This document shows positions 1 through 64,000 of a stretch of 64,000 nt of DNA, in pieces (positions within the stretch are counted from its first letter, which is position 1; each line of letters starts with the position of its first letter). The DNA lies in assembly GCA_964630205.1 (NCBI GenBank), contig CAZVTM010000005.1, positions 15,745 to 79,744 on the forward strand. The letters run 5' to 3'. The DNA is from an uncultured Helicobacter sp. GTDB lineage: Bacteria; Campylobacterota; Campylobacteria; Campylobacterales; UBA6016. A program made the position numbers and the translations under genes. Below the pieces are notes generated by a model. It searched no databases, had not been told where the DNA came from, and saw only the letters and a list, made by a program, of their open reading frames with translations.

Positions 1-1288
1 CGAGTTTTTTGTGGTGTGTCGTAACAACTATATAAAACCCTCTAGCTATCAGCTCTTCAATGACCACCTTAAACAGCGCCGCAGCCTCGTCACTATCGGT
101 ACCCAGCTCTATCTCGTCAACTCCAACGATGCCGGGCTTTGCATTTATAATCTGGCTAAACGCCCTTATCCTGCCGCTGAAGGTAGATATATTATTTTGG
201 ACGCTTTGCGGGTCGTCAAGTATCAGATTTATCGACGACAGAGACGGTACGGAGGATTTGGCGGCATTGATGTGCATAGGTATTAGGTATTTAGCTAAAA
301 AGCAAGCCGAAAGAATGGATTTTAAAAGCATCGTCTTGCCGCCGGCATTTACACCGGTCACGATAAGCGCTTTTTTATCAAGGGCGATACTAAAAGATTT
401 TGCCTTTTGCTTCTCCAGGGCAGGATGATAAAAATCTTTGAGAAATATCTTTTGTCCGCCTACACTCTCCAAAAACTCATAATCACCCATTCTGGCAAAA
501 GCAACCCTTGCCTGATAGTGGTCAAATCTATCGAATTGCTTATTAACATATTTCAAAAACGGCAATAGCTCTTCAAGTATTTTTGAGAGTTCTTTGCAAA
601 GCTCGTATTCTAGCTCTTCAAAATGCGATATCCGTTTCTCAAGCTCATCTTTTAGCGAATCGACCGATGACGGCAGCACATAGAAAAATCCGGCAGCGCT
701 TCTAGATATTATCTTACCGCGAAGAACGGCGTTAAACCCACCCCTAAGAAGTAATAATTCGTCTTTTCCGAGGTAGTGAAGTTGTCTATCCACCAAGTAT
801 GGCGCAAGCTTCTCGCTGTGTAGATATTTTGAAAGTTCTCTGGTTATATTTTTTTTGGCGTTTTCAACACTCGTTTTTGCATTTTGAAGCTCGGGGCGAC
901 TCTCATGGCAAAAACCGCCGTCTTCTTCAAAAAAATCACAAAATTGAGCTGCTTTTTTTGATATATCTATACTTGAAAGCCACTCTGCCAGCACACCTTC
1001 AAATTTATATTTTTTGAGGCGGATAAAATACGATATCATAGTAGCAAAAGCGCTCAACGACTCCTTTGTAAGAACGCCTGATTTTTGTAGTCTTGCAAGC
1101 TCATCGTCCAAATTTTTAATCGGCTTTGGAGAATCAAATTGATATTTTGAAAGTTCTTTGATAAAACGAAGATGTAAAGAGCGGTCGCCATCCATAAAAA
1201 ATGGCTTCTCTCTTGCAAAAAAGGAGGAAAAAGAGCCCAAAAAAGACTCTAAGTCAAGCTTTCCTATAAGCTCATTGTTATCGGCCAA
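1..1288 (-). CDS. mutS2: MutS2 endonuclease, 5' part (runs off the window start; missed by ORF track)
   Basis: Manual translation from TTG at 1288 (LADNNELIGKLDLESF...) is open to base 1. It contains Walker A TGVNAGGKTMLLKS, Walker B VGVDEIELGTDSDEAAALF and VVTTHH. Confidence 0.93.
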   Translation of the reverse strand, partial: MADNNELIGKLDLESFLGSFSSFFAREKPFFMDGDRSLHLRFIKELSKYQFDSPKPIKNLDDELARLQKSGVLTKESLSAFATMISYFIRLKKYKFEGVLAEWLSSIDISKKAAQFCDFFEEDGGFCHESRPELQNAKTSVENAKKNITRELSKYLHSEKLAPYLVDRQLHYLGKDELLLLRGGFNAVLRGKIISRSAAGFFYVLPSSVDSLKDELEKRISHFEELEYELCKELSKILEELLPFLKYVNKQFDRFDHYQARVAFARMGDYEFLESVGGQKIFLKDFYHPALEKQKAKSFSIALDKKALIVTGVNAGGKTMLLKSILSACFLAKYLIPMHINAAKSSVPSLSSINLILDDPQSVQNNISTFSGRIRAFSQIINAKPGIVGVDEIELGTDSDEAAALFKVVIEELIARGFYIVVTTHHKKL

Positions 1289-1292
1289 GATT

Positions 1293-1667
1293 TTAGTTGC
1301 TTATGCCTAAAACAGCTTCTAGTTTTTCTTTTAGAATCTGAGGCGTAAAAGGCTTTACGATATAGTTGTTAACACCGGCTTTAAGAGCGGTAATAACTTC
1401 AATTTTACCACCTTCGGTGGTTACCATGATAATAGGCACATCGGCGTATTTCTGTTCGGCTCTCACTTTTTTTACAAGCTCTAGACCATTCATATTAGGC
1501 ATATTCCAGTCTGTAATCAATACGCCAATATCTGCGTTTTGCGTCATAGTCTCCCATGCGAGAGCGCCATCTTCAGCTTCAAGAAGATCTTTATACCCCA
1601 AGTGGTTAAGTGTATTTTTTATAATTCTTCTCATTGTCGAACTATCGTCTACCACAAGTATTTTCAT
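1293..1667 (-). CDS. cheY: Chemotaxis response regulator CheY
   Basis: Stand-alone receiver: MKILVVDDSSTMRRII, LITDWNMPNMNG, MVTTEGGK, YIVKPFTP. Start moved to ATG 1667. Confidence 0.95.
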   Translation of the reverse strand: MKILVVDDSSTMRRIIKNTLNHLGYKDLLEAEDGALAWETMTQNADIGVLITDWNMPNMNGLELVKKVRAEQKYADVPIIMVTTEGGKIEVITALKAGVNNYIVKPFTPQILKEKLEAVLGISN

Positions 1668-1879
1668 TATTTTGAACCCTTTTTTGGTTTTATATTTATA
1701 TTCGCACAATCGGCATGATCGACGATTGCTTTAGTATAACCTATCGTTTCACCGACCTCTATACCTTTTTGAAAGACCTCTTCAAGTATAGACTGAATTC
1801 TAAATGAAGCATTAGATATGACTGTTTCATCCATATCTTCTCTTGCTTGCTTAATAAGGGTTTTCTCTTGCTTATTCAT
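1667..1879 (-). CDS. Hypothetical 70-aa protein with GxxxGxxxG run, coupled to cheY
   Basis: ATG preceded by GGAG. Its TAA overlaps the cheY ATG (TAATG). Confidence 0.65.
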   Translation of the reverse strand: MNKQEKTLIKQAREDMDETVISNASFRIQSILEEVFQKGIEVGETIGYTKAIVDHADCANINIKPKKGSK

Positions 1880-2031
1880 TCAGCTGCGCTCCAAAAGAGT
1901 ATAATTTTATGCATAAAAACTGTCGGCATTATATATCAATTTTGCTAAATAAAACGCCTATCTCCAGCCGCATTAAAAAATTTCATAAATGTTACAATAA
2001 ATAATAAAAAAACTCAAGCAGGAATTGCATT

Positions 2032-2436
2032 ATGATACCGAAAATAGCGGTTGCTACACTTTTTTTTACACTCTCTTTATTTGCAGAGATTAAATTCAAA
2101 AAATACGATGAGGCGATGCAAGAAGCCGCAAAAACAAACAAAATAGTTGTTGCCACGGTAGTATCAAGCACTTGTCCTTGGTGCCGTAAATTCGAAGCCG
2201 AAACATTAAAAAGCAAAGTTATAGAAACAGCGATAAACAAAGACTTTATTTATGTAATTTTAAATAGGGACACGGACACTATGCCGCAGCCTTTGAGCCA
2301 TAGGATGATGGTGCCTAGTACTTTTTTCCTAGATAAAAAAGGAAACATAGTCAGCCAAACGGCCGTAGGTTTCAAGTATCCAAACGAATTTATGAATTAT
2401 CTAACAGAAGCGCTCAAAAAAGCAAAAAAACTATAA
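2032..2436 (+). CDS. Exported thioredoxin-fold protein (SoxW/DsbD-gamma-like)
   Basis: Signal peptide, CPWC motif, cis-Pro loop (MVPSTFFLD). Confidence 0.8.
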   Translation: MIPKIAVATLFFTLSLFAEIKFKKYDEAMQEAAKTNKIVVATVVSSTCPWCRKFEAETLKSKVIETAINKDFIYVILNRDTDTMPQPLSHRMMVPSTFFLDKKGNIVSQTAVGFKYPNEFMNYLTEALKKAKKL

Positions 2437-3378
2437 AAATTTCCTTTTTTTGAGCCAGTAATATATAGCGACGCCGGTTGCTATCGTAAGCACTAATACA
2501 ACATGATAGCCGTGCTGTGTTTTTAATTCTGGCATATTGTCAAAATTCATACTAAATATTGAAGTAAAGAATGTAAGAGGTATGAATATAAGCGATATTC
2601 CTGCTAGTTTTTGCATAGCTTCGTTTGCTTTATTATCCGTAAGTCCAAGCTGAAGGTTCAAAAGGCTGACCGTCTTGTCCTGTAGAGATTTACACTCCGC
2701 GACAAGGCTCTGCTTGTGCTCCTTTAGATCCAAAAACTCAAATCTAAATTTCTTTTTAATAGATGTGGTAATGCTCGTAAAAAAGCGACTAAGGGCAACG
2801 GATTCATTGACAAAAATATGCGACAATCTATTTAGTGAACGTCTAGCATAGTATAGATTTTTCAGTGTCTCTTGTCTCTCGACGCTTTCTGAAAGAATAT
2901 TCTCCTCAAGCTCCTCAAGAATTGAGTTCGCGCTATCGAGGGCTTGTATCTGCTGGTCTGTCAAAATATCTAGAAAAGTGTACATTTCAAAATATAGATT
3001 TGTTTTTTTACCCCGCATCCGCTTGTCAAACTTCATCTCTATATCAAAAGCGGTCATTTCGTCTTTGCATACTATGGCAAGCTTATTGCCTAGATTAATC
3101 AAAGCCACATTCTCTTCGTAAAAATCTATGAACTCGTCTCTTTCAAGTTTTAGATACTTGAGAATAAGTACCGTTCCCTCGCTGAAGTCTTCAAAAGATG
3201 GTGTTTGCTCAAACGAGGCAATGTCCTCAAAAAACGGCTCAGGCAACTCCTCTGCTTTTAGCCAGTTAACAAGGAGCGGTTTGTTCAGGGTGGATATAAA
3301 TACCTGATGGGCATCCTCTTTAATCTCATTTTCATCGAGCTTTACGAGTGAGCCGTTTATCTCTTCATAAGTTATCAA
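2431..3378 (-). CDS. corA: CorA-family Mg2+/Co2+ transporter
   Basis: C-terminal TM pair with FIPLTFFTSIFSMNFDNMPEL (SMN variant of the GMN motif). Confidence 0.85.
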   Translation of the reverse strand: MITYEEINGSLVKLDENEIKEDAHQVFISTLNKPLLVNWLKAEELPEPFFEDIASFEQTPSFEDFSEGTVLILKYLKLERDEFIDFYEENVALINLGNKLAIVCKDEMTAFDIEMKFDKRMRGKKTNLYFEMYTFLDILTDQQIQALDSANSILEELEENILSESVERQETLKNLYYARRSLNRLSHIFVNESVALSRFFTSITTSIKKKFRFEFLDLKEHKQSLVAECKSLQDKTVSLLNLQLGLTDNKANEAMQKLAGISLIFIPLTFFTSIFSMNFDNMPELKTQHGYHVVLVLTIATGVAIYYWLKKRKFL

Positions 3379-3399
3379 ACCAAACCTCCGCCCAAAACC

Positions 3400-5499
3400 C
3401 TAATTATGCTCTACCCTATTTCTACCGTTTCTTTTTGCGGCGTATAGCGCCTCATCGGCTCTTTTAACAAACGTATCTATGGAGTCGTTATCCCTAAAAC
3501 AGGCTACACCAAAACTACCGGTTACGCTTTGCGGCTCTATAAAATCATATCCGGCAAGAGCCGATCTAATAATCTCTGCCCTGGCTACGGCAACGTCCAT
3601 ATCGGCGCCCGGCAATAAAAGCATAAACTCCTCGCCACCCCATCTGGCAAAAATATCGTTGCTTCTAATTTTAGATTTTATGATCTCAACCGTAGTTATA
3701 AGTACATAATCTCCTGCCTGATGCCCATATGTATCGTTTATTTTTTTGAAAAAATCTATATCTATCGCAACAAGAGAGAGCGGTTTCTTTGACTTTCTAG
3801 CCCTTGCTATCTCAGCTTCCATCATATTGCCAAACTTCATTCTGTTATATATTTTTGTCAAAGGATCGGTTGTGGCCAAAATCTCTAGATTTTTATTCTC
3901 TTTTTCTATATTTGTGATATCGAGGAACGAAATAAGATATGACTCGTTGTTCTTGAACTTCTCAACTTTTAGCAAAAAGCTTTTAGGCTCTTCGGTGCTT
4001 CTATTTTTTTGCATCATCACTTTAAAGTCTCTGTCATAAGAGGAGGTGAGCAGCTTAAACCACAGTCCATTCTTTTTGTTTGAGAGATACCCCTCTTTTT
4101 TTACAAATAAATCAGCTATAGATTTGTATTTTGAATGAAACTCCGCAATAGTCCTTACATCATAATACTCAAGAAAGCTCTTATTGGCTTCAATGATATT
4201 ATTTCCGTCCTCCGTAATCACAAGCATCGACTCTTGCATATCGAGTATCGTTTGGAGGTAGTTATGTTGCTGTTTGATAGCGTCTTCAAGGTTTTTTTGC
4301 TCGGTGCTATCCCTAGATATCCCGATAAGCCCAATAACGGTTCCGTCTTTGTCTCTAATCGGAGCTTTTTTGACGCTTAGGTATACCGCTTTTTTGTCGC
4401 TGTACCTAGCCCAGTAGCTATTTATGATGGTTTTGCCTTTTTCAAGCACATCCCTATCTGTATCCCTAAAAAGATTTGAATAATAATCATCAAACAAATC
4501 AAAATCGGTCTTTCCGCTTATCTCGTCTTTCTCTTTTCCGGCAAACTCCGCAAACGCCTTATTGCAGCCTATATATTTATAGTCAAGGTCTTTATAAAAT
4601 ATAAAGTCGTCGGTAGCGTCTATGAAGTCGTTAAGAAGTCTAGTTGTCCTTTCCGACTCTTCGGTTTTAACGGCGAGCGTCTTTGAGAGACGTTGAAGCT
4701 GACTCTCTTTTTCTCTCACTATTTGCGACCATTTGTTGTAGACAATGTCCATTATCTCTTCACGGGTGATAATCCCCATTAGCTCACCGCTTTTTTCAAG
4801 GACAATAAGTCGCTTGAATCTTTTTTTACCCATAAGCTCCAAGGCTTCTTTTACCGTTGTCTCTTCATTGACTGTAAAGAGCGGGGTCTGCATAAACCCG
4901 GCTACCTCTTGCGACATATCCGTGTTTTTGATAATCAGCTTTACAATATCTCTTTTTGTGATTATGCCTATCGGCACACGGTGATCGTCTATGATTACGA
5001 CGGCCTCAGTAGGGGTTGCATTGACCCTATGAAAAACGGTTGTAAGACTATCGGCAGTTTTTGCGGTTTTTGCTTCTGTTTTGCCTATTATATGCCCGAG
5101 CTTAATCTCATTCACAACAAGCTCGGTATCTATTGCGGATATAATATTTGACATCGACACAACGCCGAGAAGATTTTTGGCATCATCTACAACGCACAGG
5201 TAATTAACATCCTCTCTAATCAAAAAAGACGCTTCCAAAGCGCTACTGTCTTGGCTTATTTGCTTAACGGTTTTAAATTCGACGGACTCGACCAAATCCG
5301 TAAAGGATATTCCCCGCAACAAGAAATCGGTTATATCGGTTACGGTAATAATTCCGTATTCCTTGATCCCGTCGTCAACAACAAGCACGTTTCTCAAATT
5401 GTTTTGAATCATCAGTTCCGCCGCTTTCATAAGCGTGTCTTTTCTACTGACCGAAGTTATTTGCTTTGTAGCAATATCCAAAACATTTTTGAATTCCAT
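3400..5499 (-). CDS. Diguanylate cyclase with 4 CBS domains, PAS domains and GGDEF domain
   Basis: CBS repeats at the N-terminus, PAS (GCNKAFAEFAG...GKTDFDLF), TDPLTKIYNR, DIDFFKKINDTYGH, RSND I-site, RWGGEEF. Start taken at MEFKNVLD. Confidence 0.9.
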   Translation of the reverse strand: MEFKNVLDIATKQITSVSRKDTLMKAAELMIQNNLRNVLVVDDGIKEYGIITVTDITDFLLRGISFTDLVESVEFKTVKQISQDSSALEASFLIREDVNYLCVVDDAKNLLGVVSMSNIISAIDTELVVNEIKLGHIIGKTEAKTAKTADSLTTVFHRVNATPTEAVVIIDDHRVPIGIITKRDIVKLIIKNTDMSQEVAGFMQTPLFTVNEETTVKEALELMGKKRFKRLIVLEKSGELMGIITREEIMDIVYNKWSQIVREKESQLQRLSKTLAVKTEESERTTRLLNDFIDATDDFIFYKDLDYKYIGCNKAFAEFAGKEKDEISGKTDFDLFDDYYSNLFRDTDRDVLEKGKTIINSYWARYSDKKAVYLSVKKAPIRDKDGTVIGLIGISRDSTEQKNLEDAIKQQHNYLQTILDMQESMLVITEDGNNIIEANKSFLEYYDVRTIAEFHSKYKSIADLFVKKEGYLSNKKNGLWFKLLTSSYDRDFKVMMQKNRSTEEPKSFLLKVEKFKNNESYLISFLDITNIEKENKNLEILATTDPLTKIYNRMKFGNMMEAEIARARKSKKPLSLVAIDIDFFKKINDTYGHQAGDYVLITTVEIIKSKIRSNDIFARWGGEEFMLLLPGADMDVAVARAEIIRSALAGYDFIEPQSVTGSFGVACFRDNDSIDTFVKRADEALYAAKRNGRNRVEHN

Positions 5500-5604
5500 A
5501 TACTTTGCGCCTCTCGTAGCTTGCAATTTTGTAAAAATATAGGCAAGCCCAAATTGCACCGATTATACCACTATTTTTTTAAACATTTTAAAAGCGTTGC
5601 ACTT

Positions 5605-5613
5605 TGCTATAAT
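5605..5613 (+). promoter_or_regulatory. Extended -10 promoter for coaE-dapF
   Basis: TGCTATAAT about 30 nt upstream of the coaE ATG. Confidence 0.55.
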
Positions 5614-5642
5614 TTTGCAAGACCAATATAAACGGAATAAGA

Positions 5643-6269
5643 ATGAAGCTGACAAATTGCATTGTCATAACTGGCTCAATAGGGTGCGGCAAGAGTACTG
5701 TCTGTTCGATGCTTGCTTCAAGGGGATACAAAATAATAGACGCAGACGCCATAGGCAAAGAAATCGCGAATTCAAACTTACCGCTAATAGCCGAAGCATT
5801 CGGGGGCGATTATGTAAATGAGGGCGTATTAAATAGAGAAAAACTTGGAAAGCTTATCTTTTCGGACGAAACAGCTAAGATAAAATTAGAATCGATAATG
5901 CACCCTCTAATCAAAGAAAAAATACTGCAAGAAGCTCAAAAACTAGAAAAAGATAATAAAATATACTTTATAGATATTCCGTTATTTTTTGAGAGCAAAA
6001 ATTATATGGAGCTACCTTTGGTTGCCGTAGTTTATACGCCAAGAGAGTCCCAAATAAAGAGAATATCATTGCGAAACAACCTAGCCGAACAGGATGTTTT
6101 GGCAAGAATAAATTCACAGATAGATATAGAAGAAAAAATAAAAATGGCCGACTTTATCATAGATAATTCGGGCGACATATCGGGGCTATCCGATAAAGTA
6201 GATAATTTTTTAAAAGAGGTAGAGAGTTGGTTTTGCAAAAATACTGCGCAAGCGGAAACGATTTTTTAA
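5643..6269 (+). CDS. coaE: Dephospho-CoA kinase
   Basis: ITGSIGCGKSTV, IIDADAIG, DIPLFFE. Confidence 0.93.
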   Translation: MKLTNCIVITGSIGCGKSTVCSMLASRGYKIIDADAIGKEIANSNLPLIAEAFGGDYVNEGVLNREKLGKLIFSDETAKIKLESIMHPLIKEKILQEAQKLEKDNKIYFIDIPLFFESKNYMELPLVAVVYTPRESQIKRISLRNNLAEQDVLARINSQIDIEEKIKMADFIIDNSGDISGLSDKVDNFLKEVESWFCKNTAQAETIF

Positions 6270-6961
6270 TATTTCACACATTCAAAAAAGAGGATAGAGC
6301 TTCGTTCGCAAAGGATGTATGCGACAGGCATTACGGCTTTGGCGCCGACGGTTTGATAGCTCTAGTGCCGCATGACAAACTGGATTTTGAGTGGCAATTC
6401 TATAACTCTGACGGCTCAGAGGCTTCAATGTGCGGTAACGGCACAAGAGCAGCGGCTCTTTACGCATATGATAATAAATTAGCCGGAAATACTCAAAGCT
6501 TTCTGACCGGAGCGGGAGTTATCAAGACTGCCGTCTTTGAACCAAACATAGTGGAGACAGAACTTACGGAACCGAAAATAATCATGGAAAAATTCAAAGA
6601 AAACGGTTTCGAGTGGTTGCTTATAGACACAGGCGTCCCTCACCTTGTAGCAGAATGCGGCAAAGGTTTTTTTGACAAAGAGATGGCAAGAGAGATGAGG
6701 CACAAATATAATGCCAATGTCAACTTTTATCATTACGAAGATGAGCGGCTATATGTTCGTACATTTGAGCGTGGAGTAGAGGATGAGACTCTCGCATGCG
6801 GCACCGGAATGGCGGCTTGCGCATATAGCGTAGCGCAAATATCGGACTCGGAAAAGTTTTTAGTGCTTCCAAAAAGCAACGAAAATATCACGATTAAGGT
6901 TAAAAAAAATCAAATTCTATTCAAGGGCGAGGTTAAAAGGGTTGGGAGCTGTTTAGTTTAA
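6227..6961 (+). CDS. dapF: Diaminopimelate epimerase
   Basis: KYCASGNDF, NSDGSEASMCGNG, DTGVPH, RTFERGVEDETLACGTG. TTG start. Confidence 0.95.
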   Translation: MVLQKYCASGNDFLIFHTFKKEDRASFAKDVCDRHYGFGADGLIALVPHDKLDFEWQFYNSDGSEASMCGNGTRAAALYAYDNKLAGNTQSFLTGAGVIKTAVFEPNIVETELTEPKIIMEKFKENGFEWLLIDTGVPHLVAECGKGFFDKEMAREMRHKYNANVNFYHYEDERLYVRTFERGVEDETLACGTGMAACAYSVAQISDSEKFLVLPKSNENITIKVKKNQILFKGEVKRVGSCLV

Positions 6962-7022
6962 CTTTTGAATTTTTGGTAAAATCATAACTTCAATTTCAAA
7001 TAAAAAACTAAAAGGAGGAGTT

Positions 7023-7790
7023 ATGCTGCCAAGATTTCTTACAGTGTATGTCTCACTTTTGTTTGCAGCATTTGCATACGATAATACAAAAAACCAAAGC
7101 GGAACACCTTGGAACAAAATACTAGAGGAAAGTCCGGATAGAAAACAGACATTTGTAAATATGTTGCTTCCATACATCAACGAACAAAACCAAAAAATAC
7201 TCATGGATAGAGATTTCGTGGAGCGTTTTTTTGCTAAATACCCAAATACGCAAAGCGAAGCCAGAATATCCGCCGATGAATACGCAAAACTTTTGGATAT
7301 CGCAAAAACATACAAGGTCGGATATATTTTTGATAAAAAAGAGTATTTCGACAAGATAGACATTATCCCGGCTTCTCTTGTTCTATCTCAAGCGGCGCTT
7401 GAGAGCGGATGGGGCAGCAGCAGAGTATCACTTGCCTCGAACAACCTGTTTGGACAAAAAAGCTTCGGCTCAAAAAACTATGTAAAAGCAACCGGCAATA
7501 CAAGCGTGAAGTATGCGGCATTTGATAACATAGGCGATGCCGTAAAATCATATATGACAAATCTCAATTCGCATGAAGCATATAAAGAGTTTCGCAAAAA
7601 AAGAGCCGACACAAAGAGGAAAAATCTGGAGTTTACCGGACTAAAAGCAGCCAATACACTGATTAACTATTCAGAAGTTAGTAACTACACCGCAATGCTA
7701 TCGCAAATGATTAAATCTTATTTTAGCGCTTATGACGGAGCAAAAAACATAATATCAAGCGGCGCGCTAAAGGCCGGCTTTATTCACTAA
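7023..7790 (+). CDS. Exported glucosaminidase-domain protein (Bax/FlgJ-like peptidoglycan hydrolase)
   Basis: Signal peptide; SLVLSQAALESGWGSS, NNLFGQK, YMTNLNSHEAY. Confidence 0.85.
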   Translation: MLPRFLTVYVSLLFAAFAYDNTKNQSGTPWNKILEESPDRKQTFVNMLLPYINEQNQKILMDRDFVERFFAKYPNTQSEARISADEYAKLLDIAKTYKVGYIFDKKEYFDKIDIIPASLVLSQAALESGWGSSRVSLASNNLFGQKSFGSKNYVKATGNTSVKYAAFDNIGDAVKSYMTNLNSHEAYKEFRKKRADTKRKNLEFTGLKAANTLINYSEVSNYTAMLSQMIKSYFSAYDGAKNIISSGALKAGFIH

Positions 7791-7808
7791 AAAATGCGTG
7801 AGGCTTTT

Positions 7809-8876
7809 TTAAGCCTCCGCTTCTTTCAATTTCTTAGCCTCAAAATACATACTACACGGCTCTATTATCTCATCAAAAAGCCCGCCCTGCATAATTGCGT
7901 CAAGCCTATAAAGAGTTAACCCTATTCTGTGGTCGGTAATCCTGTTTTGCGGATAGTTGTAGGTTCTTATCCTCTCACTTCTATCGCCGCTTCCAACTTG
8001 CGATTTTCTAGATTCTCCAGTGGCGGCAAGCTGTTCTTCCATCTTTATCTCATAGAGTCTTGATTTTAGGATTTTTATCGCTTTGTCTTTATTTTTGTGT
8101 TGCGACTTTTCATCCTGTATCGCAACAGAAAGACCGGTTGGGATATGCGTCACACGCACCGCAGAGTCTGTCGTATTGACGGACTGTCCGCCGTTGCCGC
8201 CGGAGCGATATACATCTATTCTAAGTTCGCTCTCTTTTAGCTCTATCTCAACATCGTCAACCTCGGGGATAACCGCAACAGTAACCGCCGATGTATGAAG
8301 CCTCCCTTGCGTCTCTGTTGCTGGAACTCTTTGTACCCTGTGAACTCCGCCCTCATATTTGAGTCTTGAATAAACCCTATCGCCCTTGATAAGTATAGTA
8401 ATATCCCTATACCCGCCTAGGTCGTTTTCAGCAAGGGATACCACCTCAACCTTCCATCCTCTAAGTTCGGCATATCTCATATATGTTTTGCAAATATCTG
8501 CCGCAAATAGTGCAGCCTCATCGCCACCTGTTCCGGCTCTTATTTCAAGATACGTATTTCTCTCGTCATTTGGATCTTTTGGCACCAAGAGCAGCTTGAT
8601 TTTATCTTCCAAAATAAGTTTTCTCTCTTCAAGCTCTTTTATCTCCGCCTTGGCAAGCTCGCCAAGTTCTGGGTCATCAGCCAGAAGCTTGTTTTCTTCC
8701 AAATCGCCCATAAGCTTTTGGTACTCTTTTGCAGATTCGACTATCTCAGACAATCCAGACTGCTCCTTTGAGAGATCCGTCATCCTTTTTATGTCAGACG
8801 TAATATCCTCGGCAGACAAAAGTCTTGTAATTTCGTCATATCTATCTATAAAAGGTTGAAGCTTGTCTTGTAGCAT
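7809..8876 (-). CDS. prfA: Peptide chain release factor 1
   Basis: GGQ motif ([11 protein letters not shown]), PAT motif (RVPATE), [11 protein letters not shown]. Confidence 0.97.
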
Positions 8877-8903
8877 ATTTGTTCCAGGGTTTTAAACTTT
8901 GGC

Positions 8904-8928
8904 TCTCTCACCGAGATTTGGCGAGAGA
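8904..8928 (-). other. 9-bp hairpin between rpsT and prfA
   Basis: Minus strand TCTCTCGCC-AAATCTC-GGTGAGAGA. No U-tract directly after, so possibly a stability or processing element. Confidence 0.45.
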
Positions 8929-8957
8929 ATTTGAGAAAGGTTTGTGCGGTAGTTTGT

Positions 8958-9227
8958 TTAGGCGACTTTTAGTGTGTTTACAAGTTTAGCCAGTCTGCCA
9001 ACTTTTCTAGAAGCTGTATTTTTTGTCAAAAAGCCTTTTGAGACAAATTTGTGTAGTTCTTGATTTGCAACTTTTAGTGCCGCCTCAGCTGCTACGCCGT
9101 CTTTTTTTGCAACAGCCCCTCTCACCTCTTTTACTATATTTTTGAGTTTTGTTCTGTAAACTCTGTTTCTAGCTGTTCTTTTTTCTGTTTGCCTGATTCT
9201 TTTTTCGGCTGATTTATGATTTGCCAT
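8958..9227 (-). CDS. rpsT: 30S ribosomal protein S20
   Basis: [14 protein letters not shown]...[10 protein letters not shown]; start at ATG 9227 with AGGA SD. Confidence 0.97.
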
Positions 9228-9368
9228 GTCTATATATTCCTTTTTTATATTTATTTGATTTTTCAAAAATAAAAATTTTCGCAATTTTACCAAAATTTTT
9301 TTTAATAACGACTTTATGCTATACTCCGCCTCCAAAAATCAAACAATAAAAAGATAAGAAGAATTAAG

Positions 9369-10709
9369 ATGAAACTATTTGGAACAGACGGAGTCAGAGG
9401 CAAAGCCGGAAAGGAACTTACCGTAAATACAGCCCTTCGGCTAGCAATGGCGGCAGGCATACACTTTAGAAAAACCTCTGTCACTAACAAAATTCTAATA
9501 GGCAAAGACACAAGAAGAAGCGGATATATGCTGGAAAATGCGATAGTTGCCGGTCTTACTGCCGTAGGCTATGACTGCGTACAGATAGGCCCTATGCCGA
9601 CACCGGCGATAGCTTTTTTAACGGAAGATATGAGATGCGACGCAGGAATAATGATAAGCGCCAGCCACAATGCATACTATGATAACGGAATAAAATTTTT
9701 TAATCACGAAGGCAATAAGCTAAACACAGACATAGAGGCGATGATAGAGGCACTTTATGCTGATAATGAAGCAATAGAGCTAGCGCAAAAAAAAGAGAGA
9801 GAGATAGGCTCTTCCAAAAGGATAGATGACGTTATCGGCAGATATATAGTCCACATCAAAAACTCTTTCCCAAAACACCTATCTTTAAAAGGAGTTAGAA
9901 TAGTTGTGGATGCGGCAAACGGAGCCGCCTACAAGGTAGCCCCTACGATACTATCTGAACTCGGCGCAGATCTAATAGTCATAAATGATGAGCCAAACGG
10001 ATTTAATATTAATGAGGAGTGCGGCGCTCTTCATCCCGCAAAGCTTTCAGAAGAGGTACTAAAGTTTAGGGCCGATATAGGATTTGCACTTGACGGCGAT
10101 GCAGACAGGCTTGTGGTAGTCGACGAAAAAGGAAATACGGTTAACGGCGATAAGCTGATAGCCGCACTCGCTTTGCATCTTGATTCACAAGGGCTTCTGA
10201 AAAAATCATCCGTAGTTGCAACAGTCATGAGCAACGGCGCCATGGAAGACTTTTTGGCATCCAAAAAAATAAAACTATTCAGGTGTAACGTCGGCGACAA
10301 ATACGTACTTGAGACAATGCAAAGAGAGGGGCTAAACTTCGGCGGGGAACAAAGCGGGCATATTATCTTCAGCGACTACGCCAAAACCGGTGACGGACTT
10401 GCGAGCGCGCTCCAAACAATAGCCTATGTGCTTTCCACCAAAAAGCCGGCAAGCGAGGCTTTAAATCTGTTTGAGCTTTATCCGCAAATTCAAGAGGCAA
10501 TAGCCGTCAAAACAAAAAAACCGCTTGACGAACTTGATGGCTTCAAAGAGAAAATAACAGACTTAGAAAACAAAAAAATAGCACATCTAATCAGATATTC
10601 CGGCACAGAAAACAAACTCAGGCTACTACTCGAAGGAAAAAGCGAAACAGCCCTCGTAAAAGAGATGGACTCTCTTGTGGAATACTTTAAAAAAGTTTTA
10701 AATGCTTAA
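9369..10709 (+). CDS. glmM: Phosphoglucosamine mutase
   Basis: [33 protein letters not shown]. Confidence 0.97.
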
Positions 10710-11136
10710 AAAAATAGTTTTTTTCATGCTTATCGCAGTATTTGCGATAGGCGCAGACCAATATATCAAATCAATTATCCTAGACGGCTACAGGTGGCAT
10801 AGCGATTATATCTCCATCATATACGTCCTAAACGAAGGCGTAGCTTTTAGTATGCTTTCATTTCTACAGGGATACTTAAAGTATTTGCAAATAGCGGTAC
10901 TGTTTTTCGCACTCATATACGTCTCCGCCAACGGATATCTTAAAAAATATCCGTTGGAGCTTGGGCTAATATTCGGCTCCGGGGCTTCAAATATATACGA
11001 TAGATTTATTCATGGCGGCGTTGTAGACTATATTTACTATCACCACTGGTTTGAATTTGCGGTATTCAATCTTGCGGATGTACTCATAGATATAGGGGTT
11101 TTACTGCTAATCATCAAGATTTTAAAGAAGAAATAA
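10702..11136 (+). CDS. lspA: Lipoprotein signal peptidase II
   Basis: [16 protein letters not shown]...[16 protein letters not shown]. Confidence 0.95.
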
Positions 11137-11168
11137 TGAATTCTTTGGTAGAATCCCAATCCACATTC

Positions 11169-11244
11169 GGTCCCGTAGCTCAGTTGGTAGAGCACTACCT
11201 TGACATGGTAGTGGTCGTTGGTTCGAGTCCAATCGGGGCCACCA
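11169..11244 (+). tRNA. tRNA-Val(GAC)
   Basis: 76-nt cloverleaf GGTCCCG...CGGGGCC-ACCA; anticodon stem CTACC-TTGACAT-GGTAG; GTTCGA T-loop. Confidence 0.97.
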
Positions 11245-11272
11245 TTTTAAATACAATCCCACAAGGCAATAA

Positions 11273-13087
11273 TTGAAAGATATACTTGGCTATAAGCTAG
11301 AGGATCAAATCATAGATACTCAAAGCGCAGCGTCAGCTGACCCACAAAATCTGCAAGCAATACAATTTGACAACTCCAAAGAAGCATTAGAAATTATCAG
11401 GCACTCAACCGCCCATCTTATGGCAGAGGCTATAAAAGAGCTCTATCCTGATGCAAAATTTTTCGTAGGACCTACGGTTGACGAGGGTTTTTATTATGAT
11501 TTCAAAACTAGCGCAAAAATAGGCGAAGAAGAGCTGTCTGCTATCGAAAAGAAGATGAAAGAGCTAGCCGATAAGGCAAACGAGATAACTAAATATACTA
11601 TAACAAAAACAGAAGCTCTTAAGAAATTTGAAAACGATGAACTAAAACAAGAGGTTCTTAAAAAAATAGACTCCGACGAAATCAGTATATATTCGCAAGG
11701 CAATTTTGAAGACCTATGTCGTGGACCGCATGTACCAAATACAAAATATCTCAAAAATTTCAAGCTAATTAGAGTTGCAGGCGCATATCTAGGCGGCGAC
11801 GAGACAAAAGAGATGCTTACCCGTATATACGGTATCGCATTTGCCGATAAAGAGACACTCAAAAACTATGTAACAATGCTTGAAGAGGCAAAAAAGAGAG
11901 ACCATAGGAAAGTTGGGCACGAACTAGGTCTTTTTGCATTCGACGAAGACATCGGCAGCGGTATGCCTATATGGCTTCCTGCGGGTGCAAGGCTACGAGG
12001 GAAGCTAGAGAAGCTTCTCTATCATGCTCACCTAGTAAGAGGGTATGAACCGGTAAGAGGGCCTGAGATACTCAAGTCAGACCTTTGGAAAAAGAGCGGA
12101 CACTATCAAAACTACGGTCAAAATATGTACTTTACGAACATAGAAGAGGCCGAGTACGGTATCAAGCCGATGAACTGCCTAAGCCATATCAAGATATTCG
12201 ACTCCGAGACAAGGGGACATAAAGAGCTTCCTCTTAAATTCTTTGAGTTTGGCGTAGTGCATAGACACGAAAAAAGCGGCGTACTTCACGGGCTTTTGAG
12301 AGTTAGAGAGTTTACACAAGACGATGCGCATATATTTTGTACCGAGGCTCAGATAAAGTCTGAAATATATGAAGTTATGGACTTTGTGGACTCCATCATG
12401 AAGGCGTTTGACTTTAACTATTCGATAGAGCTGGCCACAAAGCCTCAAAAAGCGATAGGCTCCGACGAGTTTTGGGATAAGGCGACAAAAGCTATCGCGG
12501 ACGCCCTTGACGAAAAGGGAATGAAATACGATATAGATGAAGGCGGCGGTGCTTTCTACGGTCCAAAAATAGATGTAAAAATAACAGACTGTATCGGCAG
12601 GAAATGGCAATGCGGCACAATTCAAGTGGATTTGAATTTGCCGGATAGATTTGATATCAATTACACGGACGACAACAATCAGAGAGTTCGTCCCGTGATG
12701 ATACACAGAGCAATCATCGGTTCGTTTGAGAGATTTATAGCTATTTTGACGGAGCACTTCGGCGGAGAGTTCCCTTTCTTTATAGCTCCAACACAGGTGA
12801 TTTTGGTTCCAATCGGCGAAGCTCATATAGAATTTGCCAAAAAAATTCAAAAAGAGCTAATAAGAGCCGATATTTCCGTCAAAGTTTTTGATAAAAACGA
12901 CAGCTTAGGCAAGAAAATCAGAAACGCTGAAAAAGAGAGGGTACCTCTAATCGCCGTAATAGGTGACCAGGAAGTAGCCGAAAACAAAGTGGCGCTTAGA
13001 GATAGGCGTGAAAAAAAACAATACGAGATGGGTGTAAATGAATTCGTCGCATCACTTATTGCTAAAAATAATGGGGTATTTATTTGA
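11273..13087 (+). CDS. thrS: Threonine--tRNA ligase
   Basis: [52 protein letters not shown]. Confidence 0.98.
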
Positions 13088-13635
13088 GTAACAACAAAAA
13101 AGACGATGTGCTACTAAACGAGAGGATAAGGTTTGATGAAATCAGATGTGTCGGCGAAGATGGCGAACAACACGGCATTATAACTCCGCAAGAGGCTATG
13201 AAAATAGCAAACGAAAAGGGTCTTGATCTCGTACTAATCTCAGCAAACGCTAAGCCGCCCGTATGCAAGATAATGGACTACAGCAAGTTCAAATATCAAC
13301 AAGCAAAAAAAGCGAAAGAAGCGAAAAAAAAGCAAACAATTATTGAGATTAAAGAGATAAAGCTATCTCCAAAAATTGCACAAAACGACATTAACTACAA
13401 AATCAAACATGCAAGAGAGTTTCTGGAAGCCAAAAAACATGTACGCTTTAGGGTGTTCCTAAGCGGTAGAGAGATGGCAAATCCACAACTTGGCATAACG
13501 CTATTACTTCAAGTATACGAAATGGTAAAAGACATAGGCGATATGGAAAAAGATCCTATGTTTGAAGGCAGATATGTCAATATGACCGTACTCCCTAAAA
13601 AAACAGCCCCAAAAACCGCACAAGCCCCAGGATAA
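13084..13635 (+). CDS. infC: Translation initiation factor IF-3 (non-AUG start)
   Basis: [31 protein letters not shown] at 13084, with an in-frame ATT at 13078. Confidence 0.97.
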
Positions 13636-13656
13636 CAACCTTTATTTTTAATTAGA

Positions 13657-13696
13657 TATAATTTCGTCCCTAAAATCTGCCCTTCGGGGTGGGTTT
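13657..13696 (+). promoter_or_regulatory. Internal -10 box and 5'-UTR hairpin ahead of rpmI
   Basis: TATAAT at 13657-13662, then AAATCTGCCC-TTCG-GGGTGGGTTT (13673-13696) before the rpmI SD. Confidence 0.5.
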
Positions 13697-13717
13697 AATA
13701 TTTGCAAGGAGAGGCCG

Positions 13718-13909
13718 ATGCCGAAAATGAAAACGGTTAAGAGTGCGGCTAAGAGATTTAAAGTTAGAAAGTCCTCAATCAAAAGAGGTGCGGCATTTAG
13801 AAGCCACATTCTAACTAAAAAAAGCCCACAAAAAATAAGAAACCTAAAATCTCCAAAAACTGTACACAGCGCAAACATTGATTCCGTCAATGCAATGCTT
13901 TGTATGTAA
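13718..13909 (+). CDS. rpmI: 50S ribosomal protein L35
   Basis: [15 protein letters not shown]...[11 protein letters not shown]. Confidence 0.97.
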
Positions 13910-13935
13910 TCAATAGATTTTAGTAAGTAACTAGT

Positions 13936-13978
13936 CCCCCGAAAGACTTTAAATATCGGGCAAGTCCGCAAGAAGCGG
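13936..13978 (+). promoter_or_regulatory. Candidate structured leader (pseudoknot plus hairpin) upstream of rplT
   Basis: CCCCGA/TCGGGG stem; loop GACTT complementary to downstream AAGTC; CCGC-AAGAA-GCGG hairpin. Confidence 0.45.
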
Positions 13979-14014
13979 CACCTAAGTTAAAAACAATGGT
14001 AAAGGACCAATAAA

Positions 14015-14365
14015 ATGAGAGTAAAAACCGGCGTCGTAAGACGAAGAAGACATAAAAAAGTTCTAAAACTTGCTAGAGGTTTTTTTAGCGGTAGAAGAAA
14101 ACACTTCAGAAAAGCGAAAGAGCAGCTAGAAAGAAGCTTGTACTACGCTTTCAGAGACAGAAAACAGAAAAAAAGAGAGTTCAGAAAACTTTGGATAGTT
14201 AGAATCAATGCCGCTTGCAGACTAAACGGTATCAGCTACTCAAGATTCATCAACGGACTTCTTAAGGCAAACATCGAGCTTGACAGAAAAATCCTCGCAA
14301 ATATCGCAATGAACGAGCCTGAAACTTTCAAACAAATCGTAGAAAAAGCTAAAGCAGCTCTATAA
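14015..14365 (+). CDS. rplT: 50S ribosomal protein L20
   Basis: [15 protein letters not shown]...[21 protein letters not shown]. Confidence 0.98.
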
Positions 14366-14371
14366 TTTTAG

Positions 14372-14403
14372 AAGGTCGCCATTAAAACGGCGGCCCTTTT
14401 TTT
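14372..14403 (+). terminator. Intrinsic terminator after rplT
   Basis: GGTCGCC-8nt-GGCGGCC stem followed by a T run; overlaps the stop of the convergent gene. Confidence 0.7.
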
Positions 14404-14909
14404 AATCTATCTACAGCCTCAGCGGCTTTTTTAGCATCCATCTTCCCGAGTATTTCAGCCATTTTTTTAGCCTCAAGATTAAAGAGTATCGAAGCGGCAG
14501 AGCTTGCATTCATCTCTGATAGTATTCCGGCGGCGGCAGAAGGCTTCATTTTGACGTAGCTTTGTGTTATTTTTTCATCTTTGGACTTCTCTATTGCTTC
14601 AAGTACCTTTTTATTTTCATCAAGCATATTTTTGATGTTTTGCTCTTTTTTGGCGACATCGGAGAGGGCTTTGTTGATTTCGTTCAGCTTTAGATTTAGC
14701 TTTTGCTCCTTCTGCCCGGAAACGTTTTTATTCGCATTTTGTAAAGCATTTAATGCCTGCTCTTTCTCTTCCAGCCTCTCAATTTGCAGTGCAAGTTCAG
14801 ACTTTCTTTGTTCGAATATTTTATTGCATTCATCAACGCTCAAATACTGCTGCTTTGGAGCACCGAAAAGAACGCCAAAGCAAACAGGCAATATAAACAA
14901 TTTTTTCAA
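14382..14909 (-). CDS. Periplasmic flagellar-associated protein (MotE/MgtE_N-like; Cj1496c/FlgY-like)
   Basis: Signal peptide, coiled coil, C-terminal YVKMKPSAAAGIL...AASILFNLEAKKMAEILGKMD; sits directly after the FliJ-like gene. Confidence 0.7.
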   Translation of the reverse strand: MKKLFILPVCFGVLFGAPKQQYLSVDECNKIFEQRKSELALQIERLEEKEQALNALQNANKNVSGQKEQKLNLKLNEINKALSDVAKKEQNIKNMLDENKKVLEAIEKSKDEKITQSYVKMKPSAAAGILSEMNASSAASILFNLEAKKMAEILGKMDAKKAAEAVDRLKKGPPF

Positions 14910-15334
14910 CTCTCACTCCTATTGTTATAAAGCATGACGCCTATTTCATCGAGCTCTTTCGCCTCTCTAACGGCCCTTGCCTTGAGTACCTTTTTTATTT
15001 CCTCGCCGTCAAGGTATTTCATTTTTTCAAGCTCGGCGTTTGCTTCTTTTAGCTGTCCTATTAGCATATTTTTTCTATTTTGATGGTCTGCCAGCAAAGC
15101 CTTAAGCCCTTCAATCTCAAACCTGAATGCCTTTTTCATATCCTCAAACGCCATCAAAGCTGAGTAGGGGCCGCTATGCGGCGGCTCCAGGCTATTAAAT
15201 CTATTTTTAGTTTCCAAGAGGTTTGCTTTGGTTTTTGTTATGAGGGATTCTACGGCAAAAATAGCATTTTCTATATCATCGACTGCTTTTTTTCTGATTT
15301 TGACTACGGCCGTAAATTTCGTTTTCAAAACCAA
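14906..15334 (-). CDS. fliJ: Flagellar export protein FliJ-like
   Basis: 142-aa coiled coil with KTKFTAVVKIRK start and ELEKMKYL...EAKELDE end; purA-fliJ synteny as recalled for Campylobacterota. Confidence 0.65.
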   Translation of the reverse strand: MVLKTKFTAVVKIRKKAVDDIENAIFAVESLITKTKANLLETKNRFNSLEPPHSGPYSALMAFEDMKKAFRFEIEGLKALLADHQNRKNMLIGQLKEANAELEKMKYLDGEEIKKVLKARAVREAKELDEIGVMLYNNRSES

Positions 15335-15347
15335 ATCTTTTTATGGA

Positions 15348-17455
<2,108 letters not shown>

Positions 17456-17457
17456 AA

Positions 17458-18576
17458 TCAGCCTTCCAAATAAAAGCTTTTTGCAAACGCTTTTGAAGCG
17501 GATGCGTCAAACTTTCTCATATTTAGTTTTTCCATAGCTATCTCTATCGCCTCGACAGCCCAAGCGGCGTGATAAACCTCTACATAGCCCATGTGGTTTA
17601 TCCTAAAAATTTTGTCGTTTAGATGATCTTGTCCACCGGCTATGTTTACCTTAAACTCATTTTGCAGAAGTTTTCTAAGTGCATTTGCCCCGTCAAGTTC
17701 ATACGTACTCATTGAAAGAGCCGGATTTTTAGGGTATTGCTTGAGTCCTATGGCGTCAAGAGCAGCCCTTGTTGCTCTGGCTATTTTTGCTATCTCTTCG
17801 TATTTTTTATCTATGCCTTGCGCAAATAGATCGGTAAGAACTTTTTCAAGCCCTATAGTAAGAGTAGTAGCTGCAGTCCAAGCAGTAGTATTTTTGCGCT
17901 GATTTTTAAGTTCTGTAGCAAAATTAAAATAAAAACCGGCCGGTTTTGCCTCTATCTTTGCAACTGCGGCATCACTCAGCCCCATCATTGCAAGACCCGG
18001 AGGGAGCATTAACGCTTTTTGGCTGCCGGTAATTAAACAATCTATATTTGATACGTCTATGTGCTCAACGCCTACGGCCGTTATCCCATCGGCCACTATC
18101 ATAATATTCGGATTTATTTTTTTAACTGCAGCAGCCATCTCTTCTACGGGATGGCGCACACCGGTGGAAGACTCTGATATTTGAATAAAAATAGCGTCTA
18201 TTTCGGCGTCTTTTTTTATCTCTTCAACTACTCTCTCAACGCTAACACTCTCTCCCCACTCTACGACTATCTCAGTATACGGCAGATTAAATGCTTTTGC
18301 TATTTTGCCAAATCTCTCACCGAATTTTCCGCCGTTTACAGTAAGGGCCTTTTTGTGCGTTAAATTTAATACGGCCCCCTCCATAGCTCCACTTCCGGAT
18401 GATACCAGCATCAAAGCCTCGGGCATGCCGAATAGCTTTTTGAGCATATCTCTCGTGTTTGCAAATATAGCTTCAAACTCTTTTGTTCTGTGATGGATTG
18501 TTTCAGTAGACATAGCAGCTCTAACCGATTCTGGAACTGCGGTCGGCCCCGGGGTAAGCAGTATCATATTTTTCAT
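17458..18576 (-). CDS. Class V PLP aminotransferase (alanine-glyoxylate/serine-pyruvate family)
   Basis: LLTPGPT, IHHRTKEF, ESSTGV, GSQKALMLPPG, FRINHMG. Start at MKNMILL with AGGA SD. Confidence 0.9.
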   Translation of the reverse strand: MKNMILLTPGPTAVPESVRAAMSTETIHHRTKEFEAIFANTRDMLKKLFGMPEALMLVSSGSGAMEGAVLNLTHKKALTVNGGKFGERFGKIAKAFNLPYTEIVVEWGESVSVERVVEEIKKDAEIDAIFIQISESSTGVRHPVEEMAAAVKKINPNIMIVADGITAVGVEHIDVSNIDCLITGSQKALMLPPGLAMMGLSDAAVAKIEAKPAGFYFNFATELKNQRKNTTAWTAATTLTIGLEKVLTDLFAQGIDKKYEEIAKIARATRAALDAIGLKQYPKNPALSMSTYELDGANALRKLLQNEFKVNIAGGQDHLNDKIFRINHMGYVEVYHAAWAVEAIEIAMEKLNMRKFDASASKAFAKSFYLEG

Positions 18577-18746
18577 CTTTCCTAGTAAAATATCGCGCCT
18601 AAAATGCTCTCGCACTATACCAAAAAGTAGGTAAGAGTTTTTTATAAACAAGGGATACATAACGGGCATTTTTGTTGCAGAAAAAAATATTAAAAATAGA
18701 CTATGAAAATTAAATAATTTAAGGCTTTTTTAAAGTTATTGTGTTG

Positions 18747-18973
18747 TATAATTGCGGCTTTGATTTAGCTGTGTTACGATTTTATGCTGAAGCCTTATAA
18801 AATAGGGGTTTTTCATAAATCTTAAGCTTAGCTTAAATTGTACGGCTCTTTAAAATTTTGAAGATTTTTTTGGATTTTGTCACTTACCTGTAAAAAGTAT
18901 GTAGCAAAATTCAGGCAAATCTGGCTGCAGTCGTAGGTCCCTTAATATTAAGGGTTTTTTGCGGGTACACCCG
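18747..18973 (+). ncRNA. Candidate structured leader or sRNA upstream of the sequon-repeat lipoprotein
   Basis: TATAAT at 18747; long-range complementarity; palindromic hairpin CCCTTA-ATAT-TAAGGG plus T6; CGGG-TACA-CCCG hairpin. Confidence 0.35.
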
Positions 18974-18998
18974 TTCAATTTAAAATAAGGAAAACAAA

Positions 18999-19181
18999 AT
19001 GAAAAAAGTTCTAGTTGCTGCTCTTGTAATCGCAGGTCTTGCATTCTCTGGTTGTTCAAAAAAAGCTGAAGAAGCTAACGTAACTGAAGCTAACGCTACT
19101 GTAGAAGCTAACGTAACTGCACCAGTTGTAGAAGCTAACGCTACTGAAGCTAACGCTACTGAAGCTAACAAAAGCCACTAA
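18999..19181 (+). CDS. Small lipoprotein made of tandem E-A-N-x-T/S N-glycosylation sequons
   Basis: AAGGA SD; type II signal peptide with lipobox FSGC (Cys19); uniform codon use (GAA GCT AAC); own terminator. Confidence 0.88.
   Translation: MKKVLVAALVIAGLAFSGCSKKAEEANVTEANATVEANVTAPVVEANATEANATEANKSH
19071..19175 (+). repeat. Six copies of a 15-nt coding repeat GAAGCTAAC(GTA/GCT/AAA)(ACT/AGC)
   Basis: Read directly: units encode EANVT, EANAT, EANVT, EANAT, EANAT, EANKS, with short spacers V and APVV. Confidence 0.95.
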
Positions 19182-19189
19182 CAACTCTC

Positions 19190-19211
19190 GCTAAAGCCTT
19201 TTGGCTTTAGC
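19190..19211. terminator. Hairpin between the convergent lipoprotein and aroE genes
   Basis: Perfect GCTAAAGCC-TTTT-GGCTTTAGC. Confidence 0.75.
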
Positions 19212-19213
19212 AG

Positions 19214-19999
19214 TTAATTTACCGCATTTCTCATAACTTCAATATATTTTCTATCTATTTTTTTATCAACAAAAATCTCAAAAGCAAAAAATGCTTGCCA
19301 TATAAGCATATCCAATCCATTTCTTCTATCGACATGAAGCTCTGCTGCCAACTTCAAAAAAGGCGTCTCTTTATATATACAGTCATAAGCCAGTTTTGTC
19401 TTAGACAATAGTTTACGTAGCATATCCTTTTGCATAGGAAGCTCATCGTCAGTAAGTCCTGCGCTCGTAGTGTTTACCACCAAATCAAACTCTTTATCTA
19501 TATCTCCGTCCAGCGTAGACGTCGAAAATCCGTGTTGCTTGAAAAATTCGAGCCGTCCGGCACTTCTATTTAGTATAAGCGGCTCTATTCCGTTGGCACG
19601 CAAAGCAAAAGCTATTGCTCTTGCGGTACCGCCGGCACCAAGTATAACAGCGCTCTTGGGGTCAAGGGCTCCAAGCGAAGCCATAAATCCGGGCGCATCG
19701 GTATTGTAACCGTGAAGTTTTCCGTCTTTTAGGATTATAGTATTGACGGCTCCTATATTCTTTGCAAATTCATCTAAAAAGTCACAAGCATCAAAGGCGT
19801 CTTCTTTGAAAGGAACCGTAATATTAATACCACTTAAACCGAGCGATAAAAACTTCTCCGCAAGAAGCCTGCCGTCATGAAGTAAATATCTAGTATAGCA
19901 AGCATCCAAACCTAGCTGTCTATACAAGGAGTTGTGTAGCAAAGGGGATTTCGAATGGGAGACGGGGTTGCCAAAAAGGGCAAATAGCCTTTTATCCAA
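19214..19999 (-). CDS. aroE: Shikimate dehydrogenase
   Basis: FGNPVSHSKSP, NITVPFK, GAVNT, GYNTD, GAGGTARA, GLDMLIWQA. Confidence 0.96.
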   Translation of the reverse strand: MDKRLFALFGNPVSHSKSPLLHNSLYRQLGLDACYTRYLLHDGRLLAEKFLSLGLSGINITVPFKEDAFDACDFLDEFAKNIGAVNTIILKDGKLHGYNTDAPGFMASLGALDPKSAVILGAGGTARAIAFALRANGIEPLILNRSAGRLEFFKQHGFSTSTLDGDIDKEFDLVVNTTSAGLTDDELPMQKDMLRKLLSKTKLAYDCIYKETPFLKLAAELHVDRRNGLDMLIWQAFFAFEIFVDKKIDRKYIEVMRNAVN

Positions 20000-21401
20000 G
20001 ATTCTTTAAATCCTCAAAACTAGATATATTTGCGGCAAGTTTGTTTTTTATCTCTTTGAGCTCAAGCTCCGGTACGCTATCGGCTACAACTCCGGCCCCC
20101 GCCTGGAATATTATTTTATCTTTTTTGACTAGGGCAGTTCTGATCGTAATTGCGAAATCCATATTGCCGTCAAAGCCGAAATAGCCCACAGAGCCACTGT
20201 AAAAACCTCGTTTAACCCCTTCAAGATGCGCTATTATCTCCATTGCTTTTATTTTAGGTGCTCCGGTCATTGTTCCGGCTGTAAACGTCGCGCGAAAAAG
20301 ATCAAACATACTTTTATCGTCTTCAAGATTGCCGGTAACGTCACTAACCATGTGCATGACGTGAGAATACCTCTCAACACGCATTAATTCACCGACTTTT
20401 ACGGTAGAAGGCTTGCTCACCCTGCCAATATCATTTCTAGCAAGGTCGACTAGCATGATATGCTCGGCTCTCTCTTTTGGGTCGCTCAGCATTTCCGCTT
20501 CCATCTCCAAATCTTTTTGAATATCATACCCGCGCTTTCTGGTGCCCGCTATAGGACGAATAAGTATCTCACCATCCTCAAGCTTTATCATAACCTCCGG
20601 TGAGCTACCCGCTATACTAAAGTCATCAAACTCTAAAAAATACATATAAGGAGATGGATTTTTGGCTCTTAGGACACGGTAAAAGCTATACGCATCCACC
20701 TGTGCATCCACGGTAACCCTATTTGCTACCAATATTTGAAACACGTCCCCGGCGCGTATATGCTCTTTTGCCGATATTACCCCGGTTTTAAACTGTTCAT
20801 CACTAAGCATACTAACCGAGGAAAAACTACCCTTTGGCTTCACAAGCGGCAAAGTCGAATAGTCAGACAATAGCAGTTTGTGTATTTCATCCAAAGTAGC
20901 CTGAGGCATACATGTCGATAGCATTGTCAGCTTGCAACTCTTATGGGAATAGCCTATGACTATTTTTGGTCGCATCATGTAAAAATCAGGCGTATCCGTC
21001 TCATCGACCAAAGAGTCCATAGCATCTTTCAATACAGGCTCAAACTCTTTTATGATGTCATAACCGACAAAGCCGACAAAGCCGTCGACAAAGCCGAGGC
21101 CCGTCAATGCGGACATATCGGTATATTTTTTTGTGTCTATTTTTTTATAGTACTCTTCCAAAAAAGCCAGTGGCTCTATATTTGAAGCACTTTTGACACC
21201 ATACTCATCAGTATAGTCACATGTACCGTTTTTAAAAGAAAGCGATTCTCTTTCGCCTATAAATATATAACTGAAGTTTCCCAGTTCATTAACGGTCGCA
21301 CTCTCTAGTAAAAATATTCGTTCACCGTCAAAATGCTCTTTAAGCTTCGCATAAAACGCTATAGGGGTGAACTGGTCTATAAAAACTGATTTAAAATACA
21401 A
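19992..21401 (-). CDS. trpE: Anthranilate synthase component I
   Basis: [59 protein letters not shown]. Confidence 0.9.
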
Positions 21402-21403
21402 AA

Positions 21404-22312
21404 CTACCCTTTTATGATAAACGCATCATTCTTGATTTGCTCCCTAATTTTAGGAAGAGCTTTTGCGGCGTCTTCTTTGGAATCAAAAGGGCCAACCCAC
21501 ACCTTCGTTATATTCTTATCGTTTTTGACCGCTTGTTTTGTAGTTGAGCCGAAACCAACGGAATTTACCTTATCTCTAAGCCCTTTAGTAGCTGCTTCGC
21601 TTTCAAAATATCCGACTTGTACAAAGTAAGTCCCTGTTGGGGCTACCTTAGGTTTTGCTTCTGCTTGGGTAGCTTTTGGCTTTGTCTCTGGCTTAGGGGC
21701 TGTCTTTGTGACATTTTTAGTAGCCTCTTTAAATGCTTTTTTGACATCCTCTTTTTTTGGCTCTTCTTTTTTCACCTCTTCTTTAGGGGTCTTGGCAACA
21801 GACTGGGTAGCAGTCGCAGTTTTTATAGGGACGGATACAGCAGTCGTTTTTGGAGCAACTTGAACAGTTTGCGGCTGCGGCTGTGGTTGTTGCGCCGCTT
21901 GTTTGGTAGCTACCGGAACCTGCACTGGGATATTAGACGTCGGTTGGTCCGTTGCAGCGGCAGGTTGAGTATTTGTCGCTTGCGACTGTGCATCTTGTTG
22001 AAGTTTTTTAACTATAGCATTTAATTTTTCGTCCGCTATCGCATTTGCATCAGCAGGATGCGCGGTAGCGTTGGCGTTTTGTGCTATGGGCTGAACGGCG
22101 GCAACATATGGGATCTTCTTCATTTGCTCTGCGGCAGTTATAGGAAGAGGCTGCTTAGTCTCGGACGAACCCATAAACTTCATAATTCCGATAATAATAA
22201 AAAACAAAAGCAGTACGCCTGCGGCAATAAGGAAAAATTTTTTACTAGAGCTGCTCTCTTTTTGATTGCCTAAAAGCAGGTCGTTTAACTCGTTTTTATC
22301 ATCCATCTGCAT
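21404..22312 (-). CDS. SPOR-domain cell division protein (DedD/FtsN-like)
   Basis: N-terminal TM, low-complexity linker, C-terminal YFVQVGYF...VWVGPF SPOR domain. Confidence 0.85.
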   Translation of the reverse strand: MQMDDKNELNDLLLGNQKESSSSKKFFLIAAGVLLLFFIIIGIMKFMGSSETKQPLPITAAEQMKKIPYVAAVQPIAQNANATAHPADANAIADEKLNAIVKKLQQDAQSQATNTQPAAATDQPTSNIPVQVPVATKQAAQQPQPQPQTVQVAPKTTAVSVPIKTATATQSVAKTPKEEVKKEEPKKEDVKKAFKEATKNVTKTAPKPETKPKATQAEAKPKVAPTGTYFVQVGYFESEAATKGLRDKVNSVGFGSTTKQAVKNDKNITKVWVGPFDSKEDAAKALPKIREQIKNDAFIIKG

Positions 22313-22326
22313 TACCCCTTATTTAA

Positions 22327-22869
22327 TTATAAATGTTTTGACCAAGATGCGCCACGCTCTTTTTGATACAGCTCATAAGGCAAAGTCAGTATGTTGTACT
22401 CCGGCGGAATTTGATCATTTGGAAATACATTCCACTGAGTTGGCAGTCTCTGCCCCAGTTTCATAGAGAGGGTCTTTGCAAGGTGTATTCCCTCATGAAG
22501 CGTAGTATGCCCTTTATGAATATACAAATGCAAATGCCCCTCTGTTTTACTTTTATACGCGGTAAAGTTGATAAAACCTTCCTCGCGGAATAAAAGTTGT
22601 GCTCTATGCCAAAACCTCTCAGGGTCTCTCCCGTTATAATCGAAAACAATATTTTCTACTTTTTGGTTTGGCAAGATAAGAGAGTGGGCTACAGTAATCT
22701 TGCCGTCTTGATGATCACTCATGACTTGCATAGTAAGAGGCTTGTCTACTTTTTCAAATTTATTAAAATATGTTTTACCCTTAAATTCTAGCTTCTCGCT
22801 TCCAAGATCTTTTTTTTGCCAATAGTGCGTCGTGCACATCTTGATAAGTTTGATATCTACATTGTACAT
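22327..22869 (-). CDS. Conserved Campylobacterota protein (DUF1882-like)
   Basis: FINFTAYKSKTEGHLHLYIHKGHT; position between glyA and the SPOR gene. Confidence 0.75.
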   Translation of the reverse strand: MYNVDIKLIKMCTTHYWQKKDLGSEKLEFKGKTYFNKFEKVDKPLTMQVMSDHQDGKITVAHSLILPNQKVENIVFDYNGRDPERFWHRAQLLFREEGFINFTAYKSKTEGHLHLYIHKGHTTLHEGIHLAKTLSMKLGQRLPTQWNVFPNDQIPPEYNILTLPYELYQKERGASWSKHL

Positions 22870-22897
22870 CGGGCGCTATTTCCTTGAATGGTATTTT

Positions 22898-24145
22898 TTA
22901 ATATATCGCTCTATCGTAGATTACGAATTTAGACGCAAGCTCTTTCATTTTAGAGGCTATCTCTTTTTGTTTCGCTTCGTTATTTATATCATCAAAAACA
23001 TCGCATATTGCGTTTGCTATTATTTTGAATTCTTCTTCTTTCATCCCTCTAGCAGTCAAAGCAGGAGAGCCGATTCTGATACCACTTGTAACAAAAGGAC
23101 TTCTAGTTTCTCCTGGAACGGTATTTTTATTTACCGTAATTCCAGCGCGCCCTAGAGCTGCATCGGCGTCTTTACCGGAGAAGTCTTTGTTTAGAAGGCT
23201 TACGAGCACAAGATGCGAATCTGTACCGCCGGATACTATATCGTACCCTCTGTTTACCAAAATTTCCGCCAAAACCTTAATATTAGCCTTGACTTGCTTT
23301 GCATATGTTTTCCATTCAGGTTTTAGATTTTCGCCGAAACCTACCGCTTTTGCCGCCATGATGTGGACAAACGGACCGCCTTGCATTCCCGGGAATACCG
23401 CTTTGTTTATCTTGGTTGCTATCTCTTCGCTATTTGTCATTATCATACCACCTCTTGGACCTCTAAGAGTCTTGTGAGTAGTTGTGGTCACGATATCGGC
23501 ATACGGGAATGGGCTCGGATATTCGCCTGCCGCTATAAGTCCCGCATAATGGGCAATATCTGCAAAAAGCAGTGCGCCCACCGAATCGGCTATCTCTCTA
23601 AATCTTTTAAAATCAAGTTCTCTTGAGTATGCGCTTGCGCCACAAATAATCATCTTTGGTTTTACGATGTTTGCTATATCTTGAACTCTATCGTAGTTGA
23701 TGTATCCGTCGAGCTCTACGCCATATGAAAAGCTTTCATAGTTTTGACCGCTAAAATTTACTTTTGCGCCATGCGTAAGGTGTCCACCGTGAGATAAATC
23801 CATTCCAAGTATCTTGTCATAAGGGTTCAAAAGCGCGGTAAACACGGCTCCGTTTGCCTGTGAACCTGCATGCGGCTGTACGTTTGCATATGCGCAGCCA
23901 AAAAGCTCTTTTGCTCTATCTATCGCTAGTTGCTCTACCTCATCGGCAAATTCGCAACCGCCGTAATATCTTTTGTACGGATACCCTTCGGCATATTTGT
24001 TTGTAAAAATACTGCCGCTTGCCTCCATGACACTTGGGAACGTAAAATTTTCTGAAGCTATCATCTCAAGGTGGTGCGTTTGTCTATCAAGCTCTTTTTG
24101 CAATATGCCATAAACTTGTTTGTCGCTATTTTCCAAAAAACCCAT
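22898..24145 (-). CDS. glyA: Serine hydroxymethyltransferase
   Basis: [38 protein letters not shown]. Confidence 0.98.
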
Positions 24146-24159
24146 CTTTTATCCTTTAA

Positions 24160-25641
24160 TTAACTTAATCTTCTCATTGCCGGGAACAAAATAACATCCT
24201 TGATGGACTCTTGCCCGGTTAACAGCATCACCAACCTGTCGATACCGATACCTTGCCCTGCGGTCGGAGGCATCCCGTATTTGAGTGCCTCAACAAAATC
24301 CTCATCCATATCGTTTGCCTCTACGTTGCCGGCGGCCTTGGCCTCTACTTGCTTTTTAAATCTCTCGTATTGATCGATTGGGTCGTTAAGCTCATTAAAG
24401 CCGTTTGCGATTTCGCGTCCGGCAATGAATAGCTCAAATCTGTCGGTAATCTCCGGATTTTCTTCGCTTCTTTTGGCAAGCGGGGAAATCTCCACCGGAA
24501 AGCCCGTCACAAATGTAGGATTGACAAGTTTTTTCTCTACGAAATTATCAAATAGCTCCGCCAAAAGCTCGCCGTAGTTTGATTTTTCTTCAAACTCAAT
24601 CTCCTTTGATTTTAGGTACGCTTTGATGCTATCTCTGTCTTTTGTAGCCTCAGCAGGTACACCGCCGATCTCCGTCAAAGATTTTACATAGTCAACTCTG
24701 CTAAATTTCGCAAAATCAACGTCGTAATCGCCTATAGTTATTTGAGACGGGAGACCCAGACTCTCTATCAAATAGCCGAATAGCTTTTCGGTCAAATCCA
24801 TCAGATATTCGTAGTTTTTGTACGCCCTATAAAACTCAATCATCGTAAATTCAGGGTTATGCGTATGGTCAATACCCTCGTTTCTAAAACTTCTATTGAT
24901 TTCAAATACCGCTTCAAAACCGCCGACTATTAGTCTTTTGAGATAAAGCTCAGGGGCGATTCTGAGGTATCTATCTTCACCAAGTGCGTTGTGGTGAGTA
25001 ATGAACGGTCTAGCGGTAGCGCCGCCGGCTATCGGGTGAAGCATAGGAGTTTCAACCTCCAAAAACCCTTCATTTTCAAAAAAGCGTCTAACAAGACTTA
25101 CAACCTTGCTTCTCGTTTTTAGAGTATCAAGCACGTCTCTATTCATTATCAGGTCGAGATATCTCTGTCTATATCTTGTCTCCATGTCGGTTAGCCCATG
25201 GAATTTCTCTGGAAGTTGGTTGACCGCTTTTGTTAGTATCTCCATCTCACGCACATGCATAGTAAGCTCGCCCGTTTTGGTTACAAACGCATAACCGCTA
25301 ACTTCTATGATGTCACCTACTTCTGCTAGTTTAACCAGCTCTCCAAACCAATCGCCGAGGTCGTTTTTGGAGTAGTATATTTGGAGCACGCCAGATTCGT
25401 CTTCTATCTTCGCAAATGCCGCCTTACCCATAAGTCTAAGAAATTTTATTCTTCCGGCTACGGTGTAAATCTTATCGCTTTTTTTGTTTCCCTCTTCAAG
25501 GTCAAAAATGTATTGGTTATTATTTATAAATTCTGCGGTGCTAATATCTCTTTTTGAGAGCGAAGTGTATGGGTTTTTGCCCATCCTTCTTAGAGCTTCG
25601 GCTTTTTCTATCCTCTGCTGTGTATATATGTTGTCAAACAT
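24160..25641 (-). CDS. lysS: Lysine--tRNA ligase
   Basis: [51 protein letters not shown]. Confidence 0.98.
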
Positions 25642-25645
25642 TTAT

Positions 25646-26113
25646 TTAATTTTTCCCCTTCTCTTTTTGTTGGCACTCTTTACATATGCCGTGGAGTTGC
25701 ATCGCATGGTCTTTGATAAGAAACCCTTTTTTAGCGGCTTCTGCTTCTTGCAGCCTCTCTATCTCATCCGATTCAAATTCTATAATTTTCTCACACTCAT
25801 CACAAATCATGTGGTCGTGATGCTCTTTGACGTTTAGCTCGTATCTTTTGCCGTCCGCCCCAAACGAAATGCTAACTACAAATCCCTCTTGTTCAAAAAA
25901 GTTCAGAGCGCGGTATACCGTGGCTATACCGATGTTTTTGCCGCCCTCTTCTTTTTGCGTAAACGAAAGTATCTCCTCCGGCGTAAAATGCCCTTTATGT
26001 CTAAACATCGCCCGGATGATTACTTCTCTTTGCGTAGTATTTTTGAGGTTTTGTTCTTTTACCCTCTCTCTGAGTTTCGCTATTAGAGCATCGACCGATT
26101 TTTCTTTTGTCAT
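25646..26113 (-). CDS. fur: Ferric uptake regulator
   Basis: TTQRE, IGIATVYR, HHDHMIC, two CxxC motifs; cvpA-fur-lysS synteny. Confidence 0.92.
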   Translation of the reverse strand: MTKEKSVDALIAKLRERVKEQNLKNTTQREVIIRAMFRHKGHFTPEEILSFTQKEEGGKNIGIATVYRALNFFEQEGFVVSISFGADGKRYELNVKEHHDHMICDECEKIIEFESDEIERLQEAEAAKKGFLIKDHAMQLHGICKECQQKEKGKN

Positions 26114-26682
26114 TTTTTTGCACCCAATGTTTGATTTATCTCTTTGGTAGCTTCCTTTACGGCCTCTTCTTTAACTCTGTCAGTGATGGTGGAGGCATTC
26201 AAATCTTCCGGTTTTAGTTTCATGACAAAACTGCCCGTAGCTTTCATCGGCTCAAACATAAAACTGTCTTTCGTAAACCCTTCCAGCTTGCTTTGCAAAA
26301 GCGAAATATTGGAAAGGGCAAAAACGATAACGGAGAGTATCAAAAATATCTTTCCGCCGGCGGCCGCAAATCCTAGTATCTTATCGGCAATACCCATACC
26401 ACTCATATCTACCGCCTTTGAAACAAGCGAAGCGGCAAATGTGATACCAAACCAAATAATCGCAAAAAGGGCAATAAACGCCACAACCGAAGCCGTGGTG
26501 GCACTTTGTAAATTAAACATGGAGGTAAACAAATCGGCCAAAGAAGATGAAAATCTGGATGCCAAAAAAATTCCGCCGACTATCGCGGCCAAACCCGCTA
26601 TTTCTTTGATAAAACCGTGCAGAAAACCTTTTAGCCCGAGCGCAAAAACCAAAAATAAAACAACTATGTCGAGCGTGCTCAT
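26110..26682 (-). CDS. cvpA: CvpA (colicin V production) family membrane protein
   Basis: LDIVVL...KGFLHGFIKE, DKILGF; start at MSTLD. Confidence 0.85.
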   Translation of the reverse strand: MSTLDIVVLFLVFALGLKGFLHGFIKEIAGLAAIVGGIFLASRFSSSLADLFTSMFNLQSATTASVVAFIALFAIIWFGITFAASLVSKAVDMSGMGIADKILGFAAAGGKIFLILSVIVFALSNISLLQSKLEGFTKDSFMFEPMKATGSFVMKLKPEDLNASTITDRVKEEAVKEATKEINQTLGAKK

Positions 26683-26765
26683 GTAAGCCTTGTTCCTGTT
26701 TTGTGAGTGCCGAAATTGTACCGCCTTAATCATAAAAAAAACATTTTTTGTCTACAATAAAAGCC

Positions 26766-27815
26766 ATGTCAAGAGTAACTAAACAAGAAGCATTGGACCT
26801 TTTGCGCAACTCCCCTCTTTTGGAGCTAGGCAAACGAGCGTACGAAGTCAAACAACAACTGCACAAAGACAAAATAACAACTTTTATCGTCGATAGAAAT
26901 ATAAATTACACAAATATCTGCAACGCAGGGTGTAAATTTTGCGCATTCAAGCGTGGTGTCAACGACGAGGACGGCTATGTGCTAGACCTTGAGGTAATAT
27001 CGCAAAAGATAGAGGAGCTGATAGCCATAGGCGGTACTCAAATACTCTTTCAAGGCGGCGTACACCCGAAACTCAAGATAGATTATTATGAAGAGCTAAC
27101 CGAGTATATTCATACGAAGTTCCCGCAGATTACGATACACGGATTTTCGGCGGCGGAGATAGCATATATCGCAAAAGTCTCTGAGATTAGCGAAAAAGAT
27201 GTGCTTCTGCGGCTTCAAGAAAAAGGGCTATCTTCAATCCCAGGCGCCGGAGCCGAGATACTAGTCGATAGAGTGCGAAATATCATCTCCCCAAACAAGC
27301 AAAACACCGAAGGGTGGCTGGGCATCCACAAGGCAGCTCACGAGATAGGGATGAGGACGACGGCTACGATGATGTTTGGCTCTGTCGAAACGGACGAGGA
27401 GATAGTAGAGCATCTAGATAGGTTAAGGCAGCTTCAAGATGAAACGGGTGGCTTTCGGGCGTTTATCCTCTGGTCTTTTCAGCCGGACAACACTCCGCTT
27501 TTCAAAGAGTATCCGAATATCACGAAGGCGACTTCAAATAGATATTTACGGATTTTGGCACTCTCTAGACTATATCTGGACAACTTCAAAAACCTGCAAA
27601 GCTCATGGGTGACGCAGGGTTCACATATCGGGCAGACGGCTCTGTTTTTTGGGGCAAACGACATGGGGAGCACTATGATGGAAGAGAACGTCGTAGCGGC
27701 AGCGGGAGCGGCAAACCGCATGGCAGAGGATGAGATAGTCCGTCTTATCAAAGATGCGGGAGAGATACCGGCAAAGCGCAACACGGCGTATGAAATTCTA
27801 AAAGTTTACGAATGA
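26766..27815 (+). CDS. mqnC: Cyclic dehypoxanthinyl futalosine synthase (radical SAM)
   Basis: NINYTNICNAGCKFCAF (CxxxCxxC), SIPGAGAEIL, SSWVTQG, GANDMGSTMMEENVV. Confidence 0.92.
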   Translation: MSRVTKQEALDLLRNSPLLELGKRAYEVKQQLHKDKITTFIVDRNINYTNICNAGCKFCAFKRGVNDEDGYVLDLEVISQKIEELIAIGGTQILFQGGVHPKLKIDYYEELTEYIHTKFPQITIHGFSAAEIAYIAKVSEISEKDVLLRLQEKGLSSIPGAGAEILVDRVRNIISPNKQNTEGWLGIHKAAHEIGMRTTATMMFGSVETDEEIVEHLDRLRQLQDETGGFRAFILWSFQPDNTPLFKEYPNITKATSNRYLRILALSRLYLDNFKNLQSSWVTQGSHIGQTALFFGANDMGSTMMEENVVAAAGAANRMAEDEIVRLIKDAGEIPAKRNTAYEILKVYE

Positions 27816-29095
27816 AAAAAATCCTATTTTTAATATTTACTCAAGGTTTATTAATGGCTAACACACTTTTGCATTTAGACATAGGCGGGGTAAAAGTGCC
27901 CGTTATATTTGAAGAGGACAGGTCGCTTCCGACACTTAGTCTAAAGGTCGTATTTTTGGATGCGGGCTCGATAAAAGACGGTGACAAAAGCGGTATATCC
28001 AAGCTCTCTTTTCGCCTTTTAAATGAGGGGACAAAAAAACTAGGCTCTACTAAATTTGCGACGCTTCTTGACGAAAAAGCTATCAAGCTCTCGGCGTATA
28101 GCGGTTTTGAGACGGCCGGTATAGAATTTTCATGCCTAAAAGAATATGCGGATGAGGCGGTACGACTGACAAAAGATTTGTTAAAAGACCCAAACTATTC
28201 CGAAGAAGCGCTCTCAAAAATCAAACTAATTACAGCCTCTCAAATAGCCAAAAGAGAGGATGACTTCGACCATGTGGCGGATGCGGCTCTAAAAAAAGAG
28301 ATATTCAAATCGACCCCACTAGAAAACGACCCTCTGGGCACAAAAGAGAGTGTAGCCGGCATATCTCTGTCGGACGTAAAAGCATTCATTTCAAGCAATA
28401 TCACACTGGCAAATAGCGTTGTAGTTATAGGCGGAGATATAGACAAAAACGAAGCATTCACGTATGCAAAAGTGATACTAGACGGGCTCGCCAAAGGGGC
28501 AAAGAACCAAAAAGACGAATACTTTGATGCAAAAAGTTCAGCCAAAGAGATAAAAATCAAGAAAAAAACAGAGCAAGCATACATATATTTCGGCGCACCC
28601 GCAAATATCAAAGCCGCCGACAAAGACGCATACAAGGCAAGGCTTGCGGGCTTTATTCTAGGCTCAAGCGGTTTCGGAAGTCGCCTTATGGAGATAATCA
28701 GGGTAAAAAACGGGCTTGCGTACTCTGCGTACGGCAGGTTCAATCTATCAAAAACGCACTCGTATTTTAGTGGATACCTGCAAACAAAGCCGCAAAACGA
28801 AGAAAAGGCAAAAGAACTTGTCAAAAAAATTATAGAGGAATTTGTAAAGGATGGGGCTACCCAAAAAGAGCTTGACGGAGCAAAAAACTTCATACTAGGA
28901 AGCGAACCGCTCAGAGCCGAAACATTGTCACAAAGGCTCTCAAGAAGCTTTAATGAGTTTTATTTGGGGCAGAAACTAGGATATCACAAAGAAGAGCTGG
29001 AGCTAATCAAAAATACCACCCTAAAAGAGCTAAACGATTTTATCAAATCGCATCCGGAGATCACAAACTTAACAGTATCCGTAGTTACAAAATAG
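27812..29095 (+). CDS. M16 (pitrilysin) family peptidase-like subunit, no HxxEH seen
   Basis: LLNEGT, GSSGFGSRLMEIIRVKNGLAYS; mqnC-M16-recG synteny. Confidence 0.85.
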   Translation: MKKILFLIFTQGLLMANTLLHLDIGGVKVPVIFEEDRSLPTLSLKVVFLDAGSIKDGDKSGISKLSFRLLNEGTKKLGSTKFATLLDEKAIKLSAYSGFETAGIEFSCLKEYADEAVRLTKDLLKDPNYSEEALSKIKLITASQIAKREDDFDHVADAALKKEIFKSTPLENDPLGTKESVAGISLSDVKAFISSNITLANSVVVIGGDIDKNEAFTYAKVILDGLAKGAKNQKDEYFDAKSSAKEIKIKKKTEQAYIYFGAPANIKAADKDAYKARLAGFILGSSGFGSRLMEIIRVKNGLAYSAYGRFNLSKTHSYFSGYLQTKPQNEEKAKELVKKIIEEFVKDGATQKELDGAKNFILGSEPLRAETLSQRLSRSFNEFYLGQKLGYHKEELELIKNTTLKELNDFIKSHPEITNLTVSVVTK

Positions 29096-30922
29096 ATGTT
29101 TTTTGAGCGTGCGGACGAGGAGAAGATAAAAAAACTAGGCATCCTATCTCTCCTCGACCTTGCCCTGCATATACCCCAAAAATACGAGGATTTCACCCTT
29201 GGCAAACCTCTAGCTGATAACGAATTTTGCGCGATAGAGTGTGAGGTGATAGGCAAACAATGGACGCCGAAAACCCTGCAATTTGACCTGACCCTCCCAT
29301 CATACGGCGGGAAACACCTAAAAGCGGTCTTTTTCTCCCCAAAAAGATATCAGCAAAACATTTTTTCAGTAGGTGAAAAGCTTTATCTTTACGGCAAAGT
29401 ATCACTCTTCCCACTTCCGTCAATCATCCACCCAAAAAAAATAACCGCGATAGGTGAAATAAACAAAATCTATACGGCGGGGGCGCAAAACAAAACCTAC
29501 AAACTTCTGGCCGAAAAATACATCACAAAAGAGGCTTTGACGGATGAGGGGTTAGACGTCAAAACCGCAGAGGATATACTCTCCCTGCACTTTCCAAAAA
29601 ATATATCACAGCTTTACGAAAACGGCTCTTTAAAGCCCCAGGTATTGGATAGCCTCAAAAAAGCGGAGATATTCGCCTATCTAAAACTCCTCGCCACAAA
29701 AAAAACAGAGCTTCCAGCAGAGGCTATCAAGCCCGCAAATGAAAACGAGTTTTTAAAGCAACTCCCCTTCGCCCCGACAAACGACCAAATAGCGGCTATA
29801 AAAGCTTGTAAAGAGGACATCCAAAAAAACATACAGGCAAAAAGGGTGATAGTAGGCGATGTGGGTTGCGGCAAAACTACAGTCATACTAGCTCTAGCCT
29901 TTATGAACAAGGGCGGCAAGACGGTGGTACTAGCGCCTACCTCGATACTCGCAAACCAGATATACGAAGAGGCGGTAAAGTATCTGCCTATGCGAAGCAT
30001 ACTGGTCACCGGGGCAAGTCGTGCAAAAGACACTGAGATAGCGGCGGCAGATTTTATCGTCGGGACGCACGCACTTCTTTATAAAAAACTCCCAAAATGC
30101 GAAATCCTAGTGGTGGACGAACAGCATAGATTTGGGACAAACCAAAGACACCTCATATCAAAGCTAGTCAGCGACGGGGCATTGCGGCCGCACTACTTCC
30201 AGTTTTCCGCCACGCCGATACCGAGAACTCAAGCTCTCATAGAGGCGACCATAGCCGACATCACAATGATAAAAGAGATGCCGATACAAAAAGATATTCA
30301 GACTCACATCATCTCAAAAGAGGGGTTCAAAGAGCTTTTTGCGCATATCAAATCAGAGGTAGAAAGGGGTTTTCAGGCGGCGGTCATCTATCCGCTAGTC
30401 GAAAAGAGCGACACCGCCTCATATATGTCTCTTGAGGAGGCGGAGGATTTTTGGCGCAAGCACTTTAAGAAGGTATTTGTCACGCACGGCAAAGACGGTG
30501 CAAAAGAAGATGTGTTCCGTGAGTTCAAAGAGGGTGGTGAACTCATCATCTCAACCACGGTAATGGAGGTCGGTATCAGCCTCCCAAAGCTCTCTACAAT
30601 AGTCATCGTAGGCGCTGAAAAACTAGGACTTGCGAGCCTACATCAGCTAAGAGGCAGAGTCGCCAGAAACACACCGAAAGGATGGTGCTATCTATATACA
30701 AAAGACGCCGCCAATGAAAGGCTAAAAAAATTTGCCGCTACAAAAAGCGGTTTTGACATTGCGGAGCTGGATCTACAATACAGAGATTCCGGCGACCTAC
30801 TTACAGGGAGGGAGCAAAGCGGGCGACAGTTTCGGTGGTTTAATATCAAAACGGACGAAAAAATAGCGAGAGAGGCTAGAGGGCTTTTGTCGGATTTTTT
30901 AATGCGCGGGGCTGTAAAATAA
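29096..30922 (+). CDS. recG: ATP-dependent DNA helicase RecG
   Basis: GDVGCGKT, APTSILANQ, VDEQHRFG, SATPIPRT, LHQLRGRVAR. Confidence 0.95.
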   Translation: MFFERADEEKIKKLGILSLLDLALHIPQKYEDFTLGKPLADNEFCAIECEVIGKQWTPKTLQFDLTLPSYGGKHLKAVFFSPKRYQQNIFSVGEKLYLYGKVSLFPLPSIIHPKKITAIGEINKIYTAGAQNKTYKLLAEKYITKEALTDEGLDVKTAEDILSLHFPKNISQLYENGSLKPQVLDSLKKAEIFAYLKLLATKKTELPAEAIKPANENEFLKQLPFAPTNDQIAAIKACKEDIQKNIQAKRVIVGDVGCGKTTVILALAFMNKGGKTVVLAPTSILANQIYEEAVKYLPMRSILVTGASRAKDTEIAAADFIVGTHALLYKKLPKCEILVVDEQHRFGTNQRHLISKLVSDGALRPHYFQFSATPIPRTQALIEATIADITMIKEMPIQKDIQTHIISKEGFKELFAHIKSEVERGFQAAVIYPLVEKSDTASYMSLEEAEDFWRKHFKKVFVTHGKDGAKEDVFREFKEGGELIISTTVMEVGISLPKLSTIVIVGAEKLGLASLHQLRGRVARNTPKGWCYLYTKDAANERLKKFAATKSGFDIAELDLQYRDSGDLLTGREQSGRQFRWFNIKTDEKIAREARGLLSDFLMRGAVK

Positions 30923-30925
30923 GGT

Positions 30926-33283
30926 ATGCTTAAAAAACTGACCTTACTTGCGCTTTTGACGCCCTTATTGTTTGCCGTAGACATCGAGGTCAAGCTCGGT
31001 AAAAGTAAAAACGATAAATACTCTGTTTTAAACTTAGAAAGTGCAGAGCCTTTTGTATGCTTCAAAAACGAAGCCGACGAAGCGCCGAAAAATAGCTACA
31101 TATGTGAGTTTTCCACCCCACCCAAAGTAGCATTCAAAGGATTTGAAAGCGAATTTTTTAACGTCAAGCCTTATGTGGACGGTAAATACAAGCTCGCCAT
31201 AACCTCTAAAACAAAATCAGAAATATTTTCACAAAACTTTGACCCAAAAGGGCAATACGAAAAAAAAGCTGGACTTGAAAAAAGGGCGAAAAAGTTTGTC
31301 ATAGTAGCCTATGAAAAAGAACTTAAATTCGTAACGCCAAAGAGAAATCCTGGGCTTAATTTTCCCGTATCTGTCGGAGGTGACCCGTATGTGTACGTCA
31401 AAACTCTAGATATCGACGGATTGCCGATAAATGATACGAACTCACTGCAAGATATAGCCGAATTCAATGCGGTCAAAAAAATGTATGAAAAAGGCGATTA
31501 CAAAAGCGCTCAAACATTTGCCGAAAAAGCCCAAAAAAGCTACCCGAAATCTATATTTTTCTCTGAGTATGAGTTAATCCGCATAAAATCGTTAGTAGCA
31601 ATGGGCGGAGCCACCAATAATACCGCTGCGATAGAGCTAGGCAGAAACTGGCTCAAAAACTTTCCGGCAGATGAAAAAGCGCCTGAAGTATTACTAGCCA
31701 TAATGAATGCATATGCACATAACCAAGATTTCAAAAATGCGGACTACTATTTCGAGAGGATATCAAACGACTATTCTTTTAGCGAGTTATCAAAGCAGGC
31801 CATGATAGATTACGGCGATTCCCTTAGGTTTTCAAATGGTAAAAGAGCTATTGATTTATACAAAAGAGCTCTTTTTGAAACCAAAAATATAGAAACGGCC
31901 TCGTTAGCTGCGTTTAAAGCTGCCGACACCTATCTCTCTATGGGCGACACCGATAATGCAAAAGAATACTACGGCAAAATCCTCAAAGGCAATATGGGTT
32001 TTATAACAAAAGACCCGGAAAAAGCTTACGCATTTGCCAAAAAGCTAGCCGGAGCGTTTATATTTAGTCAGGCGATAGAGGTAGGGGAAACCACATTGCC
32101 AAAGCTAAACAAAAAAAGCGAAAGCTATGAAGCACTCCTTGGCGATTTGGGCGATTGGGCGGCCGCACTCGGCGACAGCGAAAAAGCAAAAGCCAATTAT
32201 AAACGATATCTATCCGAATACCCAAAAGGGAGATTTTCCCATTTAATCGAAGCAAAACTTGACAAACTCAATTTCGGCACAAAACAGGATATGGGAACGG
32301 AAGACCTACTAAAAATAGCCTCCAAATATCCAAAAGAGCAAGTTGGGCAAAAAGCTCTCGTAAAAGCCATGAAATCGTTAATTGCGGCCAAAAGATACGC
32401 CGATGTGCTAGATATGGAGCCAAAAACGGCCGGTCTACCTAAAGACTTGGCAAGCGAAGCAAGCGGGTACGTAATAAAGAGCGAGAAAGAGCTATTTGCG
32501 GCAAAACTATCTTCAAACGAGTGCAAAGATGCCTTATTGCTACTATCCAAAAAGAGGATAACTCCTTTGTCTAGCGAAGAGCCAAAACTGTTTGACTGTT
32601 ATATGGCTGTAGGCGAGATGCAAAAAGCATATGAACTGGCGAAAAAAAATCTAGTAGTAAAAGATTTGTCCGCCAAACTCCCTTGGCTATACAAGTTTGA
32701 ACAATCTGCACTAAGAAGCGGCAAAACAAGAGACGCATACGGTGCATCCAAAGACATCATAGCGCTCTCCAAAATATACAAAACGGATGCGTATAGCCCT
32801 GTGGCTTTTGATGCGGCGGCGCTAGCCCTAGAATTTAAAGACCCGAATCTAATGGCTGACGCAATAGCCACCATAGAAGCAAAACACCCAAGAGATCCAA
32901 AAAGCATTACAGCATACAAAAACGCCGTCAGATACGCAATCAGCAGAAATGATATGCTTGCTAATCTCAAATATTCCGAAAAGCTATACAACCTCCAAAA
33001 CCAGATTAAAGTTTTTGTGGAGAGCCCTTGGATAGAGTTTAACTATGCGGCGGCGCTCTCAAAAGGCGGCAACCACAAAAAAGCGGCGTCCGTACTGCAA
33101 AGCGCTTTGACGCATAAAATATCCGATAACGACAGAGCTAGAGCGTTGTTTGAGATATCATCCAATCACACAGCTTCAGGCGACAAAGCCGGAGCCAAAA
33201 AAGCGGTCGAAGAGTGCGTAAAAATCAAGACAGACTCCTCTTGGAGAAGGCTCTGCAAAGACTCACTTGATATCCTAAAATAG
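30926..33283 (+). CDS. pflA: Large periplasmic TPR protein, probable paralysed flagellum protein PflA
   Basis: Signal peptide, beta-rich N-terminus, long TPR array, 785 aa. Assignment from recalled size and architecture. Confidence 0.6.
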   Translation: MLKKLTLLALLTPLLFAVDIEVKLGKSKNDKYSVLNLESAEPFVCFKNEADEAPKNSYICEFSTPPKVAFKGFESEFFNVKPYVDGKYKLAITSKTKSEIFSQNFDPKGQYEKKAGLEKRAKKFVIVAYEKELKFVTPKRNPGLNFPVSVGGDPYVYVKTLDIDGLPINDTNSLQDIAEFNAVKKMYEKGDYKSAQTFAEKAQKSYPKSIFFSEYELIRIKSLVAMGGATNNTAAIELGRNWLKNFPADEKAPEVLLAIMNAYAHNQDFKNADYYFERISNDYSFSELSKQAMIDYGDSLRFSNGKRAIDLYKRALFETKNIETASLAAFKAADTYLSMGDTDNAKEYYGKILKGNMGFITKDPEKAYAFAKKLAGAFIFSQAIEVGETTLPKLNKKSESYEALLGDLGDWAAALGDSEKAKANYKRYLSEYPKGRFSHLIEAKLDKLNFGTKQDMGTEDLLKIASKYPKEQVGQKALVKAMKSLIAAKRYADVLDMEPKTAGLPKDLASEASGYVIKSEKELFAAKLSSNECKDALLLLSKKRITPLSSEEPKLFDCYMAVGEMQKAYELAKKNLVVKDLSAKLPWLYKFEQSALRSGKTRDAYGASKDIIALSKIYKTDAYSPVAFDAAALALEFKDPNLMADAIATIEAKHPRDPKSITAYKNAVRYAISRNDMLANLKYSEKLYNLQNQIKVFVESPWIEFNYAAALSKGGNHKKAASVLQSALTHKISDNDRARALFEISSNHTASGDKAGAKKAVEECVKIKTDSSWRRLCKDSLDILK

Positions 33284-34168
33284 TTTTTGCAGCTCACCAT
33301 ATACATCGTCTTTTACCCCGCGGAATGTTGCGGATAGCTGTGTTTTATTGAATGTCGATTGTCTTTTTGCAAGTTGCGAGGTGTGGATATTTATCAGCTC
33401 TTCGCATCCCTGCCTGCTTATGTTGCCGTCAATATAGGCGAGTGTCTCTTTGAGGCCTATCGAGCCTATCGGTTTCGTATCTCTACCGTATCTAGAAGCT
33501 AGATATTCGGCCTCTTCTACTATCCCGAGCTCAAACATCTTTGCAGTCCTAAGCGCTATTCTCTCTCTCAAAATATCCCTGTCGACGATTATTTCATATA
33601 CCTTTAGCCCATCGGCTACAGCTTTTTTCGGCAATGATGCAAACAGCTCGCTAGGCGGTCTTTTGAACTCGAAAAACATCTCAAGACCCCTACCTATCCG
33701 ATATCTGTCAGAATTTTTTATGTTGGCAGCATAGCCCTGATCTATCGATGCAAGATATTTATAAGCCTCTATTGTGTTTCTAGATACCGCTTCGTTGGCT
33801 TTTTGTCTGGATACATCGGAGATTGGAGGCATGTCCGTTAGGCCGTCCATCATTGCTTTGAGATAAAAAGAGCTCCCCCCGACTATAACCAAATTTTTGC
33901 CATGCTTTAATGCTTCGGCCTTGGCTTTTTCGTACTCATCCATAAACATAGCGGCATTAAATGCTTCATCCGGATATATCACGTCAATTCCAAAATGCCG
34001 CACACACAATAATTCATTTTTTGAAGGTTTTGCACTGGCTATATCGACCTCTTTGTAAACCGAGAGCGAGTCCAAAGAGAGTATGTATGCGCCGTACTTT
34101 TGGGCTATATTAATCGCCACTTCGCTTTTGCCTGAAGCCGTTGGCCCTATTATCGCTACTTCTATCAT
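33275..34168 (-). CDS. miaA: tRNA dimethylallyltransferase
   Basis: IIGPTASGKS, LDSLSVYKEVDIASAKP, VGGSSFY, QLAKRQ. Confidence 0.96.
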   Translation of the reverse strand: MIEVAIIGPTASGKSEVAINIAQKYGAYILSLDSLSVYKEVDIASAKPSKNELLCVRHFGIDVIYPDEAFNAAMFMDEYEKAKAEALKHGKNLVIVGGSSFYLKAMMDGLTDMPPISDVSRQKANEAVSRNTIEAYKYLASIDQGYAANIKNSDRYRIGRGLEMFFEFKRPPSELFASLPKKAVADGLKVYEIIVDRDILRERIALRTAKMFELGIVEEAEYLASRYGRDTKPIGSIGLKETLAYIDGNISRQGCEELINIHTSQLAKRQSTFNKTQLSATFRGVKDDVYGELQKLF

Positions 34169-34271
34169 TTTGAAATCTTATCAAAAAGCCCTTTTTGGTT
34201 AAAATTGAAACCAAAAAACAAATCCAAAAGGGCCGACCATTTTTACCAAGTTAAAACACTTCTCGGAACTA

Positions 34272-35093
34272 GTGATGTTATCGCATACCGTATTTTCACT
34301 ACCGTTTATACTTATCGCCATGATAGTTGCTTCAAAGGGCTTTCCTCCGATATATTTATTGATTTTGGGCATTATGGCTGCTTTTTTTGCCAGAACGTTT
34401 GCGATGGGGGTCAATAGATTTGCCGATAGAAAATTTGATGCAAAAAATCCCCGTACAGCCTCAAGGCCAAGCGTAGACGGCAGGGTATCGGCTACTATGC
34501 AGCTGGTAGTAATAACGGCTTGCGCCGTCGGATTCATAGCGGTATCTTTCGCCATCAACGAGCTTGCATTTGCTCTATCTTTCGCATTTTTGCCGATTTT
34601 GGCAGCTTACTCATATTTCAAACGTTTCTCATCTGCGGCGCATCTGGTACTCGGATTATCTCTTGCTCTAGCCCCTATAGCCGGAGAGATAGCGGTGAGC
34701 GAAAGCGTATCGGCCTGGAGTATACTACTCGCACTTGGGGTATTGTTTTGGGTAGCCGGATTTGATATTTTTTACGCCCTTCAGGATATGGAATTTGACA
34801 AGAAAGAGGGGCTGTATTCCATCCCTTCCGTTTTCGGCGAAAAAGCATCGCTCAATTTTGCCGCTGCTTTTCATACTCTAACCGTTCTCTTTTGGTTTTT
34901 GTTTATAGGATATGCCAATTTATCCATGATATCGATGTCGGCAGTTGCCGTAGCGGCAGTGTTGCTCGGATATGAACATTTTTTGGTACGTCGTGACAGC
35001 AGCGCAATCAATAAAGCGTTTTTCACGGTTAACGGATATCTCGGAATACTATTTTTTGCCCTTGTCGGGGTGGATATTTGGATACATCAATGA
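34272..35093 (+). CDS. mqnP: UbiA-family prenyltransferase MqnP; N-terminus probably extends to TTG 34205 across a frameshift
   Basis: HTVFSLPF, NRFADRKFDAKNPRT, YSYFKRF, GFDIFYALQD, AFFTVNG. Confidence 0.88.
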   Translation: MMLSHTVFSLPFILIAMIVASKGFPPIYLLILGIMAAFFARTFAMGVNRFADRKFDAKNPRTASRPSVDGRVSATMQLVVITACAVGFIAVSFAINELAFALSFAFLPILAAYSYFKRFSSAAHLVLGLSLALAPIAGEIAVSESVSAWSILLALGVLFWVAGFDIFYALQDMEFDKKEGLYSIPSVFGEKASLNFAAAFHTLTVLFWFLFIGYANLSMISMSAVAVAAVLLGYEHFLVRRDSSAINKAFFTVNGYLGILFFALVGVDIWIHQ

Positions 35094-35596
35094 AATTAGT
35101 AAGAACCACAGCCACAATAAGCTACGAAGAGGCAAACGATCGCCTGGGTGAATTTGAGAGAGAGTTCGAATCTTTCAGCTCCACCGATACAAACCCGGTA
35201 GATGACTTCATCCAAAAGATGAAAGCTAAAGAGGGAAAGAATGCGCCGGACGAAATGACTATAATGCTCATTGCGGAGCTACACAAAAAAATAGACGACC
35301 TGACAAAAATAGTAAAAGGGGAGACTGAAAGCTTTATACCCCTATCGTACAACACACAGCTCAATTTTGCTTGGTTTGATACGATAAAACTAGACAATCT
35401 AAAACAGGGTCAGCTATACTACGCAAGGATAAATTTGCCGCTGTTTCGCTCAAGGCAAATACCTTTTTTCTTTGAAGCGACAGATAGTGAATATGCGACA
35501 ATAGTCAAGATGTGGCCTAAAGATAAGGCTGATTTTGATGGATATTTGGCTTCGAAAGATAGAGAAGAGATAGCAAGGGATAAGGCTTTTAAATGA
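35078..35596 (+). CDS. Conserved cytoplasmic protein, probable FlgX-like (degenerate PilZ-type) stator chaperone
   Basis: First gene after mqnP, as recalled for Cj0163c; C-terminal FDGYLASKDRE helix resembles PilZ-type tails. Confidence 0.45.
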   Translation: MDTSMKLVRTTATISYEEANDRLGEFEREFESFSSTDTNPVDDFIQKMKAKEGKNAPDEMTIMLIAELHKKIDDLTKIVKGETESFIPLSYNTQLNFAWFDTIKLDNLKQGQLYYARINLPLFRSRQIPFFFEATDSEYATIVKMWPKDKADFDGYLASKDREEIARDKAFK

Positions 35597-36078
35597 TGGA
35601 TTTAATACTTGTAGCTCTCATCAGCATAGCGGTTTTTTTCCTTTTCATATTTGTCTATATCAGAGAGAGTGCTATAAATAAAAAGCTAAAGCTATATGAA
35701 AAAACATTCGACCTTATAAACCAAAACCTCCACAGGCTCGAAAAAGAGGTAAAAGCCAAAAGCGTCACCGCAAAAGAGGGTGGAATGTCTGTTAGTGAAC
35801 TGGAGGAATTTTCGGAAGTCAGTCGGGTAATCATAGACAAATTTCACGAACTTCAAAAGGATAATCTGGAGTTCAAAGAGAGCCTCGTGGAGAAGTATCT
35901 TGATCTGGAAAACAAGATGAAGCCCCTCACCTCCGTCACACCAAGCTCTACCGGGTTAGATGAGAATAAAATAGTATCCCTATTTTCAAACGGTTTTTCA
36001 ATAGAAGAGATAGCCAAACAACTTCGTATCGGCACTGGCGAAGTAGAATTCGTACTCAAACTTCACGATATAAAATAG
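35593..36078 (+). CDS. Membrane-anchored coiled-coil protein with C-terminal HTH (DUF6115-like)
   Basis: N-terminal TM; GFSIEEIAKQLRIGTGEVEFVL. Confidence 0.75.
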   Translation: MMDLILVALISIAVFFLFIFVYIRESAINKKLKLYEKTFDLINQNLHRLEKEVKAKSVTAKEGGMSVSELEEFSEVSRVIIDKFHELQKDNLEFKESLVEKYLDLENKMKPLTSVTPSSTGLDENKIVSLFSNGFSIEEIAKQLRIGTGEVEFVLKLHDIK

Positions 36079-36079
36079 G

Positions 36080-37342
36080 CTACTGCGCCATTATTACATC
36101 CATTGGATTTATCAGCACGTCCTCCTTTGTTATTTCAAACGTTAGCTCCCTGTCCACCCTGCCGACTACCGCACCTTGTTCTATCCTTTTGCCAGCCTGC
36201 ACAGTCGGGGCTATTTTTGTCAGGTGGGCGTAGATTGAGTGCAGATTGCCCTCGTGCTGCACTATGACCACATTGCCCAAAGCCGCCACAGACTTGGCAA
36301 ATACCACTTTCCCATCCATGATATTTTTGACCATAACATCTTGAGAGTTTGAACGAAGCGTTACCGAGTCGTTATGTATCCGTATCTTGTATATAGGATC
36401 GATATAGGGACCAAACTGTTTTACAACCTTAAAGCTCTCAAGAGGACCAGGCACTTTACGCCCGGTATATCTAGCCGACTTTGTAGCTTGATACGAAGAG
36501 CCCATCATTTTAACGTCGTCATTTAGCTGTACGTCGTCTATATTTATATCACTAGGCTGTTTTTGTGCAGCGGCAGTCTTTGGCGCAGCTTTTGGCTTGG
36601 CTTTTGCCGCCTCCGCAAGTCTTTGGCGCTTGAGTATGTTGAGCTGTTCTAGAGTAGCCCTGGCTTGTTGCTGCTCTTTTGCAAGTTTTTCAAGTCTAGC
36701 CTTGTAATTTTCGACTTGCCTTTGAATTTTGGCGATAGTCCGCACCCTCTCCTCTTTTGTTTGGGCAAGCTTTAGTTTTTTTTGTTCAAGTGCGCTCATT
36801 GAGTTTTTAATGTGTTTTATCTTTGTCTCCAGCTCGGCTATCATCCTTTGCCTTACCATATATTCGGCTTTGAGTTTGGCGACATATCCGGATACGGCTT
36901 TAGTCAAAGTCTTTGAAAGCTGCGCCCTGACTATATCCTCTTCGCCGGAAGGCTGTGTACCTTCAAGCACAAGCGAGGCAGAAAGGTCTTTCGCCAATAT
37001 CGCTATTAGCTTTTTTTCAAGTTCCGCCTTTTCATTTTCAAGCTTCTTTTTTTGCTCCTCTATTCTGCCCACTTCTACTGTTTTTTGCTGATGCTCTACT
37101 CCTAGCTTCGCAACATCCGCTTCAAGGCTTACTATTTGGGCGTCAAGACTTTTTATCTTATTTTGCTCTTCAATAATATCTTTTGCGGCTTCGTCTATAG
37201 AGCTAGATAACTTGCTGTATTCTTTTCCTTTTTGCGCTATCTGCGACTGCATTTTTTTGATATCTTTATCTATGGCGACCGTAGACGTAGGGGCGGCAAA
37301 AGCAATAGCGCAAGCCGAAAACCAAAAAAACGTCAACCTCAA
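36080..37342 (-). CDS. envC: Murein hydrolase activator EnvC family (coiled coil plus M23 domain)
   Basis: Signal peptide, long coiled coil, GNVVIVQH...SIYAHL; follows ftsEX. Confidence 0.85.
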   Translation of the reverse strand: MRLTFFWFSACAIAFAAPTSTVAIDKDIKKMQSQIAQKGKEYSKLSSSIDEAAKDIIEEQNKIKSLDAQIVSLEADVAKLGVEHQQKTVEVGRIEEQKKKLENEKAELEKKLIAILAKDLSASLVLEGTQPSGEEDIVRAQLSKTLTKAVSGYVAKLKAEYMVRQRMIAELETKIKHIKNSMSALEQKKLKLAQTKEERVRTIAKIQRQVENYKARLEKLAKEQQQARATLEQLNILKRQRLAEAAKAKPKAAPKTAAAQKQPSDINIDDVQLNDDVKMMGSSYQATKSARYTGRKVPGPLESFKVVKQFGPYIDPIYKIRIHNDSVTLRSNSQDVMVKNIMDGKVVFAKSVAALGNVVIVQHEGNLHSIYAHLTKIAPTVQAGKRIEQGAVVGRVDRELTFEITKEDVLINPMDVIMAQ

Positions 37343-38151
37343 CTATCAAGCCTTCTAAAAGCAATCATTGAAACGGCAAAAAGCGATACGCCAAGCGATA
37401 GTCCACCGAGGTGCAAAATGCTCTCTTGTATATTAAAAGATATGTTGCCGTCAAGCCCTATGCTTTTTAGATACAAAGCTGTTTCCGGCGATATCGATAG
37501 GAAGTAAAAACCCCCAACGGTAATCGCAACCGCAAAGAAAGAGTCCACTATTGCCATCTTGATAAGAACTACGCTCCTCATCCATACGGGAGCACCGAAT
37601 ATCGCCATTATCTGCATCCTAGAGATATGTTCAAACCTCCACACCTCCATAGATTTCACAAAAAGAAGGATATTAAACACTAATACTATTGCCAAATATG
37701 CAACAACCCCCGATTTAAAAGCATCCAAAAGATTTGATATAGAATTTTGAGTTCTGGCAAAACTTTCGACTTTAATAACGCCGTGAAGCGATTTGATGGA
37801 ATGGGTAATAGATTTTAGCTCTTCTTTTGTCGGATAAGTCTTTAACTTTATCCTATAAAAAGAGGGGAGCGAGGTCTGAAGTTGTTGGTATACTTCAGGA
37901 GCGAGGTCGTTACTAAAACCGGCAAAAAAAGGCTTTGCATCTATCTCCTCGGCGCTTGCAACAAGATATGAGCTTTTTTTGAAGCTGTGCTCCTCTATTT
38001 TTTGCGCCGATACGGCTACTATCGAATATTCATTTGCAAGCTTTTTCTCATACGAGACGGTAAGCTCGCCTATCGTAATGTAAAGCTGATAGCTAAAAAG
38101 CAAAGCTACCAAGGAAAATATCAGCGTTATATGGCTTTTAAGGTATTTCAT
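37339..38151 (-). CDS. ftsX: Cell division permease FtsX
   Basis: 4-TM permease with RMQIMAIFGAP; follows ftsE. Start at MKYLKSH. Confidence 0.88.
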   Translation of the reverse strand: MKYLKSHITLIFSLVALLFSYQLYITIGELTVSYEKKLANEYSIVAVSAQKIEEHSFKKSSYLVASAEEIDAKPFFAGFSNDLAPEVYQQLQTSLPSFYRIKLKTYPTKEELKSITHSIKSLHGVIKVESFARTQNSISNLLDAFKSGVVAYLAIVLVFNILLFVKSMEVWRFEHISRMQIMAIFGAPVWMRSVVLIKMAIVDSFFAVAITVGGFYFLSISPETALYLKSIGLDGNISFNIQESILHLGGLSLGVSLFAVSMIAFRRLDS

Positions 38152-38806
38152 GGATAGTTCCATTTTCGATATGAAGGGTTTTATACGGAAGCTCAAATCG
38201 ACTAGGTATATGGTGCGTAGCTATCAATACGGTTATTCCGCAAGAGTGTGCAGTCTTTAGAAGCTCCATAACAACCTCCGATGAATACTCATCTAGGTTT
38301 CCAGTAGGCTCGTCGGCTACTATTATAAGCGGACTATGGACAAGCGCTCTGGCCACCGCCGCCCTTTGCTGCTCACCACCCGATAGCTCATCCGGGTAAT
38401 CTTCGGCTTTATGTGTAAGCTTGACGTGACTAAGTAGCTTTGAGGTCTGCTGCTCACATATGTCAGCACCGTATCCGGCTATGATAAGCGGAAGCATCAC
38501 GTTTTTTTTGATATTCCACTCCTCTATCAGCTTGTAGTCTTGAAACACGAGTCCCATTTTGCGCCTGAGATTTGTCAGTTTGCCGCTGCCGGCTCTGAGC
38601 ATATTGACTCCCGCAACCTCAAGCACACCGCTTCTAGGCCTAATGCCGCCGTATAATGACTTGATAAGCGTGGTTTTACCGCTGCCACTTGGGCCGGTCA
38701 AAAATACGAATTCACCTTTGCCGATTGAGAAGTTGCCGTTGTTTATGACGGATTCTTGCTTTTTGTAGCCAAGTACCAGATTTTGCGCGTTAACTATTTT
38801 TTCCAT
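38138..38806 (-). CDS. ftsE: Cell division ATP-binding protein FtsE
   Basis: GPSGSGKTT, VFQDYKL, LSGGEQQR, ADEPTGNLD, ATH. Confidence 0.92.
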   Translation of the reverse strand: MEKIVNAQNLVLGYKKQESVINNGNFSIGKGEFVFLTGPSGSGKTTLIKSLYGGIRPRSGVLEVAGVNMLRAGSGKLTNLRRKMGLVFQDYKLIEEWNIKKNVMLPLIIAGYGADICEQQTSKLLSHVKLTHKAEDYPDELSGGEQQRAAVARALVHSPLIIVADEPTGNLDEYSSEVVMELLKTAHSCGITVLIATHHIPSRFELPYKTLHIENGTIHEIP

Positions 38807-39956
38807 ACAAAAACTCTTTTATAATTCTATGCGCCGCGATACTGCCCTCGGCACAAAGCGGGGCAAACGGATAATATGACACTTTGCCGCCTATTGATAC
38901 GATATATCTACTATCCGGCCTAGTGCTATCGCCAAATGTCACTTTTAATGCGAAGTTACCGCTTTTTGAAAAAAGTAAATCGTCAAAGCTTACCAAAATG
39001 CCGTTACTAATCATAGCTTCTTTGGGTAGATTTTTTAAAATATCAGTATCAACAATCCCCTCAAAAGAGAAATCCGCCTCTTTTTTTTGCGATGCATCAC
39101 TTTTTTCTGGATAAAACCTCATCTCAAAAATGTCTTTCCCTTTCCGTAGCCACCTATCTTCATACTTACTGACTATCTCGGCGGGCTCGTTTTTTTTGAC
39201 CTCAAGCCTTGATTTTGGGAGGCTCATCGCTTCGCAAAACGAATACTCGAAGTAATCCCTATCATCGCTACGCAGTTCTACAAAACCGCCATCTTTTAGC
39301 GCAGCCGAGCAGCTCCTCAAAAACTTCTCGGATATCACACGTCTAGTCGGACTATCAGGCCAAGGGACAGGAAAGTGGACATAGACCTCGCTGAGGGAAC
39401 CCTCCTTCATCGTCTCAATCAACAGCCTTGCGTCAAAATCTACCAAATATACATTATCTATCCCCTCTAGCTCGCACCGCCTACGAACCTGTTCAATAGA
39501 GGGCTTATATATCTCTATACCTATAAATTTTTTATTTGGCTCCTCTTTCGCACGGTACAACAAATGCCTGCCGCTACCAAAGCCGACTTCCACCGCAACA
39601 TCCGAGTCAAAAAACTCCGGATGCGAGCAAAAATAGAGAGGATCAAGAAGTTTGTCTGATTTTGGTTTTATCTTTTTTTGTTCAAGATTTGACGATACGA
39701 TATTACCGCAAAAGGCGTCGCAAAAGGCGGCTATAGCCCCTTTTGTGGTATTGAGATCTGATGGTCTCGTATTTTTGTCGGGCTTGACAAGATATGCGTC
39801 ACCTTTTTGACGGACGGAGAGCGCAAAGCTAAATCCGTCAAGCTCCACAAAAGCAAGTGAGTAACGTCTGCTCTCAAAAAAATCTACCAGCTTCATATCG
39901 CCCACTTGTGCGGCGGCAATCTCACCCTTGATACTATCTACAAAAGCGTGAGGCAA
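38790..39956 (-). CDS. trmB: tRNA (guanine-N7)-methyltransferase, long Campylobacterota form
   Basis: EVGFGSGRH, GIEIYKP, HFPVPW, LRSDD, SKYEDRW. Confidence 0.92.
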   Translation of the reverse strand: MPHAFVDSIKGEIAAAQVGDMKLVDFFESRRYSLAFVELDGFSFALSVRQKGDAYLVKPDKNTRPSDLNTTKGAIAAFCDAFCGNIVSSNLEQKKIKPKSDKLLDPLYFCSHPEFFDSDVAVEVGFGSGRHLLYRAKEEPNKKFIGIEIYKPSIEQVRRRCELEGIDNVYLVDFDARLLIETMKEGSLSEVYVHFPVPWPDSPTRRVISEKFLRSCSAALKDGGFVELRSDDRDYFEYSFCEAMSLPKSRLEVKKNEPAEIVSKYEDRWLRKGKDIFEMRFYPEKSDASQKKEADFSFEGIVDTDILKNLPKEAMISNGILVSFDDLLFSKSGNFALKVTFGDSTRPDSRYIVSIGGKVSYYPFAPLCAEGSIAAHRIIKEFLYGKNS

Positions 39957-41195
39957 TCAAAGCCCCTTTGGAACAAACAGCTCCACTTCATCGCTCGGCT
40001 TGCTTACTATACCGTCTCTATCTACGGCCTCTATATAATATTGGTATTTTTGTCCGAGATCTACGTCTTTATCTTCAAAATTGAAGCCTTTAATGTCTGT
40101 AAAAGTAATGCTTTGCTTATTTAAAAAGCTTCCCCATTTTTTGGTTATTTTAAACGTCACAGGCTCTTTTTCATTTGTAGTCCAGGCTAGGTGAACCCTG
40201 TTTTCCTTGATTGTGGCAAGCGTAAACGTAGGGGTAAGCGGCTTAGGTCTAGTCACGCCGGTGGCTGAAAGCTCAAACGGGCTCTCAAGACCGTCTTTAT
40301 CAACTACCGAAACCTTGTAATATCTCACTTCGCCGTCACCGTCTATCTTATCCAAAAACTTTTTCTCAACCCCGGTATAAACGACTCCATATTTTGAATC
40401 AGGCTTATCTGCTCTATATAGATTGAATTTATCAAAATCTTTTTGCTCGGGGGCATCCCAGCTTACCGCTATTTGTTTTGGCAGGTCTTTTGTCGCAAAT
40501 ATCGAAGTAGCCGCAAGAGGGAGTTTTTTGGTCGTTACGGTCACTGTCTCGCTAGGTTTTGAGTATGAGCCGTCAAACGTCTTTGCTATTACCCTATAAT
40601 GATACGTTTTGCCGCTTTGTACCTTGGTATCTATGTATTCGGCCATCAATCTAGGGGATACATTTGCTATATCGTCCCAATTTTTATCATTTTCTCCGCT
40701 TTTTTGGATGACATATTCAACAACATCGGGACTTACGTGAGGTCTCCAGATGATTTTAGCCCGCTCAGGTAGATTGCTTATCGCCGCTATAAAGCTAATA
40801 GGCTCCATTACAGGGGCTGTTTTTACGCTAACTACGGTAGTTGCATCAGACTCTACTCCATCTTTTGTGAAAGAGGAAAATCTATATGAATAGCTTGTAT
40901 CGACCTTGAGCCCCGTATCGGCATAATGAGAGGTAAATCTATCTTTCACTGTAGCTATAAGCTCCGAACCGCCGCCTTCCGTGCCTCTATAAATCTTGTA
41001 TCCTTCTATCGACGGATTTGCAGTGTATTCCCATTCAAAGCCTATAGATGTCCTATCGCTAATTGTTCTGACGTTTGTCGGCTTCGGTAGATTAGGGTCT
41101 ATTTTTGGTCTATCTAGCAAAGAATCTTTGTTTGCGCAACCGCTAACAAGAAGTGTCAAAAAGAGAGCAGATAAAGCCTTGCTCCAATATCTCAT
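39957..41195 (-). CDS. flpA: Fibronectin type III repeat lipoprotein (FlpA-like)
   Basis: Lipobox LVSGC; repeated FN3 signatures (YKIYRG, YSYRFSS, YHYRVIA, YYKVSVVD, YQYYIEAVD). Confidence 0.8.
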   Translation of the reverse strand: MRYWSKALSALFLTLLVSGCANKDSLLDRPKIDPNLPKPTNVRTISDRTSIGFEWEYTANPSIEGYKIYRGTEGGGSELIATVKDRFTSHYADTGLKVDTSYSYRFSSFTKDGVESDATTVVSVKTAPVMEPISFIAAISNLPERAKIIWRPHVSPDVVEYVIQKSGENDKNWDDIANVSPRLMAEYIDTKVQSGKTYHYRVIAKTFDGSYSKPSETVTVTTKKLPLAATSIFATKDLPKQIAVSWDAPEQKDFDKFNLYRADKPDSKYGVVYTGVEKKFLDKIDGDGEVRYYKVSVVDKDGLESPFELSATGVTRPKPLTPTFTLATIKENRVHLAWTTNEKEPVTFKITKKWGSFLNKQSITFTDIKGFNFEDKDVDLGQKYQYYIEAVDRDGIVSKPSDEVELFVPKGL

Positions 41196-42126
41196 CGCTA
41201 TTCTCCTTGGTAAAAAGTCTGTTGAAAAGGGTAGTAAAGTCGCTAGGCGCGGTATCAAAAAAACTCACTTTTTCTTTTGTAATCGGATGAAAAAAGTACA
41301 AAACTGCCGCATGAAGCATTACCCTGCTTGCCTCTATCTTAGCATTTTGGCTTTTAAAACCGTATAAAGCGTCCCCCATTATATGCCGTCCGATATGGGC
41401 CAAATGCGCTCTTATCTGGTGAGTTCTCCCTGTAAAAAGCTTGGCCGCAATAAGTTCAAATTTACCGTTATCCGAAAGCGTTATTTTTTTGAATGCGCTT
41501 TTGGCCTCCCTCCCCTCTTTTTGTACCGACATTTTGATGCGATTTTTTGGGTTTCTGGCTATTTTGGCGTCCACGATTACATCTTCTTTAAGCGGCGGTT
41601 CTATGACGGCAACATAGTATCTTCCCGCACTCTTATCTTTAAACTGAGCCTTTAGTCCATCGGCCGCAACCTCTGTTTTGGCAACAACCATAAGTCCAGA
41701 AGTCTCACGGTCAAGCCTATGCACTATCCCCTCTCTATCCTTGTCGTCAGATGGGGCTAGCTGATATCCGTTTTGCTTTAGCCAATCGACAAGCGTAGAT
41801 TCCCTCGTGCCGCTCCCCTCATGAACCGTAAGACCGGAAGGCTTCGAAACGACAAGTATCGAATCGTCTTCAAAAATTATCTTTGGAACAAGCGTTGACT
41901 CTATAACCGTCTTTTTGAAAAAATCTTCATACTCTCGTATTTCGACGGTATCGCCTACGGACGGCTCATAAGATGCTTTTTGCACCACTCTTCCGCGGAC
42001 ACTACAAAATCCCTCTTCTACGATTTGTTTTGCTTCTTTTCTGGATATATTCAAGGTTGCCGCCAAAAGCGTATCCAAACGATCTTTGGACTCTATTTGC
42101 AGGGTTTTTAAAATTGGGGTTTTCAT
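41143..42126 (-). CDS. rluD: RluA/RluD-family pseudouridine synthase with S4 domain
   Basis: RLDTLL, KPSGLTVH, HRLDRETSG, TGRTHQIRAH, MLHA. Confidence 0.9.
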   Translation of the reverse strand: MKTPILKTLQIESKDRLDTLLAATLNISRKEAKQIVEEGFCSVRGRVVQKASYEPSVGDTVEIREYEDFFKKTVIESTLVPKIIFEDDSILVVSKPSGLTVHEGSGTRESTLVDWLKQNGYQLAPSDDKDREGIVHRLDRETSGLMVVAKTEVAADGLKAQFKDKSAGRYYVAVIEPPLKEDVIVDAKIARNPKNRIKMSVQKEGREAKSAFKKITLSDNGKFELIAAKLFTGRTHQIRAHLAHIGRHIMGDALYGFKSQNAKIEASRVMLHAAVLYFFHPITKEKVSFFDTAPSDFTTLFNRLFTKENSDEILEQGFICSLFDTSC

Positions 42127-42145
42127 TTGTGTATATTAGGCAAAA

Positions 42146-43282
42146 TTGGCTAAAATCGGCGCAATGATACAGATAGACAGACGGATAATCACCCATTTTG
42201 ACTTTTTTATACCGCTCATAATATTTCCGATAGCGTTATTTTCACTATATCTAATCAGTGAAATCAACAGCTCGCTTGCGGCAAAAGAGATAGCCTATAT
42301 AATCATAGGCGCCGGAGTATTTCTCGCTTTTTCCGTGATACCTATACGTAAACTTACATGGTTGATTCCGATAATCTACTGGATAGATATCATGCTACTG
42401 ATATCGGTCAAGTTTTTCGGCGTATCTATTTTGGGCGCCAAGAGATGGCTTGAAATACCTTTTACCACAATAACCATACAACCGTCGGAAATCATAAAAC
42501 CGGCACTTTTGTTAATGCTTGCCTATATCATCCAAAAAAACCCGCCTCCAGAAGAGGGATATGATCTCAAAACGTTTGCAAAAATATCAATGTACATCTT
42601 TTTGCCGTTTTTCCTTATCGCTATAGAGCCCGATCTCGGTAGTGCCAGCGTCGTTTTAATGCTCGGATTCGGGGTTCTTTTTTTGGTCGGGGTACAGTGG
42701 AGAATATGGGCCATTCTTATCGCCGGATTTTTGGCGGCATCTACGCTTTTGTATGAAGTTGGACTAAAGGATTATCAAAAACAAAGGGTTGAGGACTTTT
42801 TGGCCGAAAAGCCGAGTTATCATGTCCAACAATCAATAATAGCGATAGGTAGCGGAGGCTTTCTCGGGAAAGATAAAGAGGATGCAACGCAGGTTCAGCT
42901 CAAGTTCTTGCCTATTGCCACTACGGATTTTATTTTTGCATACCACGTAGAGCGATTTGGATTTTTTGGGGCCTTGGTGCTCATCTTTACCTATGCGCTT
43001 TTAACGCTTCATGTTTTAGGACTGCGGCAAAAATTTCGCAATGACCCTTTCGGTATGGTGTTTGCCAGCGGAATAGGCGTACTCATATTTGTCTATTCAT
43101 CCATCAATATTGCCATGACTATAGGGCTAGCTCCGGTCGTAGGAATACCGCTTCCGATGTATAGCTACGGTGGTACGAGTTTTGTTACTTTTATGATTCT
43201 TTTTGGAATTTTAGAAAATCTACTTGCTTTTAGATTTAATTTTTTGTATAATTCCGTCTCTTTTTCAAAGCGGAAACGCTAA
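42146..43282 (+). CDS. rodA: Rod shape-determining SEDS protein RodA
   Basis: GAKRW, IQPSE, EPDLG, YHVQQSIIAIGSGG, TDFIF, GIPLPMYSYGGTS. Confidence 0.93.
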   Translation: MAKIGAMIQIDRRIITHFDFFIPLIIFPIALFSLYLISEINSSLAAKEIAYIIIGAGVFLAFSVIPIRKLTWLIPIIYWIDIMLLISVKFFGVSILGAKRWLEIPFTTITIQPSEIIKPALLLMLAYIIQKNPPPEEGYDLKTFAKISMYIFLPFFLIAIEPDLGSASVVLMLGFGVLFLVGVQWRIWAILIAGFLAASTLLYEVGLKDYQKQRVEDFLAEKPSYHVQQSIIAIGSGGFLGKDKEDATQVQLKFLPIATTDFIFAYHVERFGFFGALVLIFTYALLTLHVLGLRQKFRNDPFGMVFASGIGVLIFVYSSINIAMTIGLAPVVGIPLPMYSYGGTSFVTFMILFGILENLLAFRFNFLYNSVSFSKRKR

Positions 43283-43299
43283 AAAAGCTCTTCACAAAC

Positions 43300-43376
43300 G
43301 GGTTCTTAGCTCAGTTGGTTAGAGCAACCGGCTCATAACCGGTTGGTCAGAGGTTCGAGTCCTCTAGAACCCACCA
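43300..43376 (+). tRNA. tRNA with CAT anticodon, non-initiator (probably Ile2/lysidine, otherwise elongator Met)
   Basis: 77-nt cloverleaf GGGTTCT...AGAACCC-ACCA with paired G1-C72; anticodon arm ACCGG-CTCATAA-CCGGT. Confidence 0.95.
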
Positions 43377-43386
43377 CTTTTATAAA

Positions 43387-44085
43387 CTACATCAACAAAG
43401 TTTCACACTCTATAGCTATCGAGTTGTAGGCATCCAAAGCAATATCCATGTATGCACCGAAAGGTTCTATTTCCTCTAGCTCGCTTTCATACTCCGCCAC
43501 ATCCAAAGCTAAAATAGCCTCTTTCAGCTCAAGAATATCGCTTGTCTCTATCGCCCCCTTTGCATAAAGAGTTTTTAATATCTCAGGATTTTTGGACAAA
43601 GCTACGCCAATATCCACAATATCTCTTGTTTTGTTGTCTCTGCGCCTATAGATTATTTTCTTTGCAATAATATCTTCAACGCTTTCGACATAAATATCTC
43701 TACTAAAAAGTGATTTTGTCTTATCAACAAACGCCTCATTGACAAAATCCTGAGCGACCAAAATATCGACTTTGATTTTTTCTCTCGACAAAATCCTGAT
43801 ATGACTTGCCTGGTCGATGTATTGGGTCGGATTGAAGTTTTTGGAATCTTCAATCCAGTGTTTTGGGCTTAGATAGCCTATTATCTGCGGGTCTGTCACA
43901 AACAAATCTATATCAAAACTTCGCCTATGCTGAAAATAATAAATAGCCAGAGCCGTACCGCCGCCAAATCTAATCAGTGAATCGTCTTTGTTGGGCAGAT
44001 TGTCAAAACAATCTTCGATAAAGCCGTTTAGAGCCTTTATCTGCTCCTTGTAGACCTCCTGTACATCAATGTCCACGCAAAACAC
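43387..44085 (-). CDS. AbiEii/AbiGii-family nucleotidyltransferase toxin
   Basis: FGGGTALAIYYFQHRRSFDIDLF, EDIIAKK, KTRDIVD. GTG start at 44085 or 44076 overlaps the upstream stop. Confidence 0.88.
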   Translation of the reverse strand: MFCVDIDVQEVYKEQIKALNGFIEDCFDNLPNKDDSLIRFGGGTALAIYYFQHRRSFDIDLFVTDPQIIGYLSPKHWIEDSKNFNPTQYIDQASHIRILSREKIKVDILVAQDFVNEAFVDKTKSLFSRDIYVESVEDIIAKKIIYRRRDNKTRDIVDIGVALSKNPEILKTLYAKGAIETSDILELKEAILALDVAEYESELEEIEPFGAYMDIALDAYNSIAIECETLLM

Positions 44086-44464
44086 TTTCTACTTTTGCTT
44101 TGGGGAGTTTGTAATAATCGGCAAAATACATTATTTCCTCTGTCGTTGCTTCCGTTTTGATTATTTTGAGTGCATACTTTTCAGTGGGCGTCTGCGGCGA
44201 TTTGCCGGTTAGCAGCGCCTTTATCTGCCCTAACCTTAGGTGCTTTGACTTGTTACCGATAGAGCAGTTCACGGTAGATACCAGCATAACAGGCTTTGAA
44301 AGAGCCTTTTTGTCTGCAATAGCAACTAGCTTCGCCGCTTCTTCTAGTGGTATCGCCGATAACAAAAGCGCCAAATTATGCTTTCCGTGCCCTTGCTTTT
44401 TCCAATCATTGAATGTCGATGCCGGAATACCTAGCAACTGCTGAATGTCTTTTGTTTTCATCAC
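44066..44464 (-). CDS. Putative antitoxin/regulator with N-terminal HTH
   Basis: KDIQQLLGIPASTFNDWKK HTH; AAGGA SD; overlaps the toxin start. Confidence 0.7.
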   Translation of the reverse strand: MMKTKDIQQLLGIPASTFNDWKKQGHGKHNLALLLSAIPLEEAAKLVAIADKKALSKPVMLVSTVNCSIGNKSKHLRLGQIKALLTGKSPQTPTEKYALKIIKTEATTEEIMYFADYYKLPKAKVESVLRGH

Positions 44465-44489
44465 AACATCCTTGAATCAAATTTATAAA

Positions 44490-44518
44490 ATTATACGATT
44501 ATCGGATTATTTTGTCAA
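44490..44518 (-). promoter_or_regulatory. Consensus sigma70 promoter with embedded palindrome for the HTH-AbiEii pair
   Basis: Minus strand TTGACA-17nt-TATAAT; the spacer holds CGAT-N-ATCG (44496-44504). Confidence 0.8.
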
Positions 44519-44612
44519 TTATCCTTTATTGAAATAGTCTTACTTATTTAAAGACATATAGAATAATAAAGAAGAAGTATAATTAAGTATTTTATGCAAA
44601 AAGGGAATTTAA

Positions 44613-45298
44613 GTGAAACTTTTTTTCAGAATTGTTGCTGTTTTGTTCATTTGTAGTGCCACAGTTTGGAGTGGAGATCCAACCGACGATTTACGTCAAG
44701 CCATGCGGCAGTATGATTTTGAAGCCGTCAAGCAGTCGATTGAAAAGGTGCAGATGTTAATGCTAAAGCCAAGAATGAATACTTCGGCGATACCCCATTG
44801 GGAAAGGCTAACTACAATAATAACGCCGAAATAGCAAAGCTACTTGTAGAAAAAGGTGTGATTGTTGATATTCCTTTAGGCAGACTTAACTCCAATATAG
44901 TTTTTATTAAGTTTCTTGCATCAAAACATGTAAGTCTTAATTCTGAACAAATAAGCAAACTACGCGAGGAATCTTCCATTCCAGCAACTGTATTTGCGGA
45001 TAAAAATATTGAGTTGAACGCCGCAGAAAGCACAATTTCCAGCAAACAAATATCGTTCACTTTTACAAATAAGCTTCAAAAATTTGCCAGAGTTAGTGCG
45101 GTATCAATGTATCTTAATGGAAAAATTGTTGGTACGGCAGACATGGGTATTGAGCTACCCCCAAGTAGCACAACTATACAAACCTATAAACTGCCAATAA
45201 CTACTGAAATGTTTAATACTTTAATTGCTGGCAAAAATCAAGTAGTGCCTATAAAATACGGTTTTGCTGTGAAATATACAGTTGATAATAAAAGTTAG
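44613..45298 (+). pseudogene. Frameshifted exported ankyrin-repeat protein with a beta-sandwich (LEA_2-like) C-terminus
   Basis: One extra A at 44743-44746 would join the two ORFs into EKGADVNAKAKNEYFGDTPLGKA...IAKLLVEKG. Confidence 0.75.
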
Positions 45299-45452
45299 AC
45301 TCTCTATGTCAATAAAAACTCACAAATTACATTATGGTAACTATCAATATATACCTTATTACCACCAAGAAAGGCAATATTAAAAAGTGAACAAACCAAT
45401 CATAGCCAAAGCCAGCCAATAAGGACAAGCCATCTCTTTTTGGCAAATTTTA

Positions 45453-45980
45453 TCACTGCCACCTCTCCTGCTTTACATACACATCCTTACTGTCATTATG
45501 CATACTTAGTTCGCCGTCGCTTATATTGCACTGGAGTCTCATGGAGCGTTCACATATACTGTCTATGTCTTCGGCGTGAAGGTGTATGACGCTTAGGTTT
45601 TTGAATCTGCCGTATGCGCCGCTGTTTTGTTCCCACCATGCGGTCGCACTACCTAAGTTGTGGGTGTAGATGATGACCTTTTCGCTTCTGCCGCACGCTT
45701 TGCGAACTCTTTTTTCATCGGGTTGCCCTATGTCTATCCATAGTTTGATGTCGCCGCTGTAGTCCTTTTCCCATAGTGCAGGGTCGTCTTCGCCGTCTAT
45801 TCCCGTTGTGATGATGAGTCTATCGCTTGCGTTTAGGGCAAATGCCGCTAGGCGGAGCATGAGGCGTTTGTCGGTCTCGGAGGGGTGTTTAGCAAGGGTC
45901 AGCTCGTGTGTTTCGTAGTAGTGTCTGTCCATATCGGAGATGTTTAGCTGTGCCTTGTGAATGATAGAGCCTGCCGCCAT
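45453..45980 (-). CDS. yaeQ: YaeQ family protein
   Basis: KAQLNISDMDRHYY, HPSETDKRLMLR, PALWEKDYSG, WIDIGQPDEKR. Confidence 0.9.
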   Translation of the reverse strand: MAAGSIIHKAQLNISDMDRHYYETHELTLAKHPSETDKRLMLRLAAFALNASDRLIITTGIDGEDDPALWEKDYSGDIKLWIDIGQPDEKRVRKACGRSEKVIIYTHNLGSATAWWEQNSGAYGRFKNLSVIHLHAEDIDSICERSMRLQCNISDGELSMHNDSKDVYVKQERWQ

Positions 45981-45982
45981 AA

Positions 45983-46186
45983 CTACTCTTTTTCCCCGAG
46001 AAAGTTTAGGCTTATGAGAAAGATTTTTGTCCCATCCTCTAGTCCGAACATATTTCTAGCGATTACGCTCTTGGCTTTTCTATACTCGTCTGCGCCCAGT
46101 ATCTGACTATTCCACTCCAAAATACCGTCCGCCCTTTTTGTGCTAAACTCCAGCTCTGCGGAGTATTGGTAGATAAATTTCGCCAT
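45983..46186 (-). CDS. Hypothetical 67-aa protein upstream of yaeQ
   Basis: MAKFIYQYSAELEF... with AGGA SD; stop 2 nt before the yaeQ ATG. Confidence 0.55.
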   Translation of the reverse strand: MAKFIYQYSAELEFSTKRADGILEWNSQILGADEYRKAKSVIARNMFGLEDGTKIFLISLNFLGEKE

Positions 46187-46302
46187 TGTGTTCCTATTTT
46201 CAGTTATCTGTGGCACGATTATATCACTTTGCGGGCGAGCCCACCACGGCATAATTAAACATTAAATATACTTTTCTTATACAAAAAACAAACGGTAATG
46301 AT

Positions 46303-47451
46303 GTGAACAAAAAATACTTTAAATTTTATATTCTCGTCTTCGCGGCTCTTTGCGGCGTATGGGCATTATATATATCGTTTCAAACGCCGCCGCCAAAAGA
46401 TATTGTATTTGTCGGTAGCGCACCGCTATCTGGCCCCACTAAACATCTCGGAGTTGAATATTCAAACGGCATAGATACATATTTTAGATATGCGAACGAA
46501 AACGGGCTGCTGGGCAAGGACAGGGTATCACTTGACATCTATGACGACCAATATGAGCCGTTTTTAACAAAAGTGAACATAACAAAAGCAATTAAACAGC
46601 AAAACGTATACGGAGTACTTGGCGTCGTAGGCACGCCAACGGCCGAAGAGGCAATGAAAATAGCAATAAACGAAGGTATCCCTTTTTTGATGCCGCTTAC
46701 CGGGGCGGAATTTTTATATGATGCCAATCATCTGACTTTCACTCTTAGACCGAGTTACAAACAAGAGGCCGCTACAATGGTCAAATATATGCTTGCGCAC
46801 GATATCAAAAAAGTAGCAATTGTGTACCAAAACGACAGCTTCGGTCTAACAGCCCTTAACGCTTTTTCAAAATCGATTGCGGGGAGCGGAATAAAACTAG
46901 TCACGGAAGGGGTGTATAACAGAAATACGCTATCTATCAACTATGCACTAGGCGAAATCATCAAATACTCGCCGCAAGCCGTCATAATAGCCGGAACGCA
47001 AAAACCAACTGTTGAGCTAATAAAAAGAGCGGAAGACAATAAGCTTGAAACACTATTTTTCAATTTTTCATTCGGCGGATATGAGCCAATCTATGAAGAG
47101 GCTCGCAAAAAAAGGGTAAATCTAAATAAAATATTTATCACTCAAGTCGTTCCGCCGCTCATGACAAATGAAAACGAAGACACGAGGGCATTTAAGACGC
47201 TATACGCAAAATATCACCCCTCAAGTAAACCAAACTCCATAGCATTTGAAGGATTTTTGGCCGCAAAAACAGTGGTATCGGCGCTTGCAAAAGCAAGAAA
47301 TTCACGTTCCGATTTCATCAAATCGCTATCGTCGATGCAAATAGAACTTGCAGGCAAAAAACTACTTTATGCCGAAAACGATCACGGAGGATTAAAAGAT
47401 ACTTATCTATTGAAACTCGGCGAAAACGGGGGCATCTTGGTAAATGAATAG
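46303..47451 (+). CDS. LivK-type (type I) periplasmic binding protein with N-terminal membrane anchor
   Basis: GSAPLSGP, YDDQYEP, VVGTPT, PLTGA, YQNDSFG, AFEGFLAAK; overlaps the kinase start. Confidence 0.85.
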   Translation: MNKKYFKFYILVFAALCGVWALYISFQTPPPKDIVFVGSAPLSGPTKHLGVEYSNGIDTYFRYANENGLLGKDRVSLDIYDDQYEPFLTKVNITKAIKQQNVYGVLGVVGTPTAEEAMKIAINEGIPFLMPLTGAEFLYDANHLTFTLRPSYKQEAATMVKYMLAHDIKKVAIVYQNDSFGLTALNAFSKSIAGSGIKLVTEGVYNRNTLSINYALGEIIKYSPQAVIIAGTQKPTVELIKRAEDNKLETLFFNFSFGGYEPIYEEARKKRVNLNKIFITQVVPPLMTNENEDTRAFKTLYAKYHPSSKPNSIAFEGFLAAKTVVSALAKARNSRSDFIKSLSSMQIELAGKKLLYAENDHGGLKDTYLLKLGENGGILVNE

Positions 47452-49051
47452 AATTTCTGGCGCTGCAAGCTATCTATTGTCGCTATCAATCAGCAATAAA
47501 ATAAGATTTTTGATTTTTATCATAGCCCTTGGGATGTTATTTATAGGTTTCATAGCCGGCTTGATGTTGTTTGGGATGAAAAACAGCTTTGACTCGACAT
47601 TTAACAACAGGACGGTATCCATTTCCAAACTCCAAGCCATCAAGGACGTACACACCTTAAACATTATCAATACTTACAGGGATATACTAGAGCGCAACAC
47701 AAACCTAGAAGACGCCAACGAAGTCGTAGAACTGCTTAAAAAAAACCTGATAATCAGATGGGATGAATATCTAACCGTACGAAAGAAAAAAGAAGAGCCG
47801 AGTATATTTGAGATAATCAACGACGCAATCTTGCATCTAACTTCTATAGAGATACAAAATACGGTTGTCATAGATGAAGATAACGTCAATGATAAGATTT
47901 CGGCAAATATCAAAAAACTGGAATTTCAGCTCGGCGTCATAAGTTACCTTTTGGAAAACGATATGCCGGACGAAGCAAAGCACTGCATCAAAGCCAATCT
48001 ATTTCCGGTAGTAGATTCCACGAATATATATCTTGAGCAGCTAATCAACTTTCATATGCAAAAAGCGATGTTTGAAAAAGAGAAAGCGGATAGGCTTTTC
48101 GGGCTGGCTATCATGATAGTGGCTGGGCTACTGGTATTAGTGCTCGTCATCTCGATATTGCTAGCAAATCTGATACTCGGAAATATCAAAACCCTTCATA
48201 GTTCGCTCGAAGAAAAAGTAAACGAAAAAACAAAAGAGCTTACAGACCTCAATCTCTCTCTTGAGCGTAAAATAGATGAAGAGATAAAAAAGAGCAGACT
48301 CAAAGACGAGATGCTCCATCAGCAAACAAAACTCGCCTCAATGGGCGAAATGATAGCAAATATAGCCCACCAATGGCGGCAGCCTCTAAATGCGCTTACG
48401 ATTTTGATTCAAAGTTTTGAGACAAAAAGTATGGCAAACAAGCTAACTAAAGAGTTTATAGCAAAACAGGTCGAAGAGGGATTGGCTCTAGCTACCAGCA
48501 TGTCGGACACGATAGAATCTTTTAGGAGCTTCTTAAAGCCAAACAAAAACAAAGAGACGTTCACCGTAAGCGAAGCCCTCAACAACGCGGGCTTCTTGGT
48601 CGACGGACTTCTCAGCGCCTCAAACAGCTCTCTTACACTCTCGATAGAAAACGACATACAAGTCGTAGGATTCAAAAACAGCCTAATACAGGTAATAGTA
48701 AACATCCTTAACAACGCTATAGACTCGCTATCGGCGCAAGAACAAGATAAAAGAATCATTTTTGTAAAAGCAACCGCAAAAAACTCTTTTGCAACTATAA
48801 GAATCATAGATAACGGCGGCGGAATAGATAAAGATATAATAGGGAGACTTTTTGAGCCCTATTTCACGACAAAGCACCAAATGAGCGGAACAGGAATAGG
48901 ACTTTATATGAGCAAAAAGCTTATTGAGGAGCATTTTGGCGGGACGATAATGGCCAAAAATATAAAATTAAATTTTGATAAAAACAAATATAATTGTGCA
49001 ATGTTTAAAATAACGATACCAACTAGCCACGAGGTGAAAGATTTTGTATAA
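47444..49051 (+). CDS. Sensor histidine kinase with four-helix-bundle-type periplasmic domain
   Basis: Two TMs, IAHQWRQPLN H-box, N box, DNGGG, FEPYFTTK, GTGIGLY. Confidence 0.92.
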   Translation: MNRISGAASYLLSLSISNKIRFLIFIIALGMLFIGFIAGLMLFGMKNSFDSTFNNRTVSISKLQAIKDVHTLNIINTYRDILERNTNLEDANEVVELLKKNLIIRWDEYLTVRKKKEEPSIFEIINDAILHLTSIEIQNTVVIDEDNVNDKISANIKKLEFQLGVISYLLENDMPDEAKHCIKANLFPVVDSTNIYLEQLINFHMQKAMFEKEKADRLFGLAIMIVAGLLVLVLVISILLANLILGNIKTLHSSLEEKVNEKTKELTDLNLSLERKIDEEIKKSRLKDEMLHQQTKLASMGEMIANIAHQWRQPLNALTILIQSFETKSMANKLTKEFIAKQVEEGLALATSMSDTIESFRSFLKPNKNKETFTVSEALNNAGFLVDGLLSASNSSLTLSIENDIQVVGFKNSLIQVIVNILNNAIDSLSAQEQDKRIIFVKATAKNSFATIRIIDNGGGIDKDIIGRLFEPYFTTKHQMSGTGIGLYMSKKLIEEHFGGTIMAKNIKLNFDKNKYNCAMFKITIPTSHEVKDFV

Positions 49052-49685
49052 CGACTTAAATAAATATTCGGCCTTAATCGTAGAAGACGAGAAGCAAGTA
49101 CTCCGACAAATGCAAATAGCTATCGAAGATTTCATTGACAAAGTGTTTGTCGCAAAAAATGGGGAAGAGGCCGTAGAAATACTGCAAAACAACAAAATCA
49201 ACATTCTCATCACAGATATATTGATGCCAAAAATGGGCGGTCTGGATTTAATCAGACACGTCAGAGACAATAACATTCCAGTAGATTCCATAATAGTAAC
49301 CTCCGCCCACTCCGAGACAAATTATATGCTTGACGCTATCAGACTACGTGTTGACGGCTATCTGCTCAAGCCTATAAATACAAAAGAGATGTTGGAGCTT
49401 ATACAAAAAACGATAATCGTAAGACAAAAAGATGAAGAGATTAGGGTAAAAGACAAGCTGATAGACGCCATAAGCACTTTTGTCGGCGGAAAAAAAATAG
49501 AAATAATCAGATATCTATTCGCAAACGCAAACGAAGAAAATATATTTAACGGATCATATGAAGACATTATGGCCAATCTCAATATCAGCAAGCCGACCGT
49601 CGTCTCAACTTTTAGGCAATTAATGGATGTCGGACTAATAAAAAAACTGAAAAACACCGTATATCAAATAAATATCTCCAACTAA
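49044..49685 (+). CDS. Response regulator (REC plus C-terminal winged HTH)
   Basis: IVEDE, ITDILMPKMGG, TSAH, YLLKP; SYEDIMANLNISKPTVVSTF. Confidence 0.9.
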   Translation: MYNDLNKYSALIVEDEKQVLRQMQIAIEDFIDKVFVAKNGEEAVEILQNNKINILITDILMPKMGGLDLIRHVRDNNIPVDSIIVTSAHSETNYMLDAIRLRVDGYLLKPINTKEMLELIQKTIIVRQKDEEIRVKDKLIDAISTFVGGKKIEIIRYLFANANEENIFNGSYEDIMANLNISKPTVVSTFRQLMDVGLIKKLKNTVYQINISN

Positions 49686-49704
49686 CACCTCAAAAGGAGG
49701 TCCG

Positions 49705-50365
49705 ATGGGCCTTAAATATACGGCTTTGTGTTTATTGCTTGTCTCCTCGCTTTTTGCTTTCGAGTGCAATACCATAAAATATTCTACCGGCGAGAGCATA
49801 GAGGGAACCGTCCGCTATGAGGCGCAAGACAAGTTGTTCACCGTATCGATCCCGAAAGGATGGGGTAAGTCAGAATCAAGATTTGACTACTCACAAAAAG
49901 ACGGCAACGTCACCGGCATAAGGCTAAAAGGCCCGCAAAATAGCCTTGGAGCAAGCACAAAAATATCCGTAATATATTATGAGTATGGCGGCTTTTTTAG
50001 CAACTATAAGGAGTACATAGAGCTAGTTCAGAGTTCGCCGACAAGGGAAAGCGTGCCGAAAAAAGAGCGCTACGAATATATAAAAATAGACGGCAAAAAA
50101 GCTATCGCATTTGAGATCAAAACCTTTGAGCTTATATTTGAACAATCCATCGACAAGCTTCCGGACACAGGCGCAGACTACAAATTCGTGCCGCCTTATA
50201 AAAAAGTTTCGATACTGGAAGAATATATCATAGTTCCGGCAAAGCATGGATTTTTTCGTATTGTGCTATGAAGCCCCGGTGGATATACGCAAAGAGTGCG
50301 CACCACTGTTTAAAAAAGTAATAAAATCGATACATTTCGAAAGCCATATTCCGTGGACTAAATAA
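49705..50365 (+). pseudogene. Exported PsbP-like protein with a late frameshift
   Basis: Signal peptide, FTVSIPKGW, IKIDGKKAIAF. Removing one T from T6 at 50251-50256 gives GFFVLCYEAP...FKKVIKSIHF. Confidence 0.65.
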
Positions 50366-50409
50366 GTTTTATTTGTTAAACTACTAAATTATTATAATGG
50401 AGATAGAGT

Positions 50410-50637
50410 ATGGGTGATATGTCTATTTTTACCTGGCTTTTGGTGATGCTGATTTGGGCTATACCGCTAATTCTTTGGATATGGGCGATAATAGACATCA
50501 TAAAATCCGACTTTAAAGACCAAACTATGAAAATAGTATGGTTGCTCGTCGTAATATTTTTATCACTCCTCGGCATGATATTGTATTTTGCAATCGGCAG
50601 AGGTATGAGAATCAAAAAAACAGAAACCGATCAATAA
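50410..50637 (+). CDS. Small membrane protein (PLDc_N-like)
   Basis: LWIWAIIDIIKS...KIVWLLVVIFLSLLGMILYFAIGR. Confidence 0.8.
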   Translation: MGDMSIFTWLLVMLIWAIPLILWIWAIIDIIKSDFKDQTMKIVWLLVVIFLSLLGMILYFAIGRGMRIKKTETDQ

Positions 50638-50648
50638 AAGGAGTTATT

Positions 50649-50933
50649 ATGAAATACGTAGTTGTTAGCGCAATACTTGCCTGTTCACTTTTTGCGGCCG
50701 ATGGAGCCGGAATATACGCAGCAAAATGTGCCATGTGTCACGGTGCAGACGGCAAAGACGCCGCAATAGCAGGAAAAGCTATAGCCGGTGCAGCAGATGC
50801 CGAAGCAAAAATCAAAGGATACAAAGCGGGTACAATAGGCGGGGCCAACAAAGCATCTATGCAGGCTTCTGTGGCAGACATGAGCGATGCCGACATCAAA
50901 ACCGTATCGGCGTTCGTAAGCTCTCTTAAATAG
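50649..50933 (+). CDS. Periplasmic monohaem cytochrome c (c553-like)
   Basis: GGAG SD, signal peptide, CAMCHG haem motif, distal Met (ASMQ). Confidence 0.92.
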   Translation: MKYVVVSAILACSLFAADGAGIYAAKCAMCHGADGKDAAIAGKAIAGAADAEAKIKGYKAGTIGGANKASMQASVADMSDADIKTVSAFVSSLK

Positions 50934-50940
50934 CAAACAA

Positions 50941-50961
50941 CAAGGGGGCAAAGCCTCCTTG
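50941..50961 (+). terminator. Hairpin after cytochrome c gene
   Basis: CAAGGGGGC-AAA-GCCTCCTTG; weak U-tract. Confidence 0.5.
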
Positions 50962-51005
50962 AAAATCTTTATAGTAAAATATCTCCAAAAACACAAAGCC
51001 GCCCA

Positions 51006-52019
51006 ATGATTGATAAAAAACTACTAGACCAGTTATCTACGGAAGACAAAAAACTGTTTCTTGATACTCTTGATACGCTAATCAACCAGACTTACGTGGT
51101 AGAAAACGAATACAAAGATCTAAAAGCCTCATATGAAGCGCTCCACAAAATACTTAGCGAGATTATAGAGTTTTTGCCGACGGCTATATGGGTGCTCGAT
51201 GAGCAAGGGAAAATATTTTTGCAAAATTCGACCGCAAAGACACTCGGGCTAGACTACCGGACGTTTAAAAACAACGGTGAAGCAGAGATAGATGACCGCT
51301 CTTATCTTATCAAATCCGTTAAATTAGGGAACAAAACCATAGTTTCGGCAACAGACATAACAGAACAAAAAAGAACCCAAAGACTGGCCTCCATGGGACA
51401 AATGGCAGCACATCTAGCGCACGAGATTAGAAATCCGGTAGGTAGCGTGGCCATACTAGCATCAACACTTCAGGGGGTAGTAGCCGACAATATAAAGCCG
51501 GTGGTTACCGAGATAAAAAAATCAATCTGGAGAGTTGAGCGAATAATTAAAGCAACGCTACTTTTTACAAAAGGGGTTGCAATCAAAAAAAGTCCGTTTG
51601 GCCTCAAAAAACTAGAAGAGGAGATAAGGGCGTCAATAGGGTACTACTCATATTCCAAAGATATAGTATTTGATTTTTCTCTGCCGGATATAGATATTAC
51701 CGGGGATTTGGAACTTATATCAATGGTAATGCAAAATCTTTTATTCAATGCTATAGATGCGATAGAGGAAGCAAAAGAGGAGAATGGTATCGTAGAGATA
51801 TATATGGACGAAGATGAAGAGTTTTACAAACTAAAAGTAAAAGACAGCGGTGTGGAAGTGGCGGATAAAAGTATGCTTTTTGACCCTTTCAAGACCACAA
51901 AAACAAAAGGGAACGGACTTGGGCTAGCTCTCTCTCTTCAAATAGCTGCGGCACACGGGGGGAAGATAGAGATAGAGGAACCAAAGGCTTTCGTCCTCTC
52001 TATCTCAAAATCTATTTAG
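51006..52019 (+). CDS. flgS: Cytoplasmic flagellar sensor kinase FlgS
   Basis: LINQTYVVENEYK, RLASMGQMAAHLAHEIRNPVGS, RVERIIKATLLFTKG; no TM. Confidence 0.88.
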   Translation: MIDKKLLDQLSTEDKKLFLDTLDTLINQTYVVENEYKDLKASYEALHKILSEIIEFLPTAIWVLDEQGKIFLQNSTAKTLGLDYRTFKNNGEAEIDDRSYLIKSVKLGNKTIVSATDITEQKRTQRLASMGQMAAHLAHEIRNPVGSVAILASTLQGVVADNIKPVVTEIKKSIWRVERIIKATLLFTKGVAIKKSPFGLKKLEEEIRASIGYYSYSKDIVFDFSLPDIDITGDLELISMVMQNLLFNAIDAIEEAKEENGIVEIYMDEDEEFYKLKVKDSGVEVADKSMLFDPFKTTKTKGNGLGLALSLQIAAAHGGKIEIEEPKAFVLSISKSI

Positions 52020-52602
52020 AATATTTTGTTTTAGAGCCCTCTACTAGATTTTTCACGGTAGCGGCTACGCTCTCACGCATGAACGGCTCAAGTTCTTTTT
52101 TGATTGCATCGGCATTGAAAGCCGGCTTGATCCATTTCTCTTCATCGTATTTATATTTTTTGGTTATCGTCTGATTTTTATCGGTTATCTCAACCGATAT
52201 TCCCATTAATAATCTCAAATTTTTACCGGTCAGCTCATTTGTTACGTATTCCGCTTTTAGCATCGTAACCGTCATTAGGTATGAAAAATCGGCATTATTT
52301 TTGTCCGATACCGGGGCAAAACCGGCAGCCCTCATCTCTCTCTCAAAAGCGGTATTAAACCACGGAGCCAACTCCTGTACAGTAGTAATCACCGATTGCA
52401 CTTCTCCGCTTTTGTTTTTGATTATGCCGACAGTATTCTTGTCCGCCCTCTCATCTTTTACCGCAAGTAAATGAGCCTTTGCAAACGCTTTTTCGCCCAT
52501 GTATATCGAAGTAGGCTCTGAAAAACTAATACTTTCACCCTTAAAAGAACACCCGCAAAATACCAAAGCGGCAGAGGCTGCAAAAATAAACTGTTTATTC
52601 AT
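52012..52602 (-). CDS. YajG-family lipoprotein
   Basis: Lipobox FCGC; VKDER motif; alpha/beta fold pattern. Confidence 0.65.
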   Translation of the reverse strand: MNKQFIFAASAALVFCGCSFKGESISFSEPTSIYMGEKAFAKAHLLAVKDERADKNTVGIIKNKSGEVQSVITTVQELAPWFNTAFEREMRAAGFAPVSDKNNADFSYLMTVTMLKAEYVTNELTGKNLRLLMGISVEITDKNQTITKKYKYDEEKWIKPAFNADAIKKELEPFMRESVAATVKNLVEGSKTKYSK

Positions 52603-52607
52603 TGTTG

Positions 52608-53543
52608 TTACCTTGAAAAATATTGATTAACAAGCTGAGAAATCTCTACCGGACTTGTCTTTGGCATAAAATGGTTAGCGCCGAGCGACAGGGCCATATT
52701 TCTATTTGAGTCGCCGCTCATCGACGAGTTAACCGCTATCGGAATATTTTGCAGGCTGGATTTGCTTTTTAGCTTTTTGATAACCTCAAAACCAGAAACT
52801 TCCGGCATTTCAAGGTCGGTTATAACAAGGCCGCATCTAGACATCTCGGCTTCATTTTCATCTATAAATTCAAGCAGTTTCTTCCCGTTTTCAAAAAACC
52901 TAGTGTTAACACCGAGTTTGTTTAGTATCTCTTTGAGTATTTTTGTGGCTACCACAGAATCCTCGGCAACCAATAAAAACTTGGATGTATCTATGACTCC
53001 GGTTTCAAGGGCGGTATTTCGCACCTCTTCGTCAAGGAAAGGAAATACCTCCGATACCATCTTTTCGATGTCTACTATCTGCACCAAAGAGCCGTCTATG
53101 TAATAAGTATGGTTGTTTATTTTTTTATTCGAATCTCTGCCCATGCTCATTGAAGGCATTATCTCATCCCAGCTTTTTGTAAGTATTCTGTCGGCTTTGT
53201 GGATTCTTATACCGACAAATACGCCAGAAAAATCGCAAAGCATCACCTGCGAGTTTTTCGGATCGAGTCCGCTGCGGCTCAAATCCACATGAAGTCCAGG
53301 CTCATAAGCAAACCATTTTTTTAGGTCAACCAAAGGAACCGTCATGTCACGAACGGTAATGAGCCCCTCCAATAACGAGTCGTTCTCATAGCCGACTAGA
53401 GTCGGTTGTTTGTCGTATCTGATAATTTCCTGCACTTTAAAAACATTGACCGCAAAAAGCTCCCCGCCCTCTTCCAGTCTGAAGCATAGATACTGCACTT
53501 CATTATTTTTGTGTAGTTCCGTCATCCTATCGATAGAGTTCAT
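52608..53543 (-). CDS. cheV: Chemotaxis protein CheV (CheW plus REC)
   Basis: FAVNVFKVQEII, VDIEKM, AEDS, ITDLEMPEVSG. Confidence 0.92.
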   Translation of the reverse strand: MNSIDRMTELHKNNEVQYLCFRLEEGGELFAVNVFKVQEIIRYDKQPTLVGYENDSLLEGLITVRDMTVPLVDLKKWFAYEPGLHVDLSRSGLDPKNSQVMLCDFSGVFVGIRIHKADRILTKSWDEIMPSMSMGRDSNKKINNHTYYIDGSLVQIVDIEKMVSEVFPFLDEEVRNTALETGVIDTSKFLLVAEDSVVATKILKEILNKLGVNTRFFENGKKLLEFIDENEAEMSRCGLVITDLEMPEVSGFEVIKKLKSKSSLQNIPIAVNSSMSGDSNRNMALSLGANHFMPKTSPVEISQLVNQYFSR

Positions 53544-53641
53544 CTGACTAACCTAAACATAAATTTCTCTTAAAACACCAGTTTACATCATTTATGCTTT
53601 TTTTGTAGCGCAAAAATGCGTCTTTTGTTTTAAAACCTTAG

Positions 53642-53650
53642 TGTTATAAT
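53642..53650 (+). promoter_or_regulatory. Extended -10 promoter for the DUF2018-ispB-hemA-proS-hemC operon
   Basis: TGTTATAAT about 38 nt upstream of ATG 53689. Confidence 0.55.
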
Positions 53651-53688
53651 CACCCCTCAAACAAAAAATAATTAGGCTCTTTTTAAAA

Positions 53689-53964
53689 ATGATGCAACTC
53701 TTTGACGAAGACGACGAACTATTCGGTGGAACTATTATCGGCAAGCTGGTAGATATACTCGGCAACGCAAATAAAAATCTAGTTGAACTCGAATTGGAGA
53801 GGCTGCTTACCAGAATGGCGGCAATGGAGATGATGCTAGAGGAAAAAGGGGTCAGCGAGGCAGAGATAAAAAGTTTCATCTTTGAAAATGCGGACAATCT
53901 AAGAGATATGTCAAACTCTCTTGCGCTCACGTTAACGGCGGATATAGTCACCCAAAATGAGTAA
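53689..53964 (+). CDS. Conserved small protein (DUF2018-like)
   Basis: LFDEDDELFGG...NANKNLVELEL...LTADIVTQNE; synteny. Confidence 0.75.
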   Translation: MMQLFDEDDELFGGTIIGKLVDILGNANKNLVELELERLLTRMAAMEMMLEEKGVSEAEIKSFIFENADNLRDMSNSLALTLTADIVTQNE

Positions 53965-55321
53965 AATTTTTGCGCTTTTGTCTCTCCTGTTTTTGCCGCT
54001 TTTTGCGGCGGATGACGGCGCAATTTCATGGAACTATAAAAACGAAGTAACGCTTGCCAAAGACCAGTTGGCGAGATATGAGATAGCCATAGACAACAAG
54101 ATATATACGCTTGACTTTAGATGGACTTTGTATGTCAATAAGGGTCTTGTAACGCTATATAAATACGGCGTGGAAAATCCTAAAAAGAAAATTTCTAGAT
54201 TTCCATACCAAAACATACTATACAAAGACCACAAGTTAAATAGCTTCAAGATAGAGCTAAAAAACAGAGTTTCAAACGCTTTTTTAAAACCGTATGCGCT
54301 GGTAGTATTTAAAGAATTTGACGAAAAGACAAAAAAAGCGACGTTTGACGTGCTAATGAAGGACGACGCAAGACCCGTGCAGGCGGAGAGAGTTTTACCC
54401 AAGGCTGATTATGTGCTAGATAAAGTAACAAACGAAATAAACAAACTTGTAGACGCCATGGGCAACGATAGCGTCAAACAACTTTTTGCCCAAGTAAGCG
54501 GCGGGAAGATGCTTCGCCCTAGGCTAATGCTAAAAATCAGCGCCAATGAAAGAGTATGTGAGCTTGCAGCCGTAGTAGAGCTGATACACATAGCCTCGCT
54601 GCTCCATGATGACGTTATAGACGCTTCGCTTTTGCGGCGCAAAAAACCTACGGTAAATGCGACCGACGGCGACAGGGTGGCTGTAATGTTGGGTGATATA
54701 CTATATTCAAAAGCATTTTCAAAACTTGTATCCTTCTCTCCAGAGATTGCCTACAAAGTCTCAAATGCAGTAACGCTTCTAAGTCTCGGCGAGCTAGAGG
54801 ACGTAGAGATGTCAAAAGAGCTGAATACCGATGAAGATAAATACATAGAGATGCTATATAAAAAAACAGGCTCTCTCATCGAGGCTGCGGCAGTGTCTGC
54901 GGCGATGCTTGAAGGTATAGAGACTGCCGGGATAGAAGCATACGCTAAAAGCCTAGGGGTTGCTTTTCAGTTGATAGACGACTTGCTTGACATCACCGCA
55001 GATGAGGCGACGCTCGGCAAAAAGCCGTTTAGCGATTTTGCAGAGGGTAAAACAACGGTAGCGTATATGCACCTATACAAAAACGGCGGACAAGAGGCAA
55101 AAGAGTTTTTAAAAAGTATCTATAAGCAAGAGATAGACGAGACACAAAAGGGGAAACTCTTATCCTTGTTCGAACAATACGGCTCTTTGGAGTACTCTGT
55201 GGCTTTGGCGAAAAAAATAACCGAAGCGGGACTTGCAGCGTTGCAAAACTCAAACATAGACGACAACTTAAAAACAGAATTGGCACAAACGGCCAAAAGC
55301 CAGCTTTCTAGACTATTTTAA
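53957..55321 (+). CDS. ispB: Exported protein (first ~152 aa) in frame with polyprenyl diphosphate synthase; IspB probably starts at GTG 54413
   Basis: Signal peptide and FRWTLY domain, then GGKMLRP, SLLHDDVID, FQLIDDLLD, GKTT. Confidence 0.85.
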   Translation: MSKIFALLSLLFLPLFAADDGAISWNYKNEVTLAKDQLARYEIAIDNKIYTLDFRWTLYVNKGLVTLYKYGVENPKKKISRFPYQNILYKDHKLNSFKIELKNRVSNAFLKPYALVVFKEFDEKTKKATFDVLMKDDARPVQAERVLPKADYVLDKVTNEINKLVDAMGNDSVKQLFAQVSGGKMLRPRLMLKISANERVCELAAVVELIHIASLLHDDVIDASLLRRKKPTVNATDGDRVAVMLGDILYSKAFSKLVSFSPEIAYKVSNAVTLLSLGELEDVEMSKELNTDEDKYIEMLYKKTGSLIEAAAVSAAMLEGIETAGIEAYAKSLGVAFQLIDDLLDITADEATLGKKPFSDFAEGKTTVAYMHLYKNGGQEAKEFLKSIYKQEIDETQKGKLLSLFEQYGSLEYSVALAKKITEAGLAALQNSNIDDNLKTELAQTAKSQLSRLF

Positions 55322-55330
55322 AGGCGACGG

Positions 55331-56626
55331 ATGCACTATCTAACGGTAAGTTTTTCACACAAAAACAGCGACATAGCAGTCAGGGAAAAACTTGCGTTCA
55401 ACGAAGAGGCAAAAGAACGCTCTCTAAAAATGCTAACGGATACTAAAGTCATATCCGAGGCCGTCATAATATCTACATGCAACAGGGTTGAGGTATTCGT
55501 AAGCACGAAAGATTCGGGCCTTGCTATCCCTTTTGTATTTGAGATGCTATCGGTGCATTCCGGACTAAGCGCAGACGAACTAGAGGGCAGAGCCGACGTA
55601 TTCGAAAACGAAGGGGCGGTACATCACCTTTTTGCAGTCGCAAGCTCGCTTGATAGTATAGTCATAGGAGAGACGCAAATAGCCGGACAAATAAAAGAGG
55701 CTTTTAGATTTGCAAAAGAAAAAGGGTATGCGGGACACAAAATATCAAGGGTTATGCAGTATGCCTTTCGGTGTGCGGCGGAGGTGCGAAACCAGACCCA
55801 AATAGCCAAAAAACCGGTATCGGTTGCGAGTGTAGCCGTAGATAAGGCGAGAAAACTACTAGGTACGCTAGAAAACGAGTGTGCGGTAGTCGTCGGTACC
55901 GGCGAAATGGGTGCGCTGACCTGTAGATACCTATACGATGCGGGAGCAAAAGTAATATTAGTTAGCAGGACTCTTGAAAAAGCAAAAACAATGGCTGAAG
56001 AGTTTGGAGAAAATGCATCCGGAGCCGACTATTCACGCCTAAAAGAACTTGCGAATGCGCATAAACTATTGTTTTCTGCCACCGGCGCACCGCATCCAGT
56101 GCTTGAAGACTCGATTGTTGAAAAAAGAGACTTTAGACGAATATGGTTTGACATATCTGTTCCAAGGGATATCGAAATAGATGATAATCACGGGATAGAG
56201 GTGGTCACGGTTGATGACTTGCAGGACATAGTAGCCCAAAACCAAATGCTTCGGGCAGAAGAGGCAAGGGCTGCATATAGCCTTGTAGGCAGCTATACGA
56301 TGGAATTTTTCAAGTGGATTAGCGCCCTTAGTGTAGATCCTATAATCAAGGAGCTAAGAGCAAAAGCGCAAGAGATAGCCGAAAAAGAGATTAAAAATGC
56401 TGTCAAAAAAGGGTTTATACCAAAAGAGCTTGAAGAAGAAGCCTCAAAACTTCTGCACAGCGCATTTAAAAAGTTTATGCATGAACCGACGGTAAACCTG
56501 AAGGCGATGGCCGATAATCCTAGACTTGACGGCATAGTAGAGGCGCTTAAATATCTTCACAACCTGGAAAGTGAAGCTATTGGAATCGGCAAATACGACG
56601 AAACAGATATGAGGGACGGGCAATGA
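55331..56626 (+). CDS. hemA: Glutamyl-tRNA reductase
   Basis: STCNRVE, LDSIVIGETQI, VGTGEMG, DISVPRDI. Confidence 0.96.
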   Translation: MHYLTVSFSHKNSDIAVREKLAFNEEAKERSLKMLTDTKVISEAVIISTCNRVEVFVSTKDSGLAIPFVFEMLSVHSGLSADELEGRADVFENEGAVHHLFAVASSLDSIVIGETQIAGQIKEAFRFAKEKGYAGHKISRVMQYAFRCAAEVRNQTQIAKKPVSVASVAVDKARKLLGTLENECAVVVGTGEMGALTCRYLYDAGAKVILVSRTLEKAKTMAEEFGENASGADYSRLKELANAHKLLFSATGAPHPVLEDSIVEKRDFRRIWFDISVPRDIEIDDNHGIEVVTVDDLQDIVAQNQMLRAEEARAAYSLVGSYTMEFFKWISALSVDPIIKELRAKAQEIAEKEIKNAVKKGFIPKELEEEASKLLHSAFKKFMHEPTVNLKAMADNPRLDGIVEALKYLHNLESEAIGIGKYDETDMRDGQ

Positions 56627-58356
56627 AATTTTCACGAACACTGATAAATACGATAAAAGACTATAAAACAGATAGCGACGAGCAAGGGCTACGAAGTCAA
56701 GAGTATCTCACTAGAGGCGGCTTCGTCCTCCAAATAGCTAGCGGTATCTACGACTTTTTGCCGCTGGGCAAAATGATGCTTGACAACATCCAAAATATCA
56801 TCAAAGAAGAGCTAAACAACGCCGGATGCGTAGAGGTAGACCTAGCTTTTGTATGCCCCGAAGAGCTATGGCAAAAATCCGGCAGAGCCGAAAAATACGG
56901 CAAAGAGCTTTTGAGATTTGATGATAGAAAAGGTCAGAAGTTTGTCCTATCTCCGACTTGCGAAGAGATGATGGTTGAGCTGGCAAAATCGAAGATAACA
57001 AGTTATCGACAGCTACCGATGAATATCTATCAGATAAAACTCAAATTTCGTGACGAAGTTCGTCCTAGATTTGGACTCTTGCGGGGTCGTGAATTTGTCA
57101 TGAAAGACGGCTACTCTTTCCACGAAAGCGAAGAAGATATGTTGAGAGAGTTTCACCTGATGGAAGAGACTTACAAAAAGATATTTAAGCGCCTAGAGCT
57201 TGACTTCAAAGTCGTGGAAGCCGATAGCGGTGCGATAGGCGGCAGCGGAAGCAAGGAGTTTATGATACTAGCTAACGCCGGAGAGGATACTCTAGCCATC
57301 TGCAAATCTTGCGAATACGGCGCAAATGTCGAAGCGGCAAGGAGAAAACCGAAAAAAAGGGTAAGAGCGGACGTCGCAACACCTAGCGAAGTGTACACGC
57401 CAAACATCAAAAGCATAGCCGATTTGGCTGCGTTTTTTGGTACCGATGCAGGCAATTTCGTCAAAGCGGTAGTCAAAGAGGCGATATACGAAGACGGCTC
57501 ACAAAACACTCCGGTCGTGTTTTTCATAGCCGGGGATGACGAACTGGAGGAGACAAAAGCCCTCAATGCCTGCGGCGCACTAGCCCTTGTAGACATAGAC
57601 GAAGCCGGGTTAAAAGAGAGATATGCGGATAAAAACATCACTTTAGGCTTTGTAGGACTGGGCGTAGAGTGCGAATATTTCGTAGACTCTGAACTACTGG
57701 ATAGAAACGACATGATAACTGGCGCAAACAAGGCTGATTACCACACAAAAGGGGTTAGCGTCAAAGCGCCGATAGAGAGAGTCAAAGACCTAGTCTTAGT
57801 GCAAGAAGGCGACGCTTGCCCAAAATGCGGCGCAGACCTCTCGTACGCCAAGGGGATAGAAGCGGGACATATCTTCCAGCTTCGCACTAGATACTCAGAG
57901 CCGCTAAATGCGAAATTTTTGGACAAAAACGGCAAAACCCAGCCGTTTGTGATGGGTACATACGGCATAGGCGTTAGCCGCTTGATATCTGCGATTATAG
58001 AGCAAAATTCGGATGAAAAAGGGTGTATACTCCCTGCATCCGTCGCACCTTATCAAGTAAACATCATCGTCTCGAACATGAAAGACGAAGCGCAAAGAGC
58101 GGCGGCAGAGGAAGCGTACTGTAACCTAAAGGATGCCGGAATTAGAGTTATACTTGACGACAGAGACGAAAGGTACGGACACAAAATGGCCGACTTTGAA
58201 CTTATAGGCTTTCCGTATGCTCTTATAATCGGCAAAAACATAGCGGATAAAACGGTGGAAATCGTAAATAGACGCACTCTGACAAAAGAGCCGATGAGTC
58301 TATCTGAGGCTATCATCGAATTAGACAGAAGAATTTTTGGAAGGGCAAACCAATGA
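56623..58356 (+). CDS. proS: Proline--tRNA ligase
   Basis: SGIYDFLPLG, LSPTCEE, FRDEVRPRFGLLRGREF, GHIFQL, MGTYGIGVSR. Confidence 0.97.
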   Translation: MKFSRTLINTIKDYKTDSDEQGLRSQEYLTRGGFVLQIASGIYDFLPLGKMMLDNIQNIIKEELNNAGCVEVDLAFVCPEELWQKSGRAEKYGKELLRFDDRKGQKFVLSPTCEEMMVELAKSKITSYRQLPMNIYQIKLKFRDEVRPRFGLLRGREFVMKDGYSFHESEEDMLREFHLMEETYKKIFKRLELDFKVVEADSGAIGGSGSKEFMILANAGEDTLAICKSCEYGANVEAARRKPKKRVRADVATPSEVYTPNIKSIADLAAFFGTDAGNFVKAVVKEAIYEDGSQNTPVVFFIAGDDELEETKALNACGALALVDIDEAGLKERYADKNITLGFVGLGVECEYFVDSELLDRNDMITGANKADYHTKGVSVKAPIERVKDLVLVQEGDACPKCGADLSYAKGIEAGHIFQLRTRYSEPLNAKFLDKNGKTQPFVMGTYGIGVSRLISAIIEQNSDEKGCILPASVAPYQVNIIVSNMKDEAQRAAAEEAYCNLKDAGIRVILDDRDERYGHKMADFELIGFPYALIIGKNIADKTVEIVNRRTLTKEPMSLSEAIIELDRRIFGRANQ

Positions 58357-59198
58357 AAAAGCTAGCTTTTCTTTTCGTAGTATTATCGACACTTGCGTTA
58401 TCGGCAACCAATAAAGAGATTGAAGACTACAAAACAACGGTATTCAAAAGCCACAAACAAGCAAGTATAAAATCGGTCAAAGTAATCTCAAGAGAGCCGA
58501 TGGACGGATTTGCCGGCTGGGAGGCTGTCGTTATAACAATAGAGGTAGCGCTTGATAAAGGAAACGGCAAAAAGCAACTTATCAAGTTTTCCGATACGGT
58601 GTTTGTAAACGGAGATATTATCGCTGACGACATAGCCAATCCAAAAAAACAAAAGAGTGCAAAAGAGAGTTATAAACCAACGCCAGACCCTTCTTATTAC
58701 GACAACGAACACCTAGTGGCAGGAAATAAAAACGCAAAAAATAAGGTTTTAGTATTTAGCGATCCCCTATGCCCTTTTTGCAGAGATATGGTCCCTGATA
58801 TAATAGCCGCCGGGGTAAAAAATCCATCTAAGCTAGCCGTATATCACTACTCTTTCCCGCTTCTTAGCATCCATCCGTCGTCAGAGCACATAGTTAAAGC
58901 CGAGATTAGCCAAAGAGCGAACATAAAAAATAAAGCCGAATTTTTAACCAAACTATACGGCACTGAAGTTGCCCCAAATGAAACCGACGAAACAAAAGTA
59001 GCGGCAAAACTAAGCGCCGAATTAGGGCTAAAAATCCAAAAGAGCGACATGGATAAAAAAGATGTACAAAAAGAGTACGATGAAGAGCAACAAAGAGCAT
59101 TCAGGCTGCTAGTAAGAGGTACGCCTACTATATTTATCAACGGCGAACTAGACCAAACTAAAACAAAAATTCAACAACTACTAAAAGAGATGAAATGA
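58353..59198 (+). CDS. Exported DsbC/DsbG-like thiol:disulfide oxidoreductase
   Basis: Signal peptide, N-terminal dimerisation-like domain, FSDPLCPFC, VRGTPTIFING. Confidence 0.8.
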   Translation: MKKLAFLFVVLSTLALSATNKEIEDYKTTVFKSHKQASIKSVKVISREPMDGFAGWEAVVITIEVALDKGNGKKQLIKFSDTVFVNGDIIADDIANPKKQKSAKESYKPTPDPSYYDNEHLVAGNKNAKNKVLVFSDPLCPFCRDMVPDIIAAGVKNPSKLAVYHYSFPLLSIHPSSEHIVKAEISQRANIKNKAEFLTKLYGTEVAPNETDETKVAAKLSAELGLKIQKSDMDKKDVQKEYDEEQQRAFRLLVRGTPTIFINGELDQTKTKIQQLLKEMK

Positions 59199-60145
59199 AA
59201 AAACTAATTATCGCTACGCGCGCATCCAAACTTGCACTTTGGCAGTCAAACCACATAAAATCGGTACTAGAAGCTGCCCATCCGGGACTAGAAGTGGAAC
59301 TAAAGCCGATAAAAACTACGGGTGATAAAATACTAGACACGCCGCTTGCGCTAATAGGAGGCAAAGGGCTTTTCACAAAAGAACTTGAAGAAGATATGCT
59401 AAGCGGCGGCTCACACATGGCTGTACACAGCCTAAAAGACGTTCCTACAAAATTCCCGGATGGACTGGTACTGGCGGCTGTAACAAAAAGAGAAGATCCA
59501 AGAGACTGCTTTTTATCTTTCAAATATGAGACGTTGGAGGCTCTTCCAAGCGGAGCCGTAGTCGGGACAACAAGCCTAAGACGGAGAATGCAGCTTAAGG
59601 CTGTACGCCCAGACCTTACAATCAAAGATCTAAGGGGCAACATCGATACTAGACTTAGAAAACTTGAGGACGGTGAATTTGATGCCATTATACTCGCCAC
59701 GGCAGGCATCAAGAGACTTGGACTGATTGACGGAGTCAAATTTGCCGTTCCTATAGAAAGAGACGTCATGACACCGTCCATGGGGCAAGCGGCTCTTGGA
59801 ATAGAGAGTATCGATAACGACGAAGTAATAGAGCTGCTAAGCGTGCTAAACGATGAAGATGCAATGATAGAAACCACCATTGAAAGAGATTTTGTCGATA
59901 CTTTGGAGGGTGGCTGCCAAGTGCCTATAGGTGTAAACGCCAAAATTATGGATGACGACAGAGTAGAAGTACTGGCGATTATAGGTATGCCGGACGGCTC
60001 CGAAATGATGAGCAAGGCGATTACGGCAGACATAGAAGACTTTGAGGAAATAGGCGGAGAGCTAGCACGTGAATTTTTAGCCGAGGGAGCCGACAAATTG
60101 CTTGCCGCCGCCTGCAAAATGGGCGAAGAGATACTGAAAAAGTAG
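59195..60145 (+). CDS. hemC: Hydroxymethylbilane synthase
   Basis: ATRASKLALWQ, GKGLFTKELE, AVHSLKD, GTTSLRR, RGNIDTRL, GGCQVPI. Confidence 0.98.
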   Translation: MKKLIIATRASKLALWQSNHIKSVLEAAHPGLEVELKPIKTTGDKILDTPLALIGGKGLFTKELEEDMLSGGSHMAVHSLKDVPTKFPDGLVLAAVTKREDPRDCFLSFKYETLEALPSGAVVGTTSLRRRMQLKAVRPDLTIKDLRGNIDTRLRKLEDGEFDAIILATAGIKRLGLIDGVKFAVPIERDVMTPSMGQAALGIESIDNDEVIELLSVLNDEDAMIETTIERDFVDTLEGGCQVPIGVNAKIMDDDRVEVLAIIGMPDGSEMMSKAITADIEDFEEIGGELAREFLAEGADKLLAAACKMGEEILKK

Positions 60146-60154
60146 GGTTTTGAG

Positions 60155-60757
60155 TTGAAAAATAGGCTTTTGGAGTTTTACTCGTCTAGAAAGGTTTTTT
60201 TGGACACGATAGACTCTAGCCTTATAGACAAATCGCTCGTGTACGACAGAGAGTTTGGCTTTGAAGCAAATCCCATCATGTTAATAGGTGAGGCTCCCGG
60301 TGAAAACGAAGCAAGAGAGGGTCGTCCTTTTTGCGGCGCCGCCGGCAAAAATCTCGCCAAACTGATAGAGGCGAGCGGTATAGATAGAAAAAAACTTCTA
60401 ATCACAAACGCTTTCGCATTCCGTACTTTCGAGACAACCGAGCGTGGCGTCAAAAATAGAACGCCAAGCGGCACGGAGCTTACACTGGGCGCATCGATGC
60501 TTTTGCAGGAGATAGCGATAGTAAAACCAAAGGCTATAATACTGCTTGGCGGAAGCGCCGAAAAAGCCGCCATGAAAATGGACGACAAAGACCTAAAAGC
60601 TGCATTTAAATCGCTGCAAAAACACGAAATCAAAAACGTATCTGGGCTATATCTAGCAAAGACCCACCACCCTAGCCCTTTGGTATTTAACAGACCGGAC
60701 AAAAGAGCCGAACTTTATGAATTTTTCGGCAGACTCAGTGAGCAACTCGGAAAATAA
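60155..60757 (+). CDS. Uracil-DNA glycosylase superfamily protein (family 4-like, no Fe-S cysteines)
   Basis: IGEAPG, GRPFCGAAG, ITNA, NRTPS, LLGGSA, HHPSP. Confidence 0.85.
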   Translation: MKNRLLEFYSSRKVFLDTIDSSLIDKSLVYDREFGFEANPIMLIGEAPGENEAREGRPFCGAAGKNLAKLIEASGIDRKKLLITNAFAFRTFETTERGVKNRTPSGTELTLGASMLLQEIAIVKPKAIILLGGSAEKAAMKMDDKDLKAAFKSLQKHEIKNVSGLYLAKTHHPSPLVFNRPDKRAELYEFFGRLSEQLGK

Positions 60758-61496
60758 AGATAAAATTATCGGGCTACTAGCCTCGGTAATCATACACGCC
60801 CTTTTAATCGGACTCGGATTTTGGCTTCTAAATACTCAAAAAAATAACTCCGCAAAAGTAGAGCGCAAAACGCTAAACCTGAGCCAATTTAAAAGCCAAA
60901 CAGACGAAACAGCTAGGGCAAGCGACATCAAAAAACCTATCCAAAGGCAACCCCAAAAACCTGCCAAACAGATAAAGCCACAAAAAAAAGCTCCACCGAT
61001 AAAAGAAGTTCCAAAAGCCAAAGAGCCTATCAAGCAGACAAAACAAACAGAGCGAAACGTCACGACCAAAACAGTCCAGCAGTCTACATCAAAACCAAGC
61101 GGATCTTCAAAGCTGTTTGAGCTAAGCAAACAAATGGCGATGGCCAAAAAAGAGGCCGGAGGACCTATAAAAAAACTATATGGGGAGGAGTTTGAGAGAT
61201 TAGGCAAGGAGGAGCAAAAATTTATAAAAGATAACCTCGGCTCAATAGGGAGAATAACCGAGAAATACATGAGATATCCGGATGTAGCGGCACAGTTTAG
61301 GCAAGAGGGGACAAGCCTCGTGGAGTTCTATCTATATCCAAACGGAGACATAAGCGATATGCGCCTTATCACAAGCTCCGGCTACAAAACCATTGATAAA
61401 AGCGCCATGGAATCTATATGGGTCGCCTACAAAGACTATCCTCGCCCATCAACCAAGACATTAATCAGGATGTATATGCAATACAGTATCTACTAA
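60717..61496 (+). CDS. TonB-family energy transducer (true start may be GTG 60738)
   Basis: TM anchor with SVIIH, Pro/Lys-rich linker, RYPDVAAQFRQEG...SSGYKTID C-terminal domain. Confidence 0.85.
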   Translation: MNFSADSVSNSENKDKIIGLLASVIIHALLIGLGFWLLNTQKNNSAKVERKTLNLSQFKSQTDETARASDIKKPIQRQPQKPAKQIKPQKKAPPIKEVPKAKEPIKQTKQTERNVTTKTVQQSTSKPSGSSKLFELSKQMAMAKKEAGGPIKKLYGEEFERLGKEEQKFIKDNLGSIGRITEKYMRYPDVAAQFRQEGTSLVEFYLYPNGDISDMRLITSSGYKTIDKSAMESIWVAYKDYPRPSTKTLIRMYMQYSIY

Positions 61497-61514
61497 TTTG
61501 GAACGCCCTTTGCT
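61497..61514 (+). promoter_or_regulatory. Sigma54 (-24/-12) promoter
   Basis: TTTGGAACGCCCTTTGCT; GG at 61500-61501 and GC at 61512-61513. Confidence 0.8.
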
Positions 61515-61543
61515 CATAAAGCCCAAAAAACTTAGGGGGCAGA

Positions 61544-61930
61544 ATGCAGATAGGCGGTGTAAATTCATTTATCTCACAACTTTCATCTCTCCTGCAAAAA
61601 AAGACAAATAACGACAGCTCATACACTCCGCCAAGCGGCGAAGTACTTATCAACTCAATCTTAGAGAAGCTCTCAATCGATAAAAAAAGCGATATGAAAC
61701 AGCAAGAGGTAGAGCGAAACCTAACCGGTTTTGGAAAAGAGGCCGACGAATACGTGAAGCGTATATCGCAATTAAGTGCTGAAATATATAGGGTAACCCT
61801 AGAAAATGAGCTAAAAAATAAAATCAAAGAACTCACCCAAAAAGAACAGCTAAACAAAGTCGCTATTTATCAAAATACGGCCAACTACTCGAGCGGATAT
61901 AACTCTACAGGACTTAGCCTCTACTCATAA
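61544..61930 (+). CDS. Hypothetical 128-aa protein under a sigma54 promoter
   Basis: GGGG SD, open 128 aa, coiled-coil core, no Sec signal. Confidence 0.75.
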   Translation: MQIGGVNSFISQLSSLLQKKTNNDSSYTPPSGEVLINSILEKLSIDKKSDMKQQEVERNLTGFGKEADEYVKRISQLSAEIYRVTLENELKNKIKELTQKEQLNKVAIYQNTANYSSGYNSTGLSLYS

Positions 61931-61946
61931 CGGAACGCAAAGTGCA
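61931..61946 (+). promoter_or_regulatory. Second, weaker sigma54-like promoter ahead of the ArsC-family gene
   Basis: CGGAACGCAAAGTGCA; GG at 61932-61933 and GC at 61944-61945; two non-consensus positions. Confidence 0.4.
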
Positions 61947-61974
61947 AGACCAAGGTAAAACAAAAGAGGTTTTA

Positions 61975-62379
61975 CATGGTTTTAGAATTTTATGAAAAAC
62001 CAGGATGCGGCGGTAATGCAAGGCAAAAAGATAAACTAATAAAAGCCGGCTGCACGCTTGTCGTCAAAAATCTACTCGAAACAAAAGGGCACCGTCGCAG
62101 CTTCGTGAATTTTTTGGCTCAAAACCTGTTTTAGAGTGGTTTAATATGACCGCCCCATCCATAAAAGATGGGCTAATAAACCCGTCTTTACTCAATGCCG
62201 ACGAAGCGCTATCAGCTATGATGCGAGAGCCTATTCTTATCAAAAGACCGCTAATCCAAAAGGGTGATATCAAAATCAGCGGTTTTAATCCTGACGAAAT
62301 AAAAGAACGGCTAAATATAGACATCGGTGAAGCTCCGCCGATATGCAATCCGTCAGATCCGTGTAAACAAAATCAATAA
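61975..62379 (+). pseudogene. Nitrogenase-associated ArsC/Spx-family protein with two compensating frameshifts
   Basis: Corrected reading MVLEFYEKPGCGGNARQK...NLLETKWAPSQLREFFG..PVLEWFNMTAP...PILIKRPL; extra T at 61979-61983, missing base at 62086/62087. Confidence 0.8.
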
Positions 62380-62390
62380 AGGAAAACAAA

Positions 62391-62861
62391 ATGACACTTA
62401 CGGCGACTGCTATTTTTGTGGATAACATAGAAGTATCGAAAGAGTTTTACGTAGATGCTCTCAAGTAGAAAATAGTAATGGAATCCGAAGGAGCTTATGT
62501 GGCTTTTGAGAGCGGTCTTGCTATATGGAAAACACAAATGGCAACCGAAACCATATTTGGCGCGGCTCAAAAATTCAACGGCCAAAGTTTTGAGATTTGC
62601 TTTGAGACCGAAACGATAGAAGATGATTTTAAAAAACTAACCGAATTCGGCGCCGGAGTAATATCAAAGATAGAGCCGAAGCCTTGGGGTCAAATGGCTT
62701 TTAGGGTATTTGACCCAGACGGACACATTATCGAAGTGGCAGAGCCTCTGTCGCATACGGTGGAAAGATTGCTTGACAGCGGATACGACCTTGAACAGGT
62801 CTCACAGATGACGCATATACCGCTTGAAATGGTAAAGCAGTTTAGCGCCGACATCAACTAA
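62391..62861 (+). pseudogene. VOC/glyoxalase-family protein interrupted by an in-frame TAG
   Basis: AAGGA SD; MTLTATAIFVDNIEVSKEFYVDALK-stop(62466)-KIVMESEG continues in frame to EICFETE, KPWGQMAFRVFDPDGHIIEVAE. Confidence 0.85.
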
Positions 62862-63157
62862 GAACGCAAATACCCTTCAAATTCCGGTATGTATCTCGAA
62901 GGTGAAAACTCTATAACTTCATAAGACGCCACATCCGCTACACACAGCGGATCTTGGTGCACAAACGCCTGCGCCTCGTCCAAACTCCAAAAGCGTCCGA
63001 TAATCACCCCGCCTACTTTTGGATTTTGTGCGCCAGAAAGCATTAACGTGCCGTTTTTAAGGGCATAATCCAAAAAGTTTCTGTGTGCCTCGAGATATTT
63101 TTCAACCTCCTCTTTCGGCTTTGTAAAGGTGACGATAATCACAAAAAGATTTTGCAT
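62858..63157 (-). CDS. YciI family protein
   Basis: LEAHRNFL, SGAQNPKVGGVII, DPL motifs. Confidence 0.8.
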   Translation of the reverse strand: MQNLFVIIVTFTKPKEEVEKYLEAHRNFLDYALKNGTLMLSGAQNPKVGGVIIGRFWSLDEAQAFVHQDPLCVADVASYEVIEFSPSRYIPEFEGYLRS

Positions 63158-63244
63158 ATATACTCCGCTTTTTTAGGACAAATAATACTTGGCTATTTCT
63201 TATGTCTGCCTATTTTTTACTCAGCGGTTTTTAAAGTTTTGAAA

Positions 63245-63270
63245 TATAATATATGAACAACTGTTCATAT
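63245..63270 (+). promoter_or_regulatory. -10 box and ArsR/SmtB operator
   Basis: TATAAT (63245-63250) abutting the perfect inverted repeat ATATGAACA-AC-TGTTCATAT (63251-63270). Confidence 0.85.
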
Positions 63271-63299
63271 GTGCATATATTTATACAAGGAGTTATGTT

Positions 63300-63653
63300 T
63301 TGAGCGAATACAACTGCGATTGCAACATTGTCCACGAGGGCATAATAAGCAAAGTAAAAGCCAAGATGCCCCCCGAAGAGAGGCTGTACGACCTTGCCGA
63401 ACTATTCAAGGTGTTTGGCGATACCACAAGGGTCAAAATACTATCCGCCCTTTTTGAATCAGAGATGTGCGTATGCGACATCGCAAGTCTGCTAAACATG
63501 AACCAATCCGCCATCTCTCACCAACTAAGGGTGCTAAAGACGGCCAGACTCGTCAAACATAGAAAAGACGGCAAAACCGTGTTTTACTCTCTCGATGATG
63601 AACACATCAAAAATATATTTGACCAAGGATTGGAGCATATTTCAGAATATTGA
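63300..63653 (+). CDS. cadC: ArsR/SmtB metal-sensing repressor (CadC/ZiaR-like)
   Basis: N-terminal CDC, FKVFGDTTRVKIL, CVCDIA, SAISHQLRVL, alpha5 site DEH-x10-H-xx-E. Confidence 0.85.
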   Translation: MSEYNCDCNIVHEGIISKVKAKMPPEERLYDLAELFKVFGDTTRVKILSALFESEMCVCDIASLLNMNQSAISHQLRVLKTARLVKHRKDGKTVFYSLDDEHIKNIFDQGLEHISEY

Positions 63654-63738
63654 CGCTCCAAATGAACAAGTCCATTTGGGCTACGCTAATAGCACGAGGC
63701 GCTGAAGCTAGCCGCATAAAGCGGCAGAAGGAAAATAG

Positions 63739-64000
63739 ATGAATAACGAAATAAAGTGCTGCTCGCACTGCCATCCGCACGAAGAGCACCATCATGACCA
63801 CGGGGAACTAAGCAAAAAAGATATAGCGATGTTTGCGCTAGGAACGCACTTTTTCATTGCCGCCCTACTAACAGACAAAGGGTCGCCTTATGAACTCTCG
63901 CTTTTTATTACGGCATATCTGCTTGTAGGCTGGAAAATACTCTACTCTGCCCTGCGAAATATGATAAGAGGCCAACTCTTTGACGAGAATTTCCTCATGT
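63739..64000 (+). CDS. cadA: Heavy-metal P1B-type ATPase, 5' part (runs off window; missed by ORF track)
   Basis: Manual translation MNNEIKCCSHCHPHEEHHHDH...AYLLVGWKILYSALRNMIRGQLFDENFLM; AAGGA SD; follows cadC. Confidence 0.85.
   Translation, partial: MNNEIKCCSHCHPHEEHHHDHGELSKKDIAMFALGTHFFIAALLTDKGSPYELSLFITAYLLVGWKILYSALRNMIRGQLFDENFLM

Follow-up and report, generated by a model that had tools for sequence, protein, structure and literature searches.

A small lipoprotein gene of uncultured Campylobacterales whose mature chain is an array of extended sequons, putative acceptor sites for PglB

In the usual picture of bacterial N-glycosylation one or a few sites are modified on folded periplasmic or membrane proteins, and the purpose of the modification is debated, with stability, protease protection and free oligosaccharide among the proposals. 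Short flexible tandem sequons serve as multi-site PglB acceptors in the engineered C-terminal 4x DQNAT 'GlycTag'. This tag shares its design logic with the protein described here, but it is synthetic and has no lipid anchor. A natural precedent is Cj1433c of C. jejuni NCTC 11168 (the 'GlycoTag'), which contains nine copies of KIDLNNT, a 9x DLNNT array, and can be loaded by glyco-competent E. coli with as many as nine N-glycans (PMC4879521, Nothaft et al. 2016); with sites spaced by seven residues the average occupancy of the GlycoTag was 3-4 out of 9 (PMC4879521). Cj1433c resembles our protein in that perfect extended sequons follow one another in a naturally occurring array, and its glycans are PglB-dependent. 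It differs in its 7-residue unit and in being part of a larger protein that is not a lipoprotein; the two sequences are unrelated and are likened here by description, and the glycosylation of Cj1433c is known only from a fusion in E. coli. The sequence-only reading of the present locus, which knew of no characterised protein of this design, has to be corrected in view of this array.

JlpA (Cj0983) is described as an N-glycosylated surface lipoprotein of C. jejuni (PMC4061916). Like the product proposed below it combines a lipoprotein with a PglB substrate, and it differs in being a folded protein of ~42 kDa rather than a sequon-only chain. JlpA has two N-glycosylation sites. Our search of the literature for sequon-only lipoproteins found no description of one.

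The locus studied here lies in a 64-kb stretch of DNA (the window) from an uncultured Helicobacter sp. The 90%-identity clusters of L35, S20, IF3 and RF1 contain only MAGs labelled Campylobacterales or Campylobacteraceae bacterium, and in a comparison with PDB entries the proteins came out nearer to C. jejuni than to H. pylori. The gene and the main segments of its product are the following:

18999..19181, + strand: coding sequence of the sequon-array lipoprotein precursor, stop codon included (60 aa, MKKVLVAALVIAGLAFSGCSKKAEEANVTEANATVEANVTAPVVEANATEANATEANKSH)
18999..19055, + strand: type II signal peptide (aa 1-18) and lipidated Cys19 (codon 19053-19055), assigned by pattern
19071..19175, + strand: six E-A-N-x-T/S sequons, encoded by GAAGCTAAC-NNN-ACT units with V, APVV and similar inserts

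The ORF has the three marks of a lipoprotein precursor: a charged n-region (MKK), a hydrophobic core of 13 residues (VLVAALVIAGLAF) and a lipobox (F-S-G-C19). The lipoprotein call is pattern-based and not HMM-based, the Pfam model LPAM_1 giving 10.6 bits against a cut-off of 20. Gly18 and Cys19 are invariant across 23-26 aligned family members, and LspA (Peptidase_A8), which provides for lipoprotein processing, is encoded in the window at 10702-11136.

The mature chain of 42 residues (~4.3 kDa, acidic) contains six asparagines, Asn27, 32, 38, 47, 52 and 57, and all six stand in E-A-N-x-T/S. The x residues are, in order, V, A, V, A, A and K; Pro occurs at none of the six positions, and each Asn of the protein conforms to the extended sequon D/E-X1-N-X2-S/T (X not Pro). 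The codons GAA GCT AAC are common to all six repeat units. Tandem Repeats Finder assigned 19071-19169 a period of 15 and 6.6 copies, with 68% matches and 13% indels, since V, APVV and similar inserts interrupt the array. In the AlphaFold model a helix covers residues 3-14 only, and after residue 14 pLDDT is below 50 and secondary structure is absent, from which disorder and the lack of a fold are predicted for the mature chain. With its signal peptide and this predicted disorder the protein would be exported and offer a flexible, exposed acceptor segment. The earlier proposal of a lipoprotein signal followed by six Asn, all in E-A-N-x-T/S, of a 15-nt repeat with uniform codons, and of a mature chain without a folded domain is thus borne out at 18999..19181 (+), the repeat being an interrupted one.

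Several comparisons were made with what chance would give. Extended sequons occur at 100 per 1000 aa in the window protein and at 1.16 per 1000 aa in the 62 long ORFs of the window (~87-fold), and 2.7% of the background Asn lie in sequons as against 6/6 here. When the mature chain was shuffled 200,000 times with its composition preserved, six sequons were never reached, the maximum being four. No run of at least three sequons within 40 aa was found in any frame of the 777 kb around 80 metagenomic pglB genes. Most of the small Ala/Pro-rich lipoproteins returned by the same profile search lack sequons altogether: the two named hits from outside Campylobacterota, in Flavobacterium (P0422) and Dysgonamonadaceae (P0443), have zero, and over the 55 profile matches that have one sequon or none there are in total 59 Asn and 11 sequons. 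The other exported proteins of the window showed no pattern of sequon enrichment in their 23 sites, which are too few for the purpose.

The flanks of the gene carry these elements:

18747..18756, + strand: invariant TGTATAAT, a -10-like box, unchanged in 7 diverged loci
18757..18962, + strand: conserved structured region of ~205 nt with three stem-loops, delimited by alignment conservation
18987-18991, + strand: Shine-Dalgarno sequence AAGGA, 7 nt before the ATG, invariant in 7 loci
19190..19211, + strand: terminator-like hairpin GCTAAAGCC-TTTT-GGCTTTAGC with a 9-bp stem, from the terminator scan

The downstream hairpin begins 9 nt past the stop codon and lies between the ORF and the convergent aroE (aroE stop at 19214); its stem is conserved in the relatives, and its T-run is weak in the window and clear in the relatives. 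Upstream, TGTATAAT, 243 nt before the ATG, is the only strong promoter-like element. The conserved region that follows it ends in a stem-loop (hairpin 18939-18954) with a U-run at 18955-18960 (terminator scan). Its single-sequence fold has z = -2.15, and the RNAalifold consensus comprises 54 pairs, nine of them with compensatory changes, which makes it a candidate 5′ leader or small RNA; Rfam had no match at its gathering threshold, and relaxing the limit to E ≤ 10 brought up noise alone. No promoter was found between the upstream hairpin and the Shine-Dalgarno sequence. Of the signals that had been attributed to the gene, its own Shine-Dalgarno sequence was found and its own terminator is represented by a hairpin whose T-run is weak in the window; a promoter of its own was not found.

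The ORF is very short, the repeats open both strands (18980..19171 and 19056..19184, both on the - strand), and a structured RNA candidate lies directly upstream. These features would suit an untranslated, chance reading frame over a DNA or RNA repeat beside the conserved RNA element, an explanation which we rejected as having almost no probability. Pairwise codon differences among relatives in codons 1-22 are synonymous in 68 cases and non-synonymous in 6, indels between relatives are without exception divisible by three in length and leave the reading frame intact, the Shine-Dalgarno sequence is invariant, and the lipobox is kept in 66/66 family members. Judged by this pattern of divergence, ORF 18999..19181 is a genuine, translated lipoprotein gene.

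Annotation has not passed over the gene, as had been supposed from its length: at least 23 contigs already carry a call for the exact protein, and for relatives the annotation reads 'hypothetical protein' or, wrongly, 'Lpp' (two members at JGI). Across 11 contigs, taken from different samples, the coding DNA shows 100% identity, and the upstream 300 nt differ at 1-9 positions. Between species the sequon number ranges from 0 to 9. The idea that the array is tunable by repeat number therefore fails within the species and keeps its sense between species only, and a simple-sequence contingency locus was rejected on the same grounds.

At least 66 mini-lipoproteins of uncultured Campylobacterales, this protein among them, make up a family or class. 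Among 66 relatives and analogues, 307/316 mature-chain Asn lie in D/E-x-N-x-S/T (143/144 in 30 close relatives, 164/172 in 36 others whose signal peptides and codons differ), counts which, given repeat amplification, represent non-independent events. Position -2 of the sequons is exclusively E or D (307/307), and at +2 Thr outnumbers Ser by 299 to 8. Position -1 is variable (A, T, V, M, E, K, Q, H, S, G) and so is position +1 (A, V, K, T, M, E, S), and the commonest core is N-A-T. DQNAT, the optimal acceptor peptide of PglB, contains this core, and the enzyme prefers Thr to Ser at +2 (PMC8479172); most of the epsilonproteobacterial PglBs tested require an acid at -2 (PMC4894442). The fixed -2, 0 and +2 positions, the free -1 and +1 positions and the strong excess of Thr over Ser are the known specificity and preference of PglB.

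Modification by another system was considered against the same data. The Thr residues are as regular as the Asn residues in the family, which would agree with O-glycosylation of Thr, and N-x-S/T is described as being used by NGT-type enzymes too (PMC6025236), which would agree with a cytoplasmic NGT-type N-glycosyltransferase. An acidic residue at -2, present here without exception, is required by PglB-type enzymes and not by NGT or O-OTases (PMC4894442), and we hold modification by another system to be improbable.

Homologues that keep the repeat and lose the acidic -2 or the S/T at +2 had been named beforehand as evidence that would speak against the sequon idea. When the homologues were examined the outcome favoured it, for no repeat variants without S/T or without the acid were seen in Campylobacterota. 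Such a variant does exist outside this phylum, P0465, which has E-A-N-A-P repeats with nine Asn and zero sequons. By this comparison the conserved feature is the extended PglB sequon and not merely a repeat, and it is under selection across the family. About 80% of the sites have Ala at -1 and the codons are uniform, so that part of the regularity appears to have been inherited from repeat amplification.

The last observation also suits an explanation that dispenses with sugars. The protein may be an unglycosylated, disordered spacer or tether from a class of tiny Ala/Pro/Glu-rich lipoproteins, possibly with an Lpp-like role exerted through a C-terminal basic residue, and EANxT would then be a recent low-complexity amplification with no link to PglB. 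Several family members agree with this. L018, L020 and P0404 share the signal peptide and have an AP-rich chain that ends in Lys, with one Asn or none; P0441 and P0447, from a related MKKLIGG/MKKLISG group with its own signal peptide, are free of sequons. The existence of these five relatives with at most one sequon indicates that the scaffold has a function not requiring sugars. Similar AP-rich mini-lipoproteins occur in other phyla, most family members have a C-terminal K, and the JGI label 'Lpp' points the same way. Against a spacer without sugars stand the share of Asn in sequons, which is maintained despite differing signal peptides, codons and -1/+1 residues, and the fact that the variant of the repeat without a sequon, P0465, was seen outside Campylobacterota and none within them. 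Nor does the window protein fit the Lpp-like role well, as it terminates in K-S-H and not in K, and no helix is predicted in its mature chain. Taking both sides together, we regard the spacer without sugars as rather unlikely.

Membership in described families of small lipoproteins was also examined. Like the Lpp/OprI alanine-zipper proteins the window protein is small and Ala-rich, has a type II signal peptide and carries a basic residue at or near the C-terminus. It was rejected as a member of this family, with a score of 19.2 bits against the NF040598 cut-off of 43, no coiled-coil helix and no C-terminal Lys. Ag473 of Neisseria and PG1828 of Porphyromonas are similarly tiny lipoproteins, the former with short tandem repeats, and neither has sequons; both memberships were rejected, the scores of 23.6 bits for Ag473 (NF047840, cut-off 100) and 30.4 bits for PG1828 (NF050142, cut-off 50) deriving mainly from the signal peptide.

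The 5-residue periodicity (A-N-x-T-E) recalls the beta-helix of pentapeptide-repeat proteins, whose A(D/N)LXX units can also give 'EANLT'. A search of viral contigs for tandem E-[AV]-N-x-T returned mostly pentapeptide-repeat proteins, for example ...ANLTEANLTGADLT... This fold was rejected as most improbable for the window protein: Pfam Pentapeptide (PF00805) gave no match even at E ≤ 1, the central residue is A/V/K/T and not L/F, the six units, broken by inserts, would make less than two coils where at least eight uninterrupted units are expected, and the AlphaFold model is disordered.

The search for the enzyme gave a mixed result. The WWDxG motif, searched in six frames, revealed no pglB or pgl gene in the 64-kb window and no match in loci L001-L024, an absence that counts for the spacer without sugars; among the called genes of the later family loci there was no STT3/PF02516, and the DNA flanking the window, 7.5 kb past one end and ~5 kb past the other, showed no pgl genes. 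The pgl region of other Campylobacterota adjoins mqnE-recG or infC-rpmI-rplT, and in the window both gene groups are without a pgl region. Linkage of pglB with a mini-gene within ±10 kb was found neither around 80 pglB genes nor in seven distinct contexts. With C. jejuni PglB as query against 5.8 billion proteins, only Campylobacter appeared among the 120 matches listed. PglB-type proteins formed 310 clusters (50% identity) at E < 1e-30, some of which include MAGs named 'Campylobacteraceae bacterium', 'Helicobacteraceae bacterium' or 'Wolinella sp.'; the 150 PglB clusters listed, as 50%-identity representatives, carry no organism label and are ~30-40% identical to each other. Metagenomes yielded at least 572 confirmed PglB stretches, and none of 80 metagenomic PglB loci came from the lineage of the window. 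These homology searches support the view that PglB homologues are widespread in environmental Campylobacterota. No literature linking PglB with Sulfuricurvum was found.

We lean, with some reserve, towards the reading that the product of the ORF is a small lipoprotein of the envelope, and that optimal PglB acceptor sites, arrayed one after another, make up the whole of its mature chain. The precursor would be exported by Sec, Cys19 would receive diacylglycerol from Lgt, and LspA would cut after Gly18. Tethered at the inner membrane, the flexible chain would meet PglB, which would transfer the lineage's N-glycan from undecaprenyl pyrophosphate to Asn27, 32, 38, 47, 52 and 57, or to some of these. 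By the E. coli sorting rule, Ser at +2 would direct the lipoprotein to the outer membrane via Lol. What results would be a lipid-anchored molecule bearing at most six N-glycans, in effect a naturally occurring 'GlycoTag' with a lipid anchor, by which bound carbohydrate would be added to the envelope. As the sites are 5 residues apart, full occupancy is doubtful by analogy, and they may not all be occupied. We infer the presence of PglB in the lineage, as well as site occupancy, localisation and physiological role. The role is most likely that of a hydrated or protective glycan layer, or the masking of envelope structures; functions as spacer, sink or shield are speculation.

Two occurrences outside this lineage's locus were counted for the design being ancient and useful. 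A positional orthologue elsewhere occupies the same aroE-convergent slot and has an unrelated signal peptide, and P0427, a phage-borne protein of the same design, is encoded by a stand-alone small lipoprotein gene with different codons (GAAGTAAACGCAACA). The phage-borne protein is the only new hint on function. Protein and profile searches of IMG/VR for phage copies found none, and a DNA pattern search of IMG/VR returned mostly pentapeptide-repeat proteins and giant-virus repeats. Small phage lipoproteins acting on the envelope include T5 Llp, Cor and the o-spanins, with which P0427 shares its size and type and no sequence similarity; none of them is known to be a sequon array.

A wider reading, which we advance tentatively as a possibility below even likelihood, is that environmental Campylobacterota have dedicated N-glycan display lipoproteins, tiny chains made up of PglB sequons alone and mostly carbohydrate by mass, which would work like a protein-anchored lipoglycan or O-antigen layer, that such genes form several independent lineages, and that phages captured the design. 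As part of this display-scaffold reading, the aroE-convergent slot would have persisted over a time in which one signal peptide could give way to another, and phages may plausibly use such proteins to remodel the host surface, for example in superinfection exclusion.

If the proposed reading is true, a conserved gene class with nothing recognisable but a lipid anchor and an array of optimal sequons would mean that the glycan can be the product and the protein a mere carrier. Being compact and natural, the array would report on PglB activity and on the rules of sequon spacing, and it would give glycoconjugate engineering a natural lipid-anchored multi-glycan scaffold. It would also be a genomic marker, in that throughout the phylum the number of sequons should go with the presence of PglB and with its specificity. 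The phage-borne copy offers a testable link between N-glycans and phage-host interactions, and the notion of the glycan as product would extend to non-pathogenic, uncultured Campylobacterota.

The mini-lipoprotein gene and its immediate surroundings comprise the following elements:

18999..19181, plus strand: lipoprotein ORF of 60 codons, ATG to TAA, read from the sequence; product MKKVLVAALVIAGLAFSGCSKKAEEANVTEANATVEANVTAPVVEANATEANATEANKSH
7 nt 5′ of the ATG, plus strand: SD AAGGA, read from the sequence
19071-19169, plus strand: tandem repeat with a 15-nt period, 6.6 copies, interrupted by small in-frame inserts (Tandem Repeats Finder)
19190-19211, plus strand: 9-bp hairpin 3′ of the stop codon, separating the lipoprotein gene from the convergent aroE

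The N-terminus of the product consists of a basic n-region, a hydrophobic core of 13 residues and the lipobox F-S-G-C19. The mature chain (42 residues, 4.29 kDa, pI 4.6) contains six Asn, all of which lie in E-A-N-x-T/S, with V, A, V, A, A and K at x, and each sequon unit uses the uniform codons GAA GCT AAC NNN ACT/AGC. The protein has 100 extended sequons (D/E-x-N-x-S/T, the acceptor motif of the oligosaccharyltransferase PglB) per 1000 amino acids, as opposed to 1.16 in the window's long ORFs, where only 2.7% of the Asn fall inside such a motif; in 200,000 shuffling trials no rearranged mature chain reached six sequons. The ORF, its codons, the sequon density and the shuffles bear out the sequence-only reading of a lipoprotein in which a 15-nt repeat places all six mature Asn in E-A-N-x-T/S.

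The AlphaFold2 model calculated with the family alignment had a mean pLDDT of 52, its only helix (residues 3-14) being the signal peptide; the mature chain had pLDDT values below 50 and no secondary structure. In the Pfam/NCBIfam scan no model reached its cut-off (PG1828 family, 30.4 bits, cut-off 50; Ag473, 23.6 bits, cut-off 100; Lpp/OprI, 19.2 bits, cut-off 43; LPAM_1, 10.6 bits, cut-off 20). A pentapeptide-repeat fold, suggested by the five-residue period, was considered after tandem E-[AV]-N-x-T, used as a search pattern on viral contigs, had retrieved predominantly A(D/N)LXX proteins. It was rejected: there is no Pentapeptide match, the central residue is A, V, K or T, the six units are interrupted, and no fold is predicted. 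The tandem E-A-N-L-T strings in the IMG/VR viral contigs (loci L047-L081) belonged mostly to pentapeptide-repeat proteins and giant-virus low-complexity repeats, so that searches with a bare repeated-sequon pattern need a lipobox or signal-peptide filter.

Several observations indicate that the ORF is very probably a translated lipoprotein gene. Gene calls for the identical protein exist on at least 23 contigs of NCBI MAGs and Logan assemblies, with constant neighbours, a class-V aminotransferase gene on one side and aroE on the other. In seven diverged loci the pairwise codon differences in codons 1-22 were 68 synonymous versus 6 non-synonymous, the length differences of the repeat region were all multiples of three, and the SD was unchanged. 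At 18980..19171 and 19056..19184 the repeat also opens antisense frames as a by-product. The expectation that annotation would skip the gene proved wrong, as it is called on these contigs and its relatives are annotated, under the names 'hypothetical protein' (NCBI) or 'outer membrane murein-binding lipoprotein Lpp' (JGI). The idea that the protein is tunable by repeat number found no support within the species: the CDS is DNA-identical in 11 same-species contigs, whose 300 nt upstream vary at 1-9 positions.

A first search yielded 29 homologues of 57-70 amino acids. Together with the window protein (30 proteins) they have 144 mature-chain Asn, 143 of which lie in D/E-x-N-x-S/T, the sole exception being one C-terminal Asn. 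A profile search added 36 sequon-type mini-lipoproteins, many with quite different signal peptides (MKYLLPLAIALVFTACN..., MMKIVSALLLAAMFIGCSES..., MKKLIGGLVVVSVLFLGC..., MKHVLFTLLAGLMLTAVITGC...), one MMKIVSALLLAAMFIGCSES... member coming from a Sulfuricurvum sp. MAG; in these, 164/172 Asn are in the extended sequon.

Residues found around the sequon Asn (position 0) at 307 sites
Position -2: E or D only
Position -1: A, T, V, M, E, K, Q, H, S, G
Position +1: A, V, K, T, M, E, S
Position +2: T 299, S 8

Most epsilonproteobacterial PglBs tested require the acidic -2 residue (PMC4894442); the optimal PglB peptide is DQNAT, and Thr is favoured over Ser at +2 (PMC8479172). The residue pattern is thus the one that selection on the PglB acceptor motif would be expected to give. 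Homologues keeping the repeat while losing the -2 or +2 residue, which would speak against a sequon array, were not encountered among the relatives. The site counts exceed the number of independent events, because amplification of the repeat generated the sites within one protein and about 80% of sites have Ala at -1; the argument for selection rests on the agreement across lineages differing in leaders, codons and spacers.

As a control, most Ala/Pro/Glu-rich small lipoproteins retrieved by the same profile had no sequon, including both named matches from outside Campylobacterota (P0422 from Flavobacterium and P0443 from Dysgonamonadaceae). Another control, P0465, consists of E-A-N-A-P repeats with nine Asn and zero sequons. 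Three sequons within 40 residues did not occur in any frame of 777 kb around 80 metagenomic pglB genes. In the family the number of sequons spans 0 to 9, with five to seven in the window clade and two or three in Arcobacter-like members. Two low-GC relatives have kept the signal peptide: L020:10001-10213 has zero Asn (chain ...AAAPVDAAAPAAAPVK) and L018:10001-10192 has one sequon, both chains being rich in Ala, Pro, Val and Glu with Lys at the C-terminus. The family scaffold thus also occurs in a sequon-free form, and the range of sequon numbers identifies it as a short disordered Ala/Pro/Glu-rich lipoprotein in which sequons were multiplied in some lineages.

The sequon-array gene is a stand-alone unit. 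Relatives follow sucD (L022), folE (L164), a BatD gene (L166) or, in a Sulfuricurvum MAG, an RND efflux operon (L040). Neighbouring elements of the window gene are:

18747-18756, plus strand: invariant TGTATAAT (window clade)
directly 3′ of TGTATAAT, within 18740-18965, plus strand: conserved region of ~205 nt with three stem-loops (window clade)
19214-26733, minus strand: gene string cvpA-fur-lysS-glyA-DUF1882-SPOR protein-pabB-aroE

P0411 (L037:10001-10180), a sequon-array mini-lipoprotein of a more distant lineage with the unrelated signal peptide MKYLLPLAIALVFTACN..., is encoded in exactly the same slot, convergent with aroE-pabB-SPOR-DUF1882-glyA-lysS-fur-cvpA, hence the slot is older than the leader sequence. 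We take the cvpA-to-aroE string to resemble C. jejuni Cj0399-Cj0405, where aroE is presumably followed by Cj0406c, a 'putative lipoprotein' gene in convergent orientation; this may be the positional counterpart in a species that is in culture and has PglB. Within the string, the CvpA homologue (26110-26733, minus strand) has two extended sequons close to the C-terminus (DLNAS, EINQT), a density exceeded among credible window genes only by that of the mini-lipoprotein, and the SPOR protein (21404-22312, minus strand) has one (DKNIT).

The ~205-nt region shows compensatory changes at nine predicted pairs, and its last stem-loop is a hairpin followed by U6, ending 38 nt before the lipoprotein ATG. 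No promoter fits in the stretch from this hairpin to the SD, thus the ORF is probably transcribed through the terminator-like structure. Of the proposed own SD and terminator, AAGGA and the hairpin at 19190-19211 stand, with no promoter between the upstream hairpin and the SD. The ~205-nt element, which matched no Rfam family, is a candidate attenuating leader, or small RNA with read-through. Elsewhere in the window, 11206-11320 (minus strand) gave a gathering-level Rfam match to the H. pylori antisense RNA family HPnc0260 (65 bits, cut-off 59), overlapping tRNA-Val (11169-11244, plus strand) just upstream of thrS.

The window has a G+C content of 41.7%. The 90%-identity clusters of its housekeeping proteins, including L35, S20, IF3, RF1 and SHMT, hold only Campylobacterales/Campylobacteraceae bacterium MAGs, and the closest structures to PurA and SHMT are those of C. 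jejuni. In the genome-collection scan the gene occurred only in MAGs, labelled by their submitters Campylobacterales, Helicobacteraceae, Campylobacteraceae, 'Helicobacter' or Arcobacter. We conclude that the window comes from a lineage of Campylobacterales that is uncultured and has no near relative in culture.

The PglB/STT3 signature WWDxG was absent from all frames of the window and from loci L001-L024, STT3/PF02516 from the gene calls in the later family loci, and a PglB signature from the 7.5 kb and ~5 kb past the window ends. Verified C. jejuni PglB as query found only Campylobacter among the best 120 matches listed. A representative library contained 310 PglB-type clusters (E < 1e-30, ~30-40% identical to one another), the few named ones being Campylobacteraceae, Helicobacteraceae and Wolinella MAGs, and a metagenome scan gave at least 572 confirmed PglB stretches, none from the window lineage among the matches listed. 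PglB thus has a wide distribution among environmental Campylobacterota, in agreement with the literature on Sulfurimonas, Nitratiruptor, Sulfurovum, Wolinella and three Helicobacter species (PMC4894442, PMC6025236). In other metagenomic Campylobacterota PglB lies ~6 kb from mqnE-M16 peptidase-recG (L091, L098) or 5-9 kb from infC-rpmI-rplT (L102, L121, L146, L150); the corresponding window segments (26748-30922 and 13084-14365) have no pgl genes alongside. For the window genome, we infer PglB from the sequon pattern itself.

One mini-lipoprotein is phage-encoded. P0427 (L043:10001-10171; also L044-L046) has 56 amino acids, a lipobox and five D/E-x-N-x-T sites. The exact protein was present on 24 contigs, and those examined were phage genomes, with genes for a T7-type RNA polymerase, a large terminase with a LAGLIDADG insertion, a virion structural protein, an exonuclease and an SU10-like adaptor; tRNA-Thr(tgt) and tRNA-Pro/Gln flank the gene. 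It had no match in IMG/VR. The run of N at L043:10197-10297, a scaffold gap flanked by a duplicated 3′ end of the gene, is an artefact of assembly across the repeat. Phage small lipoproteins usually target the host envelope, as in superinfection exclusion or spanins. P0427 is the sole functional hint; it fits an envelope-masking role and does not prove it.

In the proposed pathway Sec would export the precursor, Cys19 would be lipidated before cleavage by LspA (encoded at 10702-11136), PglB would move N-glycan onto the flexible chain at the inner membrane, and the product would be sorted to the outer membrane (Ser at +2, E. coli rule). The C. jejuni N-glycan is ~1.4 kDa; with a glycan of that size, full occupancy would put ~8 kDa of sugar on a 4.3 kDa peptide. 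That tandem sequons can be loaded at several sites is known from Cj1433c, whose natural 9x KIDLNNT array receives as many as nine glycans in E. coli, 3-4 on average (PMC4879521). Cj1433c (GlycoTag) is a natural sequon array like the window protein but not a lipoprotein; JlpA, a known glycosylated lipoprotein (PMC4061916), is in contrast folded, with few sites. Engineered DQNAT tags are also among the nearest known things. Sequon-only lipoproteins were not described in the curated families (Pfam, NCBIfam) or the literature found. On balance the comparative pattern somewhat favours a function of the window protein as an N-glycan carrier, and any specific physiological role is put forward with low confidence. 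The comparison of relatives gives an unusually clean signal, and the N-glycan-carrier idea can be tested directly.
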